A stretch of 64,000 nt of DNA, taken from NCBI GenBank assembly GCA_951804945.1, contig OX638161.1:47678001-47742000 (forward strand), in the 5' to 3' direction. Shown in pieces: positions 1 through 64,000 of the stretch. The first letter of the stretch is position 1, and each line of letters begins with the position of its first letter. The stretch is from Podarcis cretensis (lineage: Eukaryota). Position numbers and translations under genes: made by a program. The notes under the pieces are model-generated. The model did not search any database, was not told where the DNA came from, and was given only the letters and a program-made list of their open reading frames with translations.

Positions 1-371
1 AAGGTAAAGGTAAAGGTACCCCTGCCCGTACGGGCCAGTCTTGACAGACTCTGGGGTTGTGCGCCCATCTCACTTAAGAGGCCAGGGGCCAGCGCTGTCC
101 GGAGACACTTCCGGGTCACGTGGCCAGCGTGACATCGCTGCTCTGGCCAGAGCCAGAGCCAGAGCCGCACACGGAAACGTCGTTTACCTTCCCGCTGGTA
201 AGCGGTCCCTATTTATCTACTTGCACCCGGAGGTGCTTTCGAACTGCTAGGTTGGCAGGTGCTGGGACCGAGCAGCAGGAGCGCACCCCGCCGCAGGGAT
301 TTGAACCGCCGACCTTTCGATCTGCAAGCCCTAGGCGCTGAGGCTTTAACCCACAGCGCCACCTGCGTCCC
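1..371 (-). mobile_element. Sauria SINE (Squam1)
   Basis: Minus strand runs GGGACGCAGGTGGCGCTGTGGG...GGTTCAAATCC (tRNA-like head) to an (ACCTTT)n tail at the window edge; empty site in the inverted paralog near 62390. Confidence 0.92.
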
Positions 372-1750
372 ATACTCAATACAGATAGCTGCTCTCAAAG
401 TTGTTTCTAGCACAAGGTTCAGGTTGAATTAGGCTCATCAGATTTTGGTTGTGGAGCTGGTTTTCCACACTAAGATTTACTTTCAAAACATGACATACTT
501 GTTGTGTGTCCCAGAAAAAAATGGGACATACTTTTTTCTTGGTGCATGATCACAACAGCCACTTGGCGTGCTGCAAACTCTTGCCGTCTCACCCCGGAAA
601 AGCACTTTTATCAGGGTACAGTGAGGCGTGGGTCACATGACTTGCCTGGGTGTGCATCCCAGAAGATACACATCCTGGTATCAGATCTCCAGAATTTGGA
701 GGGTATGACATCAGAGTGGTTTTCTTACATCATCCCAGTGCCTTTTCCCCGTCCAAAGCTGATTTTTCACACAGTAGCTATGACTAGAAGATTTCATGAG
801 AAAACTATTAGAGGGAGAAAGGCTCATCAAGTTTGTCACCGTTGACCCAATGAAGCAGATTGTAAAAAGCAACCATATCTAGCAACAGATCAGCCATTTC
901 TACTATTTTTTCACCAGGATACCTGATAGGAGCCTCCTTTGGGAACTTCTGGATTTGAATTTAGGACTGTAGCCAACTAAGTTCTACCCACTGAAATTTA
1001 TTGGCCTAAATTGGCAGCTATATTAATTTCAATGGGTCTATTCTGAGTAGGACTAGCATTGAAGACAACTCTTAGTATTGCAAAAGGAGTTGTTCACATA
1101 TTGCAAGAGTGTGTGTATGTGTGTGTGTGTGTGTGTGTGTGGTTTATTAGAATTCCCCCTGAAAGGATAAATCCAGATTAAATGGGGGTGGGGGGTTCTG
1201 ATGCCAACCATGTTGTGTAGATAGTGGCAAAAATGTTTGTGCTTTAAAAGCACAAAACAGCCTGTTTTATGTGAACTGTTTCTCTCACAAATTGAGCTTC
1301 TCACAACAGGGTATTCCAACCAGAAGCCCCAGTTTTCACGAGAACAGAGGTCGCATGAAGGTTGATAGTCAAATCTTTGTAGAGCTACATTTCCCAGAAA
1401 TCTTTGGGGAAATCCATTATTTTTAAAGTGGTATAAAAGTGCTTTAAATGTATGGTATAGGTGTGACCAGAGAATTGTAACCACCCTTGCAGAATATATG
1501 AACAGGGGCACAGGCTTCCTGCCTCAGAGGGTTGTTTTGCTGACCAAACTGCATATGTAGGGCTGTACAAATGAGATGTCTGGCTGATGACAAGATACCT
1601 GTATGATTCTACGATCTTCGGACTATGAAATAAGGGTCTGGTGGTAATTCAGAGGTTTTTCACACGAATGAAGGCTTTTGTTTTAATGAGAAAACTATTT
1701 TTGGGTTTAATGGGTCTACTTTAACCAGTTCATAACTCCCCTTCCTTCCA

Positions 1751-2713
1751 TCATTTCAAACTGCATGAGTTTGTCTGAATTTTATTAAATACATGCTTGC
1801 AGGCAAAAGCATTTTTCAAAGCATCTTGGACCTGCCTGTTCCTCAGGCTGTACACAAAGGGGGTCATTAGAGGACAAACCACATTGTTAAGTACAGACAC
1901 TACTTTGTTGAAATTATGCCCATCACCCTGATCTGGTATGATGTACATAGAGATGCAGCTTCCATAGGTGACAGTGACAACGGTGATGTGGGAAGCACAG
2001 GTGGAAAAGGCCTTCTGCCTCCCTGCAGCAGTTGGGATGTGGAGAACAGTTGAGATTATATTCACATAGGACACAACAGTGATAGCTAAAGTCCCCAGTA
2101 GCGTAAACACCGAAAGAATAAAGGCGGAGAGCTCCAGGAAATGTGTGTCACCACAGAGAAGATGGGTTAATGGTTTGCTGTCGCAGAAGAAATGGTCAAT
2201 GATGTTTGAGCCACAAACAGGAAATTGAACTAATAGCAGGGTTTGGGCCAATATCCCAGCAAGCGACCCAATCCAAGAGAAGAGCACCAAAAGTGTGCAG
2301 AACTTCTCATTCATGATGGTGGTGTACCTTAGGGGGTTGCAGATGGCCACATATCGGTCAAAGGACATCACAGTTAGCAGAAAGAAGTCCGTAGTGCCCA
2401 GGAAGAAATAGAAAAAGAATTGACTTATACATCCAGCATACGAGATTGTTTTCCTGCCAGATGCAAGGTTGAACAACGCCTTTGGGATGGCAGCAGTGGT
2501 GTATCCAATTTCCAAGATGGCATAATTCCGGAGGAAGAAATACATGGGTGTCCTGAGGCGGAAATCCATGAGAGTGATAGTGATAATGATCATGTTTCCC
2601 GTTACAGCCATCAGGTACATGATTAAGAAAAGGACAAAGAAAAATATCTCTAGTTTGCCGTTCTCAGTGAATCCCAGCAGTAAAAACTCATTGATCTTTG
2701 TTTGGTTCTCCAT
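1751..2713 (-). CDS. Olfactory receptor, class II, OR6-like (320-aa subfamily, copy L1)
   Basis: Single-exon 320 aa; N-glycan site NQT; GN, LRTPMYFFL, MSFDRYVAICNPLRY, HFFCD, KAFSTCASH, PFVYSLRN. Confidence 0.96.
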   Translation of the reverse strand: MENQTKINEFLLLGFTENGKLEIFFFVLFLIMYLMAVTGNMIIITITLMDFRLRTPMYFFLRNYAILEIGYTTAAIPKALFNLASGRKTISYAGCISQFFFYFFLGTTDFFLLTVMSFDRYVAICNPLRYTTIMNEKFCTLLVLFSWIGSLAGILAQTLLLVQFPVCGSNIIDHFFCDSKPLTHLLCGDTHFLELSAFILSVFTLLGTLAITVVSYVNIISTVLHIPTAAGRQKAFSTCASHITVVTVTYGSCISMYIIPDQGDGHNFNKVVSVLNNVVCPLMTPFVYSLRNRQVQDALKNAFACKHVFNKIQTNSCSLK

Positions 2714-2869
2714 AAAGTCTTGATTTTCATGTGTTATCTGCTGGCAAAAGATGAGTATAGATAAGTAGCATCATCCTCCTCATCATCATTATGAAGTTAA
2801 GCCAAGCCTGCCCTGCCTGGATCAGACCAGGGAAGCATATAGTTCAGCCTCCTGTTTCATACATTGACA

Positions 2870-3905
2870 CAGAATCGGAATCATAGAATCATGGTTGAAA
2901 GGGACCACAAGGGTCATTTAGTCAAAACACCTGCAATGCAAGAATCTTTTTGCCCATTGTGGGACTTGATTTTTTTTTAAATAATATTTTTTATTCATTT
3001 TCAAACACAAATTTATACAATCATATCACAATTTATCACAAATTCTTTCATTTTCGGACATCCCTCAGTTTCTCTGCCAATCTTTTGTTTTAATTTTGTT
3101 TTATTTGAACATTTCCTAATTTTAGTATTGCCTTTAATTATACCCTTCCCAATCTTAATCCCTTTTTTAAAATATTCCTCATATTTTCACAAAACATCTT
3201 GAAAACCTACAAGCATTATCTGTTCATCACATATACTTTTCAGATAATCTGTCAATTTCCCCAGTCTTCGATGAACTTATGGTCTCGTAAATATCGAATC
3301 TTCCCTGTTAGTTTATCCAGTTCTGCAAAATCCATCAATTTCATTCTCCATTCTTCGACCGTTGATAGTTCTTCCTGTTTCCATTTTTGAGCCAGAAGTA
3401 TTCTCGCCGCTGTTACTGCGTATTGAAAAAGTTTACAATCTTTTTTATTTATTTCATTTCCTACTATTCCTAATAGAAAAGCCTCCGGTTTCTTAACAAA
3501 AGTATATTTCAACATCTTTTTCAATTCATTAAATATCATTTCCCAGAAGCCTTTTACTTTCTTACATTCCCACCACATATGATAAAATGTCCGTTCTTTT
3601 TCTTTACATTTCCAACACTTATTACATGTTTTATACATTTTTGCAAGTTTTACTGGTGTAATATACCATCTGTATACCATTTTCATAACATTTTCCTTTA
3701 ACGCAGTACATGCCGTAAATTTTACTCTTTCCTTCCATAGTTTTGTCCAATCATCAAATTGTATGTTATATCCAAAATCTCTGGCCCAATGTATCATCAC
3801 CGATTTAACTTCTTCATCTTTTGTATGCCAGTCTTTTTTGCCCAGTGTGGGACTTGAACCCAAGACCCTAAGATTAAGAGTCTCATGCTTTTCCAGCTGA
3901 GCTAA
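2870..3905 (-). mobile_element. tRNA-Lys-derived SINE with CR1-like tail, split by an L1 insertion
   Basis: TAGCTCAGCTGGAAAAGCATGAGACTCTTAATCTTAGGGTC..GGTTCAAGTCCCACACTGGGC resembles tRNA-Lys(CTT); ends in ATTCTATG-type repeats. Confidence 0.75.
2970..3831 (-). mobile_element. 5'-truncated L1/Tx1-like LINE (ORF2 C-terminus, 3' UTR, polyA)
   Basis: ORF 3252-3863 has the CWKC..H.WWEC zinc knuckle; polyA at 2970; ~25-bp TSD tctttttgccca(t/g)tgtgggacttga. Confidence 0.88.
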
Positions 3906-4854
3906 ATAATCAGTGGAAATTCACACAACTGGATTCAATTGACCACACCTGCAAAGAGAGAGGCAAAAGGCCCATTTACAAGTGCCATTTTTATCCAAAG
4001 CACACATGCGAAGAGTCAAGGGCTTTGCAAACACTGAACAATCAGCTGATCACTTGTATAGTCCTTCTCTGACAACATATCTGCAAAGAATTTCATTGGG
4101 ACCGTCAATATTTATTGGTAATTGACATTAACACCATTGGTTAGTACTTCCACTTAATGAAGTCTTAATAACAGTGTTTGTGAGATAGTGTGTGAGGAAG
4201 ACAGTTACTGAATTTGCACATCGCCATGGTCGGTCCTAACTTAGGCTGAGTGAGGCAGTTACCTTATGGAACAGAAGCTGAACGGTATCAGTGCAATGCT
4301 GAGGATAGAGTTGTGGATACCACAAGCCCTGCCATATATTCCTTCAGCTAAAGTTTGGTAGAGGACTTCACTGTGTCACCAGTGTTGATATAAGTGTCAG
4401 ATGCCACCGTATAGGCAGTTTCTGTACCTGGAGGGAAGGTGACATCATGCCCTTTGCCTCAGGCTCCATAATACCTCATCACACCATGTCCATTGTATTG
4501 TGACTGCCTCTGCCCTGAAAGAGAGTCTGACTTCACTGTGACAATGGTTAGATTACCAAAATCACAAGCTGAGCCAATGGGATTGTGGCAGGAAATTGCT
4601 ACAACAGCTTTGCTAACTGTCATGGAGCTTAGGTCAGAAAATTAACATGTACGGCGTTTGTGGCTTGAAGTCAGAGTACATAGAAGCCTTCCTGTCCAAA
4701 ATGGTTGTGAGAGAGCTCTAAGATTTCAAAAAGTGTGTAATTGGAGTCCAGCCACAGTGCCTAAAGGAACACAGGTGGAAGGGAAGGAATACTATAAATA
4801 TAATGGCAAAAGTGGTCAAATTCTGCTATAAATAGTAATAGTAACAATACTAAT

Positions 4855-4995
4855 AACAAAAAAATATATATTTATACCCTATCCATCTGGCTGGGTTTCC
4901 CCAGCCACTCTGGGCCACTTACAGCATATATAAAAATTGTAAAACATCAGACATTAAACATTTCCTGATACAGGGCAGCCTTCAGCTGTCTTCCT
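4855..4995 (-). mobile_element. Short L2-like LINE 3' end (paralogs ~11780-11912, 40790-40910, 47374-47494, 56899-56999)
   Basis: CCCAGAGTGGCTGGGGAAACCCAGCCAGATGG...TATAAAT followed by a simple-repeat tail. Confidence 0.55.
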
Positions 4996-5634
4996 TCAAA
5001 AGAGCATAGCTGGCATTCACCCCTCAGGTCTTTCACCTTCAATCTGAGAGAGGGAGGGGGGAGTATTATAGATGTACTATATGTAATCAAAATAGGATTT
5101 GGGCTCACATCTCATTCACATGCCTTAATTCTGTTTCTACATCAATTTGATCCTTTAAAAATAATAGTCCTGCCAAACAGATAAACACAGATATATAGAT
5201 ATGCTCTCACACACTGATAAATCCCTTATTATGCAGTTAAACGAGTGCTTTCCTGATATTTATACAGGGCTGGACACATACCTGTCCATGAGATCCGTTG
5301 TCCCCCAGAAAAGGCAGGATTTATGAGTAACTTTTTAGGGTAGGTAAAGGCATGTTGGGTGGATGGCAGGTTTACCATTCCATTCCAAATTGCTAAGGAT
5401 TTCTGCAATAAAAATGTGGGGTTTTTTTGGGGGGGGTGTAAAAGAAATAAGTTGAAAGGGGAGCGAGGGAATTTTTAGCCACCACTCTGCTTTCTGGGTG
5501 CTGCTGCACTCAGGTCCTACATACAGCTTTCCAGTAGGTATATAACAGGTTGTAGGTTGCCTTGATATTGCCAGTTGGAAGATGGGATCTGTATCTTTGT
5601 ACCAAAGGAAAGGGCCATCAACCTACTACAAACA

Positions 5635-5635
<1 letters not shown>

Positions 5636-5679
<44 letters not shown>

Positions 5680-6079
5680 GTCGTTTAGTCATGTCCGATT
5701 CTTCGTGACCCCATGGACCAGAGCACACCAGGCACTCCTGTCTTCCACTGCCTCCCGCAGTTTGGTCAGACTCATGTTTGTAGCTTCGAGAACACTGTCC
5801 AACCATCTCGTCCTCTGTCGTCCCCTTCTCCTTGTGCCCTCCATCTTTCCCAACATCAGGGTCTTTTCCAGGGAGTCTTTTCTTCTCATGAGGTGGCCAA
5901 AGTATTGGAGCCTCAGCTTCACGATCTGTCCTTCCAGTGAGCACTCAGGGCTGATTTCCTTAAGAATGGATACGTTTGATCTTCTTGCAGTCCATGGGAC
6001 TCTCAAGAGTCTCCTCCAGCACCATAATTCAAAAGCATCAATTCTTCGGTGATCAGCCTTCTTGATGGTCCAGCTACAA
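5636..6079 (-). mobile_element. 5'-truncated Bov-B (RTE) LINE
   Basis: Encodes WTIKKAD..RIDAFELWCWRRLLRVPWTARRSN; (CAA)n tail; 11-bp TSD ACTACAAACAT. Confidence 0.95.
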
Positions 6080-6185
6080 ACTACAAACATTGCTGCCACA
6101 AACAGCAGACATTGCTGCCACTAATTCACCACCCTATAGCCTCCCTAATTTGCCAGCCCTTTGTAAAAAAGGACCACATGTATTC

Positions 6186-6440
6186 AGAGCCAGTGTGGTG
6201 TAGAGGTTGAGAGCGGTAGTCTCGTAATCTGGGGAACCGGGTTCGCGTCTCCGCTCCTCCACATGCAGCTGCTGGGCCAGTCACACTTCTTTGAAGTCTC
6301 TCAGCCCCACTTACCTCACAGAGTGTTTGTTGTGGGGGAGGAAGGCAAAGGAGATTGTTAGCCACTTTGAGACTCCTTAAAGGGAGTGAAAGGCGGGATA
6401 TCAAATCCAAACTCTTCCTCTTCTTCCTTTTCTTCTTCTT
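6186..6440 (+). mobile_element. Squam3-type tRNA SINE
   Basis: AGAGCCAGTGTGGTGTAG head, GCGGGATATCAAATCCAAAC then a (CTT)n tail; absent from the paralogous site near 12075. Confidence 0.85.
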
Positions 6441-6444
6441 CTCC

Positions 6445-6920
6445 TCTTCAGATAGTCTTTGAAGGCGTCATTGACCTTCCCATTCCTTAGACTATAAAAG
6501 GGTTCAGAAATGGTATAACCACTCCAGTAAGTACTGCAACTCCCTTCTGGACATACCAAGATTATCCCTGGCTGGGCAAGGAGTACATGAATATTGCACT
6601 GCCATAAAAGATGGATGTGGCTCTGCTGTGAGAAGCGCAGGTTGGAAACGTCTTTTGCTGACCTTTTATGGTGTACAGGTGCAAAATGGTGGCAATGATT
6701 TAGACATCAGAGACACCCATGACAGACAAGGGGATGACTAACACTGGTCCAGACAGAATGTCCTCCAGAGCCACAAGGAGCTGCACCTGATTTCAAGGAA
6801 CTTTTATCACTGGAGCATAGTTGCAGAAAAAATGGTCTATGACATTATTGCCACAGAAGGATTACCGAGTCAGCAAAAGCGTGGGAGCAAAGTTGTTAAG
6901 GAAAGCATCAACATTCTTCA
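6445..6920 (-). pseudogene. OR pseudogene fragment (TM4-TM7), related to the 19698 subfamily
   Basis: Degenerate [24 protein letters not shown] with stops and frameshifts. Confidence 0.85.
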
Positions 6921-7734
6921 CATTACATTGTTGTTAAATGTGTGTTGTTGAAGGCTCTCAAAACTTCCTAATAACGCTAATAACACATAAACGGGGGGGG
7001 GGGGGGATCCTTTTCAAAAAATCCAGTTCTCAAAATTTTGGAATGCTGTTCTCCAGCCAAGTAGTGGGTGCAAATGTACATATACTAGGATAAAAAGTCC
7101 ATAAAAATGCACACATTGGTGACAATAACATGTCAAAGTTTATTATATTATGATAAATTGCTTTAAAAAAATGTAGATTAGGAAGAAATGTGCACATTGG
7201 GGAAATTTTTTTCATGAAGACTTAAAAATATATGTAAATACAAGCTGATTTGCCAAAATTTTGTACTAGTTAACTATTTAATCATATAGCTTGGCACTGA
7301 TACTACCCTAGATATCTCTCTCAGAAATAGGAATAATTGACATGTTTGCCCATAATGAAAATAAGAAAATTCTGAATACCTTTATAAAGCAAAGCAGTAT
7401 AATATGCTATAATATGCCTTACCTTGGTATGATGCAGCTTTCAGCACCAGATCCATAATATAGATTTTCTGTGTCACTTAAATCTTATCATGGCTGGGTG
7501 TCTTCCATCATCCTCTCCATGGAATACTAGTGAGACAAGCTTTATTTAAAGGTCCCTTGGGAGGAGGATGTTCATTCTTAAGTGGAACAAAGCAGTTTTA
7601 ATTTGCACAGCTGTTTTAATTTGCCTTCTCCAACCCGTGCTCTCCACATGTTTGGACCACAGCTCCCAGCAGCCACTGCCAGATTCAGATGGTCCCAAAT
7701 TCAATGTCCAGGTTAGGAGCTGATGATTATTCCA

Positions 7735-7820
7735 GTCTTTCCCAGGCCTATCTGAAATTGGTAGCAATTGAACCCAGGACTTTCTGTGTGCAAATCAGAT
7801 GCTTTACCACTCAGCCTTCG
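7735..7820 (-). mobile_element. Old tRNA-derived SINE fragment (paralogs ~12815, 33085, 38225, 44810, 54635)
   Basis: GGCTGAGTGGTAAAGCATCTGATTTGCACACAGAAAGTCCTGGGTTCAATT with box A and box B-like motifs. Confidence 0.55.
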
Positions 7821-7897
7821 TCGCCCCCCACAGTGGAATGTGTTGCACCCATAACTAAGGACAGGAGACAATTGGCCAAGTGCAGGAAGTCCCCAAT

Positions 7898-7933
<36 letters not shown>

Positions 7934-8489
7934 TATATATATATAAAAGCATACATACTGGACCTGTCAGCATGTTAAGCAAAGCAAGAAAACGACTAGA
8001 AAGAGTGGTTATATATGTTGACCAAGGACCCTTTTAGAAGATGGCAAAAATGTATCTTTGGATCTCTGTATATCAGTGGTGGTTAACTTTGGTAGGACCA
8101 CAGGTTAGCTACCCTTGCTCTGTCTATAGGCATCACCCCTCTCCTTTGCCTGTTTCAGTGATGGTCTGCAGTGATTAAAAATGGGTCCATTTTCACAATA
8201 GGGTATTCCAACCAGAAGGCCCAGTTTTCACAAGAACGGAGGTTGCATGAGGGTTGCTAGTCAAACCTTTGCAGAGCTGCAATTCCCAGCACCCTCAGTA
8301 AACTGCAGTTCCCAGAAATCTTTGGGGAAAGCCATGGTTTTTTAAGTGGTATAGGAGTGCATTAAATGTATGGTATAGGTGTGGCTAGGGACTTGGAACC
8401 ACCCTGGCAGAATATATGAACAGGGGCACAGGCTTCCTGCCTCAGGTGGTTGTTGTGCTGACAAAACTGCATAGCGTTTCCTTATATTT

Positions 8490-8506
8490 GCTGCCCCCTA
8501 GTGGCA
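8490..8506 (-). promoter_or_regulatory. CTCF-like motif TGCCACTAGGGGGCAGC
   Basis: Close match to the CTCF core consensus; sequence match only. Confidence 0.55.
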
Positions 8507-8829
8507 CTTAAAGGGTTATTTAATCTTCTACAGTAAAGAGTTCTTCCTTGAAAAAGATTCAATGATTGGTATGTGTGAAAGAAATAAAAACACAATTTCC
8601 ACAAAAAGCTTAAGTTTTCTTAAAACAACCATACTGGGAGTAAGAGTGATTACCAGTATCCAGTTATGTAGAACAGAGTTTTCTGTTGCTTGAAATTCAA
8701 GCGGCACACATGAAATGCCAAGTTCACTGACTTTTGGAAACCACTGATTATTTTAAAATAAATTGGTTTATTTGGGCTTCAAATATACCACAAAATGTTT
8801 CATGAGCCTATTTTAGTCAGTTCACTTTT

Positions 8830-9040
8830 CCCCTTCCTCTCGTTGTTTCAAACTCCAAGAACTTAAAAACATGTTTTCAGTCAAAAGCATATTTCAAAGC
8901 ATATTTCACCTGCTTGTTCCACAAAGCTGTACACAGAAGTGGTCATAAGAGGACAAACCACATTGTTTAGAACGGCCACAGCCTTACTGAAAGGCTGTAC
9001 TGCTCTGGTTTCATGTACATAGAGATGCAGCTTCCATCGG
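8830..9040 (-). pseudogene. OR 3' fragment (TM6-TM7), related to the 320-aa subfamily
   Basis: GSCISMYMKPE and a degenerate TM7/NKQVK region; paralog at ~60245-60690. Confidence 0.75.
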
Positions 9041-9174
9041 AGCAAGGTGTTAAAGTGTTATGGTGAATGCTTCCTACCATGAATGGCCACATATGTTCCA
9101 GATTGGCTTGCGCTAGATTTCCAGCCCTGGATGCAGATTTGGCCTACAAGGCCTCAAACCAGGTTTTTTTATAC

Positions 9175-9628
9175 ATATAAATAATAATAATAAATTTTTA
9201 TTTATATCCCGCCCTCCCCGGCCAAAGCTGGACTCAGAGTGGCTAACAACAGGTAAAAATATTACAGTGTACATAAAAGCACACAGTCAATTAAATAAAA
9301 TACATTTTTAAATGAGTTCAGAATCAAATTAATGGCAACCATTGGGTTAGAGTTCTATGAGGATTACAGAAGGAGAGAGGGAGTAGTCTGTGCCTTGGCC
9401 AAAGGCCTGACGGTACAGCTCCGTCTTGCAGGCCCTACAGAAAGATGTCAAGTCCGGCAGGTCCCTAGTCTCCACTAGATATGGGCCATGGCCGAAAAAG
9501 TCCTGGCTCTGGGCAAGGCCAGCCTAACCTCCCTGTGGCCTGGGATCTCCAAGATGCTTTTATTTGCAGATTGAAAGGTCCTCTGTGGGACATACCAGGA
9601 GAGGTGGTCCCATAGGTACGAGGGTCCT
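9175..9628 (-). mobile_element. L2 LINE 3' fragment
   Basis: Reverse complement of 59650-60115; GGGCGGGATATAAATAAA then a (TTA)n tail. Confidence 0.75.
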
Positions 9629-9649
9629 TGTCATCAAAACTCAGTTCTG

Positions 9650-9759
9650 AATAGAGAAGTAGGATATGTTGGAGTGTTAATGATGTGCACCCCTCTTATG
9701 CTCAGCCGCTGTATATATCTGTAAATAAATTCTAATTTTACAGGGGGGGAAAAAACAAA
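9650..9759 (+). mobile_element. 110-bp polyadenylated retro-insertion of unknown family
   Basis: 15-bp TSD CAAAACTCAGTTCTG (9635-9649 and 9760-9774); AATAAA then an A-rich tail; empty site near 59615-59630. Confidence 0.7.
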
Positions 9760-10049
9760 CAAAACTCAGTTCTGGCACCTCTCAGGTGGCCACCATTGCC
9801 ATTATAAGAGAGCAAGGGAGAGGTTCATGGTGAGCTCTGCCATCTCTTTTTATAGAAAAATAACACTGCCTAAAATTATGATTCTATGATCTTCTGACTA
9901 TGAAATAAGGGTCTGGTGATAATTCAGAGGTTTTCTACACCAGTGAAGGCTTTTGTTTTAACGAGAAAACTATTTATTTGGGCTTCTGAAACTACATAAG
10001 AAGTATCATGGGTCTATTTTAACCAATTCATAACTACCTCTTCCTTCCA

Positions 10050-11012
10050 TCATTTCAAACTGCATGAGTTTCTCTGCATTTTATTAAATACATGCTTGCA
10101 GGCAAAAGCATTTTTCAAAGCATCTTGGACCTGCCTGTTCCTCAGGCTGTATACAAAGGGGGTCATTAGAGGACAAACCACATTGTTAAGAATGGCCACA
10201 ACCTTGTTGAAGTTTTGCCCACCCTCCCGCTCAGGTATGATGTACATAGAGATGCAGCTTCCATAGGTGACAGTGACAATGGTGATGTGGGAAGTACAGG
10301 TGGAAAAGGCCTTCTGCCTCCCTGCAGCACTTGGGATATGGAGAACAGTTGAGATTATATTCACATAGGACACAACAGTGATAGCTAAAGTCCCCAGTAG
10401 TGTAAACACCGAAAGAATAAAGGCGGAGAGCTCCAGGAAATGTGTGTCACCACAGAGAAGATGGGTTAATGGTTTGCTGTCACAGAAGAAATGGTCAATG
10501 ATGTTTGAGCCACAAAAAGGAAATTGAATGAACAGTATACTTTGGGCCAAAATCACAGCAAGCGACCCAATCCAAGAAAAGAGCACCAAAAGTGTGCAGA
10601 ACTTCTCGTTCATGATGGTGGCGTACCTTAGGGGGTTGCAGATGGCCACATATCGGTCAAAGGACATCACAGTCAGCAGGAAGAAATCTGTGGTGCCCAG
10701 GAAGAAATAGAAAAATGATTGGCTTAAACATCCAGCATACGAGATTGTTTTCCTGCCAGATGCAAGGTTGAAAAACGCCTTTGGGATGGCAGCAGTGGTG
10801 TATCCAATCTCCAAGTTGGCATAATTCCGGAGGAAGAAATACATGGGTGTCCTGAGGCGGAAATCCATGAGAGTGATGGTAATAATGATCATGTTTCCTG
10901 TTACAGCCATCAGGTACATGATTAAGAAAAGGACAAAGAAAAATATCTCTAGTTTGCCGTTCACAGTGAATCCCAGCAGTAGAAACTCACTGATTTTTGT
11001 TTTGTTCTCCAT
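10050..11012 (-). CDS. Olfactory receptor, OR6-like (320-aa subfamily, copy L2)
   Basis: Intact 320 aa with all OR motifs (KAFSTCTSH variant). Confidence 0.95.
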   Translation of the reverse strand: MENKTKISEFLLLGFTVNGKLEIFFFVLFLIMYLMAVTGNMIIITITLMDFRLRTPMYFFLRNYANLEIGYTTAAIPKAFFNLASGRKTISYAGCLSQSFFYFFLGTTDFFLLTVMSFDRYVAICNPLRYATIMNEKFCTLLVLFSWIGSLAVILAQSILFIQFPFCGSNIIDHFFCDSKPLTHLLCGDTHFLELSAFILSVFTLLGTLAITVVSYVNIISTVLHIPSAAGRQKAFSTCTSHITIVTVTYGSCISMYIIPEREGGQNFNKVVAILNNVVCPLMTPFVYSLRNRQVQDALKNAFACKHVFNKMQRNSCSLK

Positions 11013-12074
11013 AAAGTTTTGACTTTCATGTGTTATCTGCTGGCAAAAGATGAGTATAGATAAGTATCATCATCCTCATCATCATCATTATGAAGTTAAG
11101 CCAAGCCTGCCTGGATCAGACCAGGGAAGCATATAGTTCAGCTTCCTGTTTTATACATTGACACAGAATCGGAATCATAGAATCACAGAGTTGAAAGGGA
11201 CCACAAGGGTCATCTAGTCAAAACACATGCAATGCAAAAATATTTTTGCCCAGTGTGGGGCTTGAACCCCAGGACCCCAAGATTAAGTATAGGCAGTTTC
11301 TGTAGCTGGAGGGAAGGTGACATCCTGCCCTTTGCCTCATGCTCCATAATACCTCATCTCACCATGTCCATTGTATTGTGACTGCTTCTGCCCTGAAAGA
11401 GAGTCTGACTTCACTGTGACAATAGTTGGATTATCAAAATCACAAGCTGAGCAAATGGGATTGTGGCAGAAAATTGCTACAACAGCTTTGCTAACTGTCA
11501 TGGAGCTCAGGTCAGAAAATTACCATGTACGGCGTCTGTGGCTTGAAGTCAGAGTACATAGAAGCCTTCCTGCCCAAAATAGCTGTGAGAGAGCTCTAAG
11601 ATTTCCAAAAGTGTGTAATTGGAGTCCAGCCACAGTGCCTAAAGGACCACAGGTGAAAGGGAGGGAATATTATGAATATTATAGCAAAAGTGGTCAAATT
11701 CTGCTATAAATAATAGTATAGTAGTAGTAGTAGTAATATTAATAATATTAATATTAATGATAATAATGATGATGATGATAAATATATTTATACAACACCC
11801 ATCTGGCTGCGTTTCCCCAGCCACTCTGGGCCACTTACAGCATATATAAAAATTGTAAAACATCAGACATTTAAAATTTCCTGATTCAGGGCTGCCTTCA
11901 GCTGTCTTCCTTCAAAAGAGTATTTCCTCTTCAATCTGAGGGTGGTTTTTTTGGGGGGGGAGGGGGGAGTATTATAGATGAACTGTATGTAATTGACATA
12001 TGAACAAGCAGATCTATTGATCATAGCCTCCCTAATTTGCCAGCCACTTTGTAAAAAAGGACCACACGTGTTCA

Positions 12075-12337
12075 GATTTCCTCCTCTTCAGATAGTGTTT
12101 GAAGACTTCATTGACCTTCTCATTCCTCAAACTATAAATAAAAGGGTTCAAAAATGGTGTACCCGCTCCAGTAAGGACTGCAACTCCCTTCTGGACATCC
12201 CAAGATCATCCCTGGCTGGGCAAGGACTACATGAATATTGCACTGCCATAAAAGATGAATATGGCTCTGCTGTGAGAAGTGCAGGTTGGAAATGTCTTTT
12301 CCGACCTTTTACGGAGTACATGTGAAAGATGGTGGCA
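12075..12337 (-). pseudogene. OR pseudogene fragment (TM6-TM7)
   Basis: Paralog of 6445-6920, truncated by a deletion near 12337. Confidence 0.75.
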
Positions 12338-13864
12338 AAATTTTGTACTAGTTAACTATTTAATCATATAGCTTGGCACTGATACTACCCTAGATATCTC
12401 TCTCAGAAACAGGAATAATTGACGTGTTTGCCCATAATGAAAATAAGAAAACTCTGAATACCTTTATAAAGCAAAGCAGTATAATATGCTATAATATGCC
12501 TTACCTTGGTATGATGCAGCTATCAGCACCAGATCTATAATATAGATTTTCTGTGTCACTTAAATCTTATCATGGCTGGGTGTCTTCCATCATCCTCTCC
12601 ATAGAATACTAGTGAGACAAGCTTTATTTAAAGGTCCCTTGGGAGGAGGATGTTCATTCTTAAGTGGAACAAAGCTGTGTTAATTTGTACAGCTGTTTTA
12701 ATTTGCCTTCTCCAACCCATGCTCTCCACATGTTTGGACCACAGCTCCCAGCAGCCACTGCCAGATTCAGAGGGTCCCAAATTCAATCTCCATGTTAGGA
12801 GCTGATGATTATTCCAGTCTTTCCCAGGCCTATCTGAAATTGGTAGCAATTGAACCCAGGACTTTCTGTGTGCAAATCAGATGCTTTACCACTCAGCCCT
12901 CCCTGCCCCCCACAGTGGAATGTGTTGCATCCATAACAAAGCACAGGAGGCAATTGGCCAAGTGCAGGAAGCCCCCAATTGTTATTTATACATATAAAAA
13001 CATACACACTAGACCTGTCAGCATGCTGAGCAAAGCAAGAAAACAACTAGAAGATGGCAAAAATGTATCTTTGGATCTCTGTACATCAGTGGTGGTTAAC
13101 TTTGGTAGGACCACAGGTTAGCTACCCTTGCTCTGTCTATAGGCATCACCCCTCTCCTTTGCCTGTTTCAGTGACGATCTGCAGTGATTAAAAATGGGTC
13201 CATTTTCTACACACCTTCCTCCTAAAGAAATGCTTTGCAGACATTTAATTTATTTAATGAACTGTACACTCCCTTACAGTGGAGTTTACAGTTTTATGTT
13301 GAGTGTTTCAGTCTCCTGAAATAGCTGTTTGCCAGTTCTTCATGCTTGCAGTGGCCTGACCACCATCAATGGATGCTAACTTTTATTTGTAGCCCATCTC
13401 TCCTCTCCTCTCATTCCTTGAATGCTTTCCAAAAGTACTTTATAAGTATCTAAATGTGCACTCCCCCAGATATGGCTAGCTGGTATCACTGAGAGCAAAA
13501 GTAGGGAACTGACAAGTGGTGTTTAATTTTAATTTTAATTTTCCCCAGAATACTGAAAAGGTTGCCATAAAAGTGATTTTGACAGAGTAGAAAGTGTTTG
13601 TGAAATACAGAGAGCAGCTTCACTTCATTTCTAAAGAGCTGCTTTTTTCAGAAATGAATACAAAGGACAACAGATTTGCGAAGGGGTGTTGATTTAAAAG
13701 GTATCTTGTTTTACACTGATTTTTAAGTTAGGGGACTTGTTGTTTAAAAAAAAACACCACCACAGTTTTCATACACTATCTAACAGTACTGCAGGAAACG
13801 TTGCTATATAATAGACTTTAAACTTTATTATATATTTTCCTAAGCTCCAAGTCTACTCATTAAC

Positions 13865-13899
<35 letters not shown>

Positions 13900-14556
13900 G
13901 TATCTATGCTGAAGTACCTCTATGAAGTAAGGTGTGCTTCTTATTCATTTTCCAGGAAGTAATTAATTCTCTAGGGAATGAATTCAAGGAACAAATTTAT
14001 TAAACTGTGACAAAATAATTTTGACCTCTAGTAATCTTAGTTGATTCTAGAAGATCAGAGTCCAAGATAATGAATTCTAGAGCTTCTCCTCATAGACTAA
14101 CACATAGTCAGTGGTATGATGGTCAGTTCTGACCATCCCTGACCACTGGTCCTCTTAGCTAGGGATGATGGGAGTTGTAGTCTCAAAACATCTTGAGGGC
14201 CAAGTTTGTCTATGCCTGGACTAGATCATGATCTGGCTATGCCACACAGGATCATAGTGTGAAGAAGTTACAAAGCTGGTTCCTTCCATTGGTTCTGGAC
14301 CCTGATAAGACTCCTAGAAACATGTCAGTTACCCAAAGAAAACAGGACAGTACCCACTTTGCTGAATAGTAAAGTGGTTTGATTTCCTCTTCCTTTTACA
14401 CTTATTTGTGTGTAATGCACTTTTTTATCCCCTGTATTATGATCTGGGAGACGAAGGCTCAAATCCTCACTCAGTTTTGCTGCAGGCAACACAACTATGA
14501 TTTAGAATGGAGGGCAAGAGACAGGGGCCGCTGAATTCTGGCATCGCACTGGGAGC

Positions 14557-14722
14557 CATAGCTGTCAACCTTCCCTTTTTTGTGTGGGAAATTCCCTTAT
14601 TCCAGCGCCGTTTCCCACTGCTTCCTGCTGCTATCGCAGATTGTTAGATATCCCGTAGACTGTCCCTGGGACAGGTGAGACTGCTGATCCCTTATTTTCA
14701 AATCTGAAAGCTGACAGCTATG
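14557..14722. mobile_element. hAT-type MITE
   Basis: TIRs CATAGCTGTCA / TGACAGCTATG; 8-bp TSD CTGGGAGC / CAGAGAGC with 2 mismatches. Confidence 0.6.
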
Positions 14723-14797
14723 CAGAGAGCCACTGATATTTGAGACCCCAAGGTCTGCCACTGGTTGCTGTGAGGATAAAATGGAGAGAACAATATA

Positions 14798-15028
14798 CAG
14801 TGGTGCCACTGGTTATGAACTTAATTTGTTCTGGAGGTCCGTTCTTAACCTTAAACCCTTCTTAACCTGAGGTACCACTTTAGCTCATGGGCCCTCCTGC
14901 TGCTGCAGCGCAATTTCTATTCTCATCCTGGGACAAAGTTCTTAACCCGAGATACTATTTCTGGGTTAGCAGCGTCTGTAAACTGAAGTGTTTTTAACTT
15001 GAATTGTTTGTAACCCAAGGTACCACTG
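14798..15028. mobile_element. Tc1/mariner (Tigger-like) MITE
   Basis: TA|CAGTGGT...ACCACTG|TA; same family as 28267, 60270, 63755. Confidence 0.8.
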
Positions 15029-15223
15029 TACACCACAATGAGCTCCTTGAAGGAATGATGGGGTATACATTCAATGACAAACAAAATTAACCAAATGTCA
15101 TTCACAGATTTTTCTCTACACACACACATTTTTCAAACTGATTTCAGCCACTGATCATATCTCATCGTAGCTTTCTCTGCTAATGGGAAATATCAAGAAC
15201 TTCAATGTCATAAGGCTTTACAA

Positions 15224-15259
<36 letters not shown>

Positions 15260-15352
15260 CATCATCCCATTCATTTTCTACCTCATTCACTTTGCTTGTT
15301 TTATATTGACCCTGCAGTTGCCCCCTGCCACAGAGGGGAGAAGAGCCTCAAA

Positions 15353-16306
15353 TTATTTCCACTCATTCCACCTCCTTAAACAGTCTTTTAAGGCCTCTTT
15401 GACCTTCTGATTCATTACAGTATAAATAAATGGGTTTAGTAATGGTGTCACCACTGAGGTAAGGACAGCAAGTGCCATCTGGACAGACTGAGAACGTCCC
15501 TGATTGGGCAAAGAGTACATAAAGATTGAACTGCCATAAAAGATGGAGGCAACAGTGATGTGAGACGCACAGGTAGAAAATGTCTTCTGCCAACCTTTGG
15601 TGGAATGCATGCATAAGATGGTTGCGATGATGTAGACATAAGAGACAACAGTGACCGTTAAAGAGCCAAGGAGCACCACTGAGGACAGGGCAGTCTCCAC
15701 AGCCAGGAGAGCATACACGTCATTGCAGGAAAGTTTTATCATTGGGGCATAGTCACAGAAGAAGTGGTCTATAATATTAGAGCCACAGTAGGAAAGGTAA
15801 GAGAGCAAAATGATTGGGGCAAGGATAGAAAGGAAGCCACCCATCCAGCAACCCAGGACCAAACAGGTGCAGACCCATCAATTCATGATGATGGCATAGC
15901 GAAGTGGTCTGCAGATGACAACATAGTGATAAAAGGCCATTACGGCAATAAGGATGGTTTCACTGGTAGCAAAGGAGAAGTAGAAATAGCACTGGGCCAC
16001 ACAGCCCAATAAAGAGATGGCTTTGTTCAGAGAAACCATGTTCACCAGCATCTTGGGGATGATAGATATGACAAAGAAGACCTCCGTAAGTGAGAGGTTA
16101 CAGAGGAAAAAGTACATGGGGGTTTGGAGACGCTGGTCCAGACATACCAGTGTGATGATGGCGATATTCCCAGCTAATGTTAGCAGAAAACTGAGAAGAA
16201 GCACCACAAAAATGAAGAGCTCCAAGCATCTAAGAAGTTGGAAGCCAATCAAGATGAACTCTGTCACCTGCTCCGGTTTGCTATGATTTCTTGGCTCCAG
16301 ATTGAG
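15353..16306 (-). pseudogene. OR pseudogene, paralog of the 19698 gene
   Basis: ORFs 15878-16267 and 15353-15862 are in the same frame, separated by one TGA at 15878-15880; DRY changed to YHY; no ATG in the exon. Confidence 0.88.
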
Positions 16307-16604
16307 CTACAAAATGATCAAGTGGGCACACACACAAATTAAAAAAATGGTAGAGTTTGTAGCATTCAAGGCAGGCCACTTCCCCCCTTTCCTGGGGTTA
16401 AAAGGATACAAACACCTCTCATTTTCACCTTAAACATTCATATAAAGTCATCTTCTGCAAGCCAGTGATTCCCCCCCCCCCCCAATTATGAGAATACTTC
16501 ACTTCTCATAAAACATTTTTTGTTGGTCCCACTCTTTTTGCACTGAAAGATTCTAGGCAGATTGTCCCAGTTCAGCTCTTTCTCTGAAGACTGCCTAAGA
16601 AATC

Positions 16605-16978
16605 AGTTGTGGACTTTTGTAGTCCTGTGCTGCCAGCCATGACAGAGTTCAATGGAGGGAGAAGTCAGCCAACCAGCCAAGTCTCAGAGGGGTACGTGCC
16701 TGGAGGCAGAGTCCATATAGAAGGTCCAATTCAGTCCTAAGGTCAGGAGTATCTCAGTTCATGTAGCCAGACGATCCAGGGGGTCAAGAAAGCCGAGGGT
16801 CCAAGGCTGCAAGAAGCAGCAAGGTCTGTTGTTTCCAGCACTTGATTGAGGCTGGAAACCCTAAAGAAAGCTGGAGCCAGCTGGTTCTCTTCAGGAGCAA
16901 GAAGGCAGATGAGCAGCAGGTGGAGTCACTTCACCTTCTGCTCCTTCAGGCAGGTGAAGCTGACTCCTGACCCATGAC
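16605..16978 (-). mobile_element. Possible degraded solo LTR
   Basis: TGTCATGG terminus on the minus strand; block absent from the paralogous upstream region of the 19698 gene; other end unclear. Confidence 0.3.
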
Positions 16979-18216
16979 ACAGACATAGGAGCCTCACCCA
17001 ATAAAATAATTGAGGGGGCACCCCCCCAAGATGGACATTGCCATTCAAATGGTGTGTGTGCACCATGTCATGTGATCAATTATGTGGGGTGGGGCTGACC
17101 TGCCACCCCCCTCAATATTTTCTTCAACTTGGCACCCATGGTGGTGGAGACATTGTTTAATTGCATTGAACCATCACACTATGCGTTACAGGAATATAAG
17201 AGGTATACATGAATGATTAAATTTAGAACTACCTGATGTGTATGTGGGGGGATTTTTCTTCTTTTAATTTTAATTGAATATCCCCCTTTAAAGAATCCCC
17301 ATTAGTCTTCATATCAAATGTCCATGTGTACTGAATGCTCTACAACAAATTGAACATACAACATGCTGGGTTGTACCAATCTCCTTTGTTTATACTCACA
17401 GAACCCCATTTTATCTGGAAGAGCATTCAAACAGCAGACTGGACAAAGGGACAGATATTTTCAATTCCCCTTCCACTTGTCATCCACATGTGGATCCCTG
17501 AAATATTTGTCAGGTGTAGATACTCCAGTGATTCAGAAAGCCTTCTGTAGGTTGATGAACACAATTCGTTACAGCCTCTGCTTTCTCTCCTGCAGTCAGT
17601 GTTAACATTTATTGGCCATATCAAGGTAATGAAATGCAATTGGTTCTTTCAGTTCTTGCCTTGGCTTGGTATAGTGTCTTTCTCCTTTACACAGTATGAA
17701 TTATCAGTAAGATGAAGCTTATATGAAGGCACTTGGGGATGATCATTACCGAGTGCCTAGAAGATTCAGCTTCATACCTAATGCCAGGGGAACCCAAGTC
17801 TCATACCAAGACCTTCTGATCTCACTGCCATTACCCAGATAACCAAAAATACAATGAACATCCTCAGTGGCCACAGAATGCTGCCAACTGTTGTGAGTGT
17901 CGAAGGAAAACCAGTTTGCGTGGCGGCAGCAGTGGAATGGTGCCTCTTGAAGAAAGGGCATGGCATTTCCACACTTCGTGGGACTATTTGCACCCTGCAT
18001 ATACTTATGTCCACTATCATCTGATGACCCACACCATCGGACTTTAGCTACAGACAGTAGGTGTCTCTCAAAAGCCAGTTTCTAATCATCAGTGGTGAGA
18101 CTACAGTACATGTGAAGTAAAATGCACACACACCTTTAGTCTTACAGGAATTGTTTTAAAAAGAAATAGTAGCCACAGGAGAGCATCAAATTTTGGAGTG
18201 TAGGACACAGTGATAT

Positions 18217-18459
18217 TGTTAAGTTGTGGGTGAACATATCAGACGACACAGTGAATAAACAGCTCTTGTTTATTCACAGGCCAGGACAGAACTGATCTGA
18301 AGGGCTCAGTTAGCCTGCTTATACAGAGCTCCAGTACCACGTTACTGTAACAACTTTCTAAAACTATCCAATCACTGAATGTCACTTTCGATCCTTCATT
18401 TGCATAACTATCTACAGTATCCCCCTGCTGGCCCAGGGTGAGAACTTCAGTACATAAGA
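18217..18459 (-). mobile_element. Solo LTR
   Basis: TGTTA...TAAGA termini (one mismatch to TAACA); 5-bp TSD GATAT; ATGCAAAT, ATTGG, TATAAG and AATAAA in order on the minus strand. Confidence 0.75.
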
Positions 18460-19422
18460 GATATTTCAAACCCTTTCCTTCCTGGCTGTGGTCACAATGG
18501 AAATTACAGTGGAATAGGCCCTCTGTCTTCCAGTGGCAGAAGGCATATGCAAGACATTTCAGTTTATATTGGTGCAGGGCACTACGGTAATGCTCAAGCT
18601 GCCATGCAAAGAAAGCATGGTAATAATGAACCCAAGAAATCCCAAAAGCCACATGTCATCACAAAGGAACTTGATCAATGGTTTATTGTCATGGAATAAA
18701 TGGTTGAGATTATATATCTCTCAATATAGCCTATACCGAGCTGGTTGGACCAATGGCCTGTCTCAGTATAAGACAAGTTCCTATATTTTTATTTTGGATA
18801 AATTTAAAAGAGGTTTCTAGACTGGTGGTATCCCTCCCAGAATCCCCAAAAGAAAAGATGCAGGCTCCAGGTGAAAATATAGTCCTTTATTGAAATACAA
18901 ATGAGCATAGGGACACCCTCAAAAATAAACAGGCTGCAAAGAACCACATCCAAATCAATGTTTCTGATACACTTCCAGATTACACGCGATTTCTACCCAC
19001 CACTCAAAGGATCAAGGCAATCTTAATAGCTGCATCCCAATGTCATCAGCCTGAACCAATCGAGATCATTTGGGTCTTCAGATCAGCCATCCTCATAATA
19101 TCATATCTTTACATAAATCATTTCTCAAAGTCTTTCTTTATTGTCGTTGACTATTTTTATTTAGCAATTAAATTTGTATACCGCCCTTCATCTGCATGTC
19201 TCCGGGCAGTTCACAACATAAGTATGCAATATGAAAGCACAAAATACATAATAAAAGCAAGAACTAAAAAGCACAAACCAATAAAAACCTTCCCCTACCC
19301 CATTTTCCTATTCATTAAATTTCTCCCCATATCCTGTTCTGTCTACAAAACAATCCAAGATTAATGACAATTGCCATACCTTTTTTAATGCAAGCAATGG
19401 CCATCATGGATCCTAACAGTTA

Positions 19423-19588
19423 CTGTATTTTTCTGTGTATAAGACGCCCCCATGTATAAGACCTATTTGGGGGGACTCCAAATTAAGAAAACACCCCTCA
19501 GCAATACGTGTGTATAAGATGAGTCCCAATTTTAAACCTAATTTTTTGGTAAAAAAAGAACAACCAACCTAGTCTTATACTGTAAAAG
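19423..19588. mobile_element. TcMar Tc2/pogo-like MITE, right end eroded
   Basis: TA|CTGTATTTTTCTGTGTATAAGAC ... GTCTTATAC. Confidence 0.65.
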
Positions 19589-19697
19589 GTCTGGAAGGGC
19601 CTCCTCCTTTCACCATTTTATTTAGGGATTGATAAATGGTGATGCCATTTTGACTTCCCTCTGAAAAGATAGGAGAAATGTCTCAGATGATTCCCAC

Positions 19698-20678
19698 TCA
19701 TTGTGAGAATGCCCACTTCCTCAGACAGTCTTTGAAAGCCTCCTTGACCTTCTCATTCCTTAGACTATAAATAAAAGGGTTTAGTAATGGTGTTACAATG
19801 GCAGTAAAAACTGCAACTACTTTCTGTACCTGCTGAGAAAATCCTTGCCTAGGTAAAGAGTACATGAAAATTGCACTGCCAAAAAAGATAGAGGCAACAG
19901 TGATGTGAGCAGCACAGGTGGAAAAGGTCTTTTGTCGACCTTTGGCAGAGTGCATGCGCAAGATGGTGACAATGACGTAGATGTAAGAGACGACTGTGAC
20001 AAACAAAGAGCTCAGGAGCACCACTGAGGACAAGACATTCTCCAGAGCCAATTGGAAATGGACATCATTGCAAGAAAGCTTTATCATTGGGGCGTAGTCA
20101 CAGAAGAAATGGTCTATAGTGTTAGAGCCACAGAAGGATAGGTTGAAGAGCAAAATGATGGGGCCAAGTGTAGAGAGGAAACCACCAATCCAGCAACCCA
20201 AGACCAAATTGATGCAGACCCAACCATTCATGATGATGGTATAGCGAAGAGGTTTGCAGATGGCAGCATAGCGATCAAAGGCCATCACGGCAATAAGGAT
20301 GGTTTCCGTGGTTCCAAGAAAGAAGTAGAAGTAGCACTGAGACACACAGCCCAAGAAAGAGATGGCTTTGTTCATGGAAAGGAGGTTCACCAGCATCTTG
20401 GGGGTGATTGACAAGACAAAGAGGATCTCCAGGAGGGAGAGGTTGCAAAGGAAAAAGTACATGGGGGTTTGGAGGCGCTGGTCCAGACATACCAGTGTGA
20501 TGATGGTGAAATTCCCAGCTACCGTTAACAGGAAAACAAGAAGCAACACCACAGAAAAGAATACCTCCAATGGCCTAGGAAGATGGAAACCAATTAAGAT
20601 GAACTCAGACACCTGCTCCACGCTGCTCTGATTCCTCAACCACAGTTTGAGCTGCAAAATCGGCAAGTGAAGACACAT
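19698..20678 (-). CDS. Olfactory receptor, OR6-like (second subfamily); start uncertain
   Basis: Intact frame; LQTPMYFFLCNLS, MAFDRYAAICKPLRY, KTFSTCAAH, PLLNPFIYSLRN; coding exon may begin at the acceptor at 20651. Confidence 0.93.
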   Translation of the reverse strand: MCLHLPILQLKLWLRNQSSVEQVSEFILIGFHLPRPLEVFFSVVLLLVFLLTVAGNFTIITLVCLDQRLQTPMYFFLCNLSLLEILFVLSITPKMLVNLLSMNKAISFLGCVSQCYFYFFLGTTETILIAVMAFDRYAAICKPLRYTIIMNGWVCINLVLGCWIGGFLSTLGPIILLFNLSFCGSNTIDHFFCDYAPMIKLSCNDVHFQLALENVLSSVVLLSSLFVTVVSYIYVIVTILRMHSAKGRQKTFSTCAAHITVASIFFGSAIFMYSLPRQGFSQQVQKVVAVFTAIVTPLLNPFIYSLRNEKVKEAFKDCLRKWAFSQ

Positions 20679-20959
20679 GCAAATTACACACGTTGGAGTT
20701 TGTGTGATTCAAGGTTGCCACTTTCCCCCTCTTCTGAGATTTCAGATATACAAATAACCATTATCTCCACCCTAAAAAGTCTTCTCTTGTATTCCAGTTA
20801 CTTCTTAATTTTACGATACTTCCCTTTTCATACATTCAGAACATTATTCTTATTCTTATTATTCCTCTCGTCCTAACAATGAGAGGTTCCATAAGATTGT
20901 CCTAGGTTGGCTTTTTCTCAGATCAATGCCTAACAAGTGGGTGATAGAAAAGTCAATTA

Positions 20960-21116
20960 CTGTATTTTTCTGTGTATAAGACTAGGGTTTTTTTTACAAA
21001 AAATAAAAAAATAAAATAAAATTGGGGCTTGTCTTATACATGGGTAGTGCTGTGGGGTGTTTTCTCAATTTGGAGTCCCTAAAATTAGGGGGCATCTTAT
21101 ACATGGAAAAATACTG
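20960..21116. mobile_element. TcMar Tc2/pogo-like MITE, inverted relative to 19423
   Basis: TA|CTGTATTTTTC ... GAAAAATACTG|TA. Confidence 0.7.
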
Positions 21117-22139
21117 TATCTGTACTGGAAAAAATCACCACCCCATGCATGAAACAAATGTGTGCAACAGTAGTATAATAGGCATGTTTGAATGATTCAG
21201 TTTAGAGCTGTCTGATGTGAGGAGGAAGATGAACCAATTGTTCTTCTATTAACTTAATTCACATACCTCTTTAAAGAATCCCCATTATTCTTAAAACCCA
21301 ATGTATGTGTATAGTGAATAATCTAAAATAAACAGCCAACATTATTTGGTTTTATCCAGTGGCTCCCACTGAGCCCTCTTCTTTTCAGGAGAGCATTGAG
21401 TCAGTAGATTGGAGAAAGGGGCATATTCCCTTTCCACATTGCAGACTCATATGCACCCTAAAATCTTACTCAGAAGGTGCTGCTGGGGTGGGGTCAGAGC
21501 AGTATGGAAAGTGGTGCTGATGGAAGGGGAAATTGGCAAAAAACCTGTATCTTCTCCTACTCCAGTACCGTAAGACTCCAAAGAATTAGAAAGTCACAGA
21601 CAAAATTTATTACATCCTCTGAATTTTCTTATGTAGCTAGCGGCCAAATCAAGATAATAAAGAAATAAAGTGTTGGTTCACTGGCCCCCTAATCTTACCA
21701 TGACTTAGTGTCGTGTCTTCATTCTTTCTACAGAATGTGCTGTCATTGAGACAGAGTTTATATGAAGTTACCTGGGGATGATTATTACCGAGTCCTAAAA
21801 GTTCCCAGCTGCATACCTAATGTCAGGGGAACCCAAGTCTCAAGTAAAGTCCTTCTCATCTCACTTTCATTGCCCAGAGAGCCAAAAGTACAGTGAGCAT
21901 GCTCCGTAGCCATGAAATGCTGCTAACTCACTGTTGAGGGTGATAGTGGTGGAAATGCGATGGGAGGGGTAATGGAATGACCTATCTTGCGAAAAGGGCA
22001 TGGCCAACTCATTGACATCTCCACACTTCAACTGCCACAAAAGCATCCTCCTCTGCTTTCATTTATGTCCACCCCCACAACACTCACTTTCAGACCTTAG
22101 CTACAGACAATAGGTGTCTCTCAAGGGCTATTTAGAAAC

Positions 22140-22470
22140 TGTTATGTACTAAGCTTGGATCCTAGAACAATAGGCAAATAGGATCCTAGAATGCAACAAC
22201 TGATTGGCTTGCAGGAAAAGACCAATCAGGCTCCAGGTGGAAGTTAATCAGCCTATTAGGCTGATAGGATTGTAGAATGCAACAACTGATTGGTCTGCAG
22301 AAAAAGACCAGTCAGGCTCCAGGAGGGAAGCAGAATCAGCCAATCAGACGGGACTCATTGAGTAAATAATGTATATAAAAGCCTGAGGGTTTGGGGGGGG
22401 CAATTCAATCACTGTTTTACAAGCTGCAATAAAGAGCATGAAATCACTACAGGACTCTGAGTATATTTCA
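22140..22470 (+). mobile_element. Solo LTR
   Basis: TG...CA termini; 5-bp TSD GAAAC; repeated CCAAT/ATTGG boxes, TATATAAAA and AATAAA; internal ~80-bp tandem repeat. Confidence 0.82.
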
Positions 22471-22897
22471 GAAACCAACACAGGTCATCCAAAATGTGAA
22501 GTTAAATGTATCTCTCTAGGTTTACAGGAATCATTTAAAACAGAAATGATAGCCACAGGTCAGGGAAACATCAGGTTGGGGTGTGGGGTGCTAACCTTTC
22601 CCTTCTGGCTTTGGTCACAATGACTCAGGGTCCATTCCATGATTCTATGATTCTATGAAAATCCTCTTCCCTACCTGCCAGCCTCTATTGGCATTTAGAA
22701 GAAAGCTCCCATTTGAGTCAAAGAAAGGGGCTGGAGAGAGATTTGGGTAAATAGCTGGGAGGGAAATGGTTAAAAACCTTCCATTCCCACCATAGTTGTG
22801 AGCTGAATCATCATCATCACATTATGATGCAAGTATTTTAATATTTTTAAAATATTAACAATGTTAACCCTGATTTTTTTTTAATCAAAAGTATATC

Positions 22898-23846
22898 TTT
22901 TTTTTTTAAATAAAATTTTTATTAATTTCCAAATTTTTTAACATAAACAAAAACAACATAAAAACAAACATAAAAAATCATATTTTCTTAACCTTATTTC
23001 CATAGCCCTCTTTTCCCGGACTTCCCCATACCTTTCCCTTTTTGCATCCTTAATTATAAGCCATTATTCAGCAACCCTTCTTAACCAATTAAATATAAAT
23101 TCATTCTCTTTTTCAATTCCACCCTAAAATTAAACACAATTTCCCGCTGCAATTCTACGTCTTCTTTTCCCTCAGCATTTTAGCACTCCTCAATTTTATA
23201 ATAGTTCTTAAGATACATCTTAAATTTCTTCCAATCTTCTTCCACAGTCTCTTTCTCTTGGTCGCGGATTCTGCCGGTCATTTCTGCCAATCCCATAAAG
23301 TCAATCACTTTCGCCTGCCATTCCTCCAGCGTGGGTAGCTCTTGTGTCTTCCAATACTTTGCTAGAAGAATCCTTGCTGCCGTAGTAGCATACAAAAAGA
23401 AATTCTTATCCTTCTTCGGCACCAACTGGCCGACCATACCCAAGAGAAATGCCTCTGGTTTCTTGTTAAAGGTGCACTTAAGCACTTTCTTAATTTCATT
23501 ATAAATCATTTCCCAGAAGGCCTTAATCTTTGGGCAGGTCCACCAAAGGTGGAAAAAGGTACCTTCAGTCTCTTTACATTTCCAACATTCATTATTGGGC
23601 AAATGATAAATCTTCGCAAGCTTGACTGGGGTCATGTACCACCTGTAAATCATTTTCATAATGTTTTCTCGTAAGGCATTGCATGCCGTGAATTTAATAC
23701 CTGTGGTCCATAACTGCTCCCAGTCAGCAAACATAATGTCATGACCTATGTCCTGTGCCCATTTAACCATAGCAGACTTCACTGTCTCCTCTAATGTATT
23801 CCACTTCAACAGCAAGTTATACATTCTTGATAAATTCTTAGTATTG
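22898..23846 (-). mobile_element. 5'-truncated L1/Tx1-like LINE
   Basis: ORF 23180-23824 with CWKC..HLWWTC; AATAAA and polyA; 16-bp TSD TAATCAAAAGTATATC. Confidence 0.92.
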
Positions 23847-24471
23847 TAATCAAAAGTATATCACTTAGACCTCAGTTATGAATTTTATAGCATTACTATT
23901 TAATTCTTACATTCTTATCTCACCATTCCATGAATGGTTCCTGCCCCCATTTTATCTTCACAACAGTGAAGGATGTTAAGCTGAGAGAGAGTACCTGGCC
24001 CAAGGAAAGTTTCCGAGTTCTCTGGGGATATGAACCTTGCCCTCCTGGGTTTAAGCTCACCATGCCCTGCCCTAGATGCAACATGGCCTCTTTATTTCAC
24101 TCCCTCATTTCAAGCACGGAGTCTGTAGAATCAAAACAAGAGAGGATTAAATTAGTCATCTGTTACTCAGAATACATAGATCTTCTGGGAACCTATAATG
24201 TTGTGGGAACCTATAATGAGCCACAAATCTGACAAAACTAGATCTCCGTTCATCAATATTTCTATACAGCTTTCAAATATAAAAAAGAAAGGAGATATTA
24301 GGGGGCTAATCATTCACAAATGTTGTCCATGGTCCTTTACACTGCAGTTGGCACAGCCACAATATTGAAGGCATGAAATAATTTGCAAGGTAAGCTTTAG
24401 GAAGGAGAGGTGGCTCATATCCTTTGTCAGGAATGAGGAGGCTGTGGCTCTGCAGATCCTTTTGGACTTCA

Positions 24472-26133
24472 GGCTGAAACTTTCCTTGTTAGGCCGAATT
24501 GCTACTATTAAGATGAATGTATTGCCTAGAATGCTGTTTTTATTTCAGACGCTGCAGATTTTGGACAAGATGGACTGTTTCAAGAAGTGGCAGAAAGACA
24601 TATCAAAATTTGTCTGGCAGGGCAAAAAGCCCAGAATTAAATTTAAGATTTTAACTGATGCAAAAGATAGAGGGGGGTTTGCCCTGCCGGACTTAAGACT
24701 TTATTATGAATCGGCAGCTTTTTGCTGGTTGAAACACTGGCTACTTCTTGAGAACACGGACATTTTGGATCTGGAAGGGTATGACAATAGTTTTGGTTGG
24801 CATGCATATTTATGGTACGACAAGGTAAAGGTGTATAAAGGATTTAAAAACCATATTGTAAGGAAAGCATTGTATAATGTTTGGATTCGATATAAAGATC
24901 TGTTGGAAAGTAAAACCCCCAGGTGGGTGTCACCAATGGAAGCGAGGGAAGTAAAAAAGCTTAATATGGACTCTAAATGGCCAAAATATTATGAAATTTT
25001 AGAATATGATGGTGAAAGGGTTAAACTTCAGAGTTATGAGAAACTAAAGCCCAAGGTTCGAGATTGGTTGCATTATCATCAGATAAATGAGACATTCAAA
25101 CAGGACAGGAAAATAGGATTCCAGAAAGAGAGGTCAAAACTAGAAACAGAATTGTTGGAACCCAATACTAAGAACTTATCAAAAATGTATAACTTGCTGT
25201 TGAAATGGAATACACAGGATGAAACGGTGAAATCAGCTATGATTAAATGGGCACAAGATATCGGTCATGATATTATGTTTGCTGACTGGGAACAGTTATG
25301 GACTACCGGTATTAAATTTACTGCATGTAATGCTTTAAAAGAAAACATTATGAAAATGATCTATCGGTGGTACATGACCCCAGTCAAGCTCGCAAAAATT
25401 TATCACTTGCCTAACAATAAGTGTTGGAAATGTAATGAGACTGAAGGCACTTTTTACCACCTTTGGTGGACCTGCCCAAAGGTTAAAGCTTTCTGGGAAA
25501 TGATCTATAATGAAATTAAGAAGGTCCTTAGGTGGACTTTTCCTAAGAAACCAGAGGCTTTTCTCTTGGGCATGGTTGGCCAATTGGTGTTAAAGAAGGA
25601 TAGGATTTTCTTTATGTATGCCACCACAGCAGCAAGAATTCTACTGGCAAAGTATTGGAAGAGGCAAGAACTACCTACTCGGGAAGAATGGCAAACAAAG
25701 GTGATGGACTTTATGGGACTGGCTGAGATGACGGGCAGAATCCGCGACCAGGGGAAGGAGACAGTGGAAGAGGACTGGAAGAAATTTAAAATATATCTCA
25801 AAAACTATTGTAAAATTGAGGAATGTTAAGATGTCAGGGGGTAAGAAGCAGAGAATTGCAGCTGTAACTAAAAAACTAAAGGAAATTTAATGAAAGGGAA
25901 TTAAGACAATTGACTAAAGGGTTGCTAAAGAATCACTAAACAAGGATGCAGGGATGGGGAGGTATGGGGAAGTCAAAAGAAAGAAGGGCATGAAATTATA
26001 ATCTTGAAGTTATATTGGTTTAATTGTTTTGTATGTTTTCGTTTGTGTTTTGATTCTCTTGTTTTTCTTTTGTTTGTTTTGTTCTGTTTTTATTATGTGT
26101 TTGAAAAACGAATAAAAATTATTTAAAAAAAAG
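24472..26133 (+). mobile_element. 5'-truncated L1/Tx1-like LINE, inserted in a palindromic MITE
   Basis: Open ORF2 remainder (LSLLGRIATIKMNVLPR, GGFALPDL..YY, zinc knuckle); polyA; 18-bp TSD AGATCCTTTTGGACTTCA. Confidence 0.93.
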
Positions 26134-26694
26134 AGATCCTTTTGGACTTCAACTCCCACACTGCCTGACCATTGGCCATGCTGGCTGGGGCTGGTGGGAG
26201 CTGGAATCCAACAACCTCTGGAAAAACTTACGTCCACCAGCCATCTTAATTTAAAATGGACCCCTATCTTTCTACCCACGATTATCTGGATATACAATGC
26301 ACATTGTAATGCTTCTGCAGTTTTCCCTGATAGCAGGAATGCCATTTGGAACCTGACAGCCTGACTTCATAGTTCCTGCAAAGAGCTTAAAATGGTGCAC
26401 ATGGTTCTCTCGTTCCCATTCTTCATCACAACAAACCTGAGAAGTTGATTAGGCCAAGGTTCATGACTGTGTCAGGATTTGAACTCAAGCTTCCCAGGCC
26501 CTAAACACTGCACCATGCTGGTTCTTTTCCAAAGGTGACACACTTTAGAGTTACTGCAAGGATGCGGAGAAAAGATTTTCAGTAGCTTAGAATTTTATAC
26601 CTATCCACCAAGATAAAAAGCACACACAGGCTTAGATTCCTCCCTTTCTCCTCTTCCATCCACCTCTGGCTTTCTTATGCTTTACTCTTCTAGC

Positions 26695-26728
<34 letters not shown>

Positions 26729-27113
26729 TGTTTGTCTGTCCGTCTGTCTATCTAAATATAGTAAAGGTCGGCATCAATTTTCCTACTTTGTGTGTTTTCC
26801 TCATGTTTTGTAGGGGCCATAGCCCAGCAGCAGAGATAATGGTTATCTTGACTGAACTCAATCCTCAACATCAACACCATTAAGTAATTTCGATTGGCAT
26901 ATTTTAACTTGGGGGTTGCACATGCAATTGTCGACAGCTCTGTAGTGACTAAAATGATTATGGACATTTATTCATTTATGTGTTTGCTTATATTTATCAC
27001 GCCATTCATCCAAAGATCACAGGGTGGTTCACAACATTATTTATTTATTTCAATGTTATTTATTTCTGTCCATCACTTTCTTCTCCCACCCTATCTCCAG
27101 TTCTAAAGAAGGC

Positions 27114-28067
27114 ATGAAGTACAACCAAACAACAGTCAGTGAGTTTATCCTTCTGGGCTTCACCGACATCCGGAAACTGCAGCTCCTGTTATTCACCACT
27201 CTTCTCTTTTCCTACCTTCTGGCCATCCTAGGCAATGCTGTGATTATCACGGTTGCTCAAATAGATCACCGGCTACACACTCCTATGTATTTCTTCCTCC
27301 AGAATTTCTCTTTCTTAGAAATTGGCTTCACCACAGCAATAATTCCCCAAACCTTGGTCCATCTTTCAAGCGGCAATAAACACATCACTTACATTGGTTG
27401 CATGATACAGTCCTTCTTATATTTCCAACTGGGAACTACCGAGTTCTTCCTCTTAGCTGTCATGTCCTATGATCGATATGTAGCCATCTGCAATCCCTTG
27501 CGATATCCAGCCATCATGAACCATTATTTATGCATCACGCTGGTTGTGTTTTGTTGGGTTGGCAGTTTTCTCCTGATCATTGGTCCATGGGTGCTTTTCC
27601 TACAGTTTCCAATATGCAAGTCCAACGTCCTTGACCACTTCTTCTGTGACAATACACCGTTGATCAAACTCGTTTGTGGGGACACATCACTTTTGGAATT
27701 CTTTGGGTTCATCACTGCTGTGCTCTCTGTGCTGGGAAGCTTGACAATTACAATAATGTCATATGTCAAGATAATCCAAACCATCTTACATTTCCCCACT
27801 GCCACAGGGAGACAGAAGGCCTTTTCTACTTGTGCCTCTCACTTCATTGTGGTGTCCATCACCTACGGGAGCTGCATCTTCCTTTATATCAAACCAACAC
27901 AGAGCAGCAAAGTGGAGTTTGGCAAAATGGTGGCCGTCCTCAATACTGTTGTGTCCCCTTTGCTCAACCCTTTCATCTACAGCTTGAGGAACAAACAGGT
28001 TCAGGAGGCCTTGATAAATTTGTTTGGGCAACTCAAAACCATTGCTAAGGGACCAGGGACCATCTGA
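27114..28067 (+). CDS. Olfactory receptor, OR6-like (third subfamily), 317 aa from MKYNQT
   Basis: ATG at 27114 follows a pyrimidine tract and CAG acceptor (27100); LHTPMYFFL, MSYDRYVAICNPLRY, KAFSTCASH, PLLNPFIYSLRN. Confidence 0.96.
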   Translation: MKYNQTTVSEFILLGFTDIRKLQLLLFTTLLFSYLLAILGNAVIITVAQIDHRLHTPMYFFLQNFSFLEIGFTTAIIPQTLVHLSSGNKHITYIGCMIQSFLYFQLGTTEFFLLAVMSYDRYVAICNPLRYPAIMNHYLCITLVVFCWVGSFLLIIGPWVLFLQFPICKSNVLDHFFCDNTPLIKLVCGDTSLLEFFGFITAVLSVLGSLTITIMSYVKIIQTILHFPTATGRQKAFSTCASHFIVVSITYGSCIFLYIKPTQSSKVEFGKMVAVLNTVVSPLLNPFIYSLRNKQVQEALINLFGQLKTIAKGPGTI

Positions 28068-28266
28068 AAAGGAACTGTGAAAATAGATAATCTGAAAAGG
28101 AAAGGAAATGGGCATTGTGGTATTCTTCAGAAGTATCCATCTTTGCAGAAGCTCTGCCTAGAAAAATTAGTGTTACACTCCATCTTGAAACATCATCATT
28201 ACCAGTTCTTTTTTCTGGGGGGACACAAGGTTACGCATAACCGTAATCATTTTGTGAATCTTTGTA

Positions 28267-28508
28267 CTGTGGTACCTCGGGTTACATATGCTTCAGGTTA
28301 CATACACTTCAGGTTACAGATTCCACTAACCCAGAAATATTACCTTGGGTTAAAGACTTTGCTTCAGGATGAGAACAGAAATTGTGCAGCGGCAGTGCAG
28401 CAGCAGCAGGAGGCCCCATTAGCTAAAGTGGTGCTTCAGGTTAAGAGCAGTTTCAGGTTAAGAACAGATCTCCAGAACAAATTAAGTACTTAACCTGAGG
28501 TACCACTG
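28267..28508. mobile_element. Tc1/mariner (Tigger-like) MITE
   Basis: TA TSD; TIR C(A/T)GTGGTACCTC.GGTTA. Confidence 0.85.
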
Positions 28509-29199
28509 TACTTTTGCTGTATTTATTTTTCCCAATTTGAACTATAAAATGGTGATTTTCTTGAGTCAAAACAAGAGTACCCCTAAACATTTTTAGGAAC
28601 AAAAAAACACTGATCGCTACTATTATTGTTCTTTAATTCTGTTAAATAAATGTATTATTTAATTTAATTTCATTAAACAGACAAACATATCCATATCCTA
28701 CATACTGTTCTGGAAGACGTATTATATATTATGTTATATAGCACAAGCTCTACTTTGAATTAGGCTTTTCCAGCATCCTGTAGTTGAGATGGTTTTTCAT
28801 GCAATTCCATAATTTGAGATTGAGGAAAGTAACATTTCCCACACCTGCCAATGCCAATTGACGTGCTTGTTCCCTGCCACCAACCCCAAAGCTGATGGTT
28901 TTGAACATACCTATTCTCATTTGCAAATTTGGTAAGGAAACAGGTGTTGTGAAAGCCACCCATCATGAGTTGGTTCAGATGCTCTTGCTCTGGACTTCCT
29001 GAATTGAACAAGGATTTGGATTATTTGGCCTAAAAGGTATAAAGAGAGGTTTTGCGAACAAAGGAAGGTTTTCTTTTTCCCCTTTTTCCTTTTTAAAAAC
29101 TTTTTGTTACAGCTTTTGACATGCCACAAGAAGTATCACAGGCCTACTTGAGTTGGTTCACACTTATCCCTCCTCTCTTTCTTTTGAACTACACCAGTT

Positions 29200-29960
29200 T
29201 ATTTGTCCTTTATTAAATAAATGTCTGCAGTCAAAAAGCACCTTTCAAAGCATCTTTAACTTGCCTGTTCCTCAGGCTGTACACAAAGGGCATCATAAGA
29301 GGACACAACACATAGTTAAGAAATGACACTACTTTGTTGAAATTATGCCTATCACCCTGATCTGGTATGATGTACATAGAGATGCAGTTTCCATAGGTGA
29401 CAGTGACAATGGTGATGTGGGAAGCACAGGTGGAAAAGGCCTTCTGCCTCCCTGCAGCAGTTGGGATGTGGAGAACAGTTGAGATTATATTCACATAGGA
29501 CACAACAGTGATAGGTAAAGTCCCCAGTAGTGTAAACACTGAAAGAATAAAGGCAGAGAGCTCCAGAAAATGTGTGTCACCACAGAGAAGATGGAGTAAT
29601 GGTTTGCTGTCGCAGAAGAAATAGTCAATGATGTTTGAGTCGCAAAAAGGAAATTGAATGAATAGCATAGTTGGGGCCAAATCACAGCAAGTGACCCAAT
29701 CCAAGAGAACAGCACCAAAAGTTGCAGAACTTCTCGTTCATGATGGTGGTGTACCTTAGGGGATTGCAGAGGGCCACATATCAGTCAAAGGACATCACAG
29801 TCAGCAGGAAGAAATCTGTGGTTCCCAGGAAGAAATAGAAAAACAATTGACTTATACATCCAGCATACGAGATTGTTTTCCTGCCAGTTGGAAAGTTGAA
29901 CAACACTTTTGGGATGGCAGCAGTGGTGTGTCCAATTTCCAAGATGGCACAATTCTGAAG
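29200..29960 (-). pseudogene. OR pseudogene of the 320-aa subfamily, 5'-truncated and frameshifted
   Basis: OR motifs split across frames (ORFs 29231, 29491, 29785); CGA to TGA in DRY; homology lost above ~29960. Confidence 0.9.
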
Positions 29961-30730
29961 GCATTGGCAGAATACCTGTGAATGTCATTGGGTTTATTTT
30001 ATTTTTACTTTAATGGCTATCCCACTTGTCCTCCAACCAAGATGCCATATATAGTTCTGCCTTCTCTATTTTATCCATACAACCATTCTCTGATGTAGGT
30101 AAAGCTGATACATTTTGAATGGCTCAATTTCATCCAGTGAGCCTCGAGACTGAGCAAGGATTTGAGCCCTCATCTCCCAGATCCTAGTCCAAAAAATGTC
30201 AAAGAAAAATGAAAAGTACATTGCATACTTATAAGTCTGAAGGAAGATGAAATCACACTAGTTTACTGTCCAATAAACAGCTTCCTTCTTTATTGGGTCA
30301 ACTGGCATGTTTCTAGGAGTCATATCAGAGCCCGGAACCAATGGAAGCATACAGTACGGTCCTCTGTGGCATTGGTGGGCCAAGGCCTAGCTGCTTACCC
30401 CTCTTTCCCTTCATTTCAGAACCATTGAATCACAGCTGTCAGAAGTAAGCACTGCTTATTCCTATGGAGCTAACTCCTCAAACATCTGACCTGGTAAGGT
30501 GGAGCTGAGCATAGCCTTTCTGTCATTTACCAGAAGAGGAAGAGCAAGGTGGCAGTCAGGTCAAGGCTGCATGTGTGCAATGGCAGGAGAGCTGTATTGA
30601 CCCTGATGGTGGGGCCACACAGCCCCACCATCATCACCTGCCCTCCCTCCTGGTATGTGGCAGTGATATCACTGTTGCAATCTGCCCCACTGAATGAACC
30701 ACTCCTGGCTCCTTTCCAGGAAACCGTGCA

Positions 30731-30969
30731 TTGGATTTGGATTTGATATCCCACCTTTCACTCCCTTTAAGGAGTCTCAAAGCGGTTAACAATCTCCTTT
30801 CCCTTCCTCCCCCACAACAAACACTCTGTGAGGTGAGTGGGGCTGAGAGACTTCAATGAAGTGTGACTGGCCCAAGGTCACCCAGCAGCTGCATGTGGAG
30901 GAGCGGAGACGCGAACCCGGTTCCCCAGATTACAAGACTACTCTTAACCACTACACCACACTGGCTCTC
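30731..30969 (-). mobile_element. Squam3-type tRNA SINE
   Basis: Same family as 6186-6440; GAGAGCCAGTGTGGTGTAGTGGTTAAGAG head. Confidence 0.87.
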
Positions 30970-31074
30970 ATTGAATTGCAGTCTTTCTGACCCTCATACA
31001 TTGGATAATATATTCTGTGTCCTTTGCCTCATGTGTATGTGCCTGTATGCAGATCATGGATTACCAATAAGATG

Positions 31075-31185
31075 CCCCTCAGAAGTTGTTGGACTACAAA
31101 TCCCATCAGCCTCAGCATGTATAGCTATTGGTCAGGGACAGCAGTATCAACAGTCCAACTTCATGTGGAGGGCACCATTTTGGCT
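31075..31185. mobile_element. Palindromic MITE (GGACTACAA.TCCCA type; relatives ~14130-14220 and the element split at 24444/26222)
   Basis: CCCTC.AGA.GTTGTTGGACTAC ... AGTCCAAC...TGGAGGGC inverted ends. Confidence 0.5.
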
Positions 31186-33974
31186 ACCACTGATATATAT
31201 AGTCCACACCTGCCCACTTTTGTGGACTCCCGTGTTGGGGGGGGGCTGTCCTGATAGGTTCCTGCACTTTAGAACTGACCACTTCACCACTGTCTACATG
31301 CTGGTCTATGAGAAGGAGATCTGGTATTCATTCAGTTGTTTTCTGATTTCCTGGTATCAACCAAGGTTACTAGAGGTCAACATCATCATCATCATTATTT
31401 TTTAAAAAGTTTAAGAAGTTTGTTCCTAGAAATCATTCCCTAGAGAATTAATTACCCTAAAGTGAGAGGCAAGTTTTGATCCTTGGAGGCATCTCAACTT
31501 AGATGGTTTAATTATTAAGAAGTTAATAAGTATACTGGAGCTTGGGAACTAATCAGCTGTTTAAAAAAGTTTTGAAATTAATTATCTGCCAAGTTTCTAG
31601 GAATGCTCTATGAAAATGCCTATGAAAACTAGATTTTTAAAAGTCCTGTGTAAAAGTGTAATTTAACATCAGTGTAAAAAGACATACTGTATATTTAAAA
31701 TCAACATGCTTTTGACAAAGGTCCTCCTTCTGACAGGTAGAATGTCATGATTAGAGTTGAGGTGAAACTACTCATGGCATTTCACAACCACTTCCAGCTC
31801 TGTCAAAATCACTCTTACGGCAACTTTTTCTGTGCACAAAAAATTAAAAAAAAATTTTTTTTTGTTTAAATTTCCACCACTTGCCCACACTCTCAGTTCC
31901 TCACAATTGCCCTCAGTTATGCCAACCAGTCAAATCTGGGTGGCTGTAAGGGACTCTGATCTGCTAGAATCAACTAAGGTTGCTGGAGGTCAGAAATTAT
32001 TCTGTCACAGTTTAATAAATTTGTTCCTTGTATTCGTATCCCTAGAGAATTAATTACCACCCAGAAAATGAATAAGAAGCACACCTTGATTCATAGAGGT
32101 ATTTCAGCATAGATACTACTACTATTATTATTAAGAAGTTAATGAGTAGACTTGGAGCTTAGGAAAATATATAATAAAGTTTAAAGTTTATTATATAGCA
32201 AAGTTTCCTGCAGTACTTTTAGATAGTCTATGAATACTGGGATGGTTGGTTTTTTAACAAACCAAGTCCCCTAACTTAAACATCAATGTAAAATGATATA
32301 CCTTTTAAATCAGCACTCCTTTGCAAAACTGTTGTCATTTGTATTCATTTCTGAAAAAATCAGCTCTCTTTAGAAATGAACAAACACTTTCCACTTTGAC
32401 AAAATCACTTTTATGGCAACCTTTTCAGTATTCTGGAGAAAAGTAAAATTAAAATTAAACACCACTTGTCAGCACCCTCAGTTCCCTACTATTGCTCTCA
32501 GTGATACCAGCTAGCCATATCTGGGGGAGTTCACATTTAGATACTTATAAAGTACTTTTGGAAAGCATTCAATGAATGAGAGGAGAGATGGGCTACAAGG
32601 AAAAGTTAGCATTCATTGATGGCGGTCAGGCCACTGCAAGCATGAAGAACTGGCAAACAGCTATTTCAGGAGACTGAAACACTCAACATAAAACTGTAAA
32701 CTCCACTGTAAGGGAGTGTACAGTTCATTTAAATAAATTAAATGTCTGCAAAGCATTTCATTGGGAGGAAGGTGTGTAGAAAACGGACCCATTTTAATCA
32801 CTGCAGACCGTCACTTAAACAGGCAAAGGAGAGGGGTGATGCCTATAGACAGAGCAAGGTTAGCTAACCTGTGGTCCTACCAAAGTTAACCACCAGTGAT
32901 GTACAGAGATCCAAAGATACATTTTTGCCATCTTCTAGTTGTTTTCTTGCTTTGCTCAGCATGCTGACAGGTCTAGTGTGTATGTTTTTATATGTATAAA
33001 TAACAATTGGGGACTTCCTGCACTCGGCCAATTGTTTCCTCTCCTTAGTTATGGGTGCAACACATTCCACTGTGGGGGGCAGGGAGGGCTGAGTGGTAAA
33101 GTGTCTGATTTGCACACAGAAAGTCCTGGGTTCAATTGCTACCAACTTCAGATAGGCCTGGGAAAGACTGGAATAATCATCAGCTCCTAACCTGGAGATT
33201 GAATTTGGGACCCTCTGAGTCTGGCAGTGGCTGCTGGCAGCTGTGGTCCAAACATGTGGAGAGCACGGGTTGGAGAAGGCTAATCTGTGCAAATCAAAAC
33301 TTCTTTGCTCCACTTAAGAATGAACATCCTCCTCCCAAGGGACCTTTGAATAAAGCTTGTCTCACTAGTATTCTATGGAGAGGATAATGGAAGACACCCA
33401 GCCATGATAAGATTTAAGTGACACAGGAACTCTATATTATAGATCTGGTGCTGATAGCTGCATCATACCATGGTAAGGCACATTATTGCATATTATACTG
33501 CTTTGCTTTATAAAGGTATTCAGCGTTTTCTTATTTTCATTATGGGCAAACACATCAATTATTCCTTTTTCTGAGAGAGACATATCTAGGGTAGTATCAG
33601 TGCCAAGCTATATGATTAAATAGTTAACTAGTACAAAATTTTGGCAAATCAGCTTGTATTTACATATTTTTTTAAGTCTTCATGAAAAAAATTCCCCTAA
33701 TGTGCACATTTCTTCCTAATCTACATGGTTTTTTAAAGCAATTTATTATAATATAATGAACTTTGACATGTTATTGTCACCAATGTGTGCATTTATATGG
33801 ACTTTTTATCCTAGTATATGTACATTTGCACCCACTACTTGGCTGGAGAACAGCATTCCAAAATTTCGAGAACTAAATTTTTTGAAAAATGACACACACA
33901 CACACCCCGTTTATGTGTTATTAGTTGTTTTGAAAGCCTTCAACAACACACATTTAACAACAATGTAATGTGAA

Positions 33975-34385
33975 GAATGTTGACGCTTTCTTTAACAACT
34001 TTGCTCCCACCATTTTGCTGACTTGGTTCTCTTTCTGTGGTGATAATGTCATAGACCATTTTTTCTGCAACTATGTTGTTGTTGTTGTTGTTTAGTCGTT
34101 TAGTCGTGTCCGACTCTACGTGACCCCATGGACCAGAGAACGCCAGGCACTTCTGTCTTCCACTGCCTCCCGCAGTTTGGTCAAATCTACAACTATGCTC
34201 CAATGATAAAACTTCCTTGAAATCAGGTTCAGCTCCTTCTGGCTCTGGAGGGCATTCTGTATGGACCGGTGTTAGTCATCTCCTTTTCTGTCATGGGTGT
34301 CTCTAATGTCTACATCATTGCAACCATCTTGAACATGTACTCCATAAAAGGTCAGCAAAAGATGTTTCCAACCTACGCTTCTCAT
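33975..34385 (+). pseudogene. OR pseudogene fragment interrupted by a mini Bov-B
   Basis: IDHFFCNY|APM split by the insertion; truncated at 34385. Confidence 0.8.
34075..34185 (-). mobile_element. 111-bp Bov-B 3' end
   Basis: (CAA)n tail; GAGTCGGACACGACTAAACGAC; 11-bp TSD TCT(G/A)CAACTAT. Confidence 0.9.
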
Positions 34386-35326
34386 TATTATTATTACTAT
34401 TACTATTTATAGCAGAATTTGACCACTTTTGCCATTATATTCATAGTATTCCCTCCCTTCCACCTGTGTTCCTTTAGGCACTGTGGCTGGACTCCAATTA
34501 CACACTTTTTGAAATCTTAGAGCTCTCTTACAACCATTTTGGGCAGGAAGGCTTCTGTGTACTCTGACTTCAAGCCACAGACGCCGTACATGGTAATTTT
34601 CTGGCCTGAGCTCCATGACAGTTAGCAAAGCTGTTGTAGCAATTTCCTGCCACAATCCCATTGGCTCAGCTTGTGATTTTGGTAATCCAACCATTGTCAC
34701 AGTGAAGTCAGACTCTCTTTCAGGGCAGAGGCAGTCACAATACAATGGACATGGTGAGATGAGGTATTACGGAGCATGAGGCAAAGGGCAGGATGCCACC
34801 TTCCCTCCAGCTACAGAAACTGCCTATACTGTGGCAGCTGACTCTTACATCAACACTGGTGAAACAGTAAAGTCCTCTGCCAAACTTTAGCTGAAGGAAT
34901 ATATGGCAGGGTTTGTGGTATCCACAACTCTATCCTCAACATTGCACTGATACCGTTCAGCTTCTGTTCCATAAGGTAACTGTCTCACTAAGCCTAAGTT
35001 AGGACCGACCATGGTGATGTGCAAATTCACTAACTGTCTTCCTCACGCACTATCTCACAAACACTGTTATTAAGTCTTTATTAAGTGGAAGTACTAACCA
35101 TTTGTGTTAATGTAATAACCAATAAATATTGGTGGTCCCAATGAATTTCTTTGCAGATAAGTTGTCAGACAAGGACTTTGCAGGTGATCAGTTCAGTGTT
35201 TGCATGTGTGCTTGACTCTTTGCATGTGTGCTTTGGATAAAAATGGCACTTGTAAATGGACATTTTCCCTCTATCTTTGCAAGTATGGTTAGTTGAATCC
35301 AGTTGTGTGAATTTCCACAGATTATT

Positions 35327-35474
35327 TAGCTCAGCTGGAAGAGCATGAGACTCTTAATCTTAGGGTCTTGGGTTCAGGTCAAACACTGGGCAAAAGGATT
35401 TTTGCATTGCAGGTGTTTTGACTAGATGACCCTTGTGGTTCCTTTAACTTTATGATTCTATGACTCCGATTCTG
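35327..35474 (+). mobile_element. tRNA-Lys-derived SINE upstream of each OR (also 41909-42056, 48493-48640, 58082-58229, 11165-11287)
   Basis: tRNA-Lys(CTT)-like head and CR1-like ATTCTATG tail. Confidence 0.75.
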
Positions 35475-35622
35475 AGTCAATGTATGAAACAGGAGGCTGA
35501 ACTGTATGATTCTGTGGTCTGATCCAGGCAGGTTTGGCTTAATTTCATAATGATAATGATAATAATGCTAATTATCTATACTAATCTTTTGCCAGCAGAT
35601 AACTCATGAAAGTCAAGACTTT

Positions 35623-36585
35623 ATGGAGAACCAAACAAAGATCAATGAGTTTTTACTGCTGGGATTCACTGAGAACGCCAAACTAGAGATATTTTTCTTT
35701 GTCCTTTTCTTAATCATGTACCTGATGGCAGTAACGGGAAACATGATCATTATCACTATCACTCTCATGGATTTCCGCCTCAGGACACCCATGTATTTCT
35801 TCCTCCGGAATTATGCCATCTTGGAGATTGGATATACCACTGCTGCCATCCCAAAAGCATTGTTCAACCTTGCATCTGGCAGGAAAACAATCTCGTATGC
35901 TGGATGTTTAAGCCAATCGTTTTTCTATTTCTTCCTGGGCACCACAGATTTCTTCCTGCTGACTGTGATGTCCTTTGACCGATATATGGCCATCTGCAAC
36001 CCCCTAAGATATACCACCATTATGAATGAGAAATTCTGCACACTTTTGGTGCTCTTCTCCTGGATTGGATCACTTGCTGTGATTTTGGCTCAAACTTTGC
36101 TATATATTCAATTTCCTATTTGTGGTTCAAACATCATTGACCATTTCTTCTGCGACAGCAAACCATTACTCCATCTTCTCTGTGGTGACACACATTTCTT
36201 GGAGCTCTCCGACTTTATTATTTCGGTGTTTACAGTACTGGGGACTTTTGTTATTACCGTTGTGTCCTATGTGAATATAATCTCAACTGTTCTCCACATC
36301 CCAAGTGCTGCAGGGAGGCAGAAGGCCTTTTCCACCTGTGCTTCCCACATCACCATTGTCACTGTCGCCTATGGAAGCTGCATCTCTATGTACATCATAC
36401 CTGAACAAGATGGTGGGCAAAACTTCAACAAGGTTGTGGCCATTCTTAACAATGTGGTTTGTCCTCTAATGACCCCCTTTGTGTACAGCCTGAGGAACAG
36501 GCAGGTCCAAGATGCTTTGAAAAATGCGTTTGCCTGCAAGCATGTATTTAATAAAATGCAGAGAAACTCATGCAGTTTGAAATGA
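35623..36585 (+). CDS. Olfactory receptor, OR6-like (copy R1)
   Basis: Intact 320 aa with OR motifs. Confidence 0.96.
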   Translation: MENQTKINEFLLLGFTENAKLEIFFFVLFLIMYLMAVTGNMIIITITLMDFRLRTPMYFFLRNYAILEIGYTTAAIPKALFNLASGRKTISYAGCLSQSFFYFFLGTTDFFLLTVMSFDRYMAICNPLRYTTIMNEKFCTLLVLFSWIGSLAVILAQTLLYIQFPICGSNIIDHFFCDSKPLLHLLCGDTHFLELSDFIISVFTVLGTFVITVVSYVNIISTVLHIPSAAGRQKAFSTCASHITIVTVAYGSCISMYIIPEQDGGQNFNKVVAILNNVVCPLMTPFVYSLRNRQVQDALKNAFACKHVFNKMQRNSCSLK

Positions 36586-37171
36586 TGGAAGGAAGAGGGA
36601 GTTATGAACTGGTTGAAATAGACCCATGATACTTCTTATGGAGTTTCAGAAGTCCAAATAAATAGTTTTCTCGTTAAAACAAAAGCCTTCACTGGTGTGG
36701 AAAACCTCTGAATTATCACCAGATCCTTATTTCATATTCGGAAGATCATAGAATCATAGTTTTAGGCAGTGTTATTTTTCTATAAAAGAGAAGACGGACG
36801 TCATGGAGTTTGAAACAATGGGAGGAAGGGGAAATGTGAAGTGACTAAAATAGGCTCATGAAACATTTTGTGGTATATCTGAAGCCCAAATAAACCAATT
36901 TCTTTTAAAATAAGCATTGGTTTCCAAAAGTCAATGAACTTGGCATTTCATGTGTGCCGCTTGAATTTCAAGCAACAGAAAACTCTGTTCTACATAACTG
37001 GATACTGGTAATCAGTCTTACTCCCAGTATGGTTGTTTTAAGAAAACTTAAGCTTTTTGTGGACATTGTGTTTTTATTTCTTTCACACATACCAATCACT
37101 GTATCTTTTTCAAGGAAGAACTCTTTACTGTAGAAGATTAAGTAACCCTTTAAGTGCCACTAGGGGCAGCA

Positions 37172-37541
37172 GGTGGCGCTGTGGGTAAAAGCCTCAGCGC
37201 CTAGGGCTTGCCGATCGAAAGGTCGGCGGTTCGAATCCCTGCGGCGGGGTGCGCTCCCGTCGTTCGGTCCCAGCGCCTGCCAACCTAGCAGTTCGAAAGC
37301 ACCCCTGGGTGCAAGTAGATAAATAGGGACCGCTTACTAGCGGGAAGGTAAACGGCGTTTCCGTGTGCGGCTCTGGCTCTGGCTCTGGCTCTGGCCAGAG
37401 CAGCGATGTCACGCTGGCCACGTGACCCGGAAGTGTCTCCGGACAGCGCTGGCCCCCGGCCTCTTGAGTGAGATGGGCGCACCAACCCCAGAGTCTGGCA
37501 AGACTGGCCCGTACGGGCAGGGGTACCTTTACCTTTACCTT
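37172..37541 (+). mobile_element. Sauria SINE
   Basis: (ACCTTT)n tail; TSD TAGGGG(G)CAGCA; empty sites at 8490 and 61021. Confidence 0.93.
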
Positions 37542-38092
37542 TAGGGGGCAGCAAATATAACGAAATGCTGTGCAGTTTTGTCAGCACAACAACCGTCTGA
37601 GGCAGGAAGCCTGTGCCCCTGTTCATATATTCTGCCAGGGTGGTTCCAAGTCACTGGTCACACCTATACCATACATTTAATGCACTCTTATACCACTTTA
37701 AAAACCATGGCTTTCCCCAAAGATTTCTGGGAACTGCAGTTTACTGAGGGTGCTGGGAATTGCAGCTCTGCAAAGGTTTGACTAGCAACCCTCATGCGAC
37801 CTCCGCTCTTGTGAAAACTGGGCCTTCTGGTTGGAATACCCTATTGTGAAAATGGACCCATTTTTAATCACTGCAGACCATCACTGAAACAGGCAAAGGA
37901 GAGGGGTGCTGCCTATAGACAGAGCAAGGGTAGCTAACCTGTGGTCCTACCAAAGTTAACCACCACTGATGTACAGAGATCCAAAGATACATTTTTGCCA
38001 TCTTCTAAAAGGGTCCTTGGGCAACATATATAACCACTCATTATAGTCGTTTTCTTGCTTTGCTCAACATGCTGACAGGTCCAGTGTGTATG

Positions 38093-38144
<52 letters not shown>

Positions 38145-39109
38145 ATCGGGGACTTCCTGCACTTGGCCAATTGTTTTCTGTCCTTAGTTATGGGTGCAAC
38201 ACATTCCACTGTGGGGGGCAGGGAGGGCTGAGTGGCAGAGCACCTGATTTCCACACAGAAAGTCCTGGGTTCAATTGCTACCAATTTCAGATAGGCCTGG
38301 GAAAGACTGGAATAATCATCAGCTCCTAACCTGGAGATTGAATTTGGGTCGCTCTGAATCTGGCAGTGGCTGCTGGGAGCTGTGGTCCAAACATGTGGAG
38401 AACATGGGTTGGAGAAGGCTAATCTGTGCAAATTAACGCAGCTTTGTTCCACTTAAGAATGAACATCCTCCTCCCAAGGGACCTTTAAATAAAGCTTGTC
38501 TCACTAGTATTCCATGGAGAGGATGATGGAAGACACCCAGCCATGATAAGATTTAAGTGAGACAGGAACTCTATATTATAGATCTGGTGCTGATAGCTGC
38601 ATCATACCATGGTAAAGCATATTATTGCATATTATACTGCTTTGCTTTATGAAGGTATTCAGCGTTTTCTTATTTTCATTATGGGCAAACACATCAATTA
38701 TTCCTTTTTCTGAGAGAGACATATCTAGGGTAGTATCAGTGCCAAGCTATATGATTAAATAGTTAACTAGTACAAAATTTGGGCAAATCAGCTTGAATTT
38801 ACATATTTTTTTAAGTCTTCATGAAAAATATTCTCTTAATGTGCACATTTCTTCCTAATCTACATGTTTTTTTAAAGCAATTTATTATAATATAATTAAC
38901 TTTGGCATGTTATTGTCACCAATGTGTGCATTTTTATGGACTTTCTACCCTAGTATATGCACATCTGCACCCACTACTTGGCTGGAGAACAGCATTCCAA
39001 AATTTCGAGAACTGAAATTTTTGAAAAGGACACCCCCCCCCCCCCGTTTATGTGTTATTAGTTGTTTTGAAAGCCTTCAACAACACACATTTAACAACAA
39101 TGTAATGTG

Positions 39110-39600
39110 AAGAATGTTGATGCTTTCCGTAACAACTTTGCTCCCACGCTTTTGCTGAGTCGGTTGTCCTTCTGTGGCGATAATGTCATAGACCATTTTT
39201 TCTGTGACTATGGTCCAATGATAAAACTTCCTTGAAATCAGGTGCAGCTCCTTCTGGCTCTGGAGGACTTTCTGTCTGGACCGGTGTTAGTCACCTCCTT
39301 TTCTGTCATGGGTCTCTCCGATGTCTACATCATTGCAACCATCTTGCACATGTACTCCATAAAAGGTCAGCAAAAGACGTTTCCAACCTGCGCTTCTCAC
39401 AGCAGAGCCACATCCATCTTTTATGGCAGTGCAATATTCATGTACTCCTTGCCCAGCCAGGGATGATCTGGGGATGTCCAGAAGGGAGTTGCAGTCCTTA
39501 CTGGAGCGTTTACACCATTTTTGAACCCTTTTATTTATAGTCTAAGGAATGAGAAGGTCAATGAAGCCTTCAAAGACTATCTGAAAAGGAGGAAATCTGA
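39110..39600 (+). pseudogene. OR pseudogene fragment
   Basis: [27 protein letters not shown] with internal stops. Confidence 0.85.
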
Positions 39601-39705
39601 ACACGTGTGGTCCTTTTTTACAAAGTGGCTGGCAAATTAGGGAGGCTCTAGGGTGGTGAATTAGTGGCAGCAATGTCTGTTGTTTGTGGCAGCAATGTTT
39701 GTAGT

Positions 39706-40125
39706 TTGTAGCTGGACCATCAAAAAGGCTGATCACCGAAGAATTGATGCTTTTGAATTATGGTGCTGGAGGAGACTCTTGAGAGTCCCATGGACTGCAA
39801 GAAGATCAAACCTCTCCATTCTTAAGGAAATCAGCCCTGAGTGCTCACTGGAAGGACAGATCATGAAGCTGAGGCTCCAATACTTTGGCCACCTCATGAG
39901 AAGAAAAGACTCCCTGGAAAAGACCCTGATGTTGGGAAAGATGGAGGGCACAAGGAGAAGGGGACGACAGAGGACGAGATGGTTGGACAGTGTTCTCGAA
40001 GCTACAAACATGAGTCTGACCAAACTGCGGGAGGCAGTGGAAGACAGGAGTGCCTGGCGTGCTCTGGTCCATGGGGTCACGAAGAATCGGACACGACTAA
40101 ACGACTAAACAACAACAACAACAAC
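39706..40125 (+). mobile_element. 5'-truncated Bov-B (duplicate of 5636-6079)
   Basis: Same truncation point and TSD ATGTTTGTAGT. Confidence 0.95.
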
Positions 40126-40905
40126 ATGTTTGTAGTAGGTTGAGGCCCTTTCCTTTGGTACAAAGATACAGATCCCATCTTCCAACTGGCAATATCAAGG
40201 CAACCTACAACCTGTTATATGCCTACAGGAAAGCTGTATGTAGGACCTGAGTGCAGCAGCACCCAGAAAGCAGAGTGGTGGCTAAAAATTCCCTCGCTCC
40301 CCTTTCAACTTATTCCTTTTACAACCCCCCCCCCCCCCAAAAAAAAAAAAAACATTTTATGGCAGAAATCCTTAGCAATTTGGAATGGAATGGTAAACCT
40401 GCCATCCACCCAACATGCCTTTACCTACCCTAAAATGTCCCTCATAAATCCTGCCTTTTCTGGGGCACAACTGATCTCATGAACAGGTATGTGTCCAGCC
40501 CTGTATAAATGTCAGGAAAGCACTCATTTCACTGCATAATAAGGGATTTATCAGTGTGTGAGAGCATATCTATATATATGTGTTTATCTGTTTGGCAGGA
40601 CTATTATTTTTAAAGGATCAAATTGATGTAGAAACAGAATTAAGGCATGTGAATGAGATGTGAGCCAAAATCCTATTTTGATTACATATAGTACATCTAT
40701 AATACTCCCCTCTCCCTCTCCCGAAAAAACACCCTCAGATTGAAGGGGAAAGACCTGAGGGGTGAATGCCAGCTATGCTCTTTTGAAGGAAGACAGCTGA
40801 AGGCAGCCCTGTATCAGGAAATTTTTAATGTCTGATGTTTTACAATTTTTTATATATGCTGTAAGTGGCCCAGAGTGGCTGGGGAAACCCAGCCAGATGG
40901 GTGGG

Positions 40906-40961
<56 letters not shown>

Positions 40962-42207
40962 GTTGTTATTACTATTACTATTACTATTTACAGCAGAATT
41001 TGACCACTTTTGCCATTATATTCATAGTATTCCCTCCCTTCCACCTGTGTTTCTTTAGGCACTGTGGCTGGACTCCAATTACACACTTTTTGAAATCTTA
41101 GAGCTCTCTCACAACCATTTTGGGCAGGAAGGTTTCTATGTACTCTGACTTCAGGCCACAGATGCCGTACATGGTAATTTTCTGACCTGAGCTCCATGAC
41201 AGTTAGCAAAGTTGTTGTAGCAATTTCCTGCCACAATCCCATTTGCTCAGCTTGTGATTTTGGTAATCCAACCATTGTCACAGTGAAGTCAGACTCTCTT
41301 TCAGGGCAGAGGCAGTCACAATACAATGGACATGGTGTGATGAGGTATTATGGAGCCTGAGGCAAAGGGCATGATGTCACCTTCCCTCCAGCTACAGAAA
41401 CTGTCTATACTGTGGCAGCTGACTCTTACATCAACACTGGTGACACAGTGAAGTCCTCTGCCAAACTTTAGCTGAAGGAATATATGGCAGGGCTTGTGGT
41501 ATCCACAACTCTATCCTCAACATTGCACTGATACCGTTCAGCATCTGTTCCATAAGGTAACTGCCTCACTCAGCCTAAGTTAGGACTGACCATGGTGATG
41601 TGCAAATTCACTAACTGTCTTCCTCATGCACTATCTCACAAACACTGTTATTAAGTCTTCATTAAGTGGAAGTACTAACCATTTGTGTGAATGTCAATAA
41701 CCAATAAATATTGGTGGTCCCAATGAATTTCTTTGCAGATAAGTTGTCAGACAAGGACTTTGCAGGTGATCAGTTCAGTGTTTGCATGTGTGCTTGACTC
41801 TTTGCATGTGTGCTTTGGATAAAAATGGCACTTGTAAATGGACATTTTCCCTCTATCTTTGCAGGTATGGTCAGTTGAATCCAGTTGTGTGAATTTCCAC
41901 AGATTATTTAGCTCAGCTGGAAGAGCATGAGACTCTTAATCTTATGGTCTTGGCTTCAGGTCCCACACTGGGCAAAAAGATTTTTGCATTGCAGGTGTTT
42001 TGACTAGATGACCGTTGTGGTCCCTTTAACTTCATGATTCTATGACTCCGATTCTGAGTCAATGTATGAAACAGGAGGCTGAACTATATGCTTACCTGGT
42101 CTGATCCAGGGAGGCTTGGCTTAACTTCATAATGATGAGGATGAGGATGATGCTACTTATCTATACTCATCTTTTGCCAGCAGATAACTCATGAAAGTCA
42201 AGACTTT

Positions 42208-43170
42208 ATGGAGAACCAAACAAAGATCAATGAGTTTTTACTGCTGGGATTCACTGAGAATGGCAAACTAGAGATATTTTTCTTTGTCCTTTTCTTAATC
42301 ATGTACCTGATGGCAGTAACGGGAAACATGATCATTATCACTATCACTCTCATGGATTTCCGCCTCAGGACACCCATGTATTTCTTCCTCCGGAATTATG
42401 CCATCTTGGAGATTGGATATACCACTGCTGCCATCCCAAAAGCATTGTTCAACCTTGCATCTGGCAGGAAAACAATCTCGTATGCTGGATGTTTAAGCCA
42501 ATCGTTTTTCTATTTCTTCCTGGGCACCACAGATTTCTTCCTGCTGACTGTGATGTCCTTTGACCGATATATGGCCATCTGCAACCCCCTAAGATATACC
42601 ACCATTATGAATGAGAAATTCTGCACACTTTTGGTGCTCTTCTCCTGGATTGGATCACTTGCTGTGATTTTGGCTCAAACTTTGCTATATATTCAATTTC
42701 CTATTTGTGGTTCAAACATCATTGACCATTTCTTCTGCGACAGCAAACCATTACTCCATCTTCTCTGTGGTGACACACATTTCTTGGAGCTCTCCGACTT
42801 TATTATTTCGGTGTTTACAGTACTGGGGACTTTTGTTATTACCGTTGTGTCCTATGTGAATATAATCTCAACTGTTCTCCACATCCCAAGTGCTGCAGGG
42901 AGGCAGAAGGCCTTTTCCACCTGTGCTTCCCACATCACCATTGTCACTGTCGCCTATGGAAGCTGCATCTCTATGTACATCATACCTGAACAAGATGGTG
43001 GGCAAAACTTCAACAAGGTTGTGGCCATTCTTAACAATGTGGTTTGTCCTCTAATGACCCCCTTTGTGTACAGCCTGAGGAACAGGCAGGTCCAAGATGC
43101 TTTGAAAAATGCGTTTGCCTGCAAGCATGTATTTAATAAAATGCAGAGAAACTCATGCAGTTTGAAATGA
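42208..43170 (+). CDS. Olfactory receptor, OR6-like (copy R2; R3/R1 chimera)
   Basis: Intact 320 aa; differs from R1 only at residue 19. Confidence 0.92.
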   Translation: MENQTKINEFLLLGFTENGKLEIFFFVLFLIMYLMAVTGNMIIITITLMDFRLRTPMYFFLRNYAILEIGYTTAAIPKALFNLASGRKTISYAGCLSQSFFYFFLGTTDFFLLTVMSFDRYMAICNPLRYTTIMNEKFCTLLVLFSWIGSLAVILAQTLLYIQFPICGSNIIDHFFCDSKPLLHLLCGDTHFLELSDFIISVFTVLGTFVITVVSYVNIISTVLHIPSAAGRQKAFSTCASHITIVTVAYGSCISMYIIPEQDGGQNFNKVVAILNNVVCPLMTPFVYSLRNRQVQDALKNAFACKHVFNKMQRNSCSLK

Positions 43171-43756
43171 TGGAAGGAAGAGGGAGTTATGAACTGGTTG
43201 AAATAGACCCATGATACTTCTTATGGAGTTTCAGAAGTCCAAATAAATAGTTTTCTCGTTAAAACAAAAGCCTTCACTGGTGTGGAAAACCTCTGAATTA
43301 TCACCAGATCCTTATTTCATATTCGGAAGATCATAGAATCATAGTTTTAGGCAGTGTTATTTTTCTATAAAAGAGAAGACGGACGTCATGGAGTTTGAAA
43401 CAATGGGAGGAAGGGGAAATGTGAAGTGACTAAAATAGGCTCATGAAACATTTTGTGGTATATCTGAAGCCCAAATAAACCAATTTCTTTTAAAATAAGC
43501 ATTGGTTTCCAAAAGTCAATGAACTTGGCATTTCATGTGTGCCGCTTGAATTTCAAGCAACAGAAAACTCTGTTCTACATAACTGGATACTGGTAATCAG
43601 TCTTACTCCCAGTATGGTTGTTTTAAGAAAACTTAAGCTTTTTGTGGACATTGTGTTTTTATTTCTTTCACACATACCAATCACTGTATCTTTTTCAAGG
43701 AAGAACTCTTTACTGTAGAAGATTAAGTAACCCTTTAAGTGCCACTAGGGGCAGCA

Positions 43757-44126
43757 GGTGGCGCTGTGGGTAAAAGCCTCAGCGCCTAGGGCTTGCCGAT
43801 CGAAAGGTCGGCGGTTCGAATCCCTGCGGCGGGGTGCGCTCCCGTCGTTCGGTCCCAGCGCCTGCCAACCTAGCAGTTCGAAAGCACCCCTGGGTGCAAG
43901 TAGATAAATAGGGACCGCTTACTAGCGGGAAGGTAAACGGCGTTTCCGTGTGCGGCTCTGGCTCTGGCTCTGGCTCTGGCCAGAGCAGCGATGTCACGCT
44001 GGCCACGTGACCCGGAAGTGTCTCCGGACAGCGCTGGCCCCCGGCCTCTTGAGTGAGATGGGCGCACCAACCCCAGAGTCTGGCAAGACTGGCCCGTACG
44101 GGCAGGGGTACCTTTACCTTTACCTT
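43757..44126 (+). mobile_element. Sauria SINE (duplicate)
   Basis: Matches 37172-37541. Confidence 0.93.
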
Positions 44127-44677
44127 TAGGGGGCAGCAAATATAACGAAATGCTGTGCAGTTTTGTCAGCACAACAACCGTCTGAGGCAGGAAGCCTGTG
44201 CCCCTGTTCATATATTCTGCCAGGGTGGTTCCAAGTCACTGGTCACACCTATACCATACATTTAATGCACTCTTATACCACTTTAAAAACCATGGCTTTC
44301 CCCAAAGATTTCTGGGAACTGCAGTTTACTGAGGGTGCTGGGAATTGCAGCTCTGCAAAGGTTTGACTAGCAACCCTCATGCGACCTCCGCTCTTGTGAA
44401 AACTGGGCCTTCTGGTTGGAATACCCTATTGTGAAAATGGACCCATTTTTAATCACTGCAGACCATCACTGAAACAGGCAAAGGAGAGGGGTGCTGCCTA
44501 TAGACAGAGCAAGGGTAGCTAACCTGTGGTCCTACCAAAGTTAACCACCACTGATGTACAGAGATCCAAAGATACATTTTTGCCATCTTCTAAAAGGGTC
44601 CTTGGGCAACATATATAACCACTCATTATAGTCGTTTTCTTGCTTTGCTCAACATGCTGACAGGTCCAGTGTGTATG

Positions 44678-44729
<52 letters not shown>

Positions 44730-45693
44730 ATCGGGGACTTCCTGCACTTGGCCAATTGTTTTCTGTCCTTAGTTATGGGTGCAACACATTCCACTGTGGG
44801 GGGCAGGGAGGGCTGAGTGGCAGAGCACCTGATTTCCACACAGAAAGTCCTGGGTTCAATTGCTACCAATTTCAGATAGGCCTGGGAAAGACTGGAATAA
44901 TCATCAGCTCCTAACCTGGAGATTGAATTTGGGTCGCTCTGAATCTGGCAGTGGCTGCTGGGAGCTGTGGTCCAAACATGTGGAGAACATGGGTTGGAGA
45001 AGGCTAATCTGTGCAAATTAACGCAGCTTTGTTCCACTTAAGAATGAACATCCTCCTCCCAAGGGACCTTTAAATAAAGCTTGTCTCACTAGTATTCCAT
45101 GGAGAGGATGATGGAAGACACCCAGCCATGATAAGATTTAAGTGAGACAGGAACTCTATATTATAGATCTGGTGCTGATAGCTGCATCATACCATGGTAA
45201 AGCATATTATTGCATATTATACTGCTTTGCTTTATGAAGGTATTCAGCGTTTTCTTATTTTCATTATGGGCAAACACATCAATTATTCCTTTTTCTGAGA
45301 GAGACATATCTAGGGTAGTATCAGTGCCAAGCTATATGATTAAATAGTTAACTAGTACAAAATTTGGGCAAATCAGCTTGAATTTACATATTTTTTTAAG
45401 TCTTCATGAAAAATATTCTCTTAATGTGCACATTTCTTCCTAATCTACATGTTTTTTTAAAGCAATTTATTATAATATAATTAACTTTGGCATGTTATTG
45501 TCACCAATGTGTGCATTTTTATGGACTTTCTACCCTAGTATATGCACATCTGCACCCACTACTTGGCTGGAGAACAGCATTCCAAAATTTCGAGAACTGA
45601 AATTTTTGAAAAGGACACCCCCCCCCCCCGTTTATGTGTTATTAGTTGTTTTGAAAGCCTTCAACAACACACATTTAACAACAATGTAATGTG

Positions 45694-46185
45694 AAGAATG
45701 TTGATGCTTTCCGTAACAACTTTGCTCCCACGCTTTTGCTGAGTCGGTTGTCCTTCTGTGGCGATAATGTCATAGACCATTTTTTCTGTGACTATGGTCC
45801 AATGATAAAACTTCCTTGAAATCAGGTGCAGCTCCTTCTGGCTCTGGAGGACTTTCTGTCTGGACCGGTGTTAGTCACCTCCTTTTCTGTCATGGGTCTC
45901 TCCGATGTCTACATCATTGCAACCATCTTGCACATGTACTCCATAAAAGGTCAGCAAAAGACGTTTCCAACCTGCGCTTCTCACAGCAGAGCCACATCCA
46001 TCTTTTATGGCAGTGCAATATTCATGTACTCCTTGCCCAGCCAGGGATGATCTGGGGATGTCCAGAAGGGAGTTGCAGTCCTTACTGGAGCGTTTACACC
46101 ATTTTTGAACCCTTTTATTTATAGTCTAAGGAATGAGAAGGTCAATGAAGCCTTCAAAGACTATCTGAAAAGGAGGAAATCTGAA
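45694..46185 (+). pseudogene. OR pseudogene fragment (duplicate)
   Basis: Matches 39110-39600. Confidence 0.85.
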
Positions 46186-46289
46186 CACGTGTGGTCCTTT
46201 TTTACAAAGTGGCTGGCAAATTAGGGAGGCTCTAGGGTGGTGAATTAGTGGCAGCAATGTCTGTTGTTTGTGGCAGCAATGTTTGTAGT

Positions 46290-46709
46290 TTGTAGCTGGA
46301 CCATCAAAAAGGCTGATCACCGAAGAATTGATGCTTTTGAATTATGGTGCTGGAGGAGACTCTTGAGAGTCCCATGGACTGCAAGAAGATCAAACCTCTC
46401 CATTCTTAAGGAAATCAGCCCTGAGTGCTCACTGGAAGGACAGATCATGAAGCTGAGGCTCCAATACTTTGGCCACCTCATGAGAAGAAAAGACTCCCTG
46501 GAAAAGACCCTGATGTTGGGAAAGATGGAGGGCACAAGGAGAAGGGGACGACAGAGGACGAGATGGTTGGACAGTGTTCTCGAAGCTACAAACATGAGTC
46601 TGACCAAACTGCGGGAGGCAGTGGAAGACAGGAGTGCCTGGCGTGCTCTGGTCCATGGGGTCACGAAGAATCGGACACGACTAAACGACTAAACAACAAC
46701 AACAACAAC
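46290..46709 (+). mobile_element. 5'-truncated Bov-B (duplicate)
   Basis: Same truncation point and TSD. Confidence 0.95.
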
Positions 46710-47489
46710 ATGTTTGTAGTAGGTTGAGGCCCTTTCCTTTGGTACAAAGATACAGATCCCATCTTCCAACTGGCAATATCAAGGCAACCTACAACCTGTT
46801 ATATGCCTACAGGAAAGCTGTATGTAGGACCTGAGTGCAGCAGCACCCAGAAAGCAGAGTGGTGGCTAAAAATTCCCTCGCTCCCCTTTCAACTTATTCC
46901 TTTTACAACCCCCCCCCCCCCAAAAAAAAAAAAAAACATTTTATGGCAGAAATCCTTAGCAATTTGGAATGGAATGGTAAACCTGCCATCCACCCAACAT
47001 GCCTTTACCTACCCTAAAATGTCCCTCATAAATCCTGCCTTTTCTGGGGCACAACTGATCTCATGAACAGGTATGTGTCCAGCCCTGTATAAATGTCAGG
47101 AAAGCACTCATTTCACTGCATAATAAGGGATTTATCAGTGTGTGAGAGCATATCTATATATATGTGTTTATCTGTTTGGCAGGACTATTATTTTTAAAGG
47201 ATCAAATTGATGTAGAAACAGAATTAAGGCATGTGAATGAGATGTGAGCCAAAATCCTATTTTGATTACATATAGTACATCTATAATACTCCCCTCTCCC
47301 TCTCCCGAAAAAACACCCTCAGATTGAAGGGGAAAGACCTGAGGGGTGAATGCCAGCTATGCTCTTTTGAAGGAAGACAGCTGAAGGCAGCCCTGTATCA
47401 GGAAATTTTTAATGTCTGATGTTTTACAATTTTTTATATATGCTGTAAGTGGCCCAGAGTGGCTGGGGAAACCCAGCCAGATGGGTGGG

Positions 47490-47545
<56 letters not shown>

Positions 47546-48791
47546 GTTGTTATTACTATTACTATTACTATTTACAGCAGAATTTGACCACTTTTGCCAT
47601 TATATTCATAGTATTCCCTCCCTTCCACCTGTGTTTCTTTAGGCACTGTGGCTGGACTCCAATTACACACTTTTTGAAATCTTAGAGCTCTCTCACAACC
47701 ATTTTGGGCAGGAAGGTTTCTATGTACTCTGACTTCAGGCCACAGATGCCGTACATGGTAATTTTCTGACCTGAGCTCCATGACAGTTAGCAAAGTTGTT
47801 GTAGCAATTTCCTGCCACAATCCCATTTGCTCAGCTTGTGATTTTGGTAATCCAACCATTGTCACAGTGAAGTCAGACTCTCTTTCAGGGCAGAGGCAGT
47901 CACAATACAATGGACATGGTGTGATGAGGTATTATGGAGCCTGAGGCAAAGGGCATGATGTCACCTTCCCTCCAGCTACAGAAACTGTCTATACTGTGGC
48001 AGCTGACTCTTACATCAACACTGGTGACACAGTGAAGTCCTCTGCCAAACTTTAGCTGAAGGAATATATGGCAGGGCTTGTGGTATCCACAACTCTATCC
48101 TCAACATTGCACTGATACCGTTCAGCATCTGTTCCATAAGGTAACTGCCTCACTCAGCCTAAGTTAGGACTGACCATGGTGATGTGCAAATTCACTAACT
48201 GTCTTCCTCATGCACTATCTCACAAACACTGTTATTAAGTCTTCATTAAGTGGAAGTACTAACCATTTGTGTGAATGTCAATAACCAATAAATATTGGTG
48301 GTCCCAATGAATTTCTTTGCAGATAAGTTGTCAGACAAGGACTTTGCAGGTGATCAGTTCAGTGTTTGCATGTGTGCTTGACTCTTTGCATGTGTGCTTT
48401 GGATAAAAATGGCACTTGTAAATGGACATTTTCCCTCTATCTTTGCAGGTATGGTCAGTTGAATCCAGTTGTGTGAATTTCCACAGATTATTTAGCTCAG
48501 CTGGAAGAGCATGAGACTCTTAATCTTATGGTCTTGGCTTCAGGTCCCACACTGGGCAAAAAGATTTTTGCATTGCAGGTGTTTTGACTAGATGACCGTT
48601 GTGGTCCCTTTAACTTCATGATTCTATGACTCCGATTCTGAGTCAATGTATGAAACAGGAGGCTGAACTATATGCTTACCTGGTCTGATCCAGGGAGGCT
48701 TGGCTTAACTTCATAATGATGAGGATGAGGATGATGCTACTTATCTATACTCATCTTTTGCCAGCAGATAACTCATGAAAGTCAAGACTTT

Positions 48792-49754
48792 ATGGAGAAC
48801 CAAACAAAGATCAATGAGTTTTTACTGCTGGGATTCACTGAGAATGGCAAACTAGAGATATTTTTCTTTGTCCTTTTCTTAATCATGTACCTGATGGCAG
48901 TAACGGGAAACATGATCATTATCACTATCACTCTCATGGATTTCCGCCTCAGGACACCCATGTATTTCTTCCTCCGGAATTATGCCATCTTGGAGATTGG
49001 ATATACCACTGCTGCCATCCCAAAAGCATTGTTCAACCTTGCATCTGGCAGGAAAACAATCTCGTATGCTGGATGTTTAAGCCAATCGTTTTTCTATTTC
49101 TTCCTGGGCACCACAGATTTCTTCCTGCTGACTGTGATGTCCTTTGACCGATATATGGCCATCTGCAACCCCCTAAGATATACCACCATCATGAATGAGA
49201 AATTCTGCACACTTTTGGTGCTCTTCTCTTGGATTGGGTCACTTGCTGTGATTTTGGCTCAAACTTTGCTATATATTCAATTTCCTATTTGTGGTTCAAA
49301 CATCATTGACCATTTCTTCTGCGACAGCAAACCATTACTCCATCTTCTCTGTGGTGACACACATTTCTTGGAGCTCTCCGACTTTATTATTTCAGTGTTT
49401 ACAGTACTGGGGACTTTTGCTATCACCGTTGTGTCCTATGTGAATATAATCTCAACTGTTCTCCACATCCCAAGTGCTGCAGGGAGGCAGAAGGCCTTTT
49501 CCACCTGTGCTTCCCACGTCACCATTGTCACTGTCGCCTATGGAAGCTGCATCTCTATGTACATCATACCTGAACAAGATGGTGGGCAAAACTTCAACAA
49601 GGTTGTGGCCATTCTTAACAATGTGGTTTGTCCTCTAATGACCCCCTTTGTGTACAGCCTGAGGAACAGGCAGGTCCAAGATGCTTTGAAAAATGCGTTT
49701 GCCTGCAAGCATGTATTTAATAAAATGCAGAGAAACACATGCAGTTTGAAATGA
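48792..49754 (+). CDS. Olfactory receptor, OR6-like (copy R3)
   Basis: Intact 320 aa. Confidence 0.96.
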   Translation: MENQTKINEFLLLGFTENGKLEIFFFVLFLIMYLMAVTGNMIIITITLMDFRLRTPMYFFLRNYAILEIGYTTAAIPKALFNLASGRKTISYAGCLSQSFFYFFLGTTDFFLLTVMSFDRYMAICNPLRYTTIMNEKFCTLLVLFSWIGSLAVILAQTLLYIQFPICGSNIIDHFFCDSKPLLHLLCGDTHFLELSDFIISVFTVLGTFAITVVSYVNIISTVLHIPSAAGRQKAFSTCASHVTIVTVAYGSCISMYIIPEQDGGQNFNKVVAILNNVVCPLMTPFVYSLRNRQVQDALKNAFACKHVFNKMQRNTCSLK

Positions 49755-50344
49755 TGGAAGGAAGAGGGAGTTATGAACTGGTTGAAATAGACCCATGATA
49801 CTTCTTATGGAGTTTCAGAAGTCCAAATAAATAGTTTTCTCGTTAAAACAAAAGCCTTCACTGGTGTGGAAAACCTCTGAATTATCACCAGATCCTTATT
49901 TCATATTCGGAAGATCATAGAATCATAGTTTTAGGCAGTGTTATTTTTCTATAAAAGAGAAGACGGACGTCATGGAGTTTGAAACAACGGGAGGAAGGGG
50001 AAATGTGAAGTGACTAAAATAGGCTCATGAAACATTTTGTGGTATATCTGAAGCCCAAATAAACCAATTTCTTTTAAAATAATCATTGGTTTCCAAAAGT
50101 CAATGAACTTGGCATTTCATGTGTGCCGCTTGAATTTCAAGCAACAGAAAACTCTGTTCTACATAACTGGATACTGGTAATCAGTCTTACTCCCAGTATG
50201 GTTTTTTTTAAGAAAACTTAAGCTTTTTGTGGACATTGTGTTTTTATTTCTTTCACACATCATTGTATCTTTGTATCTTTTTCAAGGAAGAACTCTTTAC
50301 TGTAGAAGATTAAATAACCCTTTAAGTGCCACTAGGGGGCAGCA

Positions 50345-50708
50345 GGTGGCGCTGTGGGTAAAAGCCTCAGCGCCTAGGGCTTGCCGATCGAAAGGTCGGC
50401 GGTTCGAATCCCTGCGGCGGGGTGCGCTCCTGTCGTTCGGTCCCAGCGCCTGCCAACCTAGCAGTTCGAAAGCACCCCTGGGTGCAAGTAGATAAATAGG
50501 GACCGCTTACTAGCGGGAAGGTAAACGGCGTTTCCGTGTGCGGCTCTGGCTCTGGCTCTGGCCAGAGCAGCGATGTCACGCTGGCCACGTGACCCGGAAG
50601 TGTCTCCGGACAGCGATGGCCCCCGGCCTCTTGAGTGAGATGGGCGCACCAACCCCAGAGTCTGGCAAGACTGGCCCGTACGGGCAGGGGTACCTTTACC
50701 TTTACCTT
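50345..50708 (+). mobile_element. Sauria SINE (duplicate)
   Basis: Same site; perfect TSD TAGGGGGCAGCA; one fewer GGCTCT unit. Confidence 0.93.
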
Positions 50709-50834
50709 TAGGGGGCAGCAAATATAACGAAATGCTGTGCAGTTTTGTCAGCACAACAACCGTCTGAGGCAGGAAGCCTGTGCCCCTGTTCATATATTCT
50801 GCCAGGGTGGTTCCAAGTCACTGGTCACACCTAT

Positions 50835-53800
50835 GTTGTTGTTGTTTAGTCGTTTAGTCGTGTCCGACTCTTCGTGACCCCATGGACCAGAGAACGCCAG
50901 GCACTCCTGTCCTCCACTGCCCCCCGCAGCTTGGTCAGACTCATGCTGGTAACCTCGAAAACACTATCCAACCATCTCGTCCTCTGTCGTCCCCTTCTCC
51001 TTGTGCCCTCCATCTTTCCCAACATCAGGGTCTTTTCCAGGGAGTCTTCTCTTCTCATGAGGTGGCCAAAGTACTGGAGCCTCAGCTTCACAATCTGTCC
51101 TTCCAGTGAGCACTCAGGGCTGATTTCCTTCAGAATGGAGAGGTTTGATCTTCTTGCAGTCCATGGGACTCTCAAGAGTCTCCTCCAGCACCATAATTCA
51201 AAAGCATCAATTCTTCGGCGATCAGCCTTCTTTATGGTCCAGCTCTCACTTCCATACATCACTACTGGGAAAACCATAGCTTTAACTATACGGACCTTTG
51301 TTGGCAAGGTGATGTCTCTACTTCTCAAGATGCTGTCTAGGCCTGACATTGCCCTTCTCCCAAGAAGCAGGCGTCTTTTAATTTCGTGGCTGCTGTCACC
51401 ATCTGCAGTGATCATGGAGCCCAAGAAAGTAAAATCTCTCACTGCCTCCATTTCTTCCCCTTCTATTTGCCAGGAGGTGATGGGACCAGTAGCCATGATC
51501 TTCGTTTTTTTGATGTTGAGCTTCAGACCATATTTTGCACTCTCCTCTTTCACCCTCAATAAAAGGTTCTTTAATTCCTCCTCACTTTCTGCCATCAAGG
51601 TTGTGTCATCTGCATATCTGAGGTTGTTGATATTTCTTCCGGCAATCTTAATTCCGGCTAGGGATTCATCCAGCCCAGCCTTTCGCATGATGAATTCTGC
51701 ATATAAGTTAAATAAGCAGGGAGACAAAATGCAGCCTTGTCGTACTCCTTTCCCAATTTTGAACCAGTCAGTTGTTCCATATCCAGTTCTAACTGTAGCT
51801 TCTTGTCCCACATAGAGATTTCTCAGGAGACAGATGAGGTGATCAGGCACTCCCATTTCTTTAAGAACTTGCCATAGTTTGCCATGGTCGACACAGTCAA
51901 AGGCTTTTGCATAGTCAATGAAGCAGAAGTAAATGTCTTTCTGGAACTCTCTAGCTTTCTCCATAATCCAGCACATGTTTGCAATTTGGTCTCTGGTTCC
52001 TCTGCCTCTTCTAAATCCAGCTTGCACTTCTGGGAGTTCTCGGTCCACATACTGCTTGAGCCTTCCTTGTAGAATTTTAAGCATAACCTTGCTAGCGTGA
52101 GAAATTAGTGCAATTGTGCGATAGTTGGAGCATTCTTTGGCACTGCCCTTCTTTGGGATTGGGATGTAGACTGATCTTCTCCAATCTTCTGGCCACTGCT
52201 GAGTTTTCCAAACTTGCTGGCATATTGAGTGTAGCACCTTAACAGCATCATCTTTTAAAATTTTAAATAGTTCAGCTGGAATACCATCACTTCCACTGGC
52301 CTTGTTATTTGCAGTGCTTTCTAAGGCCCATTTGACTTCACTCTCCAGGATGTCTGGCTCAAGGTCAGCAACCACACTACCTGGGGTATATGAGACATCC
52401 GTTTCTTTCTGGTATAATTCCTCTGTGTATTCTTGCCACCTCTTCTTGATGTCTTCTGCTTCTGTTAGGTTCTTTCCACTTTTGTCCTTTATTATGGAAA
52501 TCTTTGTACGAAATGTTCCTTTCATATCTCCAATTTTCTTGAACAGATCTCTGGTTCTTCCCATTCTATTGCTTTCCTCTATTTCTTTGCATTGCTTGTT
52601 TAAGAAGGTCTTCTTGTCTCTCCTTGCTATTCTTTGGAAATCTGCATTCAATTTCCTGTATGTTTCACGATCTCCCTTGCATTTTGCTTGCCTTCTCTCC
52701 CCCGCTATTTGTAAGGCCTCATTGGACAGCCACTTTGCTTTCTTGCATTTCCTTTTCATTGGGATGGTTTTCGTTGCTGCCTCCTGTATAATGTTACGAG
52801 CCTCCATCCATAGTTCTTCAGGCACTCTGTCCACCAAATCTAAATCCTTAAACCTGTTCCTCACTTCCACTGTATATTCATAAGGGATTTGACTTAGATT
52901 GTATCTTACCGGCCCAGTGGTTTTTCCTACTTTCTTCAGTTTAAGCTTGAATTTTGCTATAAGAAGCTGATGATCTGAGCCACAGTCAGCTCCAGGTCTT
53001 GTTTTTGCTGACTGTATAGAGCTTCTCCATCTTTGGCTGCAGAGAATATAATCAATCTGATTTCGATGCTGCCCATCTGGTGATGTCCATGTGTAGAGTC
53101 GTCTCTTGTGTTGTTGGAAAAGCGTGTTTGTGATGACCAGCTTGTTCTCTTGACAGAACTCTATTAGCCTTTGACCTGCTTCGTTTTGATCTCCAAGGCC
53201 AAACTTGCCAGTTGTTCCTTTTATCTCTTGACTCCCTACTTTAGCATTCCAATCCCCTATAATGAGAAGAACATCCTTCTTTGGTGTCACTTCTATAAGG
53301 TGTTGTAAGTCTTCATAGAATTGGTCAATTTCAGTTTCTTCAGCACCAGTAGTTGGTGCATAAACTTGGATTACTGTGATGTTAAAAGGTCTGCCTTGGA
53401 TTCGTATCGAGATCATTCTATCATTTTTGAGATTGCATCCCAGTACAGCTTTTGCCACTCTTTTGTTGACTATGAGGGCCACTCCATTTCTTTTACGGGT
53501 TTCTTGCCCACAGTAGTAGATATGATGGTCATCCGAACTGAATTCACCCATTCCCGTCCATTTTAGTTCACTGATGCCCAGGATGTCAATATTTATTCTT
53601 GCCATCTCATTTTTGACCACCTCCAACTTACCCATGTTCATGGTTCTTACATTCCAGGTTCCTATGCAATATTTTTCTTTACAGCATTGGACTTTCCTTT
53701 CGCTTCCAGGCATATCCGCAACTGAGCGTCCTTTCGGCTTTGGCCCAGCCGCTTCATCAGCTCTGGATCTACTTGTACTTGCCCTCCGCTCTTCCCCAGT

Positions 53801-54057
53801 AGCATGTTGGACGCCTTCCGACCTGAGGGGCTCATCTTCTGGCGTCATAACTTTTATATGCCTGTTGTCTTTGTCCATGGAGTTTTCTTGGCAGGGATAC
53901 TGGAGTGGCTTGCCGGTTCCTCCTCCAGGTGGATCACGTTTGGTCAAAACTCTCCACTATGACCTGTTCATCTTGGGTGCCCTGCTCGGCATAGTTCATA
54001 GCTTCTCTGAGTTCTTCAAGCCCCTTCGCCACGGCAAGGCAGTGATCCATGAAGGGG
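50835..54057 (-). mobile_element. Full-length Bov-B (RTE clade) LINE, ~3.2 kb
   Basis: Bov-B-type 5' end (CATGGATCACTGCCTTGCCGTGGCGAAGGGG), single ORF, (CAA)n tail, TSD GGTCACACC; empty sites at ~37665 and ~44250. Confidence 0.97.
50846..53878 (-). CDS. Bov-B ORF: APE endonuclease plus reverse transcriptase (1010 aa from the first ATG)
   Basis: GTWNVR, LGISE, QVYAPT, GDWNAK, QIDYI, SDH (endonuclease); QAGFR, FIDYAKAFD, GVRQGCILSP, LRYADD (RT); no stops. Confidence 0.96.
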   Translation of the reverse strand: MDKDNRHIKVMTPEDEPLRSEGVQHATGEERRASTSRSRADEAAGPKPKGRSVADMPGSERKVQCCKEKYCIGTWNVRTMNMGKLEVVKNEMARINIDILGISELKWTGMGEFSSDDHHIYYCGQETRKRNGVALIVNKRVAKAVLGCNLKNDRMISIRIQGRPFNITVIQVYAPTTGAEETEIDQFYEDLQHLIEVTPKKDVLLIIGDWNAKVGSQEIKGTTGKFGLGDQNEAGQRLIEFCQENKLVITNTLFQQHKRRLYTWTSPDGQHRNQIDYILCSQRWRSSIQSAKTRPGADCGSDHQLLIAKFKLKLKKVGKTTGPVRYNLSQIPYEYTVEVRNRFKDLDLVDRVPEELWMEARNIIQEAATKTIPMKRKCKKAKWLSNEALQIAGERRQAKCKGDRETYRKLNADFQRIARRDKKTFLNKQCKEIEESNRMGRTRDLFKKIGDMKGTFRTKISIIKDKSGKNLTEAEDIKKRWQEYTEELYQKETDVSYTPGSVVADLEPDILESEVKWALESTANNKASGSDGIPAELFKILKDDAVKVLHSICQQVWKTQQWPEDWRRSVYIPIPKKGSAKECSNYRTIALISHASKVMLKILQGRLKQYVDRELPEVQAGFRRGRGTRDQIANMCWIMEKAREFQKDIYFCFIDYAKAFDCVDHGKLWQVLKEMGVPDHLICLLRNLYVGQEATVRTGYGTTDWFKIGKGVRQGCILSPCLFNLYAEFIMRKAGLDESLAGIKIAGRNINNLRYADDTTLMAESEEELKNLLLRVKEESAKYGLKLNIKKTKIMATGPITSWQIEGEEMEAVRDFTFLGSMITADGDSSHEIKRRLLLGRRAMSGLDSILRSRDITLPTKVRIVKAMVFPVVMYGSESWTIKKADRRRIDAFELWCWRRLLRVPWTARRSNLSILKEISPECSLEGQIVKLRLQYFGHLMRREDSLEKTLMLGKMEGTRRRGRQRTRWLDSVFEVTSMSLTKLRGAVEDRSAWRSLVHGVTKSRTRLND

Positions 54058-55228
54058 GGTCACACCCCTTTTTTTAAAAAGTGGTATAAGAGTGCATACC
54101 ATACATTTAATGCACTCTTACACCACTTTAAAAACCATGGCTTTCCCCAAAGATTTCTGGGAACTGCAGTTTACTGAGGGTGCTGGGAATTGCAGCTCTG
54201 CAAAGGTTTGACTAGCAACCCTCATGCGACCTCCGCTCTTGTGAAAACTGGGCCTTCTGGTTGGAATACCCTATTGTGAAAATGGACCCATTTTTAATCA
54301 CTGCAGACCATCACTGAAACAGGCAAAGGAGAGGGGTGCTGCCTATAGACAGAGCAAGGGTAGCTAACCTGTGGTCCTACCAAAGTTAACCACCACTGAT
54401 GTACAGAGATCCAAAGATACATTTTTGCCATCTTCTAAAAGGGTCCTTGGGCAACATATATAACCACTCATTATAGTCATTTTCTTGCTTTGCTCAACAT
54501 GCTGACAGGTCCAGTGTGTATGTTATATATATATATATATATATAAATAACAATCGGGGACTTCCTGCACTTGGCCAATTGTTTTCTGTCCTTAGTTATG
54601 GGTGCAACACATTCCACTGTGGGGGGCAGGGAGGGCTGAGTGGCAGAGCACCTGATTTCCACACAGAAAGTCCTGGGTTCAATTGCTACCAATTTCAGAT
54701 AGGCCTGGGAAAGACTGGAATAATCATCAGCTCCTAACCTGGAGATTGAATTTGGGTCGCTCTGAATCTGGCAGTGGCTGCTGGGAGCTGTGGTCCAAAC
54801 ATGTGGAGAGCATGGGTTGGAGAAGGCTAATCTGTGCAAATTAACGCAGCTTTGTTCCACTTAAGAATGAACATCCTCCTCCCAAGGGACCTTTAAATAA
54901 AGCTTGTCTCACTAGTATTCCATGGAGAGGATGACGGAAGACACCCAGCCATGATAAGATTTAAGTGAGACAGGAACTCTATATTATAGATCTGGTGCTG
55001 ATAGCTGCATCATACCATGGTAAGGCACATTATTGAATATTATACTGCTTTGCTTTATGGACTTTCTATCCTAGTATATGCACATCTGCACCCACTACTT
55101 GGCTGGAGAACAGCATTCCAAAATTTCGAGAACTGAAATTTTTGAAAAGGACACCCCCCCCCCCGTTTATGTGTTATTAGTTGTTTTGAAAGCCTTCAAC
55201 AACACACATTTAACAACAATGTAATGTG

Positions 55229-55720
55229 AAGAATGTTGATGCTTTCCGTAACAACTTTGCTCCCACGCTTTTGCTGAGTCGGTTGTCCTTCTGTGGCGAT
55301 AATGTCATAGACCATTTTTTCTGTGACTATGGTCCAATGATAAAACTTCCTTGAAATCAGGTGCAGCTCCTTCTGGCTCTGGAGGACATTCTTTCTGGAC
55401 CGGTGTTAGTCACCTCCTTTTCTGTCATGGGTCTCTCCGATGTCTACATCATTGCAACCATCTTGCACATGTACTCCATAAAAGGTCAGCAAAAGACGTT
55501 TCCAACCTGCGCTTCTCACAGCAGAGCCACATCCATCTTTTATGGCAGTGCAATATTCATGTACTCCTTGCCCAGCCAGGGATGATCTGGGGATGTCCAG
55601 AAGGGAGTTGCAGTCCTTACTGGAGCGTTTATACCATTTTTGAATCCTTTTATTTATAGTCTAAGGAATGAGAAGGTCAATGAAGCCTTCAAAGACTATC
55701 TGAAAAGCAGGAAATCTGAA
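55229..55720 (+). pseudogene. OR pseudogene fragment (duplicate)
   Basis: Paralog of 39110-39600. Confidence 0.85.
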
Positions 55721-55824
55721 CACGTGTGGTCCTTTTTTACAAAGTGGCTGGCAAATTAGGGAGGCTCTAGGGTGGTGAATTAGTGGCAGCAATGTTTGTT
55801 GTTTGTGGCAGCAATGTTTGTAGT

Positions 55825-56244
55825 TTGTAGCTGGACCATCAAGAAGGCTGATCACCGAAGAATTGATGCTTTTGAATTATGGTGCTGGAGGAGACTCTTG
55901 AGAGTCCCATGGACTGCAAGAAGATCAAACGTATCCATTCTTAAGGAAATCAGCCCTGAGTGCTCACTGGAAGGACAGATCGTGAAGCTGAGGCTCCAAT
56001 ACTTTGGCCACCTCATGAGAAGAAAAGACTCCCTGGAAAAGACCCTGATGTTGGGAAAGATGGAGGGCACAAGGAGAAGGGGACGACAGAAGACGAGATG
56101 GTTGGACAGTGTTCTTGAAGCTACAAACATGAGTCTGACCAAACTGCGGGAGGCAGTGGAAGACAGGAGTGCCTGGCGTGCTCTGGTCCATGGGGTCACG
56201 AAGAATCGGACACGACTAAACGACTAAACAACAACAACAACAAC
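55825..56244 (+). mobile_element. 5'-truncated Bov-B (duplicate)
   Basis: Same truncation point and TSD. Confidence 0.95.
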
Positions 56245-56999
56245 ATGTTTGTAGTAGGTTGAGGCCCTTTCCTTTGGTACAAAGAGACAGATCCCGTCTT
56301 CCAACTGGCAATATCAAGGCAACCTACAACCTGTTATATGCCTACAGGAAAGCTGTATGTAGGACCTGAGTGCAGCAGCACCCAGAAAGCAGAGTGGTGG
56401 CTAAAAATTCCCTCGCTCCCCTTTCAACTTATTCCTTTTACAACCCCCCCCCCAAAAAAAAACCATTTTATGGCAGAAATCCTTAGCAATTTGGAATGGA
56501 ATGGTAAACCTGCCATCCACCCAACATGCCTTTACCTACCCCAAAATGTCCCTCATAAATCCTGCCTTTTCTGGGGCACAACTGATCTCATGAACAGGTA
56601 TGTGTCCAGCCCTGTATAAATATCAGGAAAGCACTCATTTCACTGCATAATAAGGGATTTATCAGTGTGTGAGAGCATATCTATATATATGTGTTTATCT
56701 GTTTGGCAGGACTATTATTTTTAAAGGATCAAATTGATGTAGAAACAGAATTAAGGCATGTGAATGAGATGTGAGCCAAAATCCTATTTTGATTACATAT
56801 AGTACATCTATAATACTCCCCCCTCCCTCTCCCGAAAAAACACCCTCAGATTGAAGGGGAAAGACCTGAGGGGTGAATGCCAGCTATGCTCTTTTGAAGG
56901 AAGACAGCTGAAGGCAGCCCTGTATCAGGAAATTTTTAATGTCTGATGTTTTACAATTTTTTATATATGCTGTAAGTGGCCCAGAGTGGCTGGGGAAAC

Positions 57000-57176
57000 N
57001 NNNNNNNNNNNNNNNNNNNNNNNNNNNNNNNNNNNNNNNNNNNNNNNNNNNNNNNNNNNNNNNNNNNNNNNNNNNNNNNNNNNNNNNNNNNNNNNNNNNN
57101 NNNNNNNNNNNNNNNNNNNNNNNNNNNNNNNNNNNNNNNNNNNNNNNNNNNNNNNNNNNNNNNNNNNNNNNNNNNN
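57000..57176. other. Assembly gap (177 N)
   Basis: N run; the paralogous position (~47473-47587) is a (TA)n/(TTG)n/(TTA)n microsatellite. Confidence 0.99.
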
Positions 57177-58377
57177 CCACTTTTGCCATTATATTCATAG
57201 TATTCCCTCCCTTCCACCTGTGTTTCTTTAGGCACTGTGGCTGGACTCCAATTACACACTTTTTGAAATCTTAGAGCTCTCTCACAGCCATTTTGGACAG
57301 GAAGGCTTCTATGTACTCTGACTTCAGGCCACAGATGCCGTACATGGTAATTTTCTGACCTGAGCTCCATGACAGTTAGCAAAGTTGTTGTAGCAATTTC
57401 CTGCCACAATCCCATTTGCTCAGCTTGTGATTTTGGTAATCCAACCATTGTCACAGTGAAGTCAGACTCTCTTTCAGGGCAGAGGCAGTCACAATACAAT
57501 GGACATGGTGTGATGAGGTATTACGGAGCATGAGGCAAAGGGCAGGATGCCACCTTCCCTCTAGCTACAGAAACTGTCTATACTGTGGCAGCTGACTCTT
57601 ACATCAACACTGGTGACACAGTGAAGTCCTCTGCCAAACTTTAGCTGAAGGAATATATGGCAGGGCTTGTGGTATCCACAACTCTATCCTCAACATTGCA
57701 CTGATACCGTTCAGCATCTGTTCCATAAGGTAACTGCCTCACTCAGCCTAAGTTAGGACTGACCATGGTGATGTGCAAATTCACTAACTGTCTTCCTCAT
57801 GCACTATCTCACAAACACTGTTATTAAGTCTTCATTAAGTGGAAGTACTAACCATTTGTGTGAATGTCAATTACCAATAAATATTGGTGGTCCCAATGAA
57901 TTTCTTTGCAGACATGTTGTCAGACAAGGACTTTGCAGGTGATCAGTTCAGTGTTTGCATGTGTGCTTGACTCTTTGCATGTGTGCTTTGGATAAAATTG
58001 GCACTTGTAAATGGACATTTTCCCTCTATCTTTGCAAGTATGGTTAGTTGAATCCAGTTGTGTGAATTTCCACAGATTATTTAGCTCAGCTGGAAGAGCA
58101 TGAGACTCTTAATCTTAGGGTCTTGGGTTCAGGTCAAACACTGGGCAAAAGGATTTTTGCATTGCAGGTGTTTTGACTAGATGACCCTTGTGGTTCCTTT
58201 AACTTTATGATTCTATGACTCCGATTCTGAGTCAATGTATGAAACAGGAGGCTGAACTATATGATTCTGTGGTCTGATCCAGGCAGGTTTGGCTTAACTT
58301 CATAATGATAATGATAATAATGCTAATTATCTATACTAATCTTTTGCCAGCAGATAACTCATGAAAGTCAAGACTTT

Positions 58378-59340
58378 ATGGAGAACCAAACAAAGATCAA
58401 TGAGTTTTTACTGCTGGGATTCACTGAGAACGCCAAACTAGAGATATTTTTCTTTGTCCTTTTCTTAATCATGTACCTGATGGCAGTAACAGGAAACATG
58501 ATGATTATCACCATCACTCTCATGGATTTCCGCCTCAGGACACCCATGTATTTCTTCCTCCGGAATTATGCCATCTTGGAGATTGGATACACCACTGCTG
58601 CCATCCCAAAGGCGTTGTTCAACCTTGCATCTGGCAGGAAAACAATCTCGTATGCTGGATGTATAAGCCAATTGTTTTTCTATTTCTTCCTGGGCACCAC
58701 AGATTTCTTCTTGCTGACTGTGATGTCCTTTGACCGATATGTGGCCATCTGCAACCCCCTAAGGTACGCCACCATCATGAATGAGAAATTCTGCACACTT
58801 TTGGTGCTCTTCTCTTGGATTGGGTCACTTGCTGTGATTTTGGCTCAAACTCTGCTATATGTTCAATTTCCTATTTGCGGCTCAAACATCATTGACCATT
58901 TCTTCTGCGACAGCAAAGCATTACTCCATCTTCTCTGTGGTGACACACATTTCCTAGAGCTCTCCAGCTTTATTCTTTCAGTGTTTACACTACTGGGGAC
59001 TTTCGCTATCACCGTTGTGTCCTATGTGAATATAATCTCAACTGTTCTCCACATCCCAACTGCTGCAGGGAGGCAGAAGGCCTTTTCCACCTGTGCTTCC
59101 CACATCACCATTGTCACTGTCACCTATGGAAGCTGCATCTCTATGTACGTCATACCTGAGCGGGATGGTGGGCAAAACTTCAACAAGGTTGTGGCCGTTC
59201 TTAACAATGTGGTTTGTCCTCTAATGACCCCCTTTGTGTACAGCCTGAGGAACAGGCAGGTCCAAGATGCTTTGAAAAATTCTTTTGCCTACAAGCATGT
59301 ATTTAATAAAATGCAGAGAAACTCATGCAGTTTGAAATGA
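58378..59340 (+). CDS. Olfactory receptor, OR6-like (copy R4)
   Basis: Intact 320 aa. Confidence 0.96.
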   Translation: MENQTKINEFLLLGFTENAKLEIFFFVLFLIMYLMAVTGNMMIITITLMDFRLRTPMYFFLRNYAILEIGYTTAAIPKALFNLASGRKTISYAGCISQLFFYFFLGTTDFFLLTVMSFDRYVAICNPLRYATIMNEKFCTLLVLFSWIGSLAVILAQTLLYVQFPICGSNIIDHFFCDSKALLHLLCGDTHFLELSSFILSVFTLLGTFAITVVSYVNIISTVLHIPTAAGRQKAFSTCASHITIVTVTYGSCISMYVIPERDGGQNFNKVVAVLNNVVCPLMTPFVYSLRNRQVQDALKNSFAYKHVFNKMQRNSCSLK

Positions 59341-59649
59341 TGGAAAGAAGGGGGAGTTATGAACTGGTTGCAATAGACCCATGATACTTCTTATGGAGTT
59401 TCAGAAGCTGAAATAAATAGTTTTCTCATTAAAACAAAAGCCTTCACTGGTGTGGAAAACCTGTGAATTATCACCAGATCCTTATTTCATAGTCAGAAAA
59501 TCATAGAATCAGAGTTTTAGGCAGTGTTATTTTTCTATAAAAATTAATGCCAGAACTCACCATGAACCTCTCTCTTGCTCTCTTATAATGGCCATGGTGC
59601 CCACCTGAGAAGTGCCAGAACTGAGTTTTGATGAACTTTGGCTGACAAG

Positions 59650-60115
59650 GACCCTCGTAGCTTCGGGACCACCTCTCCTAGTATGTCCCACAGAGGACCT
59701 TTCTTGGAGAACATCTTGGAGATCCCAGGCCACAGGGAGGTTAAGCTGGCCTCAACCAGAGCCAGGGCTTTTTCGGGCGTGGCCCATATCTGGTGGAATG
59801 CTCTGTCACAAGAGACTAGGGCCCTGCCGGACTTGACATCTTTCTGCAGGGCCTGCAAGACAGAGCTGTACCACCAGGCCTTTGGCCAAGGCACAGTCTA
59901 TCCCCCTCTCTCCTTTATCTAATCCTCATAAAACTCTAACCCAATGGTTGCCATTAATTTGATTCTGAACTCATTTTAGAATGAATGTATTTTAATTAAT
60001 TGACTGTGTGATTTTATGTACACTGTACTATTTTTACTTGTTGTTACCCGCTCTGAGCCCAGCTTTGGCCGGGGAGGGTGGGATACAAATAAATTATTAT
60101 TATTATTATTATTTA
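59650..60115 (+). mobile_element. L2 LINE 3' fragment
   Basis: RAFSGVAHIWWNALS..R....LTSF....KTEL...AF is the L2 ORF2 C-terminal signature; (TTA)n tail. Confidence 0.8.
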
Positions 60116-60269
60116 TATATTAAAAAAAACCTGGTTTGAGGCCTTGTAGGCCAAATCTGCATCCAGGGCTGGAAATCTAGAGCAAGCCAACCTGGAACAT
60201 ATGTGGCCATTCATGGTAGGAAGCATTCACCACAACACTTTGCTCCGATGGAAGCTGCATCTCTATGTA

Positions 60270-60508
60270 CAGTGGTACCTCGAGTTAAGTACTTAATTCG
60301 TTCCAGAGGTCCGTTCTTAACCTGAAGCTGTTCTTAACCTGAAGCATCATTTTATCTAATGGGGCCTCCTCCTGCCGCGCCACCGGAGCATGATTTCTGT
60401 TCTCATCCTGAAGCAAAGTTCTTAACCCGAGGTAATATTTCTGGGTTAGCGGAGTCTGTAATCTGAAGCGTATGTAACCTCAAGCGTATTTAACCCGAGG
60501 TACCACTG
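60270..60508. mobile_element. Tc1/mariner MITE inserted in an OR fragment
   Basis: TA TSD; TIR CAGTGGTACCTCG; empty site ATGTACAT near 9013-9020. Confidence 0.9.
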
Positions 60509-61020
60509 TACATGAAACCAGAGCAGTACAGCCTTTCAGTAAGGCTGTGGCTGTTCTCAACATTGTGGTTTGTCCTCTTATGACCACTTCTGTGTACAGC
60601 TTTGTGGAACAAGCAGGTGAAATATGCTTTGAAATATGCTTTTGACTGAAAACATGTTTTTAAGTTCATGGAGTTTGAAACAACGGGAGGAAGGGGAAAC
60701 GTGAACTGACTAAAATAGGCTCATGAAACATTTTGTGGTATATCCGAAGCCCAAATAAACCAATTTCTTTTAAAATAATCATTGGTTTCCAAAAGTCAAT
60801 GAACTTGGCATTTCATGTGTGCCGCTTGAATTTCAAACAACAGAAAACTCTGTTCTGCATAACTGGATACTGGTAATCACTCTTACTCCCAGTATGGTTG
60901 TTTAAAGAAAACTTAAGCTTTTTTGAGGAAGTTGTGTTTGTATTCCTTTCACCCATACCAATCATTGTATTTTTTTCAAGGAAGACCTCTTTACTGTAGA
61001 AGATTAAATAACCCTTTAAG

Positions 61021-61037
61021 TGCCACTAGGGGGCAGC
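61021..61037 (+). promoter_or_regulatory. CTCF-like motif TGCCACTAGGGGGCAGC
   Basis: Consensus match; same site in every unit. Confidence 0.55.
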
Positions 61038-61535
61038 ACTATGCAGTTTTGTAAGCACAACAACCACCTGAGGCAGGAAGCCTGTGCCCCTGTTCATATA
61101 TTCTGCCAGGGTGGTTACAGTTCTCTGGTCACACCTATACCATACATTTAAAGCACTTTTATACCACTTTAAAAACCATGGCTTTCCCCTAAGATTTCTG
61201 GGAACTGTAGTTTACTGAGGGTGCTGGGAACTGCAGCTCTGCAAAGGTTTTACTAGCAACCCTCATGCGACCTCTGTTCTTGTGAAAACTGGGGCTTCTT
61301 TTGGAATACCTTTTGTGAAAATTCCAATTTGTGAGAGAAACAAATCAATAAAACGGGTCACCATGTGCTTCTAATGCATACACATTTTTGCCAGCATCTA
61401 CAGAACATTGTTGGCATTCAGAATCCCCCACCCCCATTTAATCTGGGTTTATCCTTTCAGGGGGAATTCTAATAAACCACACACACTTACAATATCTGAA
61501 CAACTCCTTTTATATTACTAAGAGTTGTCTTCAAT

Positions 61536-61740
61536 ACAAAATAAAAAAAATTCCTTCCAGTAGCACCTTAAAGACCAACTAAGTTAGTTCTAGGTATGAG
61601 CTTTCGTGTGCATGCACACTTCTTCAGATACCAACGAAAGCTCATACCTAGAACTAACTTAGTTGGTCTTTAAGGTGCTACTGGAAGGAATTTTTTTATT
61701 TTGTTTTGACTATGGCAGACCAACACGGCTACCTATCTAT
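61536..61740. mobile_element. Penelope-like element remnant with inverted pLTR structure
   Basis: ~71-bp inverted arms; 13-bp TSD AGTTGTCTTCAAT; empty site at ~1058-1070. Confidence 0.85.
61593..61632 (-). ncRNA. Minimal type I hammerhead ribozyme motif
   Basis: GGUAU CUGAAGA A GUGUGC AU GCACAC GAAA GCUC AUACC: core CUGANGA/GAAA, stem I GGUAU/AUACC, stem II, palindromic AGCU for stem III. Confidence 0.78.
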
Positions 61741-62897
61741 AGTTGTCTTCAATGTTAGTCCTACTCAGAGTAGACCCATTGAAATTAATATAGCTGCCAA
61801 TTTAGGCCAATTAATTTCAGTGGGTAGAACTTAGTTCGCTACAGCCCTAAGCTCACATCCGGAGGAACCCAAAAAAGGCTCCTATCAGGTATCCTGGTGA
61901 AAAAATAGTAAAAATGGCTGATCTGTTGCTAGATATGGTTGCTGGTTACAATCTGCTTCATTGCATCAACGTTGGACAAACTTGATGAGCCTTTCTCCCT
62001 CTAATATTTTTCTCATGAAATCTGCCAGTGATAGCTACTGTGTGAAAAATCAGCTCTGGACGGGGAAAAGGCACTGGGATGATGTAAGAAAACCACTCAG
62101 ATGTCATACCCTCCGAATTCTGGAGATTTGATACCAGGACGTTTGTCTTCTGGGATGCACACCCAGGCGAGTCATGTGACCCATGCCTCACTGTACCTTG
62201 ATAAAAGTGCTTTTTCTTGCATGGGGGGAAAAGGGATGTCCCATTTTTTCTGGGATACACAACCGGTATGTGATATTTCGAAGATAAATCTTAACGTGGA
62301 AACCAGCTCCACAACCAAAATCTGATGAGGCCTAATTCAACCTGAACCTTCCCCTAGAAACAACTTTGAGAGCAGCTGGCTTGTATTGAGTGCCTCAGCT
62401 TGTGCAGTCCTGACTTTGAACATAGGATGGAGCTGTACCATTATGAAGATTGGTGGCAATTCAGAATTACTCCTTCCTTAATGTTGTCCCCTTTCCCACC
62501 TTGAAATGTGTGGGGGGGGGGGAGAAGAGAGAGAGGGAGGGAGGGAGGGAGGGAGGGAGGGAGATACGAACTGGATTGGACTTTACTTTTGAATGTTTGG
62601 CCCAACTCTTCTTGTTACCTGGTGCAGTGGAGACCAAAGGCTTGGAGGGGCTCTTAGGCGACGTAGCTCCTGGGAAGAGGGATTGATTGTTAAGTCACTC
62701 TGAGAACTGTAGTCCAGAAAGGGGAATAGGAGTCACCTAACAACTCTCCTTGCCCTTAACAAGCTACAGTTCCCAGGATGCTTTTGGGGGAGTCATGACT
62801 GCTTAAAGTGGTATGATACTGTTTTAAATGCATAGTGCAGATGTGGTCTAAGTTAGGATCAGCACATGAAATCAAACATCCTAAAGCTCTTGATATT

Positions 62898-62930
<33 letters not shown>

Positions 62931-63754
62931 TATATATGTATAATTTTATAGCAGGGAAAAAACCTGTTACTGCATTTACAGTAGGAGAAAAGTTAGCAAA
63001 ATCCTTTTGATCATCTCCCTTGGCAGAAGTTTCAGACTGTAAAGCACTTTAATTAAGTCAATAAGTTTTGTAGGCCACTGGGGTTATCTTGCACAAATGT
63101 GAACAAAATTAATCTATAGGCATGGGACTTAATCAGGCAACAAAGTTTTGAAGAGTTAGTAGCAAACTTTTTGTTCTCTTGGTACATCAGGGGAAGCAGA
63201 TAATGAGGTTGGTTTGGAAGGGGAAATCAATTAGCATTTGTTTTGCTAACTGCACACTAATCAGAGAATGAGGCAGAAAAGTTTTGTTTTGTTCGTGTGT
63301 GTTTTTAATTGAAAACAACAGACTTTGATTGTCCATCAAGAGTCAAGTGGTAAAGTGGAAAAGCAAACTAATACATTTTTGATAAAAATAACATACCAAC
63401 CATCAAAAAAACACCCAATGAATTGATGTTAAATAACAACATTCACATAGGTAAAATCTTATTCTATTTATTTCATTCTAAGTATTATTGCATTTTATAT
63501 CCCACATTTCCTCCAAGGAGCTCAATATTCTCCCCTCCCCCTTTTATCCTCACAAGATTCCTGCGAGGCGGGTTCGAGGAAAAGAGAGTGACTGAACCAA
63601 AGTCACCCAGTGATTTGGTCTTCCGGGTCCTAGTCTGGCCCTCTGACCATTGCGCCACCCATAGGCCACTAGTCCATGACTACTAGCCAATGATAGCACT
63701 CACCATAATGACTGAATGCTATCTCCAGGACCAGAAGCATCATGCTTCTGAATA

Positions 63755-63995
63755 CAGTGGTACCTCTAGTTACGAACTTAATTCGTTCCAGAGGTCCATT
63801 CTTAACCTGAAACTGTTCTTAACTATTGACGTGCTTTCACTAATGGGGCCTCTTGCTGCCGCTGTGCCGCTGGCACAAGATTTCCATTCTAATCCTGAGG
63901 CAAAGTTCTCAACTCAAGGTAACTCTTCCAGGTTAGCGGATTCTGTAACCTGAAGCATTTGTAACATGAGGAGTTTGTAACTCAAGGTACCACTG
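63755..63995. mobile_element. Tc1/mariner (Tigger-like) MITE
   Basis: TA|CAGTGGTACCT...AGGTACCACTG|TA. Confidence 0.87.
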
Positions 63996-64000
63996 TACCA

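Follow-up and report, generated by a model that had tools for sequence, protein, structure and literature searches.

Penelope-like elements (PLEs) are described as inserting together with an adjacent inverted, 5'-truncated copy, with a tail of 30-40 bp that is usually at one end, and within a target-site duplication (TSD) (PMC8557442; PMC3846280). Their minimal hammerhead ribozymes are reported to occur mostly as stand-alone stumps, with some opposite-strand pairs and with copies in turtle and snake; the monomer is inactive and the dimer has low activity (Cervera and De la Pena 2014; PMC4209133), and dimer cleavage was the subject of the work of Lunse et al., as reviewed in PMC6765202. In the account given of the anole PLE, the purified protein nicks and extends both strands, reverse transcription begins at two sites that bracket the tail, uncleaved RNA is used, and the hammerhead cuts only when protein is added (PMC11167929). 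At the RNA level, lizard Penelope is described as massively hyper-edited (PMC5625713), and Penelope is given as a top A-to-I target in Xenopus tropicalis (PMC10636886). The loop-3-less motif, opposite-strand motif pairs, inverted pLTRs, and the editing of lizard Penelope are already in print, and these include the two features that the original prediction for the present locus treated as established, i.e., minimal hammerheads and inverted pLTRs of PLEs (PMC4209133; PMC8557442; PMC3846280).

The window analyzed in this study, i.e., the whole stretch of 64,000 nucleotides from Podarcis cretensis (GenBank assembly GCA_951804945.1, contig OX638161.1, positions 47,678,001 to 47,742,000 of the forward strand), is an olfactory-receptor (OR) cluster. 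It contains a 205-base insert (61536-61740) that is flanked by two 13-bp repeats, both on the plus strand (61523-61535 and 61741-61753), which are identical at 13 of 13 positions and form the left and right TSD. The insert is not a simple palindrome; it consists of two copies of one repeat that face each other with their 5' ends, the 3' ends being at the outer borders. The left copy (61536-61631, minus strand, 96 nt) is inverted, 5' truncated, and tail-less, and its 5' end, which is matched by loose ends of family members at 61631, is the start of hammerhead helix I. A head-to-head junction of 2 nt (61632-61633), which matches the family majority on neither side in the contig comparison, connects this copy to the forward, 5'-truncated copy on the plus strand, in which a hairpin arm that includes the 3' half of the hammerhead (61634-61704) is followed by a one-sided 36-nt extension (61705-61740). 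This extension is the PLE "tail", as judged from a comparison of the two copies and from family 3' ends at 61706-07 and beyond 61735. The tail itself folds into a weak stem with an AC-rich loop (-4.1 kcal/mol), which is no better than shuffled sequences.

Apart from a single T within a T-run, the left arm (61536-61607, 72 nt) and the right arm (61634-61704, 71 nt) are perfectly reverse complementary, and they form the longest inverted repeat among the 43 pairs in the window whose arms are less than 300 nt apart. The folding z of the hairpin is -18.5 on the minus strand and -19.6 on the plus strand, and none of 200 shuffles is equally stable. A minority allele (about 18% of the DNA depth) is common to both arms at 61592 and 61649. 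The empty paralogous target site lies at 1058-1070 on the minus strand, 681 bp past the stop of the OR at 1751-2713; in the flank alignment it carries a single 13-mer and no insert, and its flanks are 92% (203/220) and 87% (188/215) identical to those of the insert. The near-identity of the arms points to a young insertion, and the insert is a real, likely young insertion of two head-to-head stumps. Arms in inverted repeat with one indel, a 13-bp TSD, an empty site at about 1058-1070, and a recent insertion some 2.2 kb downstream of the neighboring OR (R4) had all been proposed in the original prediction, and the alignments and distances given here agree with each of them.

The neighboring OR (58378-59340, plus strand; an open reading frame) ends 2,196 bp before the insert, and the hammerhead is antisense to it. 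A 3' fragment of an OR pseudogene (60514-60673, plus strand) is located between the two. Elsewhere in the window, a tandem duplication at 34385-50834 consists of ~6.6-kb units of 97-99% identity with one OR gene each, and further OR copies and fragments are spread over the window. The minus strand at 50846-53956 carries a stop-free LINE frame of 1,036 codons with APE endonuclease and reverse transcriptase (RT) domains, which is unrelated to the PLE stump. The insertion struck the end of another high-copy repeat, which has a short internal palindrome (61741-61845; 967-1070 at the paralogue).

The minimal type I hammerhead lies on the minus strand at 61593-61632, and its predicted cut is between 61598 and 61597. 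It comprises, in order, helix I, CUGAAGA, an extra A, a palindromic helix II (5 bp with a 4-nt loop), GAAA, and the AGCU helix III, and the core positions C3-U4-G5-A6-N7-G8-A9, G12-A13-A14-A15.1, and U16.1-H17 are all present. Loop 3 is absent, and the palindromic helix III is the AGCU at 61602-61599 (minus strand). Positions 9 and 10.1 are separated by an extra base, G10.1 pairs with C11.1, and helix I is 4-5 bp long. A gapped core pattern matched the window only here, and none of 100 shuffles gave a match. The isolated motif folds into helices I and II at -10.1 kcal/mol, with 13 of 200 shuffles as good. In the dimer minimum-free-energy (MFE) structure, two motif copies prefer to pair via the helix II palindrome and AGCU; helix II has 5 bp in the monomer, and its 14-nt palindrome can pair fully between two copies at -25.2 kcal/mol.

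At position 61632, the depth of contigs that carry the letter of the window is about 0.6% of the mean depth of the neighboring bin. The family contigs depart from the window sequence after 61631, which indicates that the fifth pair of stem I (G 61632) was probably made by the junction, and helix I of the family is 4 bp. The predicted stem I of 5 bp therefore holds for 4 bp family-wide, and its fifth pair is the part that probably does not. The complete core on the minus strand, its 3' half on the plus strand (present from 61634), and a loop-less stem III that pairs between two copies via AGCU were found as had been described. In the covariance check, the Rfam search gave 0 hammerhead matches to the motif, and its miRNA and sRNA matches were below the gathering score. 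The best Rfam match over the region, mir-559, scored 63 bits against a gathering score of 95 and was rejected as a generic hairpin match.

The repeat family is very abundant, with roughly 1e5 stumps of which this copy is one. In 4 of 4 public contig sets, depth peaks over the insert at 0.8-1.8e5 times the flank value; contig depth is not a copy number and was taken as an order of magnitude only. Of 261 joints, the 15 listed all connect the left copy with the right copy, at points that vary, which means that other head-to-head insertions with other truncations exist. There are two classes of family 3' ends, tail-less and tailed, with ends at 61706-07 (50 and 47 contigs) and past 61735 (87 contigs). 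A pyrimidine tract and CAG precede helix I in the family, and sequence agreement in this upstream part is only 0.42-0.45 in DNA. As regards polymorphism of this insertion, contigs of sets X1 and X3 extend from the flank 25 and 23 nt, respectively, into the insert, which is below the 31-nt threshold, and a gap in set X4 is uninformative. Several other head-to-head junctions (61583-61716) have depths of 170-740 against about 35 for the flank, and identical junctions may be common to several copies, as re-amplified units, duplications, or recurrent joins.

Two short ENA contigs, P0003 (535 bp) and P0005 (566 bp), carry spurious open reading frames (ORFs) that span the family between helix I and the tail. 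In both contigs, the 5' end of the family abuts the inverted head of a SINE-like repeat, and in P0003 a forward SINE-like head also follows the tail. The same repeat, which we take to be a SINE, occurs twice in the window, at 6186-6411 (plus strand) and 30736-30968 (minus strand). These contigs are either a composite PLE/SINE insertion or short-contig chimeras combined with an ORF-calling bias.

The insert carries a minimal hammerhead, head-to-head 5'-truncated copies, a 36-nt tail at one end, and a TSD with an empty site, and the Penelope-like reading put forward for it fits every anatomical mark that could be tested. The RT/GIY-YIG parent gene was not reached, and PLE membership is therefore argued from this noncoding anatomy. 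Pfam found no GIY-YIG domain and only an APE-type LINE RT in 36 frames, which comprised 33 of the 40 stop-free frames of at least 60 amino acids in 54000-64000 (the 7 left out overlap the OR), the OR, and two LINE ORFs. A phmmer search with a 32-codon stop-free stretch gave six matches, i.e., the 2 spurious ORFs through the family and 4 unrelated sequences, and follow-up searches gave no longer relative. Pattern scans gave 0 matches in viral sequences, 0 in prokaryote genomes, and, in metagenomes, 0 in a first scan and 1 locus in a second (L001). The latter is a degenerate, related minimal hammerhead at 5995-6040 of an animal-like metagenome contig, among whose 37 listed ORFs no obvious PLE frame was seen when judged by eye. 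A motif search in three supplements of PMC11167929 gave no match.

We consider it very probable that two 5'-truncated copies of this abundant repeat were joined head to head within the 13-bp TSD, likely by a PLE endonuclease and RT. The PLE protein would have nicked both strands 13 nt apart, and each 3'-OH would have primed cDNA synthesis on uncleaved sense RNA. One cDNA would have started at the tail-distal site (61740) and the other at the tail-proximal site (61536, the counterpart of 61704). At the tail-proximal start, 4 of 5 bases of the target end agree with the RNA, and this match may have helped the left priming. The cDNAs would have stopped after 107 and 96 nt and then been joined 5' to 5'. 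The two halves overlap by 71 nt and carry the same minority allele, so the template would have been either two RNAs of one source or a single tandem transcript. Both halves read through the scissile bond, which argues that the templates were uncleaved and that cleavage did not set the ends. An L1-type twin-primed inversion consists of nonoverlapping halves of one RNA, and it was rejected on account of the 71-nt overlap. Both 5' truncations are at hammerhead helix boundaries, i.e., the start of helix I (61631) and the 3' foot of helix II (61634), as if the RT had stalled at a structure, in what is a single case.

In a different origin, the hairpin would not be the product of two priming events but a fold-back unit: a DNA element resembling a MITE, or a unit that primed itself and was then re-copied whole. 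The arms are indeed nearly perfect, and the depths of some other junctions, at 5-20 times that of the flank, could mean that units were re-amplified; the ends, however, are asymmetric because of the 36-nt tail, and the center differs among copies. MITEs have terminal inverted repeats at both ends and form a fixed unit, whereas a 13-bp TSD combined with a right end that lacks a terminal inverted repeat, as found here, does not resemble a MITE. Self-priming on an antisense template, which has been proposed for head-to-head PLE copies (PMC3846280), is a rival route to the same product, and it would alter the route but not the PLE identity. Overall, a fold-back origin appears unlikely. The very high copy number, a unit shorter than about 150 nt, the family agreement of only 0.42-0.45 upstream of helix I, and the lack of an ORF linked to the repeat would also suit a non-autonomous, retrozyme- or SINE-type retroelement with a hammerhead, which would spread via self-cleaved or circular RNA and have no close PLE parent. 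Retrozymes, however, are described with canonical hammerheads in head-to-tail tandems (PMC7229834), in contrast to the minimal motif and head-to-head copies found here; both copies read through the cut site, and RNA ends do not pile up there. This origin is improbable in our view, while a non-autonomous derivative of a PLE is possible and would fit the preferred explanation, PLE insertion, too.

In folding calculations on the full minus-strand transcript, stem I has a pair probability of about 0, and imposing it costs 22.7 kcal/mol; removal of the upstream arm raises the probability to about 0.4. The ribozyme fold is predicted to be lost in the hairpin, which in this model leaves the hammerhead dead at this locus, in line with the earlier proposal that the long hairpin sequesters the ribozyme strand. 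In the parent element, the hammerhead would likely cut only as a dimer or with the help of protein, and the hairpin of the insert is likely a by-product of insertion that buries the minimal hammerhead of the copy. A function at the locus itself, with the insert serving the 3' region of the OR as a signal (dsRNA or editing) or as a switch for cleavage, has some circumstances in its favor: the OR stop and the insert are separated by 2.2 kb, the paralogous site and the stop of its OR by only 0.7 kb, and RNA reading through the insert would fold into a hairpin of about -129 kcal/mol. The OR is on the plus strand, however, which means that its read-through RNA would carry the antisense of the ribozyme, and the stretch from the OR stop to the insert contains eight AATAAA/ATTAAA hexamers. 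The copy also looks young, and the paralogue is without it. Such a function is accordingly very improbable.

The RNA of the family was examined in three raw runs of a related species, for which the tissue is not specified and which may lack the insert. Aligned reads numbered 1,362, 1,242, and 700 out of 12.8, 12.6, and 11.0 million read, respectively. Read starts and ends do not pile up anywhere in the three runs, including at the predicted cut site, which is a weak test in fragmented libraries. The left flank (61460-61519) has 0 reads in these three runs of the related organism, a result that is uninformative on expression here. A 44-nt GT-AG stretch (61675-61718) was rejected as an intron, as no such joint is among the 15 of 123 listed and the RNA depth has no dip.

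Of the 73 differences between RNA and DNA, 40 were listed, and two with too few RNA reads were dropped. Among those listed, 17 have a DNA share below 1%, and 14 of these 17 are A>G or T>C. The reads were assigned to strands by mate direction, assuming the usual dUTP orientation, and 13 of the 14 rows lean in the same direction, with A-to-G in one read class and T-to-C in the other (each P < 0.01), as expected for editing. All 13 strand-separated rows are at arm positions, and these rows collapse to 9 sites, 6 in sense RNA and 3 in antisense RNA. The 5' neighbor is U at 7 of the 9 sites and G at none, compared with a 5' U at 14 of 47 arm adenosines (Fisher P = 0.0014). This pattern is the signature of ADAR, and the RNAs of the family are likely ADAR-edited duplexes. 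The RNA is from organism B and the compared DNA is from organism A, i.e., editing was not matched within one individual; in the contigs of organism B itself, only 3 T>C places exceed 5% over 661 bases, which are too few to account for the six T>C rows. The remaining three RNA-only rows (of 17) show changes of other kinds whose strand bias is equally strong, which indicates that variants of single expressed copies also occur, and strand separation is weaker in the single-cell run. At least 5 RNA reads span a head-to-head junction (among 15 of 123 joints listed); with so few, duplexes could also arise from separate, oppositely oriented neighbors. A fossil editing scar in the present copy was rejected, as the genomic letter at each of the 9 sites is the unedited one. 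The dsRNA that had been anticipated is therefore supported for the family, by the strand-specific A-to-G changes, and not for this locus. Copies caught in host transcripts would form duplexes, which are likely edited by ADAR.

The lizard and X. tropicalis studies (PMC5625713; PMC10636886) likewise give Penelope RNA as a major A-to-I substrate, and a depletion of G 5' of the edited A, as seen here, is part of their description. In the parts of both papers available to us, editing is not tied to head-to-head insertion, and in the corresponding parts of PMC5625713 self-folding is offered as an explanation only for frog Harbinger. A literature search, mostly of journals that need no subscription and judged by titles, the opening of abstracts, and passages, found no paper that links Penelope editing to head-to-head insertion. 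We tentatively suggest, at somewhat less than even confidence, that the insertion chemistry of Penelope mass-produces self-contained RNA hairpins that are a main source of reptile ADAR substrates. In this scheme, a dimeric enzyme may copy each half from an RNA of its own, occasionally a host SINE RNA, as hinted by the two short ENA contigs. If true, these hairpins would be the reptile counterpart of inverted Alu pairs without the need for a second insertion, they would account for the rank of Penelope as the most hyper-edited LINE-class repeat of lizards, and the hammerhead of every such insertion would be silenced by the insertion itself. The many copies of the family provide a large sample for estimating the share of the reptile ADAR substrate load that is due to head-to-head PLE insertions.

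The single copy matters little, being one of roughly 1e5 stumps of a kind already known; its value is as a clean natural example of the model of PLE priming on both strands from two start sites, with the empty site beside it. Compared with the minimal hammerheads described in PMC4209133, the motif likewise lacks loop 3 and has the palindromic 15.2-16.2, the extra base 9/10.1, the G10.1-C11.1 pair, and a helix I of 4-5 bp. Helix II is 7-8 bp in the schistosome motifs described, whereas it is 5 bp with a palindromic loop here, and unlike the motif pairs reported in PMC4209133, the second copy has only the 3' half and abuts the first. The insert shares the head-to-head arrangement, the one-end tail, and the TSD with the EN+ PLE unit (pLTR, inverted 5'-truncated copy, and tail) as described in PMC8557442 and PMC3846280, but it contains no ORF, its halves are stumps of ~100 nt, and its TSD is 13 bp, which is longer than the 8-10 bp given for rotifer PLEs. 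The pyrimidine tract and CAG of the family weakly resemble the intron end described at helix I of Drosophila virilis Penelope. The layout also resembles that of PAc (Poseidon_Ac) of Anolis carolinensis (Frangieh et al. 2024; PMC11167929), likened here by features and not by sequence identity: in the account of that element, the hammerhead is just upstream of a tail with two RT starts, no RNA-seq ends are reported at the cut site, and a Met is at the loop II position, the first two as in the present insert and the last as in the ORFs of P0003 and P0005.
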